NCBI RefSeq assembly: GCF_041886205.1
Contig: NZ_CP169029.1
DNA: 64,000 bases
Direction: 5' to 3' (one strand)
DNA from: Escherichia coli
GTDB taxonomy: Bacteria > Pseudomonadota > Gammaproteobacteria > Enterobacterales > Enterobacteriaceae
Part shown: in pieces, positions 1 to 64,000 of the stretch
Numbering within the stretch: position 1 is the first letter of the stretch
Layout of the letters: every line of letters starts with the position of its first letter
Position numbers and translations under genes: made by a program
The notes under the pieces: generated by a model
The model's database searches: none
The model's input: only the letters and a program-made list of their open reading frames with translations
What the model was told of the DNA's origin: nothing

Positions 1-1
1 T

Positions 2-556
2 ATGACCGCTCAAGTGCTGGCGCAAGAGCACTCGCAACCGCAGCTGATTGTTCTGCATCTGATGGGCTCGCATCCGCAGGCCTGCGACCGGACACAAGGC
101 AAATATGAAACCTTTGTGCAATCGAAAGAAACGTCGTGCTATCTCTATACTATGACGCAAACGGACGATTTACTGCGCAAGCTGTACGATCAGTTACGCA
201 ACAGCGGCAGCAGCTTCTCGCTGGTTTACTTTTCTGACCACGGTCTGGCCTTTAAAGAGCGCGGCAAAGACGTGCAATACCTTGCCCATGATGATAAATA
301 TCAGCAAAATTTCCAGGTGCCTTTTATGGTCATTTCCAGCGACGATAAAGCGCATCGTGTGATTAAAGCCCGCCGCTCAGCCAATGACTTCTTAGGCTTT
401 TTCTCCCAGTGGACGGGAATTAAAGCGAAGGAAATTAACATCAAATACCCGTTTATATCTGAGAAGAAAGCCGGGCCGATATACATCACCAACTTCCAGT
501 TACAGAAGGTGGATTACAACCATCTCGGAACCGATATTTTCGACCCGAAGCCTTAA
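2..556 (+). CDS. opgE: Phosphoethanolamine transferase OpgE/YbiP, C-terminal part (5' end outside window)
   Basis: ORF runs from window edge; sulfatase-type motifs (LHLMGSHP, YFSDHGL); conserved position next to ompX; followed by a bidirectional terminator. Confidence 0.8.
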   Translation: MTAQVLAQEHSQPQLIVLHLMGSHPQACDRTQGKYETFVQSKETSCYLYTMTQTDDLLRKLYDQLRNSGSSFSLVYFSDHGLAFKERGKDVQYLAHDDKYQQNFQVPFMVISSDDKAHRVIKARRSANDFLGFFSQWTGIKAKEINIKYPFISEKKAGPIYITNFQLQKVDYNHLGTDIFDPKP

Positions 557-560
557 AAAC

Positions 561-590
561 AAAAAATCCGCCCCGAGAGGCGGATTTTTT
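561..590. terminator. Bidirectional rho-independent terminator between opgE and ompX
   Basis: Perfect 12-bp stem aaaaaatccgcc / ggcggatttttt around a 6-nt loop; A-run on one side and T-run on the other, so it works on both strands. Confidence 0.65.
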
Positions 591-605
591 ATATCACCAA
601 AGTGA

Positions 606-1121
606 TTAGAAGCGGTAACCAACACCGGCAATCCAGGTGCCTACGTCAACGCTACGAATACGGCTCTGCTCGTAAGAGAAGTCAAGAGCAACGTTTTCCA
701 TCGGGTTGAACTGCAGACCAGCACCGTAGGAGAAACCGTAGTCGCTGGTGTCGTGTTTGTAGGTCGGGTATTCAGTGGTCTGGAATTTACCATAACCCAC
801 ACCCACTACACCGTAGATGCTTGCCCAGTCGTTAATGCGGTAAGCCGGACCAGCAGTGATGCCGTAGTACTGGTTTTTGTTGTAGTCACCAGAGCTTGCA
901 GTACGGCTTTTCTCGGTGTAAGTGAAAGAACCGATCACACCCAGCGGGCTGTTGTCTTCTTCATAGCGGTATTTCAGGTTGAAACCGCCCATTTTGTTCA
1001 TTTTGCCCTGAGCGTCGCTCTGTGCGTAACCGCCAGTTACGGTAGAAGTCGCAGCTACGGAAGTACCTGCGGTAAAAGCCAGAACTGCGGCCAGTGCTGA
1101 AAGACATGCAATTTTTTTCAT
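606..1121 (-). CDS. ompX: Outer membrane protein X (8-stranded beta-barrel)
   Basis: Translation MKKIACLSALAAVLAFTAGTSVA... ending ...GVGYRF with terminal Phe, recognised as OmpX; start taken at MKK rather than the ORF-track MVMKK. Confidence 0.95.
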   Translation of the reverse strand: MKKIACLSALAAVLAFTAGTSVAATSTVTGGYAQSDAQGKMNKMGGFNLKYRYEEDNSPLGVIGSFTYTEKSRTASSGDYNKNQYYGITAGPAYRINDWASIYGVVGVGYGKFQTTEYPTYKHDTSDYGFSYGAGLQFNPMENVALDFSYEQSRIRSVDVGTWIAGVGYRF

Positions 1122-1473
1122 AACCACCTCAAATGTGATTCAAATAAGTCCTAAGTTTTAAATATATCAAAAATTAATGGGAAACTCTTCGCGATTTGTG
1201 ATGTCTAACGGGCCATTTCATGTAACAGAACGTTTCCATACACCGCTATCCATCTAAATTTAAATCACTTTTTCATAGAACTGCGTAAGTATTACGCATG
1301 TTTTCCCTGTCATTCATCCAGATTATTCCTAATCACAAGACTAATGATTCCATCAATCCTGGCGCATTTTAGTCAAAACGGGGGAATTTTTTTTCAACAA
1401 ATGCTCAACCAGCATTGGGTATATCCAGTACACTCCACGCTTTACTTAGGTTTAGATATTTGTGGGAGAAAGG

Positions 1474-2361
1474 ATGCCTGGTTCATTACGTAAAATGCCG
1501 GTCTGGTTACCAATAGTCATATTGCTCGTTGCCATGGCGTCTATTCAGGGTGGAGCCTCGTTAGCTAAGTCACTTTTTCCTCTGGTGGGCGCACCGGGTG
1601 TCACTGCGCTGCGTCTGGCATTAGGAACGCTGATCCTCATCGCGTTCTTTAAGCCATGGCGACTGCGCTTTGCCAAAGAGCAACGGTTACCGCTGTTGTT
1701 TTACGGCGTTTCGCTGGGTGGGATGAATTATCTTTTTTATCTTTCTATTCAGACAGTACCGCTGGGTATTGCGGTGGCGCTGGAGTTCACCGGACCACTG
1801 GCGGTGGCGCTGTTCTCTTCTCGTCGCCCGGTAGATTTCGTCTGGGTTGTGCTGGCGGTTCTTGGTCTGTGGTTCCTGCTACCGCTGGGGCAAGACGTTT
1901 CCCATGTCGATTTAACCGGCTGTGCGCTGGCACTGGGGGCCGGGGCTTGTTGGGCTATTTACATATTAAGTGGGCAACGCGCAGGAGCGGAACATGGCCC
2001 TGCGACGGTGGCAATTGGTTCGTTGATTGCAGCGTTAATTTTCGTGCCAATTGGAGCGCTTCAGGCTGGTGAAGCACTCTGGCACTGGTCGGTTATTCCA
2101 TTGGGTCTGGCGGTCGCTATTCTCTCGACCGCTCTGCCTTATTCGCTGGAAATGATTGCCCTCACCCGTTTGCCAACACGGACATTTGGTACGCTGATGA
2201 GCATGGAACCGGCGCTGGCTGCCGTTTCCGGGATGATTTTCCTCGGAGAAACACTGACACCCATACAGCTGCTGGCGCTCGGCGCTATCATCGCCGCTTC
2301 AATGGGTTCTACGCTGACAGTACGCAAAGAGAGCAAAATAAAAGAATTAGACATTAATTAA
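1474..2361 (+). CDS. rhtA: Threonine/homoserine exporter RhtA (DMT superfamily)
   Basis: Polytopic membrane protein MPGSLRKMPVWLPIVILLVAMASIQGG...; start taken at internal ATG of the GTG-initiated track ORF; backbone synteny. Confidence 0.9.
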   Translation: MPGSLRKMPVWLPIVILLVAMASIQGGASLAKSLFPLVGAPGVTALRLALGTLILIAFFKPWRLRFAKEQRLPLLFYGVSLGGMNYLFYLSIQTVPLGIAVALEFTGPLAVALFSSRRPVDFVWVVLAVLGLWFLLPLGQDVSHVDLTGCALALGAGACWAIYILSGQRAGAEHGPATVAIGSLIAALIFVPIGALQAGEALWHWSVIPLGLAVAILSTALPYSLEMIALTRLPTRTFGTLMSMEPALAAVSGMIFLGETLTPIQLLALGAIIAASMGSTLTVRKESKIKELDIN

Positions 2362-2371
2362 ATTTACATTT

Positions 2372-2397
2372 CTGCATGGTTATGCATAACCATGCAG
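2372..2397. other. Perfect 26-bp palindrome downstream of rhtA (terminator or operator-like)
   Basis: ctgcatggttatgcataaccatgcag is its own reverse complement; sits between the rhtA stop and the dps regulatory region. Confidence 0.35.
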
Positions 2398-2515
2398 AAT
2401 TTCTCGCTACTTTTCCTCTACACCGTCTTTATATATCGAATTATGCAAAAGCATATTTATTCCGAAAATTCCTGGCGAGCAAATAAATAAGAATTGTTCT
2501 TATCAATATATCTAA

Positions 2516-3163
<648 letters not shown>

Positions 3164-3203
3164 ATCCATCGCTGATGGTGCAGAACTTTTAGTACCCGAT
3201 AAA

Positions 3204-3236
3204 AGCGGCTTCCTGACAGGAGGCCGTTTTGTTTTG
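3204..3236 (+). terminator. Rho-independent terminator of dps
   Basis: Stem cggcttcctg / caggaggccg (one G-U wobble) followed by ttttgtttt. Confidence 0.5.
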
Positions 3237-3497
3237 CAGCCCGCCTCAACGCACTTATTTAGTGCATCCTTCTGCTATCCCCAGCTGATTAAGTAAATTT
3301 TTTGTATCCACATCATCACACAATCGTTACATAAAGATTGTTTTTTCATCAGGTTTTACGCTAAATAATCACTGTGTTGAGTGCACAATTTTAGCGCACC
3401 AGTTTGGTGCCCCAGAATGGTGCATCTTCAGGGTATTGCCCTATAAATCGTGCATCACGTTTTTGTCGCATCTAGAAAAATCAATGAGTTGCAAAAC

Positions 3498-3515
3498 TGG
3501 CACGATTTTTTCATA
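3498..3515 (+). promoter_or_regulatory. Sigma-54 type promoter upstream of glnH (glnHp2-like)
   Basis: TGGCAC-N5-TTTCA resembling the -24/-12 sigma-54 consensus, about 55 bp upstream of the glnH start. Confidence 0.45.
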
Positions 3516-3552
3516 TATGTGAATGTCACGCAGGGGATCGTCCCGTGGATAG

Positions 3553-4314
<762 letters not shown>

Positions 4315-4375
4315 TAACGCTACGCCTGTAAGGCGCACTGGCAGTTCCCTCTCCCCTCTGGGGAGGATCTATTAA

Positions 4376-4407
4376 GTTCTGTTGATGTCAACTGATTTCA
4401 ACAGAAC
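4376..4407. other. Inverted repeat at backbone/island junction
   Basis: gttctgttga...tcaacagaac arms around a 12-nt spacer, immediately before the integrase gene; could be a glnH terminator or a junction/att-related structure. Confidence 0.3.
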
Positions 4408-4542
4408 TCTATCCTCTCCATTAAATCTCCTTTAAAATAAGGCATTATCAGAAATTACTCCTCTCTGGATGTCAACCATCCTCCATGAACATCAAGATGA
4501 TTTCGGGGGCTATTGTGGGGGCTACTTTTCGGGGTTAACATC

Positions 4543-5715
4543 ATGCCACTTACTGTTCGACAAATTGAGTCGGCTAAACCCGCTGACAAGGATTACAAAC
4601 TTTCCGACGGTCAGGGACTTTATCTTCTTGTCAAAAAATCCGGCGCCCGTTACTGGAATCTGAAGTACCGGTTTGCCGGTAAGGAAAAGAAACTGGTGAT
4701 TGGTGTCTATCCGGACATATCTCTGGCTCAGGCTCGTCAGAAACGGGATGAAGCGCGTAAACTCCTGGCTGAAGGAAAAGATCCATCATATGAGAAACAG
4801 GCGCGAAAACTTGCCATCAGGGAAAGTATGGCCTGCACATTTCGCACCATTGCAGAGGAATTACTTACCCATATGGCTCGTCGATGGACAACTGGTTACC
4901 AGGCAGACCAGCGTGCAAGACTTGAAAATCATGTTTTCCCTGCAATTGGGAATCGTCCGGTGACCGGGATCCGCCCCATGGAAATACTGAACGTCCTGAG
5001 AGTTATTGAAGAACAGGGAAAACTTGAAGCACTGCGTAAAACACGCCAGCTCTGTGCGCAGGTTTTTGATTATGCCATAGCAACAGGACGTGCAACCGTT
5101 AACCCGGCGTCAACACTCAGCGGGGTACTGCTTCCTCCTGAAAAACAACAGCGCAGGACACTTTCTGAAGAGCAGATGGGGGCTTTCATGCATCAGATGA
5201 CGGCTTCCGGAAATCTGATGTCGCTGACAACGCGAATGCTGGTTCTTACTGCTGTTCGCACCGGAGAACTGCGGCTGGCGACCTGGGATGAAATAAATTT
5301 CACGGAGGCCCTGTGGGTCATTCCGAAAGAAAGAATGAAAATGCGACGACCGCATGTTGTACCGCTTTCACGTCAGGTACTGGCGTTACTGAAGGAGATA
5401 AAAACACGCACTGAATCGCGTAATTCCGCCTTTATTATTCCCGGGGCATTCAGAAAAGATCGCCCCCGAAGCCGTAAGTGTATCAATGAATTCCTTGAAC
5501 AGTCAGGCTGGCATGCCCTGACAACAGCTCACGGATTTCGTCATACCTTCAGCACCATTCTCCATGACCATGATTTCAGCTCAGCCTGGATTGAACTCCA
5601 GCTTGCCCACGTTGATAAAAACGTCATGCGTGGCACCTATAACCACGCCCAGTATCTGGATGGTCGCCGTGAAATGATGCAGTGGTATGCTGACTACATT
5701 GATTCGCTTTCTTAG
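4543..5715 (+). CDS. P4-type phage integrase (tyrosine recombinase)
   Basis: N-terminus MPLTVRQIESAKPADKDYKLSDGQGLYLLVKKSGARYWNLKYR typical of P4-family integrases; C-terminal catalytic region with HGFRHT and terminal Tyr region. Confidence 0.85.
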   Translation: MPLTVRQIESAKPADKDYKLSDGQGLYLLVKKSGARYWNLKYRFAGKEKKLVIGVYPDISLAQARQKRDEARKLLAEGKDPSYEKQARKLAIRESMACTFRTIAEELLTHMARRWTTGYQADQRARLENHVFPAIGNRPVTGIRPMEILNVLRVIEEQGKLEALRKTRQLCAQVFDYAIATGRATVNPASTLSGVLLPPEKQQRRTLSEEQMGAFMHQMTASGNLMSLTTRMLVLTAVRTGELRLATWDEINFTEALWVIPKERMKMRRPHVVPLSRQVLALLKEIKTRTESRNSAFIIPGAFRKDRPRSRKCINEFLEQSGWHALTTAHGFRHTFSTILHDHDFSSAWIELQLAHVDKNVMRGTYNHAQYLDGRREMMQWYADYIDSLS

Positions 5716-5999
5716 CAAACCTGATGAATCAGTGACATAAAAATAATGAATAACCATCTGGCCCCGAAAGCCGGATGGTTTTATTTATGTTTTCTTTTTT
5801 ATTTGCTCACATCTTCTGAACTTCCCCTGCAGACAATAATCTGAACACCAGATATAGAGCCACTCATGAAACAAAATAGAATTACATTGAATAATAACTT
5901 ACATTTTTTGTTACATTCATTCCATATTTGTCCCTGGTTGATTGCCAGAACTACGCCGTGATGCATGATAGGAGAATTAGATAATAAGAGAAGAAAAGT

Positions 6000-6629
6000 A
6001 TGATTCGGGTAGTGCTGGTGGATGACCATGTGGTGGTGCGCTCTGGCTTCGCACAATTACTCTCTCTGGAAGACGATCTGGAGGTCATTGGTCAGTACAG
6101 TAGTGCCGCGCAGGCATGGTCGGCATTAATCCGTGATGACGTCAATGTTGCCGTCATTGATATTGCCATGCCGGACGAAAACGGCCTCAGTTTGCTTAAG
6201 CGCCTGCGTGCACAAAAACCGCAATTTCGCGCCATTATTCTTAGCATTTATGACGCGCCAACCTTTGTGCAAAGCGCGCTGGATGCCGGTGCCAGCGGGT
6301 ATTTAACCAAACGCTGTGGGCCGGAAGAGTTAGTGCAGGCGGTGCGCTCGGTCGGGCTGGGCGGGCATTATCTCTGTGCCGATGCGATTCGGGCTTTACG
6401 CGGCGGCGGGCAACCCGCCCAGGCGCTGGAAATTCTCACCCCGCGAGAACGTGAAGTGTTTGATTTACTTGTCAAAGGAGACAGCGTTAAAGAGATCGCC
6501 TTTAAACTCGAACTCAGTCATAAAACGGTACATGTGCATCGCGCCAATGTGCTGGGAAAACTGAACTGCCATAGCACCATTGAACTGGTGCATTTTGCGC
6601 TCGACCACCATCTGCTGGCGGGGCATTAA
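6000..6629 (+). CDS. UhpA-like response regulator (NarL/FixJ family, LuxR-type HTH)
   Basis: Receiver domain start MIRVVLVDDHVVVRSGF; C-terminal HTH ...KEIAFKLELSHKTVHVHRANVLGKL; diverged paralog of K-12 UhpA rather than the orthologue. Confidence 0.8.
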   Translation: MIRVVLVDDHVVVRSGFAQLLSLEDDLEVIGQYSSAAQAWSALIRDDVNVAVIDIAMPDENGLSLLKRLRAQKPQFRAIILSIYDAPTFVQSALDAGASGYLTKRCGPEELVQAVRSVGLGGHYLCADAIRALRGGGQPAQALEILTPREREVFDLLVKGDSVKEIAFKLELSHKTVHVHRANVLGKLNCHSTIELVHFALDHHLLAGH

Positions 6630-8170
6630 TGTCGCGCAATCTTCGTCATTGGGTGATTTCGTTGTTTATTGTGCTGGCCTGGGGAACCGGCTGGCTGATG
6701 CTGTGGACGCTCAGCTTTTATCTGACCAATAACGGTCAACAGGCGGCGCTGTTTCTGCCGCACGGGGTTTATCTCGCCCTTCTTATTTTGCTTGCACGCC
6801 GCTACTGGCCTGCGCTGGTGCTCCCCCCTTTGCTGATGATGTTCTGGCTCCATAGCGAACAGCTATTGAACGGTTATATCATGCTGGCAACGCCGGTTAT
6901 TAGCCTGTTTCCTGCCATCCTTGCGCAAAACGTCTGGCACCGTTTTCCACTTTACTGGCAGCGTCTGACGTTACTGTTAGCCACGGTCACAACAGCTTCA
7001 TTGCTGAATACCGCCCTGCTCTCCCCTTTTATGTCAGGCCCAATAATGCTGCCGGGTTTGACCTCATTTACCGGCGGCGTATTACTGACGCCGTTTGTCT
7101 ATCTCATCTTTGAGTTTCTGCGCCAGCAGCATCGCTACCAGCTCCTGGGACTCGATACGCATAATCCCCCCTTGCGTACCTCTTTAATCATCTGGTGTAG
7201 CCTGTTTTTTATTATTGGTATCGGCACTCAGATAGTGCTGTCACCTGAAATTGAACGTCTGCTGTTGATCGTAGTTTTTCTACCCAACGTGGTGATGGCA
7301 TGGAAATTTGGCTGGCAAGGTGGCGTACTCTCCGGGCTTTTGGGCAGCATGATGATCACCATCGCCCGCCAGATTGGCGTGGGCTTTAGTAACCTGGTGG
7401 AGCTGGAGATTTTCCTCGCGACCCAGGCCTTGCTGGGAATTGGCCTGGGCATTGCCATCAGTCGCCAGCAACATCTGGCGCTAAACCTGCACCATTACCG
7501 ACAACGGCTGGAGGCCGAGCTGGCAGCGCGGCGAGCATTGGCGGAAAAGCTGATCCACACCGAGGAGGACACGCGAAAAAACCTGGCGCGAGAGCTGCAC
7601 GACGAAATCGGTCAGAACATCACCGCCATTCAGATCCAGTCGCAACTGGTGAAGCGGGCGCGTGATCCGGCGCAAATTCAATCCGCAGCCAGCCAAATCA
7701 ATGAGCTCGCCCGCCGCATTCATCTCTCCACCCGCCAGTTGCTGCGCCAGTTGCGGCCTCCCGCGCTTGATGAACTGACATTTCGCGAAGCGTTGTTGCA
7801 TCTGATTAATGAATTTGCCTTTAGTGAACGCGGCATTCATTGCCAGTTTGCCTATCAACTGAACTCCACACCAGAAAACGAAACGGTGCGCTTTACCTTG
7901 TATCGGTTATTGCAGGAGTTGCTCAATAACATCTGTAAACACGCCGAAGCCAGCGAAGTGACGATTATCCTGCGCCAGCAGAGAGAGGTATTGCATCTGG
8001 AAGTCAGCGACAACGGTGTGGGGATCGCCAGCGGGAAAATGGCCGGATTTGGCATTCAGGGGATGCGTGAGCGCGTCAGCGCCCTGGGCGGCGACTTAAC
8101 GCTCGAAAAACAGCACGGCACGCGGGTAATTGTTAACTTGCCCACATTTTTGCAACAAATCGCCGGATAA
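6629..8170 (+). CDS. UhpB-like membrane sensor histidine kinase
   Basis: Multi-TM N-terminal half, H-box ...ARELHDEIGQ..., HATPase region; start overlaps upstream stop (TAATG). Confidence 0.75.
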   Translation: MSRNLRHWVISLFIVLAWGTGWLMLWTLSFYLTNNGQQAALFLPHGVYLALLILLARRYWPALVLPPLLMMFWLHSEQLLNGYIMLATPVISLFPAILAQNVWHRFPLYWQRLTLLLATVTTASLLNTALLSPFMSGPIMLPGLTSFTGGVLLTPFVYLIFEFLRQQHRYQLLGLDTHNPPLRTSLIIWCSLFFIIGIGTQIVLSPEIERLLLIVVFLPNVVMAWKFGWQGGVLSGLLGSMMITIARQIGVGFSNLVELEIFLATQALLGIGLGIAISRQQHLALNLHHYRQRLEAELAARRALAEKLIHTEEDTRKNLARELHDEIGQNITAIQIQSQLVKRARDPAQIQSAASQINELARRIHLSTRQLLRQLRPPALDELTFREALLHLINEFAFSERGIHCQFAYQLNSTPENETVRFTLYRLLQELLNNICKHAEASEVTIILRQQREVLHLEVSDNGVGIASGKMAGFGIQGMRERVSALGGDLTLEKQHGTRVIVNLPTFLQQIAG

Positions 8171-8242
8171 CCAGGAAAAAGTCTTAGGTATCCCGGATTT
8201 TCTCTCATCCCCTTTCACTTTCATTTTCATATAGTCAGCAAC

Positions 8243-9559
8243 ATGGAGACAACCATGCACGCGCGTTCAGCGAGAGAAATTAATCAATGCTACCGGACAT
8301 TACGTCCGCGATTGCTGATGTGCATGATTATTGGCTACGCCGCATTTTATCTGACGCGAAAAAGCGTGAATTACGTCCTTCCGGCGCTACAAACCGACCC
8401 CGGACTGGATAAAGGCGACATTGGCCTGCTGGGTTCGCTGTTTTATCTCAGCTACGGATTGTCGAAATTTACCGCCGGACTGTGGCATGACAGCCACGGA
8501 CAACGCGGTTTTATGGGCGTCGGCTTGTTCGCCACCGGGTTATTGAACGTGGTGTTTGCCTTTGGCGAATCACTTACGCTTCTGCTTGTGGTCTGGACAC
8601 TGAACGGTTTTTTTCAGGGCTGGGGATGGCCACCGTGTGCCCGCTTGCTGACCCACTGGTACTCACGCAATGAGCGCGGTTTCTGGTGGGGCTGCTGGAA
8701 TATGTCGATCAACATTGGCGGAGCGATTATTCCGCTGATTAGCGCCTTTGCCGCCCACTGGTGGGGCTGGCAGGCCGCGATGCTGACACCGGGGATAATC
8801 AGCATGGCATTAGGGATCTGGTTAACGCTACAACTCAAAGGCACGCCCCAGGAAGAGGGATTACCGACAGTTGGTCACTGGCGTCACGATCCGCTGGAGT
8901 TACGTCAGGAACAACAAAGTCCGCCGATGGGGCTGTGGCAAATATTGCGCACCACCATGCTGCAAAATCCGCTGATCTGGCTACTGGGCGTCTCTTATGT
9001 ACTGGTTTATGTGATCCGGATTGCGCTTAACGACTGGGGCAATATCTGGCTGACGGAAAGCCACGGCGTCAACCTGCTCAGCGCCAACGCCACGGTAATG
9101 CTGTTTGAAGTGGGCGGCTTACTCGGCGCGTTATTTGCCGGATGGGGTTCGGATTTGCTGTTTAGCGGGCAGCGAGCGCCAATGATTTTGCTGTTCACGC
9201 TGGGGTTGATGGTGTCGGTCGCTGCACTGTGGCTGGCACCGGTTCATCACTACGCGCTTCTGGCAGTGTGCTTTTTTACCGTGGGCTTTTTTGTCTTTGG
9301 CCCGCAAATGCTGATTGGACTTGCGGCGGTGGAGTGTGGGCACAAAGCTGCGGCGGGTTCAATCACCGGATTTCTCGGCCTGTTCGCGTACCTTGGCGCG
9401 GCGCTGGCAGGCTGGCCGCTGTCGCTGATCATCGAACGCTACGGCTGGCCGGGAATGTTCAGTTTACTCTCGGTCGCCGCAGTACTTATGGGTTTACTGC
9501 TGATGCCGTTACTGATGGCGGGCATCACCACCACTCACGCTCGAAGGATAAAACAATGA
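8243..9559 (+). CDS. UhpC-like MFS sugar-phosphate sensor/transporter
   Basis: 12-TM MFS protein with UhpC/UhpT-like N-terminus; stop overlaps next start (ATGA). Confidence 0.75.
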   Translation: METTMHARSAREINQCYRTLRPRLLMCMIIGYAAFYLTRKSVNYVLPALQTDPGLDKGDIGLLGSLFYLSYGLSKFTAGLWHDSHGQRGFMGVGLFATGLLNVVFAFGESLTLLLVVWTLNGFFQGWGWPPCARLLTHWYSRNERGFWWGCWNMSINIGGAIIPLISAFAAHWWGWQAAMLTPGIISMALGIWLTLQLKGTPQEEGLPTVGHWRHDPLELRQEQQSPPMGLWQILRTTMLQNPLIWLLGVSYVLVYVIRIALNDWGNIWLTESHGVNLLSANATVMLFEVGGLLGALFAGWGSDLLFSGQRAPMILLFTLGLMVSVAALWLAPVHHYALLAVCFFTVGFFVFGPQMLIGLAAVECGHKAAAGSITGFLGLFAYLGAALAGWPLSLIIERYGWPGMFSLLSVAAVLMGLLLMPLLMAGITTTHARRIKQ

Positions 9560-10587
9560 AAATGACCTTTACCTCTACTCTGATTGCTTCTGCCGTTGCG
9601 CTGGCGACTTTAACGGGTGCCGCGCAGGCGAAAGGCCGGCTGGTGGTCTATTGCAGCGCCACCAATGAAATGTGTGAAGCTGAAACCAAAGCGTTTGGCG
9701 AGAAATATGATGTAAAAACCTCGTTTATCCGCAACGGCTCCGGTAGCACCCTGGCAAAAGTCGATGCTGAAAAGAAAAACCCCCAGGCTGACGTCTGGTA
9801 CGGCGGCACTTTAGACCCGCAGTCGCAGGCCGGCGAGATGGGCCTGTTACAGGCATATAAATCGCCTAACCTTGAGCAGATCAGAAAACAATTCCGCGAT
9901 CCGGCAAAAGTGAAGGGAAACCTGTCCTCCGCCGTTTATGTGGGGATCCTCGGGTTTGGCGTCAACACCGAGCGTCTGAAAGAGAAAAACCTGCCTGTGC
10001 CGAAGTGCTGGAAAGATCTCACCAAACCTGAATATAAAGGTGAAATTCAGATTGCCGATCCACAAAGTTCCGGTACCGCCTACACCGCGCTGGCTACCTT
10101 TGCGCAACTGTGGGGGGAAGAGCAGGCCTTTGATTATCTCAAACAACTGAACGCCAATATCTCCCAGTACACCAAATCAGGCATTGCCCCGGCACGTAAC
10201 GCCGCCCGTGGCGAAACGGCGATTGGTATTGGTTTCCTGCATGACTACTCGCTGGAAAAAGAACAGGGCGCACCACTGGAGTTGATTTCCCCGTGTGAAG
10301 GTACGGGCTACGAAATTGGCGGCGTCAGCATTCTGAAAGGTGCGCGCAACCCCGACAACGCCAGACTGTTCGTGGACTGGGTATTATCAAAAGAAGCTCA
10401 GGAACTGGCGTGGAAGAAAGGGAAATCTTATCAGATCCTGACCAACACCACCGCCGAAACGTCGCCAAATTCGCTGAAGCTTGACGATCTGAAATTAATC
10501 AACTACGACATGGACAAATATGGTTCCACGGATGTTCGTAAGGCATTGATTAATAAATGGGTCAGCGAAGTGAAAATGGGTAAATAA
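9556..10587 (+). CDS. afuA: Periplasmic binding protein of AfuA/FbpA family (sugar-phosphate or ferric ABC uptake)
   Basis: Signal peptide MKMTFTSTLIASAVALATLTGAAQA; family 1 SBP fold sequence; start chosen at ATG 9556 rather than the upstream GTG ORF; linkage to permease and ATPase. Confidence 0.75.
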   Translation: MKMTFTSTLIASAVALATLTGAAQAKGRLVVYCSATNEMCEAETKAFGEKYDVKTSFIRNGSGSTLAKVDAEKKNPQADVWYGGTLDPQSQAGEMGLLQAYKSPNLEQIRKQFRDPAKVKGNLSSAVYVGILGFGVNTERLKEKNLPVPKCWKDLTKPEYKGEIQIADPQSSGTAYTALATFAQLWGEEQAFDYLKQLNANISQYTKSGIAPARNAARGETAIGIGFLHDYSLEKEQGAPLELISPCEGTGYEIGGVSILKGARNPDNARLFVDWVLSKEAQELAWKKGKSYQILTNTTAETSPNSLKLDDLKLINYDMDKYGSTDVRKALINKWVSEVKMGK

Positions 10588-10654
10588 ACCAGCATTATTT
10601 GTACTTACCGGGGCAGCACAGACGCCTGCCCCGGTCAACCATACCGGAGCTGCT

Positions 10655-23194: not shown

Positions 23195-23917
23195 TCAATA
23201 CTGGGAATTAATTACTACTTTTTCTCCGAATTTCCCATTAACAGGTAATGGGATGTAAGTTGAATTTAATGCTCTGAGAACTCTTATCCCTTCAGCATTT
23301 GCTTTTCTGGCATCAAGTATATCATTATCAGAGTCACCATAATATATGGATATATTATGTTTTTTTATATACTCAACTTTTGCATCTTTATGTGCCCCTC
23401 CTGCAAAAATAACCTTGTTTAACTTATTTGCAGGTATCTGAAAATCGTCCTGTATTGTAGCTGTTAAATCCTCCTTTCCATTAGAAGGTGCAGTTCTGCC
23501 GGTAATAAAATAAATATTATCACCTCTGCTAAGGTGTAATTTGATAAGTTCTTTGGCAGATTTTTTAGGAATAGAAAATCTGTCCCAGCCATTACTGGCC
23601 TCATCCCAGAATTGCTGATTATTTAAATAATCATCACTGTCTGGTGAATATTTTTGTTTTCCACGGAAAAATACAGGACTGGAAAACAGCACAGTATCAT
23701 CTATATCAAAGCCAACGCTTATCGGTTTCTTATTTTCCAGACTCCTGGCAATCTGCTCAACTGAAACCCAGTGAACAGGATACTGATAAGTCAGTTGTGC
23801 CAGTGTGGCTCCTTGTTGCTCAACTCCCCTGTCCGGAGAAGCGGCATTTACTGCAGATATCACGGATAAAAGACCTGTAGCAATCATTATGCAGATACTT
23901 TTCATTTTTCTATTCAT
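23195..23917 (-). CDS. Class B acid phosphatase (HAD superfamily, AphA-like), secreted
   Basis: Signal peptide, DDDD-type motifs GFDIDDTVLF and YGDSDNDI. Confidence 0.7.
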   Translation of the reverse strand: MNRKMKSICIMIATGLLSVISAVNAASPDRGVEQQGATLAQLTYQYPVHWVSVEQIARSLENKKPISVGFDIDDTVLFSSPVFFRGKQKYSPDSDDYLNNQQFWDEASNGWDRFSIPKKSAKELIKLHLSRGDNIYFITGRTAPSNGKEDLTATIQDDFQIPANKLNKVIFAGGAHKDAKVEYIKKHNISIYYGDSDNDILDARKANAEGIRVLRALNSTYIPLPVNGKFGEKVVINSQY

Positions 23918-24639
23918 AATGTTTATCCTTTGTAGTTATATAATATCAGTAAGCAATTAAGTCCTGTTTAATGCTGAGACCCTGTATAATATATTATAAA
24001 CATACGCATATATTAGTGATAAACATCACGGTCAGATGAAGAGAGAAACCATGGATACATTTATATATGTGACAAGTATCGCATATATTGAGCATTTTTT
24101 ACCTGACTGAACGTCTGAAGTACTTTGCGGAGCTGTAATCATTTTAAATGACAGACTTGTTTCATAACTATTTCATATGAAAGCAGTTATCGTACGAAAT
24201 GCATCCGTGTCTGACAAGAGTAAATTCCATCTTTTCCCGATGTCAGACACATCGTCTGATATTTTCTTGCTAACGCATACCATATCAACGAAGTAGCTGT
24301 GAGCCCCGGCATGTTTTCCCCATAACATCTTCCTGATATGCAGGAATCGGTTGTAGAACCTGATTACACTGCGGCCTCTCAGGATCACTAACAGAAATGA
24401 TATCAGGATATTAAGCGGCGCAATTATCACAGGATGCACATGGTCCGCTGTACATTAGAGAAAACTTTTATTCCTCACAAAGTATAATGGCTATGTATAC
24501 TCTTTGTTTAAGTTATCCTGCAGGATCCTGAATCAATACTTTATATACGTGTGATGAACTTCTTTAGAGCGCCATGTCAGTTTATCGTAACCGGCTCATT
24601 TAAACCGTCTGGTCTGTTTCCTCCGGCTCTACAAAAATA

Positions 24640-25317
24640 ATGTCCATCATTTTTAATGGACACTATCGTATGAAACACCGGACCTGGATCACTGAAGCTT
24701 TACGTCTTCACTTTGAAGAACATTTACCCCGGGTTGTGGCCGGGCGTCGCCTGGGTGTACCAAAATCAACAGTTTGTAGTATGTTCGTGCGCTTTCGGAG
24801 AGCTGGCCTTTCGTGGCCTTTGCCCGCAGGCATGTCGGAGCAGGAACTTGATGCCTGCCTTTACGGACAATTTTCCACGGTACCAGTCGTACGTCCTGAA
24901 AGCACCGTTATATCCGAAGCCCCCGTGGTAAAAAAACGTCCCCGGCGGCCCAACTTCCCTTATGAGTTTAAAATCGCCTTAGTGGAGCAGTCACTGCAGC
25001 CCGGAGCCTGTGTGGCGCAGATCGCCCGGGAAAACGGAATCAACGATAACCTGCTCTTCAACTGGCGCCATCAATACCGGAAAGGTGGCCTGCTGCCTTC
25101 CGGAAAAAATATGCCGGCACTGCTTCCCGTGACGTTAACGCCGGAGCCGGATAATAAAATCCCGGCCCCCGCACAGGAACCAGAGCAGATAAATACACCG
25201 TCCGACAGTCTGTGTTGTGAGCTGGTTCTGCCGGCCGGAACTCTCAGGCTTAAAGGTAAACTGACGCCGGCGTTATTACAGACACTTATCCGCGAAATAA
25301 AAGGGAGCAGCCACTGA
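24640..25317 (+). CDS. tnpA: IS66-family TnpA (long form)
   Basis: 225 aa containing FPYEFKIALVEQSLQPGACVAQIARENGINDNLLFNW. Confidence 0.75.
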   Translation: MSIIFNGHYRMKHRTWITEALRLHFEEHLPRVVAGRRLGVPKSTVCSMFVRFRRAGLSWPLPAGMSEQELDACLYGQFSTVPVVRPESTVISEAPVVKKRPRRPNFPYEFKIALVEQSLQPGACVAQIARENGINDNLLFNWRHQYRKGGLLPSGKNMPALLPVTLTPEPDNKIPAPAQEPEQINTPSDSLCCELVLPAGTLRLKGKLTPALLQTLIREIKGSSH

Positions 25318-25664
25318 TGATATCTCTCCCTGCAGGTTCGCGTATCTGGCTGGTTGCAGGTATCACCGATATGCGAAATGGCTTTAACGGCCTGGCATCA
25401 AAAGTTCAGAACGTCCTGAAGGATGACCCGTTCTCCGGACACCTGTTCATCTTCCGCGGACGCCGGGGTGACCAGATAAAAGTGTTGTGGGCTGACAGTG
25501 ACGGACTGTGCCTCTTCACCAAACGCCTGGAGCGGGGCCGCTTCGTCTGGCCAGTCACCCGTGACGGCAAGGTGCACCTTACTCCGGCTCAGTTATCCAT
25601 GCTTCTTGAAGGTATCAACTGGAAGCACCCGAAACGAACGGAACGCGCTGGAATCCGCATATAA
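25317..25664 (+). CDS. tnpB: IS66-family TnpB
   Basis: 115 aa [27 protein letters not shown], about 75% identical to the ISEc8 TnpB. Confidence 0.85.
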   Translation: MISLPAGSRIWLVAGITDMRNGFNGLASKVQNVLKDDPFSGHLFIFRGRRGDQIKVLWADSDGLCLFTKRLERGRFVWPVTRDGKVHLTPAQLSMLLEGINWKHPKRTERAGIRI

Positions 25665-25683
25665 CCCGTTGTAAAGTGAGGAT

Positions 25684-27255
25684 ATGGACACCTCACTTGC
25701 TCATGAGAACGCCCGCCTGCGGGCACTGTTGCAGACGCAACAGGACACCATCCGCCAGATGGCTGAATACAACCGCCTGCTCTCACAGCGGGTGGCGGCT
25801 TATGCTTCCGAAATCAACCGGCTGAAGGCGCTGGTTGCGAAACTGCAACGTATGCAGTTCGGTAAAAGCTCAGAAAAACTTCGTGCAAAAACCGAACGGC
25901 AGATACAGGAAGCACAGGAGCGAATCAGCGCACTTCAGGAAGAAATGGCGGAAACGCTGGGTGAGCAATATGACCCGGTACTGCCATCCGCCCTGCGCCA
26001 GTCTTCAGCCCGTAAACCGTTACCGGCCTCACTTCCCCGTGAAACCCGGGTTATCCGGCCGGAAGAGGAATGCTGTCCTGCCTGTGGTGGTGAACTCAGT
26101 TCTCTGGGATGTGATGTGTCAGAGCAACTGGAGCTTATCAGCAGCGCCTTTAAGGTTATCGAAACACAACGTCCGAAACAGGCCTGTTGCCGGTGCGACC
26201 ATATCGTGCAGGCACCAGTACCTTCAAAACCCATTGCACGCAGTTATGCCGGAGCGGGGCTTCTGGCCCATGTTGTCACCGGGAAATATGCAGACCATCT
26301 GCCGTTATACCGCCAGTCAGAAATATACCGTCGTCAGGGAGTGGAGCTGAGCCGTGCCACACTGGGGCGCTGGACAGGTGCTGTTGCTGAACTGCTGGAG
26401 CCGCTGTATGACGTCCTGCGCCAGTATGTGCTGATGCCCGGTAAAGTCCATGCTGATGATATCCCCGTCCCGGTCCAGGAGCCGGGCAGCGGTAAAACCC
26501 GGACAGCCCGGCTGTGGGTCTACGTCCGTGATGACCGTAACGCCGGTTCACAGATGCCCCCGGCGGTCTGGTTCGCGTACAGTCCGGACCGGAAAGGTAT
26601 CCATCCACAAAATCACCTGGCCGGTTACAGCGGTGTGCTTCAGGCCGATGCTTACGGTGGTTACCGGGCGTTATACGAATCCGGCAGAATAACGGAAGCC
26701 GCGTGTATGGCTCATGCCCGGAGAAAAATCCACGATGTGCATGCAAGAGCGTCCACCTACATCACCACGGAAGCCCTGCAGCGTATCGGTGAACTGTATG
26801 CCATCGAGGCAGAGGTCCGGGGCTGTTCAGCAGAACAGCGTCTGGCGGCAAGAAAAGCCAGAGCCGCGCCACTGATGCAGTCACTGTATGACTGGATACA
26901 GCAACAGATGAAAACACTGTCGCGTCACTCAGATACGGCAAAAGCGTTCGCATACCTGCTGAAACAGTGGGATGCACTGAACGTGTACTGCAGTAATGGC
27001 TGGGTGGAAATCGACAACAACATCGCAGAGAACGCCTTACGGGGAGTGGCCGTAGGCCGGAAAAACTGGATGTTCGCGGGTTCCGACAGCGGTGGTGAAC
27101 ATGCGGCGGTGTTGTACTCGCTGATCGGCACATGCCGTCTGAACAATGTGGAGCCAGAAAAATGGCTGCGTTACATCATTGAACATATCCTGGACTGGCC
27201 GGCAAACCGGGTACGCGACCTGTTGCCTTGGAAAGTTGAACTGACCGCTCAGTAA
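25684..27255 (+). CDS. tnpC: IS66-family transposase TnpC
   Basis: 523 aa with zinc finger CPACGG and DDE domain. Confidence 0.85.
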
Positions 27256-27514
27256 ATATCAATACGGTTCTAGTGAGCTGCTTACATTTAATCACTATTT
27301 TTTGCGTTAAAAACCACTCTATCCTCTTGGTATAAAAATGGGCGCAACAAAGCGCCCAAACAACAGAGTTTCTAAAATAAATAAAAGGTAATAAATAACA
27401 TGAAGTTAAATTAAGAAGAGGCAAGTTTATTGCCTCTTCAAAGGTAGCATGAGGGTGCTACCTATATGCAGGCAGTGACATCACTCCCTTCCCGCATATT
27501 CTCACCTACCAAAA

Positions 27515-28603
27515 TTAGAACTGGTAGGTCATACCAACAGCAACGATATCGTCAGTGCTTATACCGAGTGCTTTAGTGAAGTCGTTTTTGTCAAGCAGGT
27601 TGATTTTGTAATCAACGAAAGTAGACATATTTTTGTTGAAGTAATAGGTTGCACCTACATCAACATATTTGACTAAGTCCTGATCGCCCCATACTCCAAG
27701 ATCCTTACCTTTAGATTGCAGGTAAGCAACGGACGGACGCAGACCAAAATCGAACTGATATTGTGCAACAGCTTCAAAGTTCTGAGCTTTATTAGCAACG
27801 AAGTGATCAGCAAATACAGTCATATTCTGAGTTTCAGAATAGGTAGTGGCCAGGTAAATGTTATTAGCGTCATATTTCAGACCTGCGGCCCAAACTTCTG
27901 CATTTTTACCGGAAGCAAATACTTCAGGAAGAACTTTCCCTGCATTAACTTGAGTGTCGGTACGATCAGATTTCGCATAAGTTGCACCAATACCAAATCC
28001 TTCGTATTCATAGGTAGCAGAGAAACCGAAGCCATCACCATTAGCTTCAGTTACGTCAGTTCGGTCATTTTTACCCTGATACTGAGCAGCAAAGTTCAGA
28101 CCATCAACCAGACCAAAGAAGTCGTTGTTACGATAGGTTGCAACACCAGTGGTGCGACCAGTCATGAACACATCTGTTTGGGTCCAGGTATCGCCACCGA
28201 ATTCTGGCAGAACGTCGGTCCATGCACCGATATCGTATGCTACACCGTAGTTACGGCCATAATCGATGGAGCCGTAGTCACCGAATTTCAGGCCAGCGAA
28301 GGCAAGACGGGTTTTATCTTTGGAAGAACCTTGAGATTCAGCACGGTTGCCTTTGAAGTCATATTCCCACTGACCGAAACCAGTCAGTTGATCGTTGATT
28401 TGGGTTTCACCTTTAAAGCCCAGACGAGCATAAGTAGTGTCACCATCATCTGCATCGTTAGAGGAGAAGTAGTGCTTAGCATTAACTTTTCCGTACAGAT
28501 CCAGTTTGTTACCGTCTTTGTTATAGATTTCTGCAGCTTGAGCAGACACTGCCATCAGAACAGATGCTGCAACCACAGAAAGTGCCACTGTAATTTTTTT
28601 CAT
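27515..28603 (-). CDS. General porin of the OmpC/OmpF/PhoE (GBP) family
   Basis: Signal peptide [39 protein letters not shown] start of mature porin, C-terminal ...VAVGMTYQF; start at ATG 28603 rather than the longer track ORF. Confidence 0.85.
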
Positions 28604-29336
28604 TTTTTTTGCCTTTAAAGTTGAACTTTTCAATAGAAAAGAAGTCACTCCGAATAAATATCTATAATTTTTGTATTTAAGTTTCAAGTTTTGCACATTA
28701 GTATTGAGATATTTTTGTGATTAAAATCACAAAAATATCACCATAAAACCAATGGATTATTAGAAAAGAATTAATTCAGTGAATAACAACTCGAGTAGGC
28801 AGCTTGGCGCTACGACTTATCATGGTCTGTAATTACCTTTATAAAACAAACAATGTTATTGCTTTCAGTTGGTTATATGGCACGTTCAGCTCAACCCCGT
28901 AAACACAAACCATCTCCACAGAGAAGTCAACTTCCCCACTATGTCGCAAAACTTCACGAAGATGATTTTTTGACGAAGAAGAGACCGAAGTGCATCGCTT
29001 TGATAATTTTGATGGTGCGGTGGCGTATTACACAAACCTGAATATTTCGTTCTTTGTGGATACCGGAAACAAAAAGTGGGTCTTCTGGTTTGTCCGTGTC
29101 GATGACGAGGGTTATCTAGAGACAACCTGATGTGAGGAGCGGTAATTCTCGACTATTCTTGCAGCTATCACTGCCAGTGGCATGTGCAGCCCAAACAGCG
29201 GTACGGTTCACTGACCGGACAGTGTAACCCCGATATTCAGAGACTTCCCCGTTTTGCCGATATTTTTCAGCAGGGGATCCGCTGGATTAACTGGTTGAAT
29301 AAACAGCCAGAAGCTTCTGTGTGTCCGGTGATGATT

Positions 29337-29366
29337 GCGTATTCCGCTCTATTCGATCACGGATTG
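29337..29366. repeat. 30-bp direct repeat, copy 1
   Basis: gcgtattccgctctattcgatcacggattg; near-identical copy at 39096..39125, with weaker similarity continuing beyond. Confidence 0.5.
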
Positions 29367-29683
29367 GCATCAAAGTCCGATCAGCGATTCGCATCCATTC
29401 GATTAACCGAAAACTTAACTTTTTCTATCGCTTTTCAACTCGTTTTTTCGGTGTTTTCCATTGACGGGGGATTTTTCCTCAGGGACTCTCCCTGAAGGAC
29501 CAGTCTGTGTGAGTTATGTACCAGTCTGTCCAAGATGGCATATGCTGTTGTTGGGTTCACTATAAGAACATACCATTTATCTACCGGGAACTGGCTTACC
29601 GCTATTGTGCTACCTTGCCCGTAACGATCTTCTGTGATCGCCAGGAGGTCATGACACTGGGAATTACTTAACTGTTTAACTAT

Positions 29684-29935
29684 TTAAGCCCCAGATCGTC
29701 TAGGATTAGAACCTGTATTTTTCTGTTTCAGATATTTTAGCCAGCTACCATCAACACGTCCCTGAGCCCGCTGTTCCAGTAACCGCCCGGTTCTACAGTA
29801 CCGGACGCTGTGTTTCTGTCGACATACCTGTTCGCCCGGCACATTGGCTATCCAGCTATTGCCGCATCCTGTAGGCTCCGTTATCAGCAGGTTTTTCTTG
29901 TGGATTATGTAATGACCGTTCAGCAGTTCCCTCAT
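29684..29935 (-). pseudogene. IS21-family IstB-like ATPase fragment
   Basis: LLITEPTGCGNSWIA...CRQKHSVRYCRTGRLLEQRAQGRVDGSWLKYLK resembles the IstB Walker A region; broken reading frame. Confidence 0.4.
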
Positions 29936-30653
29936 CTATTCAGCTCCCAGGCCTCTTGAAGCCGGATAACGCAGTCCTTCCGCTGTTACCTGATATTTCA
30001 GGCCGGTATTTTCTCTCAACTGTACCACTCGACTAGTTTCCCTGCTCAGGAGTTCGTCATCAACCAGCAGCGTCAGTCTCTCCTAGAGCGACAGTTCGCC
30101 GTCGGTCCGGAGGGGGGGCCAGCTGTCGTATCAGGCTCCCAGCTAGATAATATTTTTATTCTATCCTAGCGTGACCACCCGTTTTTTCTGCCCGCGCAAT
30201 TGCCAATCCGTACTGATTTTGAGATGAAGATGGATATCCACTTCATCTTGATGCTCTGTGCTGCATTCGTCCAGTGCTTTATGGATTGCTTTCTGCATCA
30301 GGCATCGTGCGTCACGGGAAATTGGTGCTATGACAGGCAATTGCTCAGTCCGGTTGGTGATTTGTTTTAATTTGGCGATTGATCAGATCGCACAATTCGG
30401 GCTAAGCTCCCTCAAAGGGAGCTACTATTCTGCGCAACTATATAGTATAGTACCAGCCGACGAGGGATATTTAAGGCAAGTTAACATTGTAACCAGAGCT
30501 GTATGGAGAAACTGTTGTCCCACTCTCCCCAGATATGTGCACGACGAAGGCCAGCACTAAGAAAAATAACATGTTGTCGGCGAATATACTCTATCAAAGA
30601 TTATTCTCCTCATCCTGAAAAATAAGGTTTTGTAGCGCCTTTGATAACATCAA

Positions 30654-31043
30654 TTACCTGAACTTTTTATGCCCTTCTATTCTTATTTTATGCATTTTCA
30701 TTACCGAGTTTGGAACATCTGAAATATCACCTGATACTACTTTTTCTTTTGCCTTAACAATTTCATTATTTAGTTTCATTAGCTCATTTTTATACTCACC
30801 CCCACCTTTCTTATCATCATGGGAAATCTTTTCAGGAAGTGATTTCATTGAGTCATTAACAGCGAGCTCCATAATTTCAAGAGCATCAATCATCTCTTTT
30901 TTATTCGTTGACGACTGTAAAATACCAATATTATCAGCGAGTATCTGCATATTTTCACCAAGCTCTTTTGCAGAAGATATATTTCCACCCCCAAAATATA
31001 ATAATAAGGTACTACAAATTGTTAAACATTTTACTTTTTCCAT
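30654..31043 (-). CDS. Cytochrome b562-like four-helix-bundle protein, periplasmic
   Basis: Signal peptide; ...ENMQIL... and C-terminal ...HKIRIEGHKKFR align with the CybC Met/His haem-ligand positions. Confidence 0.5.
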   Translation of the reverse strand: MEKVKCLTICSTLLLYFGGGNISSAKELGENMQILADNIGILQSSTNKKEMIDALEIMELAVNDSMKSLPEKISHDDKKGGGEYKNELMKLNNEIVKAKEKVVSGDISDVPNSVMKMHKIRIEGHKKFR

Positions 31044-31081
31044 ATTCTATCCTTACAGGGGGAGACTCCCCCTGTGATATA

Positions 31082-33295
31082 TTATTTTTTAGATAAATCA
31101 AATCGGTCATTATTCATGACTTTATTCCAAGCATTAGCAAAATCATGAATAAACTTATCTTGAGCATCATCTGACGCGTAAACTTCAGCTACAGCCCGTA
31201 ATTCAGGATTTGAACTGAATATTAAATCTACAGAGGAAGCTTTCCATTTAAGAGTACCGCTCTTACGGTCATATCCATTATAGACATCCTCATCTTTATC
31301 TGATTTGCTCCAGTAGGTTCCCATATCCAGAAGATTCACAAAAAAATGATTATTCAGCGTACCCGGAGTCTCAGTAAATACCCCGAGAGAAGAATGATTA
31401 GTATTAATATCCATAACACGCAATCCACCTAACAGCACTGTCATTTCTGGAACAGTTAGATCAAGTTTACTCGCTTTATCAATCAGACTTTCAACAGGTG
31501 AAGTATGGTTCCTGTTTTTTGCATAATAGTTTCTGAAGCCATCTGCAGTAGGCTCCAGAAAACTGAATGATGTAATATCTGTCTGTTCCTGAGAAGCATC
31601 AGTTCTTCCTGGTTTGAATGGGATTTCTAGTTTTACACCTGCTTTAGCAGCTGATTCTTCGATAGCAGTATTACCCGCCAGTACAATTAAATCAGATAGT
31701 GAGACTTTCTTCCCATTAGACTGCTTTTTATTAAATTCTGACTGTAATGAAACCAGGGATGTCAACACCGTTTTCAAATTTTCAGGTTCATTGACTTCCC
31801 AATTTTTTTCTGGCAGCAAGCGGATACGGGCACCATTATTTCCTCCTCGATAATCAGTTACACGAAATGTCGAGGCTGAAGCCCAAGCAGTTTTTATCAG
31901 ATCAGAGGACGGAATTCCTGACTTAATGATCTGCATCTTGAGGGATTTTATATCCTGACTATCGATCATAGTGTAATCAGCAGCAGGAAGTGGATCCTGC
32001 CAGATAAATGATTCTTTCGGGATGTTATTACCTATGTATCGGGTTGCCGGCCCCATATCGCGATGAGTCAGTTTGAACCACGCTCTTGCAAATGCTCTCT
32101 CAAAGGCTTTCGGATCGTTCAGGAAATGCGTCGTTATTTTTTTATATTCAGGATCGACTTTCAACGCAATATCTGTTGTAAACATCATTAGCGGATGCAA
32201 TACCGATGGGTCATGTGCATCCTGAACAATGTTTGCTGCGTTTTTAGGTTTCCACTGATAAGCACCGGCAGGACTTTTATGCAGTTCCCACTCATATTTA
32301 TAAAGATTTTGTAGATACTGCATCGTGAATTGCGTAGGAGAGGTGGACCAAGCACCTTCCAGACCACTAGTGATAGTATCTTTACCGTTGCCGGTACCGC
32401 ACTTATTCTTCCATCCCAGTCCCTGTTCTTCGACTGGTGCACCATCAGGTGCAGCACCAATGCATTTTTCAGGAGAAGCGGCACCATGTGCTTTTCCGAA
32501 CGTGTGCCCGCCAGCAATGAGCGCAACAGTTTCTTCATCATCCATGGCCATACGGGCGAAGGCTTCCCGGATATCTTTCGCAGAGGCAAGAGGATCTGGG
32601 TTTCCCCCCGGACCTTCTGGATTGACATAAATCAGGCCCATCTGAGTGGCTGCCAAGGGTTTCTGAAGTTTCCCGTTTTTATCTCTATTATCGGATAGAG
32701 GTTTGTTACCTGGTCCCCAGTATACCAAGTCGGACTCCCAGTCATCTTCTCTTCCACCGGCAAATCCCAGAGTCTTAAATCCCATAGATTCCAGAGCAAC
32801 ATTCCCTGTAAGAACCATTAAATCTCCCCAAGAAATACTAGCGCCGTATTTTTTTTTGACCGGCCACAACAATCTGCGAGCTTTATCCAGATTAGCATTG
32901 TCCGGCCAACTATTAAGAGGTTCAAAACGCTGTTGACCACCACTTGCTCCTCCTCGTCCATCATATGTCCGATATGTCCCGGCACCATGCCACGCCATTC
33001 GAATAAAGAAAGGGCCATAATTACCATAATCTGCTGGCCACCACTCCTGAGAGGTTGTCAATAATACTTTTATATCATTTTTAACATTTTCTATATCAAG
33101 TTTATTAAATTTGCTGGCATAATCAAAATCACGTCCTAAGGGGTTTGATTCAGGACTGTGTAATCTCAAAGGAGTTAAATCCAGCGTTTCAGGATAGTAG
33201 AATTTCTCAGTCCCCTTTTTATCATTAGCCACAGCAGGAGAGAGACTACCAGAGAGAGTCAAAAGAATTAAAATTGGAAGAGTTCTTTTTATCAT
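31082..33295 (-). CDS. katP: Periplasmic catalase-peroxidase (KatG family, KatP-like)
   Basis: 737 aa; signal peptide [23 protein letters not shown]; motifs [13 protein letters not shown] and [17 protein letters not shown] upstream of ATG 33295. Confidence 0.9.
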
Positions 33296-34508
33296 AGAGT
33301 TGCTCCAGTGCAAGGAAAAATCTCAGCATATATACAAAAGATATTTTTCATATGCAACAGGAACCAACTATCATTGAAATCGGTTTTATGAATCAGTTTA
33401 TCACTTTAAATATTTTAAAGAATCACTCATATATATCATATTTTGTGATGTGCTTTGAACTCTTCTCGCTCTAAATCCCCGACACTTTTCTTTATAAAAC
33501 AGTTAAAATAAACAGTATCAATAAGTTATTTGCCAATATTTGAGTGTTACATATTTATTTGGTATCTATTGATTAATATTTCTATATTTAATATATCCTT
33601 ATTTGTTATCTCATGTTTACTCCTTTATAAAATATAATTCTGTTTTATTGATATAAACAAAAAATGAGTAAATATAACATAGACAGAATATTAATACATT
33701 CAAAAAAAATACAATAATATTTATACGGTCTTGTATTTTATTCTTTTTTGTTGTTGCTAGTGGTGCATCCTGTTATTTAATTAATATAGGGATGGTGAAT
33801 TTAATATTTTTGCACAAAATATCATGATAGCACATGCAATAGAAGATCATCAGAGTTAATCTTTTGTGTTGTCTTTTTTACTAGTTATATTTCTGGAGCA
33901 GGTATAAATGAGTTATAAAAATAACTAACACCAGTGAATGAGTGAGTCTCTCCTGAAAAAAATAGTATTGAACACGACTGTTATATCTGATTACATGAAT
34001 TCTAAAATGAGATGATAAATGGAGTAAACTTATGAAATTAAAGTATCTGTCATGTATAATATTTTCCATCTCTGGCGATGGGGCATTAGTTCTGCCCCAG
34101 TTTTCTAATTTTTCATGACGTGTCAGCGAAATAGTAATGACACTATTTACACAATGAACTCCGCAGTTTTTCATACTCTTTGAACAATGTACGTTTGGTT
34201 TTGTAGCCATATTTATCCATTAACATAACTATCCATACAGAATATTTTCCCTCAGTTTTTTCAAGATTAAAGAAAGTATCGCATTCTTCCACCATCAACG
34301 TTCGACAGTCTGATAGCGCTTGTAAAATGACTTCACCAATACTCTGATTATCAGCCTTCGGTGGAAATAAGTGCGAAGGAAAGAGAGGAGCAGCAGCAAC
34401 CATCCCCTCCTTGTCAACGACGGGTAAAAAGTTGCTCTTCCGCAACTTGGGTGGATATTTTCATGCCAGTGGACTCATGCCCCTCTGCCTAAGTAGTTCA
34501 AATCCGGC

Positions 34509-35747
34509 TCAACCATACATCTGGCGTTTCAGCATCTTCAGGCGATTTACATGACCTTCGACAACACCATTACTCCAGCGACTGCTGATTGCCTCACATA
34601 TAGCCGCAACATCAGCTTCCATCCCCGCCGCCACGCGCCGAAGTTCAGTTGAACCGCTTTTGTGGACTCGAGTGAACCAACTGCTTAGCTGTGATTTATT
34701 TTGGGTTTTCAGAATACGGTAGAACTCGAGTGCCAGTTGCTGCGCTATTTTCAGCTCAGGTTCTTTTTCACACATCAGACTAATAAATCGGGAAGCATAA
34801 TTTTCTTCACCCCTGATTATTCTCCAGGGCATCAACCAGCGGCTTACCCGGGACACTGAAGGAAGTCTGGCGGCAGTAGTAACCGGTGGGCTCCAGCCTT
34901 TACGCCATTTGGCAACAGCATCCCTGAGGATGGTTTCACTGCCTGTAAACCCCCGGGCCACCATTTCCCGCCATATCCGGCTGGCGTTATAATTACCACT
35001 TTCTCGTTGCTCTTTTAACCACTCCCTCCATGGGTCCAGAAGCCCTCGCTTTGGAGGCCGGGTCGACATTTCAGGGAATGTTCCTGAACGCACCCAGCGA
35101 CTGACTGTCCAACTCTGATGCCGTTTTTTGCGGGTTTGCTGTTTAAGGCGTTTCGGACGACGGAGCGATGTTGCAGGCACAGACAGTTCTGGCTCAGGTG
35201 ATTTCTTTGGTGACAACTCACTGGCAACAAGACGTATCAGAGGCATATGTCTGTACATCATTCGTTCAAGCGCATCGCCAATATTTTTTAGCAGGTGCCA
35301 TCGATCGGCCACCTGTCTGGCCTGAGGTGCACCTTCACGTGCTGCTGTCGCATAGACTCCATTGCGATCACGTGAGACAACCTGTATTTCCGGATATTTT
35401 CTGACCCCGATCGCCAACGTACGCTGATCGCGCCCGGGAAGCAGGACGAGGGGACGGTGAGTATCAAGATTGACTATTAACGTACCGTAGCGGTGGCCCA
35501 GATGCCACGCCCACTCATCAATACCGACATGGGGCGAGCCTGACGGTTTCGTCTCCGGGGTATTGATAACCCTGCGAAGAAGAATATCTGCACTACAACA
35601 GAGCCCCACTGCCGTTGCTGCCCATTTTCCTGCCTCACCTCCGACTATTAATTCCAGTTGACGCTGTAAATTTTGTAACGCTTGTGAAGACTGCTGATGT
35701 GAACCGGCGAAGGGAGCTAGTGACCAGCAAAAATTTTTCGTGAACAA
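34509..35747 (-). CDS. Transposase, ISL3-like C-terminal signature, possibly rearranged
   Basis: C-terminal ...NGVVEGHVNRLKMLKRQMYG resembles the ISL3-family motif; domain order atypical. Confidence 0.45.
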   Translation of the reverse strand: MFTKNFCWSLAPFAGSHQQSSQALQNLQRQLELIVGGEAGKWAATAVGLCCSADILLRRVINTPETKPSGSPHVGIDEWAWHLGHRYGTLIVNLDTHRPLVLLPGRDQRTLAIGVRKYPEIQVVSRDRNGVYATAAREGAPQARQVADRWHLLKNIGDALERMMYRHMPLIRLVASELSPKKSPEPELSVPATSLRRPKRLKQQTRKKRHQSWTVSRWVRSGTFPEMSTRPPKRGLLDPWREWLKEQRESGNYNASRIWREMVARGFTGSETILRDAVAKWRKGWSPPVTTAARLPSVSRVSRWLMPWRIIRGEENYASRFISLMCEKEPELKIAQQLALEFYRILKTQNKSQLSSWFTRVHKSGSTELRRVAAGMEADVAAICEAISSRWSNGVVEGHVNRLKMLKRQMYG

Positions 35748-36271
35748 GCAGGGTTACGGCAGTACCAGTGGCGGACGGAAAATACAAGCCATAGTGTCTG
35801 GCCTGAGCAGGGTAGATGCTGTACCCAGCAACGACGACAACGTATGAACAGAGTCGCTGCGCTGAGGGCATTTAGGGCATTGTGCTGTTTTGCGTTTTCT
35901 GCGTAGATGGAGGGTTATACCGTCAGACCTAATAACTTGTCGACTGTATTGCCATCCGCAAAGTAACTGTAGAAGTGTCTGAAGAGAGTGCATTACGTTG
36001 CCCATAACTTAAAGCAGCTTAGATCATTGTTCACCAGAAAGTTTCATCCATTTTCTTTCACCCAAGTTGCAGAAGAAGCACTTTTGCACCGTTCGTGACA
36101 CTAATCGACCAGCCTTACTGGAGAGGCTGGTTGGTGATTAACTGGGAGTATTGCAATTAGAGGTGTTCTACAGGCTCAAGAAGGGTGTCGTTAAGGGGAA
36201 GTCATCTTCACAGCGATTTTCAGTCAGTTAGCATTACCGACATTCATTCACCAACTTACCGGAGATAATCA

Positions 36272-47878: not shown

Positions 47879-48364
47879 CTAATTATTCAGAGGATAAGCT
47901 TTTGAAAAATCATTGTACGTTTCATGAAGATGATAAAATTTTGCATCAGGGTCATTTTTCAGTTCTTCATATCTTTTCATCAGTTTTTTGAATAACCCCT
48001 CTGGTACAGGATAAGGATCTGTCTCATTTTTTGCACAGTAAAAATAGAAAAGCGCCTTTTCAAGCTCTGCAAGAGTTATATTATCCGCATTGCTTGTCAA
48101 ATACTCAAAGGCGTAAGACCACTGTTCTGACAATAATAAGAAATTCAGCGCCGAACCTTTAATAAAAACACCATCAATGTTATTTGAATTAAGTATTTTT
48201 TTACAAAATGACAGCCCCCCCCTCGAATCTTTAACTAATAAATTACTGAGACACTCTAACGCATCATCCTCTGGGTCGTTAAAAGAGTTAGCCTCTACAT
48301 AGCCATTAGCCAGGTAACTTTCTAAACCTTCAATATCCTTTGCGGTACTATTCACATTTATCAT
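47879..48364 (-). CDS. cdiI: CdiI immunity protein cognate to the full-length CdiA toxin
   Basis: 161-aa ORF; ATG overlaps the cdiA stop (ATGA) at 48361..48364. Confidence 0.7.
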
Positions 48365-51300
48365 TTGAATGTCCCCGTATTAACAGTTGAAAGTCTTTTC
48401 GTGCCATCAGGTAATATTGTCCATGTAGCATAAATCCTTACGTTACCGTTAGGCCCTGATACAACAACAGATGTTTTTCTATTTGCAGATGTAGCCCCCT
48501 GAGCTGAGTCCAATAACTTATCCATTATCATGCTGTTATTACTGGCAGTATTCACTATACCTGCTTGTTCTAATACACGAGCCATATCTTGAGAACGCTC
48601 AATATTATGGATTTGTTTTTCTAATACTTCCATCCTTTTAGCATTGTTTGGATCTTTTGCAAATTCTTTTTGGCTGCTAATCCTTGCATCTTTTAAAGAA
48701 TTATATTCTGCTTGCAAAGAATCAAGGTCACCAGAAGCTTTACCACGCATATATAGTTCAATCTTATCGACAGGTATTTTAGCATCACCTTTTACAGCCG
48801 TGATGTGATTTTTCCCATTTGCATCTGGAAGTGAGCTAACCTCGAAACTATTAGACAAGCGTTGTTTACCAGCCAGAACTTCTATCTTACTGGCCGCCGC
48901 AGCACCTATTACTGGTGCCATCGAAGCAGCTACAACTTTCATTCCATCATAAGTTTCAACGTATGCCTGTGCCGTCGCCCTATCGACCCCAAACTGCACC
49001 ATGGCATAGTTCACCATCGCATCCTTCACCTGTTGTTGATTTTGTGCATCAACACTGGTGATATTCAGCAGGTTTACTATCTGCCCGTAAGCATCCGGAT
49101 ACATATCGCTGACTTGGTTATTGTAGTGTCCGGTTTCATAACCTCCTTTAGCTGCAATAACCTTCAGTCTTTCACCGGCACAAGCTGCGCTGGCTGCCTG
49201 TCCGTTACTGCACGCAGTGATTACTGCCTTATCACTGCTGATATCTTTTTCAAGCAATGCATCATATTTCTGCTGTGCCTTTTCACGCTCTGCCGGATCT
49301 TTACTGTTTTTAAGCTTCTGTTTTGCTATCTCAAGCTCTGTCTTTTCAGACACGCTAAGATAATTATTCTCAACCGAGTTCCTGCCTGCCTGTGCCCCCG
49401 TACCGGCAGCACTTGTACTGTTGCCTGCAAGTCCCCCCGCAATACCTGAAGCAATGGTGGCCAGCATGCTGATTTGCTGACGTTCCTGTTCACTCAGGTT
49501 ATCGGTACGACCACCGTAGTAGTTATCAATGATATACCGGGCTGCAAGTTCACCGCTGAATGCCCCCGCAGCACCGGAAGCCGCATTGTTTCCGCCCAGT
49601 TGTGCGGCAAGTGCTCCCCAGACTGCGTGAGCCATCAGGTTTGCTTCCCGGTTATCGCCGGTGGCCTGTTTTATAAGCTGTGCCACTGCCGGATTCAGAC
49701 CGCCAGCCAGTACCTGCCCCGGATTCCCTGCATTCAGTCCGCCCAGCACGCCCGTGATGGCCTGTACCACCATCTGCGGCGTACTGCCCGTACCGTAGCC
49801 TTTCATGACCTCTCTGTATTCCGGAGTCTCCCGCAACTGTGCATCGCTCATGCCAGGATGCTCTTTCCTGGCTGCTTTCATCGCTTCAGTTTCGCCATAC
49901 GTCATGACGATGTTACTCATCTGACCGCTAACCTGGCTGATAACCTGCGCTTCCTGCAGACGCTTCTGCTCTTTCTCCCTGTCAAATATCGGTGCAATGC
50001 TGCCGTTGGCATTTTCCGGGTCCCGGCTGAGCCCGGCAATATCCTGCTTCTGACTCTCCTGATCACGGATAATGAGATTTCCGCCGCTGATGGCGGATGA
50101 CGTGGTACCTTCAGCATGTCCACTGCTGCCGGACATACCGGTAAGTGCGTTCGCCGCACCGGCTATTGCATTTGAGGCCACCATCTGGCTGGCTGACATC
50201 CCTGAGCCACCCGATAAACTGATTCCTGTATGGCTGGCTTTATAGTCTGCCTGGTTATGGATATCCGACCAGCCCAGCGTGCCGGTACTGAGGCTGTTTT
50301 TGTCATCCGTTGCCGTGGACGCAATTACCGCACCATTGAGCTGAGTGTGATTCCCCACAGTGACATCAAACCCGTCTTTTCCGGCGTAGATACCACTCTG
50401 TTCCCGGACAGAATCATAATTGCTTTTAATTTTGTCCTGACTGATGCTGGCATAGCCGCTGCCGGACATTGAGCCAAACGTGAAGCTTCCACCTGCGGCC
50501 ACGCTGTTCTGTCTGCTGTCGTAACGGTCACTGTCCTGAAGGCTCGAAATGGTCAGGTTGTTGCCGACATCTGCTGTGACTTTCTCGCCACTGACCTGAG
50601 CCCCCGACAGGGTGGTATCATGTCCGCTTGTGAGGGAGACATTTTTACCCGCATCCACCGTGGTTTCGGTCCAGGTGGTACCGTTGCCTTTCTCCCTGCC
50701 CTCTGAACCATTGATACCGGCGAAGATACTGAGGCCTCCGCCATTGGTTCCACCACCAAAGCTGACGCCCACGCCGCCACCTTTGCTGCTGTTCTTCCCG
50801 GTGGTCTGTCGGGTGTCAGCGGCGGCAGCCAGCAGAATATCGTTCTGTGCATTCAGGCTGGTGTCATTGCCGGACTTAATCTGGCTCCCGGTAATGAGAA
50901 TATCGCCGCTGTTGTTATGGTCCTTATTTTTCCCCGTGGCAGTGACAGAGACATTGTTACCGGCGCTGAGGGTTGAGCCGGAGACGATATCGTGCTGATA
51001 TTTCGTCTCAGACTTCGACTGCTGATGGTTGAGCGAAATGCTCACGCCGATACCATTATTCGGGTCAGCACTCTGTTGCTGCAGTCCGTGGTTAACACCG
51101 GCCTGTACACCGGACAGAACCGCCTGTGTTCCTTTCAGTACCGCCAGACGGCTGTCGCTGGTTTCTTTCGCCTCCCGGGCCATGGTGGCAGCATTATTGA
51201 TGGCACTGCCCACCGTGCCGGAAAGGGCAACCGTCAGCCCGCTTTTCTTCTGCTCAAATTTTTCGTCCACAGTACGACGGTCATGCCCCGGGTCAACCAC

Positions 51301-54300
51301 CACACTGTCACCGGTAATGCTGATATCCCGGTTCGCAATCACATCCGAACCGCTGATATGAGCCTGTTTGCCCGCAGTAATACTGACATTACCGGCAGTG
51401 GAGCCTATGGTGCTGGCACTCTGACTCTGCGTTGTCCCGGCCTCGCGGCGGTCGTGCGTTGTCTTACTGCTGCCAGTGGTGAAACCAATACCGCCGGTAC
51501 CCGTCAGACCGGATTTCTTCGTTTCCTTAAAGCGCCAGGACGTATCTGTACTGGTGGCAGCAAGAACATCAACATGGTTATCCGCCGCCAGTGACACATC
51601 CCGGTCAGCCACCACAACCGAACCCTGTACCGTCAGGTTATTACCGGCGTTAACGGTCACGCGGTTTCCCGACAGCAGGGAGCCCTTCTCACGGGTGACG
51701 CTGTCTTCCGTGATGGTCCGGGTGGTCTGATGGCTGAGGAGACGGTTACGGGTTTCCCCTGATTCACTGTAGTGATAATCACTTTCCGTGGCAGTACCCA
51801 GTACGATGTCATGACCGGCATTCACACGGATATCGCCCTTTGCCGTTACAGCGGTCGCAACTGAGGTGATATCCCGTCCGGCAGTAACCGTGATGTCACC
51901 GCCACTGGTCATATCTGTTCCCTGCTGCCGGACCGAATCATGAACCGTCTTCATGCTGAAAGTGCTGTCGTGGTCACCTGCGCCTGTGGACTCCGCAGCC
52001 ATGTTCACATCCCGTCCGGCGCGGATATCCATACTGTTTTCAGCCGTAATACCGGCAGCCTGGCTGTTCACATCACGACCGGCGGAAAGCATCAGACTGT
52101 TCCCGGCAGTGACCGTGGGGGCCACGGCATGAGTTTCATACCACCCGGACCCGCCATAGCGACGACGTTCGCCGGCCTGTATCGCGTTCATGTTCAGGTC
52201 ATTACCGGCGGACAGTAACACGCTGTCACCGGCAGAAACAGCGGCACCGGTGATACTGATATCTCCGGCTGCGCCCATAAACAGTGAGTCCGTTGCCCTG
52301 ACAGCAGCCAGCGGACCGGTATCCGTTCCGCTGAAATGGTTATATCCGTTGTTCATCGCCCACTGTTCTGTCCGGGTGAGGTTACTGATGTTTCCGGTGG
52401 CGCTTTCCAGGGATACGGTTTTACCGCTGATGACTGAGCTGATATTGCCGATATCCCCGATGGCGCTCAGGTCCAGGCTACCGCCCGCGCTTATCAGCCC
52501 CGCATTCAGGTTGTCGATACTGCCTGTGCTGTCGAGCAGGAGGTCATTCTGTGCGTTGATGCTGCCGCCGCTGTTGGTAATATTGCCACCCGCAAGCTGC
52601 ACGTTGTTCCCGCTGATAACGCTGCCATTATGCAGGGTGATATCTTCCGGAGACAGATACAGTTTCGGAACCATGACTGTCTGTCCGTTGATGGTGACGG
52701 ACTCCCACCACAGTATGCTTCTGGTCAGTTGTGCAACCTGCCCGGCGGTCAGCGACACTCCAAAGGTCAGTCCGAGCGCTTTCTGTTGCGCTGCCGCGCT
52801 GTCCATCAGGTATTTCATCTGCGTCAGGTCAGAGCCTGTGCCGTTGATATAACGTGAGCCCGTCTGGTTCAGTATGACGTTACTGACATACCGGGTATCA
52901 AAAGCCGCATCCCCCAGAAAGCGGTAATCTTTTTCCGGTTTCAGGCCAAGACGGTCAAGAATGTACGACGAGCCCAGAAACTGTTTTTCATCGGTATACG
53001 CCGGGTCTGTTTCTCGTGGTGCCTGTCCGGGTTGCATCCTGAGCAGGTCATACAGTCCGGCAAACAGACTGCTGTCCACCTTTCCGAGACCATCCAGTTT
53101 CGGGTTCACCGTAATCAGATACGGACTGTCCGGGGCCGTGGACGGGACAAAATAACCATTGTTACCGGATGGCAGGGGATAGCTGCTTACACTTGCCCCG
53201 GACAGCGACAGCGCACCCGGGATATCCTTCAGCGTATCCGGCAGCGCGTCATTCCATACAGGGCCGGTTATCCCGGTACCGCTTTCATTCAGCAGGGCTT
53301 CACCGCTCACCCCCTGACTGACCGTCGGTGGTGTCAGGGAGTTCAGCGAAGGCACCGTTATCGTGTTACCTGCACCACCTGCCCGGGGCATGACAGTGGT
53401 ATTACCGGTGTCAGTGGCAAAGCTGGCAGACACATCACCGGCAGCGCTGATAACCGCACGGTACTGACCTGCCGGAGAGGTGCCACTGGCTTCTGTCGCA
53501 TCCGGCGAGACCTGGCGATAGACCCTGTACCATGGCTCAGTAAACCACGCTTTGGGGAGTGAGCCGGAGGCAAGCCGCCAGACCGTTTCCTTTCCGGTGG
53601 TCCCCTCCTGCCAGCCCTGATTGTTCAGTGTGTCGCCACTCAGGGTCATACTGCCACCGGCGAGAATAAACGATGCCTCATTATCCAGTCGTCCTGCACG
53701 GATATGCATATCAGCGCCGCCGGATATCCTGGCAGCATGGCCGGAGGCACTGACTGTCACCGTATCCGTATCTCCCGTACGGATACGGTATTCATCAGGT
53801 ACCGTGGCACCCTTACCCCAGTACACGGCCAGATATTCCACACCATCATGCCGGACAACACCCCACCACCGGTTATTTTCCGGAACCGGTGAAATCACCC
53901 CGTGACTGCTTCCAGGAATGACCTCATGGCTGGCCGAAATGGCATCCCATGAATTCAGCAGATGCGCCGTATTCATGGTGATATCGCCACGCGTGGTTTC
54001 AATATTACCGGAACGGTTAATGATTTCGCTGTTTGCCGTTCCGCTGCTGTCCTTCTGTACCCACAGACTGTTGCCGGCCAGGATATCACCATGCTGGTTA
54101 TGCAGACGGTCTGTAAACAGCTTCAGGTTATTCCCCGCATAAATCAGCGCACTGTTCAGCAGGGTACCGGCCACATTCATTGTCAGACTGCCTGCCGTGC
54201 CGGTAAAACCACTGATGGTGATATCACTCCGGCTGTTCAGACTCACATCGCCACCGGCCTGAAGTGAACCCGGTGCGTTAAGGAAAAGACGCTGTGCGCT

Positions 54301-57300
54301 GAAAACACTGTTGCCTTTACCGGCAGTCAGCATTCCATTGTTGGTGAATGCCTCTCCGGCACCGAGCACCATGGCATCACCCTGCATCACACCGCCGTTG
54401 GTGATGGCATTTTGCGACGTGACGGAAAGGGTTTTCCCTGCGGCCAGGGTACCATGATTCGTGAGGGCAGCAATCAGTTTCAGTGTGACATCACCGGTGG
54501 CCACCACCTGACCCTGACCACTGAAGTCCTGAGCGTCAAGCAGCAGGTTGCCTGCACTGTACAGCCGCCCTGTACCATTTTGCAGCAGTGAACTGCCCTT
54601 GACGCCAAGCCCGGAGGTTCCCAGCAGGGTACCGCTGTTGCTGAATGTGTGGTAATTCACCAGCAGGTCTGCACCCTGAAGCGTACCGGTATTATTCAGC
54701 GTGGTTCCTTTAACGTCGGCACTGCCGGTGGCAAGTACGCGTCCGCCGTTGACAGTATTCACCACATCCAGCAGCAGGGTGGCAGCCTGTACCAGTCCGC
54801 TGCCGGTGTTCGCCAGCACCTGCGCCGTCAGCGTGAGGTTACTGCCGGAGAGGATTTTGCCGTCGTTCTGCAGACGGTCAGTGGCGTTCAGGGAAACCCC
54901 GCCACCACCCTGTATCGTGCCCTGGTTACTCAGGGTCGCAGTACTGACATTCAGTGCATTCCGGCTCATCAGAACACCACCGGAACGGTTGTTCACGCCA
55001 CCGGAGGCGGCCAGCGTCAGCGTTTCGCCCTGCAGATGCCCGCCGTTTGTGAGTTGTCCTGCCGTGATGGTGGTGGCATTTCCCTGTAATTGCCCGTCGT
55101 TTGTGACACTGTCTGCCTTCAGCGTCAGCACACCTGCACTGAGCAGTTTTCCGCTCGCGTGATTGTTCAGCGTCTGATTCACCGTGAGCGTGAGAGCATC
55201 CACACCGGTGATGTCACCCGCACTGGTCAGTGAGTTCGCCTTCAGGGTCAGATTTTTTGCAATCCATTGTCCGCTGTTGCTTAAATTCAGTGCACTGAGC
55301 GCCATTTCACCGTTCGAGGTGACTTTGCTACCTGCTGTGCTGACAAGCTCACCCGTCAGACGTGCAGTCAGGCTGTCAGCCGCCTGGATCGCCCCGCTGT
55401 TTGCCAGACTGTCTGCGGTGATCAGCACCCGTTTGCCCTGCCAGTGTCCGGAACTGGTAATACTGCCTGCGGTGATTGTCAGGTCGCCGCTGGTCAGCAA
55501 TGAGCCTCCGTTATTCATCAGCGCAGGTTGAGGGGATACCATACGGGCGGCAAGCGTCAGCGCGGCGATCCCGGTGAACGTGCCACTGTTGGTGACACTG
55601 TTCTGGCGAATCGTGACATGGTCACCCTGGACAGTGCCGCGGTTATCCAGTGAATTTCCATCAAGGGAGAGCGTGCCGGCCGAAAGCAGACTGCCCCGGT
55701 TGTCCGTGGTGGCTGCGTTCAGCGTGGTGTCACCCTGGCTCATGATATCGCCGGTACTGGTCAACTGACCGGTTGCCGAAGCAGTAAGGTTACCGGTTGC
55801 CAGCACGGAGCCACTGTTCGCCCAGTTGTCCGCCTGCACGGTGAGATTCTGTCCCTGCGTGGTCCCTGCGGTATGCAGTGTTTTACCCCGGAGGGAGAGG
55901 TCGCCCGCCGTCAGCCAGCGTCCGTTACGGCCCTGTGAGAGGGTGTCGCCTGCAAGCGCCAGTGCACCGGCGCCCTGCAACAGACCATCACCATCCAGCG
56001 TGGTCGCCCTGACGTTCAGCGTGTCAGCGATGATTTTTCCCGGATTGCTGAGGGAGGCAGTGTTTAACGTTAAACCATTATCACTGGTGATAAGCCCGCT
56101 GTTGCGGATGTCCGGTATATCCAGCGTCAGGTCTGCAGCACTGTACAGCGTGCCGTTCTGCTGATTATCAAGCCTCTGTGTGTTAACGGTGAGTGAGGCC
56201 TCCCCCTGCAACAGACCACTGTTGGTCAGGGTCTGTGACTGTGTATTCAGGGCGGAACCAACAAGCACACCGCTGCTGGTCAGTTCCGGCGCACTGAGGC
56301 TGAGCGACGGGGCGCTGCTTTTCCCGCTGTGGGTGAGCTTTTCACTGGCGTTCACCGCCATGGTCTGTTGTGCTGCCTGCGTACCTGCAAGACGTGCATC
56401 TCTGGCGTTGATGCTGAGATTTTTACCGCTCTGAAGCTGTGCGCCCGCTGCGGTACTCAGTTTGTCTGCCTGAACCAGGAGGGTGTCACCGGCACTGTTT
56501 TCCCCGTCCAGCGCCACTGTTGTCACATTCAGCGTCATCGCAGCATCGCTGTGGGTGACCGATTTTTTACCGGAGCTCAGCGCCTGCGCACTGACCGTCA
56601 GCCCTTTGCCGCCGGACAGCACACCGTTCTGTGTCACATCCTGCGCCTTCAGCACCAGTACATCATCGCTCACCAGCGAACCTGTACTGGTCAGTTTCCC
56701 ACTGGCCGTGATATCCACTTTGCCCTTCGCGCCAGTGCGGCCGCTCTGGGTAAAGTCGCGGGTATTCACGGTCAGGGGACCGCCACTGAGCAGGGAGCCA
56801 CTGTTGCTGAGCGTTGTACTGCCGAGCGTCAGGGAAGCCCCCTGAACAGCACCACTGTTATTCAGCGTGCCGGCATCGAGTCCCGCATGACCTTTCGCCA
56901 GCAATATTCCGTCCTGTGTCAGCGTGGTGGCGCTGGCCGTGAGATTCCGCCCGGCGGTTATCTGTCCCTGTGTTGTCAGCGTGTCACTGGCGACAGTCAC
57001 AATATCGCGGGCCGCGTTAATCTGGCTGGCGGTATCCTGTGTGATGTTTTTCGCGGCAAGCGTTACATCCCGGCCGGCAGTCAGTTTTTCATTCTGTTGA
57101 GTGATTCTGCCGCCGGCGGTCAGGCTGAGGTCCTTGTCGCTGTTAAGCGTTCCATTGCTGAGAACGATATCGCTCCGGCTGCTGACGCTCAGGTTACCTC
57201 CCGCTTTATGGTCGCCGGTTAAGGTGACGCCCTGACCTTTTGCAGTGACGGCCCCCGTGGCGAGACTGTTGTTGACAGTCAGTCTGCCGCTGGCATCCAG

Positions 57301-58140
57301 GGTGATATCGCCATCGCGGGCATAAAGGTTACCAAGATTAACCCCGACACCACTTTCAGTGGAGGTCAGATGAATACGCCTGGCGTACATTCCACCGAGC
57401 GCGCCGGTATCAACGGCAACTTTCGGCACATCACCTTCGCCCTTCAGTGCACTGACACGACCATCTGCAGTTATCCGGTTAGCGCCTGCAGTGACAGTTA
57501 AATCCTTCGCATGAAGCGCGGCATTCACTTCCGTTGCACGGGCAATAATGGATACGGCATCGCTCCGGGTGCCGTCCAGGCCCGCGCCATTGATGGTGAT
57601 ACTGCCTTCAGTCACCTCCAGCGCCTGCAGGCTGCCGTCGGCATTCATCACAGGTCTGCCTGTGGTGAGCGTCGCGTGCGGCGTGTTGATAAAACCACAG
57701 CCGTCACAGGTGATACCATACGGGTTGGCAACCATCACATTCGCCGCTTTGCCGGCCACTTCCGTATAGCCCTGCAGCAGTGAACGGTTACCGCCGGTCA
57801 CTTCGTTGATGATACCCTTCGCTTCCCCGCCCGCTTTCAGGTTCGGGTTATTCTGTATCAGTCCACCAAGCTGCGTCGGATTAAGCTTAGCGGTGGCATT
57901 ATTGAGAATCAGCCCTTCCTTCCCGACGTTGTAATCCGTAAACCGGTTATGCGAAATCCCGGCCCCGTTCGGCGTGGCAATGTTCACGACCGGCACACCA
58001 TTTGCCGCTTTATCCATTCCGGCCCCGTTTTGTGGGGTGATGACGGCCCCCACAGCCGGTAACAACGGCTGCCCGGCGATAATCGCACTGACCAGGTAAC
58101 TCAGCAGGCGGTAAGTGAAGTGAACGGGAGGCTGATTCAT
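48361..58140 (-). CDS. cdiA: CdiA contact-dependent inhibition exoprotein (two-partner secretion TpsA, 3259 aa)
   Basis: Extended signal peptide and TPS domain (...[26 protein letters not shown]...), long FHA-type repeat region, pretoxin ...GRNSVENN (VENN codons 49363..49374), 333-aa C-terminal domain; SD AAGGGA before ATG. Confidence 0.95.
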
Positions 58141-58152
58141 GGTAATAATCCC

Positions 58153-59919
58153 TTAAAACGCGACGGCAACGCGCCAGTAAACCGTGAGATGGTCAGGGGC
58201 AAGCCAGTCCGGGTAAACCAGAGGCAGCCCGGCAGTGAACGAACCGGAAACATAGTCACTGGTGGTGCTGAGCCCGGCAGCACCACCCCACAGCGTGCCG
58301 GACGAGTACGGGTCATCTCTGTCAGAGTGCAGCCAGCCGCCGTCCAGTGCAGCCACTGCACGGACAGTTCCCACATATGGCAGGGAGAACAGAGACCAGG
58401 ACAGCTCATTTCGCAGATAACCGCCGTTATTACCGGAGATATACTGCTCCTTAAAGCCACGCACTGAACTCTCACCCCCGAGGCTCAGTTGTTCCACACC
58501 ATGAAGACGGTCCGGTGACCACTGGGCATAAGCGCTGGTCAGCCACCACACCCTGTCCGTGACGGGGCGCTGAAAACTGGCACTCACCGACCATTTCCGG
58601 AACTGATTTACGGGCAGGTCTCCCCTTTTCCCGTGGTCGCTTTCTGCGCCGAACCAGGGCATCCCCCGTGTGAATACCGGATTCAGTGTTCCGACACCCC
58701 CCAGAAACTTGTGTGTGTGATTCAGCCCGACAGAAAATGAAGTGAGTTTACGGCTGCTGCCCTGAAGCAGAACATCATCCAGATAATTGTGAATAATGCG
58801 GTGCTGCAGACCTCCGGTCAGTGCTGTCTTCATGTCCCCGTTACGGAACAGGACATGCGACAGTCCCAGCCGGTGAGTCTGCAGGTCTCCCGTGGAACGC
58901 CACCGCCAGCCCCGGTTATCAATGGTGCTGAGGTAGTCACTCCATGAATACGTATAATCCACCAGGGTATAGCCATACGGCAGACTGACACCGGCGGCAA
59001 AATTCCTCGCATCATGTGACACCGAAAAGTCACTGCTCCGTCCCCCGCTGACAAACCAGTTGTCAGCCAGCCCCAGCGGATTATTAAAGGAAAGGACACC
59101 ATTTAACTGCCCCGTACCGGTATTCTTCTGCCCGCTGTTGTCGATACCCACGCTCCCTGTGACGGGCCATTCCGGCAATGCCGTCAGTGTCACCACCGAC
59201 CATCCCTCACGGTCACCGGGCGATATTTCAATCTGTACCGGCTCCGTACGCAGACGATTAATCTGCTCCATCCCCTGCTCAATATCCCGCAGGTTCAGAA
59301 CCTTCCCCTCCATTCCCGGGAAAACCATCTTCAGGGTGCGGGCAGGAAGGTCAGCGCCTTCCGCCCGGATTTGCTGCAGCCTGCCTTCCATGACCGTTAT
59401 GTGCAGTACGCCCCCTGAAAGGTCCTGCTCTGTCAGAAAGGCCCGGCTGGTGATATATCCCCGGCGTATATAGCCGTCCGTCACGGCATCCGTGACCGCA
59501 GTCAGGCCGGTGATATTCAGACACTGATTCACCCACGGTGCCACCAGTCTGTCGGTTTCTGCAGACGTCAGTCGGGTGGCCCCACTGACAACAATGCGTG
59601 ACACCGTAAAGCAGGGGCCTTCAGTACCGGCAGACGTTTCCGGAGACGGCGTGATAGTCAGCGGCGCACTGCGCTCCAGCGCATCACGCTGACGCTGGTT
59701 TTCATCCAGCAACTGCTGCTGTTGCTGCTGAATTGCACTGCGGTCACCCGGAGACAGCATGGCTGCCGGAGACGAAAACGAAAGAATGCAAAGGCAGGAG
59801 AGGAGGGGAAAATAGCGTGCCACCGGAGAGAAAGTGCGGAGCTTAAATGCGCACTGACCGGAAACCATACCAGGCAACAAATTTCTGTTCGCCAGTAAGT
59901 TATCCTGCCGGTGCTGCAT
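58153..59919 (-). CDS. cdiB: CdiB, TpsB/Omp85-family outer-membrane transporter for CdiA
   Basis: 588 aa of ShlB/FhaC type with POTRA region and beta-barrel; SD GAGGAG before ATG 59919; stop 12 nt before cdiA start. Confidence 0.9.
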   Translation of the reverse strand: MQHRQDNLLANRNLLPGMVSGQCAFKLRTFSPVARYFPLLSCLCILSFSSPAAMLSPGDRSAIQQQQQQLLDENQRQRDALERSAPLTITPSPETSAGTEGPCFTVSRIVVSGATRLTSAETDRLVAPWVNQCLNITGLTAVTDAVTDGYIRRGYITSRAFLTEQDLSGGVLHITVMEGRLQQIRAEGADLPARTLKMVFPGMEGKVLNLRDIEQGMEQINRLRTEPVQIEISPGDREGWSVVTLTALPEWPVTGSVGIDNSGQKNTGTGQLNGVLSFNNPLGLADNWFVSGGRSSDFSVSHDARNFAAGVSLPYGYTLVDYTYSWSDYLSTIDNRGWRWRSTGDLQTHRLGLSHVLFRNGDMKTALTGGLQHRIIHNYLDDVLLQGSSRKLTSFSVGLNHTHKFLGGVGTLNPVFTRGMPWFGAESDHGKRGDLPVNQFRKWSVSASFQRPVTDRVWWLTSAYAQWSPDRLHGVEQLSLGGESSVRGFKEQYISGNNGGYLRNELSWSLFSLPYVGTVRAVAALDGGWLHSDRDDPYSSGTLWGGAAGLSTTSDYVSGSFTAGLPLVYPDWLAPDHLTVYWRVAVAF

Positions 59920-60286
59920 ATTCTCCTCGTGTCGTGGGTATTCAGTGTAAATTAACGTAAGCGGAATGTCAGTGCTGAAATTTACACCAGATAAAAAACA
60001 TACAGAAACAATCCTGTTATGTAAAATCTGGAAAAAATGTCAGAAATGTGATTGAAGTTGTATTTTTCGGAGGGGAAATGGAAAACAAACATCCGTATGG
60101 TAAAAAGGATGCTTCCTGCGGAGTAACAATCCGGGACACAACGCAAGTTCCAGTTCTGGTGTTGTGAATTTGAGTAAAAATAATCGTAACTCTCCGGAGA
60201 ACCGGAGCTTTCCCGAAGCGGCGTATTCTTATAAATGGAAATCCCTGCAGGTAATCACTCTGCCCGATAGCTGCATAATTTGCCTG

Positions 60287-60520
60287 TTAATCCTCATCCC
60301 CGGAGGCAAGCTCTGAAAACCACTCAGGGTGTTCACTGTATGCCACATTCAGCGCATCCCAGGAGACGTCCACATAAAAACTGTCCCACAATTTGCGGGT
60401 AACCACCTCTGCCAGTCGGTTCCTGTTATCCGCCTGTCCGGCATAACCTCTCTCTGCCAGCCACTCATTCAGTTCATGTTCCAGAGACAGATTGATAAAA
60501 TCGTAATCGGACCTTGCCAT
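60287..60520 (-). CDS. Hypothetical acidic small protein (77 aa)
   Basis: ORF with ATG; no recognisable motif. Confidence 0.35.
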   Translation of the reverse strand: MARSDYDFINLSLEHELNEWLAERGYAGQADNRNRLAEVVTRKLWDSFYVDVSWDALNVAYSEHPEWFSELASGDED

Positions 60521-60616
60521 TCCCGTTTCCTTTGCACATTTTTTCAGACACGGGAATAAAGTATAAAAAGCGGCACTCTGCCCCTGTCAAGGTGAAATCT
60601 GCCCTTCATCGCAATG

Positions 60617-61276
60617 TCAGAGATGGTATGCCGGTATTTTGCGGGTTGTTCCCGTCAGGTTATCGCTCGCTTCCACGGACGTTGTCACCACCGGCATTCC
60701 GCTCTTTCTCAGTCTCAGGATATCAGCCGCAATGCGCTGACTACCAGACCAGAACAGCCCGTCCAGTGCAGTCACCAGTAAACCGGCTTCCAGCGCATAC
60801 TTCAGCCGTTCACGGGGCACTTTCACTTCCCGGGCAATCTGCTGATATGGCAATGATGTGTTTTCATTCCCAACCACCCGGCGAATACGATGAGACAGAT
60901 GATACCGGTATGTATCTGGCACACCCGAAAGGCTGGCCTTCAGGCTGTACACGCAGCCAAAACGTTTATCGTTGAACACCACATTTTTCTGGCTGATGCC
61001 CCATTCTTCACGCAGCGCGGCAATCAGTTGTGGTGTACGGGTAAGCAACAAGCGAAAAGGCAGTTCAAAACTGGTGACGTAATCCACATTCAGCAGGGCA
61101 ATACGCAGCCGTTCTTCTGGCCCGGCCTCTGTCTGCCGGCACTCCTCCAGAACATCCAGCCACTGCCGGCGAAGACGGGAGGATTCATTCAGCTCTGTAA
61201 AACAGTATTTATCCGCCAGATAGTCAATTCGTGTACGCATACTGAAGAGAATTCCGTATAAAGATTCAGCTGGCAA
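60617..61276 (-). CDS. Hypothetical protein (219 aa), possible C-terminal winged-helix
   Basis: ORF with ATG; no recognisable catalytic motif. Confidence 0.4.
   Translation of the reverse strand: MPAESLYGILFSMRTRIDYLADKYCFTELNESSRLRRQWLDVLEECRQTEAGPEERLRIALLNVDYVTSFELPFRLLLTRTPQLIAALREEWGISQKNVVFNDKRFGCVYSLKASLSGVPDTYRYHLSHRIRRVVGNENTSLPYQQIAREVKVPRERLKYALEAGLLVTALDGLFWSGSQRIAADILRLRKSGMPVVTTSVEASDNLTGTTRKIPAYHL

Positions 61277-64000: not shown

Follow-up and report, generated by a model that had tools for sequence, protein, structure and literature searches.

Biggel et al. 2020 (PMC7686366, Supplementary Fig. 5) described site-specific integrases at two chromosomal loci of Escherichia coli, gln and ula, which they presented as "novel PAI integration sites", and an insertion between glnH and glnP is also mentioned by Royer et al. 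2021 (PMC8097792). To the extent that the text and supplements of PMC7686366 and PMC8097792 are accessible, they make no mention of direct repeats, of an att core or of a palindrome. Literature searches found no other papers on the gln and ula sites, nor, in the searchable literature, any description of the att core, of the palindrome or of the use of multiple sites. The island analyzed here resembles these pathogenicity islands, as far as the accessible parts of both accounts describe them, in its position between glnH and glnP, in the kind of integrase it carries and in its mosaic structure. Since insertion there had already been published (PMC7686366, PMC8097792), the glnH-glnP site is less unusual than the first-pass annotation of this DNA had assumed. 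The presence of an island at glnH is thus known; what is new, and well supported by comparison, is the mechanistic reading, according to which a clade of integrases would have been retargeted to the palindromic core of a repeated element.

By class, the nearest systems are the P4-type islands residing at tRNA sites (pheV, pheU, selC, leuX, thrW, argW). The present island is like them in the domain architecture of its integrase, which lies at the edge of the island and reads inward, in the distance of ~170 nt separating integrase and core, and in a GGGGGC-type repeat pair upstream of int. The relatives of its clade also share with other E. coli islands a right-end module comprising DUF4942, CbtA/CbeA and antirestriction genes. 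Integrases with a non-tRNA attB, the use of which sometimes splits or modifies a gene or an operon, include those of SGI1 (trmE), GIsul2 (guaA) and CPZ-55 (eut operon) and the dusA-specific integrases. Each of these uses one conserved gene end, whereas in the clade studied here one integrase is found at several unrelated loci with nothing but a short palindrome or repeat in common. Dispersed palindromic repeats are the targets of IS1397/ISKpn1 (REP/BIME) and of IS110-family elements, which are ~1-2 kb long and depend on DDE or DEDD transposases; these elements, too, have a multi-copy extragenic palindrome as landing pad. CTnDOT-type integrases, which belong to Bacteroides and to a different integrase lineage, tolerate heterology in the overlap. 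The att sites of CTnDOT likewise place a short conserved motif beside a variable centre; in the clade considered here, heterology tolerance would be one way of accounting for such centres. Finally, and in respect of target only, a parallel is offered by PAISt of Streptomyces turgidiscabies (PMC4057263, in its accessible part), a large pathogenicity island whose site-specific integration is likewise directed to a short palindrome; it differs in that the palindrome has 8 bp (TTCATGAA) and belongs to the 3' terminus of one gene, bacA, rather than to a dispersed repeat, and in that the host is unrelated.

The window, by which we mean the whole 64-kb stretch of DNA analyzed, opens with backbone. 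Positions 1-4400 align with strain 2/0 as a single colinear block (98.3% identity), which bears out the gene order opgE-ompX-rhtA-dps-glnH read earlier from the sequence. The final backbone gene, glnH (3568..4314, + strand; assigned from its ORF, its SBP_bac_3 domain and the annotation of matching genomes), is intact and retains its own upstream region. It is separated from the integrase ATG (4543) by a spacer of 228 bp (4315-4542), of which the first 51 bp only are backbone. When positions 3900-5000 were compared with 5,426 complete RefSeq E. coli genomes, homology to ~5,400 of them broke off at position 4365; 18 genomes extend past this point into the integrase, nearly all others end there, and the closest junction match in the set is 95.5%. 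The native glnH-proximal part of the spacer (4315..4350, + strand) is identical to that of empty-site genomes and comprises a small hairpin (4321-4337) and the left flank of a repeat element. The junction reads ...TTCCCTCTCCCCTCTGGGGAG/GATCTATTAAG... in the window (slashes mark boundaries) and ...TTCCCTCTCCCCTCTGGGGAG/AGGATTAGGGTGAGGGGCGC... at the empty site of an island-free genome, where glnP begins 139 bp past glnH. The first bases of the island (GATCTATT...) therefore stand directly 3' of a 15-bp palindrome, CTCCCC-TCT-GGGGAG, at 4351-4365.

The first-pass annotation had described glnH as joined to a P4-type integrase instead of glnP, with at least 59 kb of accessory DNA behind it and no tRNA at the integrase, and each of these statements stands. 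Neither glnP, nor a true glnQ, nor DNA of the right flank is found in the 64-kb window; the only GlnQ match, at 12763-13455, proved to be an unrelated ABC ATPase (40% identical). The body of the island (4366..64000, no strand assigned), a mosaic that runs off the window, measures at least 59.6 kb. ARAGORN detects no tRNA or tmRNA in the whole 64-kb window and Rfam gives no credible match in 3400-6100. The name P4-type holds for the domain architecture of the integrase.

This protein, of 390 residues (4543..5715, + strand), has the Arm-DNA-bind_3, Phage_int_M and Phage_integrase organization, with an N-terminal Arm-DNA-bind_3/DUF4102 domain (PF13356, E = 4.5e-28, residues 3-87), a central domain (PF22022, E = 4e-28, residues 100-194) and a catalytic domain (PF00589, E = 5e-21); the catalytic motifs RTGELR, HGFRHTF and RGTY are present in the translation. 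It is not an equivalog of NCBIfam PRK09692, against which it scores 271 bits, below the cut-off of 434, and the closest phage integrase, at 43% identity, is uninformative about the site. The gene is followed by a terminator-like hairpin (5752..5780, + strand), taken from a hairpin listing. Exactly the same protein is encoded in 258 blocks of a public assembly collection, at two different loci, and the draft assemblies that carry it all break ~11 kb into the island.

In other species, as sampled by species-representative genomes, the closest relatives are 41-55% identical to this integrase, and none above 55% was found outside E. coli. It is in the attachment site that these relatives differ from the window clade. 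In 48 of 60 of them, a tRNA gene (Phe, Arg, SeC, Asn, Gly, Thr or Ser) adjoins int, ending 165-400 nt upstream on the same strand, whereas none does so in the window clade; most of the others show tRNA 3' fragments. The GGGGGC-type repeat pair lies directly upstream of int in all scanned relatives, and likewise in the window. In the P4-type class, attB typically overlaps a tRNA or tmRNA gene at its 3' end, and the window integrase departs from this pattern. Since the relatives nearly all adjoin tRNA 3' ends and the window integrase adjoins none, its clade is a genuine exception within a tRNA-targeting family.

What most likely takes the place of the tRNA is the palindrome. The attL core (4351..4365, no strand assigned; CTCCCCTCTGGGGAG), at the end of backbone homology, is a 6+3+6 palindrome of the form CTCCCC-NNN-GGGGAG; the stretch of attL common to the putative attP of the island is TCCCCNNNGGGGAG (4352-4365). 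The 13-nt motif CCCCNNNGGGGAG occurs at a single locus of the 64-kb window, on both strands as it is palindromic, with 0.06 occurrences expected by chance. Outside att sites, 318 kb of other E. coli loci hold it only once, and it is missing from 665 kb of other enterobacterial loci; the same core is present at every junction of the window's integrase clade. At glnH, it forms the left half of a dispersed BoxC-like repeat that lies in the glnH-glnP spacer. The 81-nt spacer element has a median of 10 and a maximum of 23 matching places per E. coli genome, folds as a stem-loop and is short, GC-rich, imperfectly palindromic, extragenic and multi-copy, which are the traits of BoxC-type elements. We presume it to be BoxC, a provisional name based on the copy number rather than on a match to the consensus. 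In K-12, BoxC is present in 22-32 copies of 50-56 bp (PMC2267715).

The opposite end of the island (attR, with glnPQ) lies beyond base 64000 and is deduced here from relatives. Comparison with island-free strains had been suggested earlier as a way of defining attL, attR and any direct repeat, and the search for glnPQ past the island as a companion to it; both gave an answer in strain 2/0, whose integrase is 97% identical in amino acids to that of the window. There, an island of ~58 kb extends from glnH to intact glnP-glnQ, and its two ends carry TCCCCGCCGGGGAG, a 14-bp direct repeat, attL reading TTCCCTCTCCCCGCCGGGGAG/GATCTATT and attR ...CACTAT/TCCCCGCCGGGGAG/AGGATTAGGGTGA. The left flank, one copy of the repeat and the right flank, joined together, give 260 nt that match many island-free genomes, e.g. 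Nissle 1917, at 100% identity. The spacer is uninterrupted in 5,402 of the 5,426 complete E. coli genomes. Among the related islands, direct repeats of the core are found in those of strain 2/0, DLI.5a and G8/2452. By analogy, the far end of the window's island would read (T)CCCCNNNGGGGAG-AGGATTAGGGTGAGGGG, followed by glnP.

The first-pass annotation had left a choice between an unusual non-tRNA site and a rearrangement. According to the latter, an inversion, a translocation or an IS-mediated event would have moved the island beside glnH, with the integrase as a passenger and its tRNA site left elsewhere. The island is indeed rich in IS66, IS21 and ISL3 copies, and its distal part (the last 4 kb of the window) is 99.7% identical to the pheV-tRNA island of strain EC28, and recombination has plainly rearranged the cargo. 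However, there is no IS at the junction, which falls at the same nucleotide in many lineages, while the same core is met at seven loci; no tRNA fragment is left upstream of int, although the relatives keep recognizable tRNA 3' ends; and the related island regenerates the empty site exactly. The direct repeat and this exact regeneration argue for conservative site-specific insertion and not for rearrangement, which we regard as very improbable. The other branch of the choice, a non-tRNA site, proves to be the right one.

The same integrase clade is found at other loci. In the yjdP-phnP spacer, exactly the window's integrase protein and left arm follow GGTCCCCTCGCCCCTCTGGGGAG (GCCCCTCTGGGGAG), and the native spacer, which reads ...GCCCCTCTGGGGAGAGGGTTAGGGTGAGGGGG, contains the same repeat element. 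One identical integrase protein of the CM2 type, 96% identical to that of the window, is found at glnH, downstream of lptG and downstream of ycjD (next to sapF), the CM2 island being longer than 50 kb. A metagenome contig shows a 95%-identical integrase at gabT/gabP, and downstream of tusA the right end of an island abuts the site, reading ...TCCCCTCTGGGGAG/AGGGTTAGGGTGAGGGG. The tusA, lptG, ycjD and gabT sites, like yjdP-phnP, hold the repeat element found in the glnH-glnP spacer. A sister clade, with 82% amino acid identity to the window's integrase, occupies codons 15-20 of ulaE, at CTCCCCGCCGGGGAG; no other site is occupied as often, and the right ends of its islands likewise carry the 14-bp repeat. 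In a metagenome scan for the island left end, in which the left half-core was left unspecified, 10 junctions were recovered, and all 10 had CC(C/T)CNNN before GGGGAG. Taken together, the clade appears to use at least seven chromosomal sites, because the core is found in several repeat copies and happens to occur in codons 15-20 of ulaE as well.

As for orientation, the ulaE site is symmetric at 8 of 9 positions on each side, and integrases that are ~100% identical to one another are found there in opposite orientations, int adjoining ulaD in DLI.5a and the body of ulaE in strain 2452. The repeat-element sites are asymmetric, and at all six of them the island is oriented in the same way with respect to the repeat; a chimeric query matched no genome with the reverse orientation at gln.

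These additional sites bear on two further explanations. One is that the glnH-glnP spacer contains an unrecognized small RNA or tRNA-like gene, which would be the true target. The native spacer does fold well (-50 kcal/mol, z = -2.6), and the att cores of P4-type elements usually overlap a stem-loop, the tRNA T-arm. Yet the core also serves as target within the coding sequence of ulaE and in repeat copies whose contexts and orientations are unrelated, and ARAGORN and Rfam find nothing; we give this explanation almost no credence. Use of the core in the ulaE coding sequence and in unrelated repeat copies means that the recognized unit is the palindrome, not a gene. The second explanation invokes RecA-dependent homologous recombination between copies of the repeat, for instance after transfer of a chromosomal segment, the integrase being inactive or irrelevant. 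The target is a multi-copy repeat, and the islands at intergenic sites are flanked on each side by 20-35 nt of it; for efficient RecA recombination, however, these shared flanks are barely long enough or too short. Moreover, ulaE has only the 15-bp core in common with the repeat, yet it is the most occupied site, in both orientations, the integrase ORF is intact and 94-100% identical across sites, and the arm repeats are conserved on both arms. RecA-dependent exchange is accordingly judged unlikely.

Our preferred reading, which we hold with considerable confidence, is that the island entered by means of its own integrase at the repeat palindrome, the core of which is shared among at least seven sites. 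In this case, the window would show the left junction (attL) of an island of at least 59.6 kb inserted in the glnH-glnP spacer by conservative site-specific recombination, catalyzed by the island's own tyrosine integrase (4543-5715). Its target would be no tRNA gene but the central stem-loop of the BoxC-like repeat, a palindrome of 14-15 bp with the sequence (C)TCCCC-NNN-GGGGAG. The attP of the circular island would carry the same core, with paired GGGGGCTA arm-type repeats on both arms, and after exchange inside CC-NNN-GGGGAG each end would keep a copy of the core, with no other change to the backbone. Insertion in either orientation would be possible at ulaE, where the site is almost symmetric. 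At gln, the whole island would come to lie between glnH, with its promoters, and glnPQ, and expression of glnPQ may be affected as a consequence. It is probable that the integrase itself performs the reaction.

Several elements of this scheme can be placed on the sequence. The left arm of the island, corresponding to the P' arm of attP (4366..4542, + strand), extends from GATCTATTAAG... to the start of the integrase gene; it is conserved across sites and is kept from its first base in the islands at gln, yjdP, lptG, ycjD, gabT and ulaE. About 20 nt 5' of the integrase ATG, it includes two direct GGGGGCTA repeats (4505-4512 and 4517-4524, + strand), a pair that occurs once in the window and that we regard as putative arm-type integrase binding sites. 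Three related islands have an equivalent GGGGGCTA-type pair at their right end, 60-90 nt inward, which suggests an attP laid out as arm sites, core, arm sites and int. Exact-match scans of JGI metagenomes and IMG/VR gave 0 matches to the predicted attP junction, circles being rarely assembled. The inverted repeat that had been noted at 4376..4407 does exist, more exactly as 16-nt arms at 4375-4390 and 4393-4408 (4375..4408, no strand assigned; 88% complementary). It lies inside the island and does not define the site: sister islands, with integrases 96-99% identical, keep only its right part, CTGATTTCAACAGA, and occupy several sites with one arm missing, so that it was discarded as a recognition element.

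The position of the exchange can be narrowed down further. The attR of DLI.5a has an island-derived T in the left half-site (TCTCC), and the sequence to the right of GGGGAG is island-derived in every attL, which places the exchange within CC-NNN-GGGGAG; cleavage presumably occurs inside this stretch. The central triplet of attL is that of the local chromosome (TCT, TAT, TTT, GCC, GGC, AGC), and it varies from site to site even with identical integrase and left arm (TCT, TAT, TTT); TAT is also the centre at the gln site of NZ_CP070393.1. In the islands read at both ends (strain 2/0, DLI.5a), the two centres are equal and native, and in G8/2452, for which the ends come from different strains, the centres agree. 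The native centres fit either of two possibilities, a 7-bp overlap (CC-NNN-GG) with matching attP variants, or a tolerance of heterology. A simple model with a fixed attP does not predict a variable native centre.

Behind the integrase, the island is made of modules. The first one (6000..13791, + strand), directly after int, encodes UhpABC-like proteins and an ABC transporter, all on the + strand: a UhpA-like regulator (6000-6629), a UhpB-like kinase (6629-8170), a UhpC-like MFS protein (8243-9559), and a binding protein (9556-10587), a fused permease (10655-12733) and an ATPase (12745-13791) of the ABC transporter. The same module is found behind ulaE-site integrases. Further cargo includes IS66 copies, an AraC-like regulator, an AphA-like phosphatase, an OmpC-like porin, a KatG-like catalase-peroxidase, a T6SS fragment, a helicase and cdiBAI, and the tail of the window is 100% identical to another strain that does not carry the window's integrase. 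Strain 2/0 is a UTI isolate whose gln-site island contains papGII, whereas no pap operon is present in the first 59.6 kb of the window's island, in which tblastn gives no PapC or PapG match, although the part farther on may hold one; the two islands share the integrase region and IS66 copies only. This scarcity of shared cargo and the EC28-like tail indicate that cargo is freely exchanged behind a constant integration module.

In surveys of E. coli, islands are mostly sought beside tRNA genes. The 14-bp core (TCCCCNNNGGGGAG, then GATYTATT) makes it possible to find, delimit and type these islands in any assembly. It accounts for gln and ula, described as "novel sites" in invasive uropathogenic lineages, and it leads one to expect others at yjdP, lptG, ycjD, tusA and gabT, all of which were found occupied. 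On a wider scale, we lean slightly towards the view that a clade of P4-type integrases, met in this analysis in E. coli only, has switched from tRNA genes to the BoxC-like palindrome as a multi-copy landing pad for large pathogenicity or fitness islands, with at least seven sites, some of them within operons (glnHPQ, gabDTP, ulaABCDEF), with a variable 3-bp centre that is tolerated or copied, and with either orientation allowed at a symmetric site. The clade would then illustrate how, in nature, an integrase of the tRNA type can be retargeted to a palindrome present in repeated copies; it would be informative for the evolution of att specificity, and its integrase might possibly serve as a tool for multi-site integration. 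For the host, insertion cuts glnPQ, gabP or ulaEF off from their promoters or start codons, and carriage of such an island may change the use of glutamine, GABA or ascorbate.

Possession of the 13-nt core motif, part of the 15-bp palindrome CTCCCC-NNN-GGGGAG, may not by itself account for the sites used by this integrase clade. The yjdP-phnP spacer contains a second copy of the core, CCCCAATGGGGAG, lying within CGCCCCTCACCCCAATGGGGAGAGGGAG (9748-9760 in the comparison locus L014; ~1445-1460 in L129). Since this copy is unoccupied, although only 63 nt separate it from the occupied site downstream, the flanks or the centre of the palindrome are suggested to count for site use alongside the 13-nt motif. 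At ulaE, the left junction of a metagenome contig (L120) reads CTCCTC-AGC-GGGGAG, with a mismatch in the half-site derived from the chromosome. Either an imperfect palindrome is tolerated or the mutation arose later.

Insertion at the ulaE site takes away the first 14-20 codons of that gene (comparison loci L004, 2188-3003; L117, 44602-45426; L100, 1498-1701). The ulaE ORFs annotated at the occupied site are shortened (271-274 aa), with starts in or near the island end, and a small hybrid ORF is annotated across the right junction.

The cargo begins with a UhpA/UhpB/UhpC-like sensor set and an ABC transporter (a binding protein, a 692-aa double permease and an FbpC-like ATPase), fused as one module at 6000-13791, and this module is the constant first cargo behind gln-type and ula-type integrases alike (~87% nucleotide identity). 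The set resembles an AfuABC-type sugar-phosphate uptake system. In the ORF list, the UhpC-like gene (8243-9559) and the binding-protein ORF (9229-10587) overlap by 330 nt. In contigs of identical sequence, the binding-protein gene is called from 9556 onward; the overlap is therefore a listing artefact, and the long, GTG-started ORF 9229-10587 was rejected.

Deeper in the island lies a complete contact-dependent inhibition locus (47879-59919), with cdiB (58153-59919), cdiA (48361-58140; 3,259 aa) and a cdiI-like small ORF (47879-48364), all on the minus strand. Strain EC28 has an annotated cdiBAI, situated within a pheV-tRNA island, with which this locus is colinear. Also on the minus strand, the island holds additional copies of two housekeeping-type functions: an OmpC/PhoE-like porin (27515-28696) and a KatG-like catalase-peroxidase (31082-33313), which scores 1206 bits against PRK15061.

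In strain 2/0, whose papGII island occupies the gln site, a copy of ISEc10 (IS21 family) is found 146 nt inside the right island end (L008, 20484-20700); it shares its strand with glnP and could be a source of read-through transcription into glnPQ. On the glnH side, in the window, GGGGAGGAT at the junction (4359-4368) is complementary to ATCCTCTCC (4411-4420), 45 nt deeper in the island. As RNA, 4315-4420 is predicted to fold as a long hairpin (-41 kcal/mol, z = -5.6) around the inverted repeat reported by the first-pass annotation. Because of this fold, the new 3' end of the glnH transcript would carry a strong predicted structure, unlike the native one.

Follow-up and report, generated by a model that had tools for sequence, protein, structure and literature searches.

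The contact-dependent inhibition (CDI) systems closest to the locus analysed here are those of E. coli strains 3006, EC93, STEC434 and UPEC 536. In E. coli 3006 (EC3006_4140/4139; PDB 6VEK, 6CP8), the toxin region (CdiA-CT) spans Val2921-Lys3257 of EC3006_4140 and has a bipartite layout, with a PtsG-dependent entry domain followed by a BECR tRNase for tRNA-Ile(GAU); its entry requires PtsG and the proton gradient (PMC9424206). Experiments on this CdiA-CT show tRNA-Ile cleavage, neutralisation by CdiI and the need for VENN removal (PMC9424206; PMC9086364; PMC5371414). EC93, the prototype of class I, carries its locus on plasmid pCP127 and combines an ionophore toxin with a 79-aa CdiI, while the Arg1358-Phe1646 fragment of its CdiA binds BamA (PMC5371414). 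The pair of UPEC 536 (PDB 5J5V) includes a CysK-dependent tRNase. The closest complete genome, STEC434, has a chromosomal, island-borne cdiBAI (NZ_CP129383.1), whereas that of EC93 is plasmid-encoded.

The window, a stretch of 64,000 nucleotides of E. coli DNA, contains a locus with the same gene order as EC93, in which cdiI directly follows cdiA, as is typical of CDI systems (Table 1). The preliminary description, made from the sequence alone, had proposed a complete cdiB-cdiA-cdiI locus of three minus-strand genes with an ATGA overlap. The ORF listing of the window returned the three co-directional frames at exactly the proposed coordinates, each with an ATG start, and verified that the cdiA stop and cdiI start share bases (...AAATGATAAATG..., ATGA); the cdiB stop and the cdiA ATG are separated by 12 nt. 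The completeness of the locus is borne out by its domains and by identity to a characterised toxin/immunity pair. A frameshift in cdiA, which would have spoken against the proposal, was looked for and ruled out: the gene is a single uninterrupted frame of 3259 aa, equal in length to the annotated cdiA of STEC434, and exact matches exist among the deposited NCBI proteins. The equal length of the STEC434 gene and the identity of the deposited proteins indicate that no frameshift was missed, and an open frame of 9.8 kb cannot have arisen by chance. Four findings, namely gene integrity, domain content, identity to proteins already characterised and the receptor-binding domain's class, directly support the view that this is, almost certainly, an intact class I E. 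coli CDI system with an E. coli 3006-type toxin/immunity pair.

Table 1. Features of the cdiBAI locus and its surroundings (positions in the window).
Feature	Position	Strand	Basis
cdiB, TpsB/Omp85-family outer-membrane transporter, 588 aa	58153..59919	-	ORF, Pfam
cdiA, TpsA exoprotein, 3259 aa, intact	48361..58140 (stop codon included)	-	ORF
cdiI, cognate immunity protein, 161 aa	47879..48364	-	ORF, near-identity to 6VEK_I / 6CP8_C
Signal peptide of CdiA with TPS secretion domain (aa 1-288)	57277..58140	-	Pfam TPS
CdiA FHA-1 repeat region (aa ~289-1375)	54016..57276	-	multiple weak Fil_haemagg/DUF5649 matches
Divergent FHA-1 allele block (aa ~280-600)	56341..57303	-	identity profile vs EC93, STEC434
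Class I receptor-binding domain of the BamA type (aa 1376-1664)	53149..54015	-	identity to EC93 fragment
Tyr/Pro-rich region with FHA-2 repeats of CdiA (aa 1665-2879)	49504..53148	-	EC93 identity, Fil_haemagg_2
Pretoxin PT-VENN domain (aa 2880-2929)	49354..49503	-	Pfam PT-VENN, E = 5e-17
CdiA-CT N-terminal cytoplasm-entry domain, PtsG-dependent type (toxin-region residues 1-173)	48856..49374	-	6VEK_A identity, DUF6862
CdiA-CT C-terminal part (BECR-fold tRNase)	48364..48855	-	6CP8_A, 6VEK_A matches
Two weak sigma-70-like promoter matches, candidates only	59944..60025 (intergenic, upstream of cdiB)	-	consensus scan
Orphan 1, 5'-truncated cdiA-CT remnant with VENN and Gly-rich uncharacterised toxin domain	46985..47652	-	translation ...VVVENNLLGG...
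Strongly hydrophobic ORF of 80 aa that overlaps the stop of orphan 1	46753..46995	-	ORF, hydropathy profile
Orphan 2, UPEC536-type cdiA-CT (Ntox28 tRNase) with VENN	44973..45896	-	PDB 5J5V_B, E = 9e-148; Pfam PT-VENN, Ntox28
Orphan 2 immunity gene, UPEC536-type cdiI, 128 aa	44590..44976	-	5J5V_C, E = 1e-79 (residues 1-128); Pfam CdiI_3

The domain content of both large proteins is that of two-partner secretion. CdiB carries POTRA domains (POTRA_2 at 104-179, 7e-23; POTRA_3 at 182-234, 1.5e-18) and a ShlB-type barrel (239-551, 3e-90), as expected of TpsB/Omp85 transporters; it is identical at 569 of 588 residues to CdiB of EC93 and at 578 of 588 to that of STEC434. CdiA joins an N-terminal TPS domain (Pfam TPS 36-288, E = 1e-49; NCBIfam adhes_NPXG 64-163) with NPNL and NPYG motifs at aa 98 and 139 to Fil_haemagg and Fil_haemagg_2 repeats, the latter at aa ~2002-2271 and ~2372-2546, as expected of a TpsA exoprotein. 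The HMM search proposed in the preliminary description recovered TPS, FHA repeats, PT-VENN and the POTRA/ShlB domains of CdiB, but not DUF637, which was absent from the Pfam scans and in those scans is no feature of E. coli CdiA proteins. The VENN pretoxin motif noted earlier in the 3259-aa protein was located at residues 2923-2926 (window 49374-49363), and the resemblance of the first 270 residues to EC93 amounts to 264/270 identities with the CdiA of pCP127.

The match of CdiB to the generic ShlB/FhaC/HecB family and the generic haemagglutinin repeats of CdiA would also suit a two-partner secretion system outside the CDI group, be it a haemolysin of the ShlA/HpmA type or a host adhesin of the FHA type. 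Proteins of these kinds have no VENN-delimited toxin and no immunity gene, however, whereas here PT-VENN, a C-terminus identical to a characterised antibacterial tRNase, an overlapping cognate cdiI and a BamA-type domain are all present, and the non-CDI reading is refuted by them.

The backbone of the CDI effector follows EC93 closely: between residue 1001 and VENN, identity is 93-100% in each window of 100 residues, and exactly after VENN the two sequences part. The stretch located downstream from the receptor-binding domain (aa 1665-2879) matches EC93 Pro1637-Gly2205 at 556/569 positions. Since the receptor-binding region is identical at 286 of 289 residues to the BamA-binding Arg1358-Phe1646 region of EC93, CdiA is assigned to the class I effectors with a predicted BamA-type receptor-binding domain. 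In the best complete genomes, megablast coverage of the locus reached only 92%, which at first raised the suspicion of a new receptor class; it was ruled out, as the ~960 bp without a match fall within FHA-1 (aa 280-600) and the receptor-binding domain is 99% identical to that of EC93.

The FHA-1 region is 94-100% identical to EC93 and STEC434 CdiA except for this block, which has sharp boundaries and only ~40% identity to both proteins; STEC434 carries an EC93-like allele there. The block is itself common: of 5426 complete E. coli genomes, 339 have it in cdiA at a DNA identity of at least 95%. It is a recombination mosaic. The mosaic CdiA differs in this block from the experimentally studied EC93 protein, and its export and presentation are predicted.

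From VENN to the C-terminus, CdiA-CT is identical at all 337 residues to PDB 6VEK chain A of E. coli 3006. It runs from Val2923 to Lys3259, and this offset from the EC3006_4140 numbering means that the upstream backbones differ by at least two residues. The entry domain is 100% identical to residues 2-174 of 6VEK_A and matches Pfam DUF6862. Hundreds of cdiA genes with other toxins have the initial ~490 nt after VENN in common with this one. By sequence, the domain belongs to the 3006/NC101/STEC_O31 type, and its likely PtsG dependence is taken from PMC9424206. The C-terminal part is likewise 100% identical to 6VEK_A, and the 163-residue 6CP8_A construct differs solely by one Asn missing near its C-terminus. 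All five catalytic residues listed for the EC3006-type BECR tRNase (PMC9086364) are present, namely K204, Y208, H256, R260 and T330 in a numbering that starts with Val1 of VENN; by sequence identity to the solved structures 6VEK and 6CP8, the fold is that of this enzyme. At the DNA level, the CT/cdiI segment is identical to STEC434 over 1496/1496 positions. The toxin and immunity protein of EC93 are wholly different, and that strain holds a ~93% identical 3006-type CT/cdiI solely as an IS-separated orphan.

CdiI is identical to 6VEK_I and 6CP8_C at 160 of 161 positions, with N150 in place of the D150 of E. coli 3006, and to STEC434 CdiI at 161/161; in STEC434 the N150 form is linked to an identical toxin. 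With this substitution and the two-residue offset of the CdiA backbone, the DNA is probably not that of strain 3006 itself. By sequence, CdiI is the cognate immunity protein of the co-crystallised toxin, and binding by the N150 variant is predicted. No family was matched by CdiI in the NCBIfam scan.

Published work on sequences identical or nearly identical to these allows a mode of action to be proposed. According to the established CDI model, CdiB would act in two-partner secretion to export CdiA to the surface of the cell, and the central receptor-binding domain would dock on BamA of neighbouring E. coli. The C-terminal region would then pass into the target periplasm and be cut at the VENN motif, the entry domain would reach the cytoplasm with the help of the proton gradient and of PtsG, a glucose transporter of the inner membrane, and the BECR-fold RNase would cleave tRNA-Ile(GAU), leading to growth arrest. 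Sibling cells would be protected by CdiI, which is expected to bind and block the tRNase.

An alternative emphasis is that the main role of CdiA lies in adhesion or biofilm formation, with BamA mediating contact between cells and toxin delivery being secondary. It draws on the receptor-binding domain being essentially identical to that of EC93 and on a contribution of CDI systems to biofilm formation reported in PMC4927057. The toxin domain, catalytic residues and cognate immunity gene are nevertheless perfectly conserved, which would be unexpected if toxicity were dispensable, and we regard this emphasis as improbable. Adhesin and toxin roles of CdiA are compatible with each other.

Upstream of cdiB, each sigma-70-like candidate matches the consensus at 9/12 positions and has its position as sole support. 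The promoter and terminator scans gave site counts equal to those of shuffled sequence and are uninformative on expression. The weak, chance-frequency matches would agree with a locus that is intact yet silent or cryptic, kept mainly for the immunity that cdiI and its orphan counterparts provide, or as a recombination reservoir, and not as a deployed weapon. Many E. coli cdi loci besides EC93 are poorly expressed in laboratory culture. Orphan modules have been discussed as immunity-retained or silent reserves (PMC4927057). Against a silent locus stands the undisrupted 9.8-kb frame, which is identical in several independent isolates and so suggests that the effector as a whole is under purifying selection; moreover, its island neighbours are IS-disrupted or fragmentary, while cdiBAI is not. 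A silent locus therefore appears rather unlikely, although it is the most plausible of the alternatives weighed here. Rfam and tRNA scans of the whole window gave no matches, so that no island attachment tRNA lies inside it.

As an intact CDI system, the locus is ordinary and already known, its 3006-type pair having been crystallised and biochemically tested (PMC9424206, PMC9086364). The window has matches of 100% identity on three public contigs, and the exact 3259-aa CdiA occurs on 6 public contigs under the NCBI name 'contact-dependent inhibition effector tRNA nuclease'. The exact CdiB protein is deposited as a ShlB/FhaC/HecB family protein, and annotations of this locus in complete genomes name cdiA together with a ShlB family protein. 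There is nothing novel in the main cdiBAI genes, and the discovery value is small, with toxin, immunity protein, entry pathway and receptor class experimentally characterised and exact proteins deposited. The deposited CdiI still carries the label 'hypothetical protein', and the 3006-type CdiI is without a Pfam or NCBIfam model. The locus could help to correct the annotation of this CdiI type and be of use for recombination studies in cdi islands.

With its EC93-like class I backbone, alternative FHA-1 allele, 3006-type pair and displaced orphan modules, the locus is a textbook case of CDI modularity. The post-VENN region had been described as unrelated to the downstream orphan toxins, and this holds: the best blastp hit was non-significant (E = 1.3), and what orphan 2 has in common with CdiA is confined to the pretoxin stretch ahead of VENN (49% over 67 aa). 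STEC434 has equal gene lengths (1767, 9780 and 486 bp) and likewise carries orphan 1 and DUF2569 genes downstream, the former annotated as an incomplete 'VENN motif pre-toxin domain-containing protein'. The orphan 1 toxin had no match in Pfam, PDB or NCBIfam, and it bears negligible resemblance to the ionophore CT of EC93 (E = 0.006 across 40 aa); the NCBIfam scan matched no families in the orphan proteins as a whole. The hydrophobic ORF, unannotated in STEC434, is a candidate immunity gene of orphan 1, a function suggested by its position and hydropathy. That the module (46753-47652) represents an uncharacterised membrane-targeting CDI toxin/immunity family, usable after recombination with cdiA, is a doubtful proposal. 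A still weaker possibility is that the FHA-1 allele (aa 280-600) could alter how long the CdiA filament is or how it is presented, with functional effect. Orphan 1 lies outside the cdiBAI coordinates.

Orphan 2 (44590-45896) is a near-identical copy of the UPEC 536 pair that stands here without a full-length cdiA and retains only ~80 pretoxin residues before VENN. In STEC434, IS21 and IS3 elements take the place of this region. In strain 1105, the UPEC536-type CT forms the end of a full-length cdiA, and the IS66 fragment that comes after it is the same as in the window.

The preliminary description had read three minus-strand open reading frames as a complete cdiB-cdiA-cdiI locus for contact-dependent growth inhibition (CDI); the ORF listing matched their coordinates exactly (see the table). 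A frameshift in cdiA was looked for, and the translated long frame proved free of internal stops; a chance origin of this 9.8-kb open frame is ruled out. The proposed overlap of the cdiA stop codon with the small ORF's start is visible in the sequence as ATGA, and 12 nt separate the end of cdiB from the ATG of cdiA. CdiB, checked as an Omp85-type transporter, carries POTRA_2 (7e-23) and POTRA_3 (1.5e-18) domains followed by a full-length ShlB barrel (3e-90). The anticipated TPS domain was found in CdiA (residues 36-288, 1e-49), together with the NCBIfam adhes_NPXG domain, numerous weak Fil_haemagg (FHA) repeats in the first half, Fil_haemagg_2 at residues ~2002-2546, and PT-VENN at residues 2880-2929 (5e-17), with DUF6862 immediately C-terminal to VENN. 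None of the Pfam or NCBIfam models matched the last ~160 residues of CdiA or CdiI.

Features of the cdiBAI locus and its surroundings (positions in the window)
Feature	Position	Strand	Remarks
790-aa ORF	61621-63993	minus	weak helicase and ankyrin-like matches
ECs1377-family protein	60617-61276	minus	upstream of cdiB
77-aa ORF	within 60287-63993	minus	upstream of cdiB
cdiB	58153-59919	minus	588 aa
cdiA	48361-58140	minus	3259 aa
FHA-1 block of cdiA	56341-57303	minus	CdiA residues ~280-600
VENN motif of cdiA	49374-49363	minus	CdiA residues 2923-2926
cdiI	47879-48364	minus	161 aa
Orphan 1 CT	47652-46985	minus	5'-truncated remnant; ...VVVENNLLGG..., then Gly-rich domain
Hydrophobic ORF	46995-46753	minus	80 aa, strongly hydrophobic; GTG start; overlaps orphan 1 stop
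Low-complexity ORF	46467-46748	minus	83/93 aa; between orphan 1 and orphan 2
DUF2569 membrane protein	45931-46452	minus	173 aa; after low-complexity ORF, between the orphans
Orphan 2	45896-44590	minus	UPEC536 CdiA-CT/CdiI pair (PDB 5J5V)
IS66 transposase C-terminal fragment	44182-44559		directly downstream of orphan array
IS3 orfA-like ORF	43556-43855		directly downstream of orphan array
UvrD/PcrA-like helicase	40728-42515	minus	595 aa
TssA/VasL-like protein	39307-40686	minus	459 aa; under NCBIfam cut-off; adjoins helicase gene
Catalase-peroxidase	31082-33313
P4-type integrase	4513-5715

At the sequence level, the identity of the toxin and its immunity protein is settled by a PDB sequence search. 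From VENN to its C-terminus, CdiA has 337 residues (the CT region) that show 100% identity to 6VEK chain A; the final 164 residues match chain A of 6CP8, and CdiI is identical at 160 of 161 positions to the CdiI chains of both entries, with N150 here in place of D150; both structures represent the CdiA-CT/CdiI complex from E. coli 3006. The full 3006 protein (EC3006_4140; EKI34460.1) and the window CdiA differ by two residues in length. The 3006 toxin cuts tRNA-Ile, a cleavage blocked by CdiI, and its entry into the cytoplasm needs PtsG and the proton gradient as well as exact removal of the VENN peptide (PMC9424206). The substrate is listed as uncharged tRNA-Ile(GAU), with K204, Y208, H256, R260 and T330 as active-site residues (PMC9086364), all five of which are present in the window CdiA. 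The system is already known, down to crystal structures. Although the structure of the 3006-type CdiI has been solved, it is represented by no Pfam or NCBIfam model, and the exact protein occurs on at least 1000 public contigs, among which it is always named "hypothetical protein". Relatives of CdiI with at least 90% identity are found in Citrobacter, Shigella, Dryocola and Pluralibacter.

The remainder of the locus was aligned with the EC93 cdiBAI prototype (plasmid pCP127) and the chromosomal STEC434 locus. The noted likeness of the CdiA N-terminus to EC93 holds at 264 of the first 270 residues, CdiB is identical to its EC93 counterpart at 569 of 588 positions, and from residue 1001 to VENN CdiA is 93-100% identical per 100-residue window; past VENN the identity drops to 13-28%. 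The EC93 fragment Arg1358-Phe1646 has been shown to bind BamA (PMC5371414). Because its counterpart in the window CdiA, residues 1376-1664, is identical at 286 of 289 positions, this protein is by sequence a class I, BamA-type effector. The best complete genomes covered ~92% of the locus in megablast, and the uncovered ~960 bp correspond to a block inside FHA-1, the repeat region of the first half of CdiA. Compared with EC93 and STEC434, this block is only ~40% identical, with sharp edges, almost unchanged length and flanks 94-100% identical. It is already known among cdiA genes: of 5426 complete E. coli genomes, 339 have an annotated cdiA containing a stretch with 95% identity or more to it, and the two EC93 loci are a published case of FHA-1 heterogeneity among class I CdiA proteins (PMC8190604). 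The cdiA gene is a recombination mosaic assembled from common parts, FHA-1 alleles included.

The reading as a complete CDI locus is supported by the domains, the CT/CdiI identity and the EC93-like backbone, and we regard an identification as a CDI locus of this type as almost certain. Gene integrity, domain content and identity to experimentally studied proteins are read directly from the locus; the standard CDI pathway offers the best explanation, its functional steps being drawn from the literature on sequence-matched proteins. CdiB would export CdiA, which would bind the BamA of an adjacent E. coli cell; the CT would then pass into the target periplasm and be cut at VENN, the toxin region would reach the cytoplasm via PtsG and the proton gradient, and the tRNase would cleave tRNA-Ile, with sibling cells presumably guarded by CdiI. 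Silence of the locus under most conditions appears rather unlikely, and would be compatible with the CDI identification. A promoter scan gave, upstream of cdiB, weak matches no more numerous than in shuffled sequence, and thereby carries no information on expression.

Among the 5426 complete genomes, 14 have the full 3006-type CT/cdiI module; STEC434 and CFIAFB20190157 carry copies of 100% identity, and some genomes, EC93 among them, have the module as an orphan. Its entry domain, the first ~490 nt past VENN, is common to hundreds of cdiA genes with other toxins. NCBI entries for the exact 3259-aa CdiA (EFC9575860.1 among others) bear the name "contact-dependent inhibition effector tRNA nuclease", and three public contigs are 100% identical to the window over 14-20 kb. 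In two public draft contigs the 100% identity to the window breaks off at ~43942-43944.

Downstream of cdiI, on the same strand, lie two orphan toxin/immunity modules; neither orphan toxin resembles the main CT past VENN, in agreement with the earlier view that the post-VENN region is unrelated to them. Strain 1105 has the 536-type CT found here as orphan 2 at the end of a full-length cdiA, with the same IS66 fragment behind it. This arrangement agrees with a displacement model published to explain how orphan modules arise (PMC4927057) and suggests that the window locus derives from a locus of the 536 type, the toxin/immunity pair of which became displaced to a downstream position. The toxin of orphan 1, outside the cdiBAI coordinates, is uncharacterised: its Gly-rich domain had no match in Pfam, NCBIfam or PDB. 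The adjoining hydrophobic ORF, without annotation in STEC434, is a candidate for its immunity gene, and a likely one. Few complete genomes (8 of 5426) have the module in full, and in E. coli H22 a relative of ~75% identity forms the end of a full-length cdiA. The two ORFs between the orphans (45931-46748) may be a further degraded toxin/immunity remnant.

The wider window resembles a genomic island; scans of its whole length found no tRNA genes or Rfam families. Several IS66 and ISL3 transposases occur within it, and positions 1-39000, where G+C varies from 36% to 58%, also hold UhpB/UhpC-like sensor and transporter genes and ABC transporter genes. The TssA/VasL-like protein probably represents a remnant of type VI secretion. 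The annotation of strain 1105 gives its counterpart as a partial VasL pseudogene and that of the 790-aa ORF as a frameshifted ankyrin-repeat pseudogene.

Follow-up and report, generated by a model that had tools for sequence, protein, structure and literature searches.

A cdiBAI locus of Escherichia coli predicted to encode the known CdiA-CT/CdiI pair of strain 3006, a PtsG-dependent tRNase toxin and its immunity protein

Introduction

The contact-dependent inhibition (CDI) system closest to the one described here is that of Escherichia coli 3006, whose toxin and immunity proteins (GenBank EKI34460.1 / EKI34459.1) are the CdiA-CT/CdiI pair of the PDB entries 6VEK and 6CP8 (PMC9424206). CdiA-CT^EC3006 is bipartite and consists of a PtsG-dependent entry domain followed by a BECR tRNase; the entry domain is made up of nine helices in two subdomains and contains a Cys55-Cys65 disulfide (PMC9424206). 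Entry requires PtsG in the target cell as well as the proton gradient (CCCP dependence), and only the form that has been cleaved exactly after VENN, with Tyr5 at its N-terminus, translocates (PMC9424206). An independent record of the role of PtsG comes from ptsG null alleles, which confer resistance to the strain 3006 toxin (PMC5371414).

With regard to the toxin domain, the structure authors described a BECR fold with a colicin-D-like Lys204/Tyr208/Thr330 triad in their CASP13 account (PMC6851490). A review gives uncharged tRNA-Ile(GAU) as the substrate, K204, Y208, H256, R260, and T330 as the active site, and cleavage of the acceptor stem after C71 independently of other proteins (PMC9086364). 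The wording of this review is internally loose, since 'anticodon loop' appears in the sentence just before the one that names the acceptor stem and C71; both substrate and cleavage site are taken here second-hand from it and from subsequent publications of the same groups. Activity has been followed as cleavage of tRNA-Ile on Northern blots, which is blocked by CdiI, and the purified toxin also cleaves tRNA-Ile in total RNA in vitro (PMC9424206). CdiI^EC3006 itself is an alpha-solenoid monomer that sits over the active site of the toxin (PMC6851490).

In this work, we analyzed a cdiBAI locus present in a stretch of 64,000 nucleotides of E. coli DNA, referred to as the window. By sequence, it is almost certainly a locus with the E. 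coli 3006-type pair CdiA-CT^EC3006 / CdiI^EC3006, for which import, substrate, and immunity are expected to be as published for the identical protein. We also infer that the locus is expressed and active in its own host strain.

Results

Organization of the cdiBAI Locus

The positions of the genes, domains, and motifs are compiled in Table 1. According to the list of open reading frames, cdiB sits 12 nt upstream of cdiA, and the stop codon of cdiA and the start codon of cdiI overlap by 4 nt, as ATGA. CdiB matched the Pfam families ShlB (E-value 3e-90), POTRA_2 (7e-23), and POTRA_3 (1.5e-18), and the corresponding gene is named ShlB/FhaC/HecB family protein in RefSeq. At the N-terminus of CdiA, Pfam detected the TPS secretion domain (1e-49, residues 36-288) followed by haemagglutinin repeats, and within the last 1199 amino acids it detected Fil_haemagg_2 repeats (3e-43), PT-VENN (6e-17) and, directly after it, DUF6862. 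The locus has therefore the components by which a CDI system with type Vb secretion is recognized, namely a CdiB with POTRA domains adjoining cdiA, and a CdiA with TPS, FHA repeats, and PT-VENN ahead of a variable C-terminal region (CT).

Table 1. Features of the cdiBAI locus and of the modules downstream of it (positions in the window).
Feature	Position	Strand	Basis
cdiB, 588 aa, Omp85-family outer-membrane transporter of the two-partner secretion pair	58153..59919	-	ORF; Pfam; RefSeq
cdiA, 3259 aa + stop, full-length CDI effector	48361..58140	-	ORF; TPS, FHA repeats, PT-VENN
Pre-toxin PT-VENN domain, CdiA residues about 2880-2929	49354..49503	-	Pfam PF04829, E 6e-17
VENN motif, CdiA residues 2923-2926	49363..49374	-	Translation
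Predicted PtsG-dependent cytoplasm-entry domain, CT residues 5-173	48856..49362	-	Identity to 6VEK_A
Predicted BECR-fold (colicin-D-like) tRNase toxin domain, CT residues 174-337	48364..48855	-	Identity to 6VEK_A
cdiA stop codon	48361-48363	-	Translation
cdiI, 161 aa, cognate immunity protein	47879..48364	-	160/161 identity to 6CP8_C/6VEK_I
Second orphan module directly after cdiI, Gly-rich 173-aa tail	46982-47710	-	Open frame after stop at 47711-47713
VENN of the Gly-rich orphan	47639-47650	-	Sequence
80-aa hydrophobic ORF after the Gly-rich orphan	46753-46995	-	ORF list
Orphan cdiA-CT, UPEC536 type, 307 aa, ends GYGI	44973-45896	-	PDB 5J5V_B 'tRNA nuclease CdiA', E 9e-148
VENN of the UPEC536-type orphan	45645-45656	-	Sequence
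Orphan cdiI, 128 aa, after the UPEC536-type CT	44590-44976	-	PDB 5J5V_C 'Immunity protein CdiI', E 1e-79

VENN occurs a single time in the 3259 residues of CdiA, and CT residues are counted here from V1 of this motif. The initial annotation had described a toxin region located after the VENN of CdiA and provided with its own downstream immunity gene, which the translations bore out: that of 48361-49374 on the minus strand reproduced the 333 residues it had quoted after VENN, ending NTGTFK and then the stop. Along the locus, the G+C content steps down from 57% in the body of cdiA to 46% in the entry domain, 37% in the toxin domain, and 35% in cdiI. In CDI loci, CT/immunity cassettes that have been exchanged horizontally usually leave a signature of this kind.

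Identity of the CdiA-CT/CdiI Pair

When all PDB chain sequences were compared with the CT (337 aa from V1 of VENN), it was identical to chain A of 6VEK, entitled 'contact-dependent toxin CdiA', at 337 of 337 residues (E-value 4e-215). Residues 174-337 also matched 6CP8 chain A (E-value 1e-99), the sole difference being a one-residue deletion in the 6CP8 construct. For CdiI, the comparison with PDB chains yielded 160 identical residues out of 161 with both 6CP8_C and 6VEK_I, each named 'CdiI' (E-value 2e-106). None of the PDB chains of the other E. coli CDI toxin classes (EC93 ionophore, UPEC536 CysK-dependent tRNase, STECO31 EndoU, NC101, and EC869/TA271 DNase) matched the CT at E<=1; weak matches to the 40S ribosomal protein S4 (E-values of 0.36-0.96) were regarded as chance and discarded.

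The missing residue of 6CP8 is described in PMC9424206 with the statement that the structure 'lacks residue Asn337'. In our alignment, it is Asn332 (V1-of-VENN numbering) that is missing, and position 337 is the C-terminal Lys; Asn337 is probably a numbering slip.

The initial annotation had left the class of this CT unassigned and had proposed that the pair might be uncharacterised. Neither proposal holds, as the CT is the 6VEK_A sequence over its whole length and the structure, entry route, and tRNase activity of the E. coli 3006 protein have been published, so that 6VEK and 6CP8 provide a confident match to a characterised CdiA-CT family. The pair is already known, with its structure, import route, substrate, and immunity all in the literature. 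The remark of the initial annotation that there was no recognisable motif was nevertheless a fair description: nothing can be recognised by eye because the toxin domain and CdiI are both without a model in Pfam and in NCBIfam. CdiI had no significant match in Pfam and none in NCBIfam, which also returned no family for the CT or for the five downstream ORFs. The lack of models for both proteins, together with the name 'hypothetical protein' that CdiI bears in every public source listed, is what would also be seen with a toxin and an immunity protein that formed a new, uncharacterised class; the chance that this is such a pair is practically negligible, given that both sequences are identical or nearly identical to the solved and biochemically characterised CdiA-CT/CdiI^EC3006.

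The single difference in CdiI lies at position 150, which is Asn in the window vs. Asp in 6CP8_C and 6VEK_I. Asn150 was found in all six natural E. coli alleles compared and, judged from them, is the common natural form of CdiI, while the Asp150 of the PDB chains may be specific to strain 3006 or a variant of the construct. It could be argued that Asn150, or the pairing of this CT with the receptor-binding region of this CdiA and with two orphan modules further downstream, alters the immunity affinity or the target range relative to laboratory EC3006; this is very improbable, and the data give no hint of it.

Entry Domain and tRNase Toxin Domain

The C-terminal boundary of the entry domain was placed where the 6CP8 toxin-domain construct begins (S174). 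CT residues 1-173 are identical to 6VEK_A, and Tyr5, Cys55, and Cys65 are present. DUF6862 matched CT residues 10-80 (E-value 5e-10), which correspond to the first subdomain of the entry domain; any other Pfam match on the CT had an E-value >0.01.

The BECR alpha/beta fold was assigned to the toxin domain because its sequence is identical to that of a chain whose crystal structure shows this fold (PMC6851490, PMC9424206). K204, Y208, H256, R260, and T330 are all found at their published positions in the window CT, as is W318. The catalytic residues as well as Y5, C55, C65, and W318 are unchanged in five other E. coli alleles.

Whether such a toxin would work alone or as a cofactor-activated tRNase, needing EF-Tu/EF-Ts like those of Kp342 and NC101 or CysK like that of UPEC536, can be judged from its relatives. 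The structurally related Kp342 toxin, whose substrate is the same, gains activity with EF-Tu, EF-Ts, and GTP, and NC101 carries an entry domain of the same PtsG family (PMC9424206). However, the activity of CdiA-CT^EC3006 is stated to be independent of other proteins (PMC9086364), and the purified toxin cut tRNA-Ile in total RNA in vitro (PMC9424206). In addition, no NC101 or Kp342 chain matched the CT in the PDB at E<=1, and the CT has no sequence similarity to the UPEC536-type toxin of the window. A need for a cofactor is thus highly improbable, and a tRNase acting without other proteins, as published for EC3006, is the reading that we retain.

Distribution and Annotation of the Module

At least 80% of the CT+cdiI segment is carried by 14 of 5426 complete E. 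coli genomes, two of which, STEC434 and CFIAFB20190157, have it with 100% identity at the DNA level. In about 650 further genomes, the match is confined to a portion of the segment, with an identity that is mostly 80-90%, and these partial matches probably represent the shared pre-toxin and entry region. In a megablast with 24 kb of the window, none of the complete E. coli genomes reached a coverage of 80%, the highest value being that of STEC434 (63% coverage, 98.6% identity). At least 1000 public contigs carry the exact CdiI with Asn150, and Shigella, Citrobacter, Dryocola, and Pluralibacter are all represented in its 90% cluster. The exact 3259-aa CdiA is already in NCBI as 'contact-dependent inhibition effector tRNA nuclease', and the identical gene appears in RefSeq PGAP annotation as 'cdiA: contact-dependent inhibition effector tRNA nuclease'.

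EC93 is the founding CDI strain, and its plasmid pCP127 has a 93%-identical, N-terminally truncated CT/cdiI at 97921-99392, beside an IS66 transposase. The EC93 genome paper makes no mention of orphans, of strain 3006, or of an EC3006-like truncated module on pCP127.

Many E. coli strains retain the module as an orphan or a pseudogene, which could suggest that it is also silent or decaying in the window and contributes immunity only. Several complete genomes annotate the same CT/cdiI as an N-terminally truncated 'VENN motif pre-toxin' pseudogene, the copy of strain A12 has an internal stop at CT residue 188, and that of EC93 pCP127 is truncated next to the IS66 element. In the window, however, the CT is free of stops, retains every catalytic residue, and forms one reading frame with an intact cdiA of 3259 aa that has TPS, FHA, and PT-VENN, with an intact cdiB upstream. 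Decay at this locus is very improbable, and we favor an intact cdiBAI system.

Modules Downstream of cdiI and Flanking Region

Two orphan toxin modules lie downstream of cdiI (Table 1). The CT analyzed here is unrelated to either the Gly-rich or the GYGI-tailed toxin, as had been proposed initially, the best E-value obtained by BLASTP being 3.8.

RefSeq calls the equivalent of the Gly-rich orphan in STEC434 a 'VENN motif pre-toxin domain-containing protein' with an N-terminal truncation. By resemblance, this orphan may be an ionophore toxin of the EC93 type, and the 80-aa ORF that follows it may encode the small membrane protein conferring immunity. With respect to the GYGI-tailed module, there are in-frame stops upstream of the 307-aa ORF, and it is therefore not fused to a full-length cdiA; its matches to PDB chains identify it as the known CysK-activated toxin.

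Two more ORFs were observed on the minus strand between both orphan modules, one (45931-46452) encoding a polytopic membrane protein of 173 aa that is annotated as DUF2569 in STEC434, and a small one of 83-93 aa (46467-46748). Both may be left over from another module or be immunity-like.

The region at 43556-44559, immediately beyond the last orphan module on its downstream side, contains ORF fragments that look like remnants of IS-family transposases and accessory proteins. This is consistent with STEC434, in which IS3, IS21, and IS66 elements flank the same locus. Debris of mobile elements thus borders the CDI island. Beyond these remnants, two large ORFs of 459 and 595 aa are located at 39307-42515 on the minus strand, and the 595-aa one looks by eye like a NERD-type nuclease domain fused to a UvrD-like helicase. 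In a neighbouring genome, the match to window positions 45637-64000, which lies outside the 459-aa and 595-aa ORFs, is annotated with a 'DEAD/DEAH box helicase'.

Discussion

From the published work on the identical protein, the following course of action is proposed for this locus. CdiB would export the 3259-aa CdiA filament, and contact with a susceptible cell would lead to delivery of the post-VENN region to the target periplasm. Precise cleavage after VENN would expose Tyr5 as the new N-terminus, and the processed entry domain (about residues 5-173, with the Cys55-Cys65 disulfide) would then carry the toxin domain into the cytosol with the help of the proton gradient and of PtsG, the glucose transporter of the inner membrane. 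Once there, the toxin domain (residues 174-337), which is predicted to be a BECR-fold, colicin-D-like RNase with the Lys204-Tyr208-Thr330 triad plus His256 and Arg260, would cut the acceptor stem of deacylated tRNA-Ile(GAU) after C71 without EF-Tu or EF-Ts, resulting in translation arrest. Sibling cells would be shielded by the 161-aa alpha-solenoid CdiI, expected to bind over the active site.

As a discovery, this locus adds nothing, because toxin, entry domain, and immunity protein have solved structures and the substrate is defined. It does hold a lesson for annotation, since two crystal structures have not kept CdiI from being named 'hypothetical protein' to this day on at least 1000 public contigs. 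A reading based on motifs or profiles will keep flagging the pair as novel, while sequence comparison with the PDB resolves such cases at once.

Regarding related systems, CdiA-CT^Kp342 (Klebsiella pneumoniae 342, PDB 6CP9) and the nuclease domain of colicin D have in common with this toxin, as described in the literature, a BECR fold and a Lys-Tyr-Thr triad, and they likewise target deacylated tRNA-Ile(GAU) at its acceptor stem (PMC9086364, PMC6851490). Kp342 differs in its sequence (about 15% identity), in cutting after C72, and in the stimulation of its activity by EF-Tu/EF-Ts/GTP; its immunity protein is also unrelated, being a dimeric beta-sandwich in contrast to the alpha-solenoid CdiI^EC3006 (PMC9086364, PMC6851490). 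In the PDB search, the window CT had no detectable sequence match to the Kp342 chains. CdiA-CT^NC101 and CdiA-CT^STECO31 belong to the same family of PtsG-dependent entry domains, with about 70% pairwise identity (PMC9424206), but the NC101 toxin domain is an EF-Tu-dependent tRNase and that of STECO31 an EndoU anticodon nuclease for tRNA-Glu (PMC9424206, PMC9086364), and the immunity proteins of both differ from CdiI of EC3006. It is with CdiA-CT^EC3006/CdiI^EC3006 that the window shares, in a comparison of CT and CdiI only, the domain order, the catalytic residues, the disulfide cysteines, and the cdiA-cdiI overlap.
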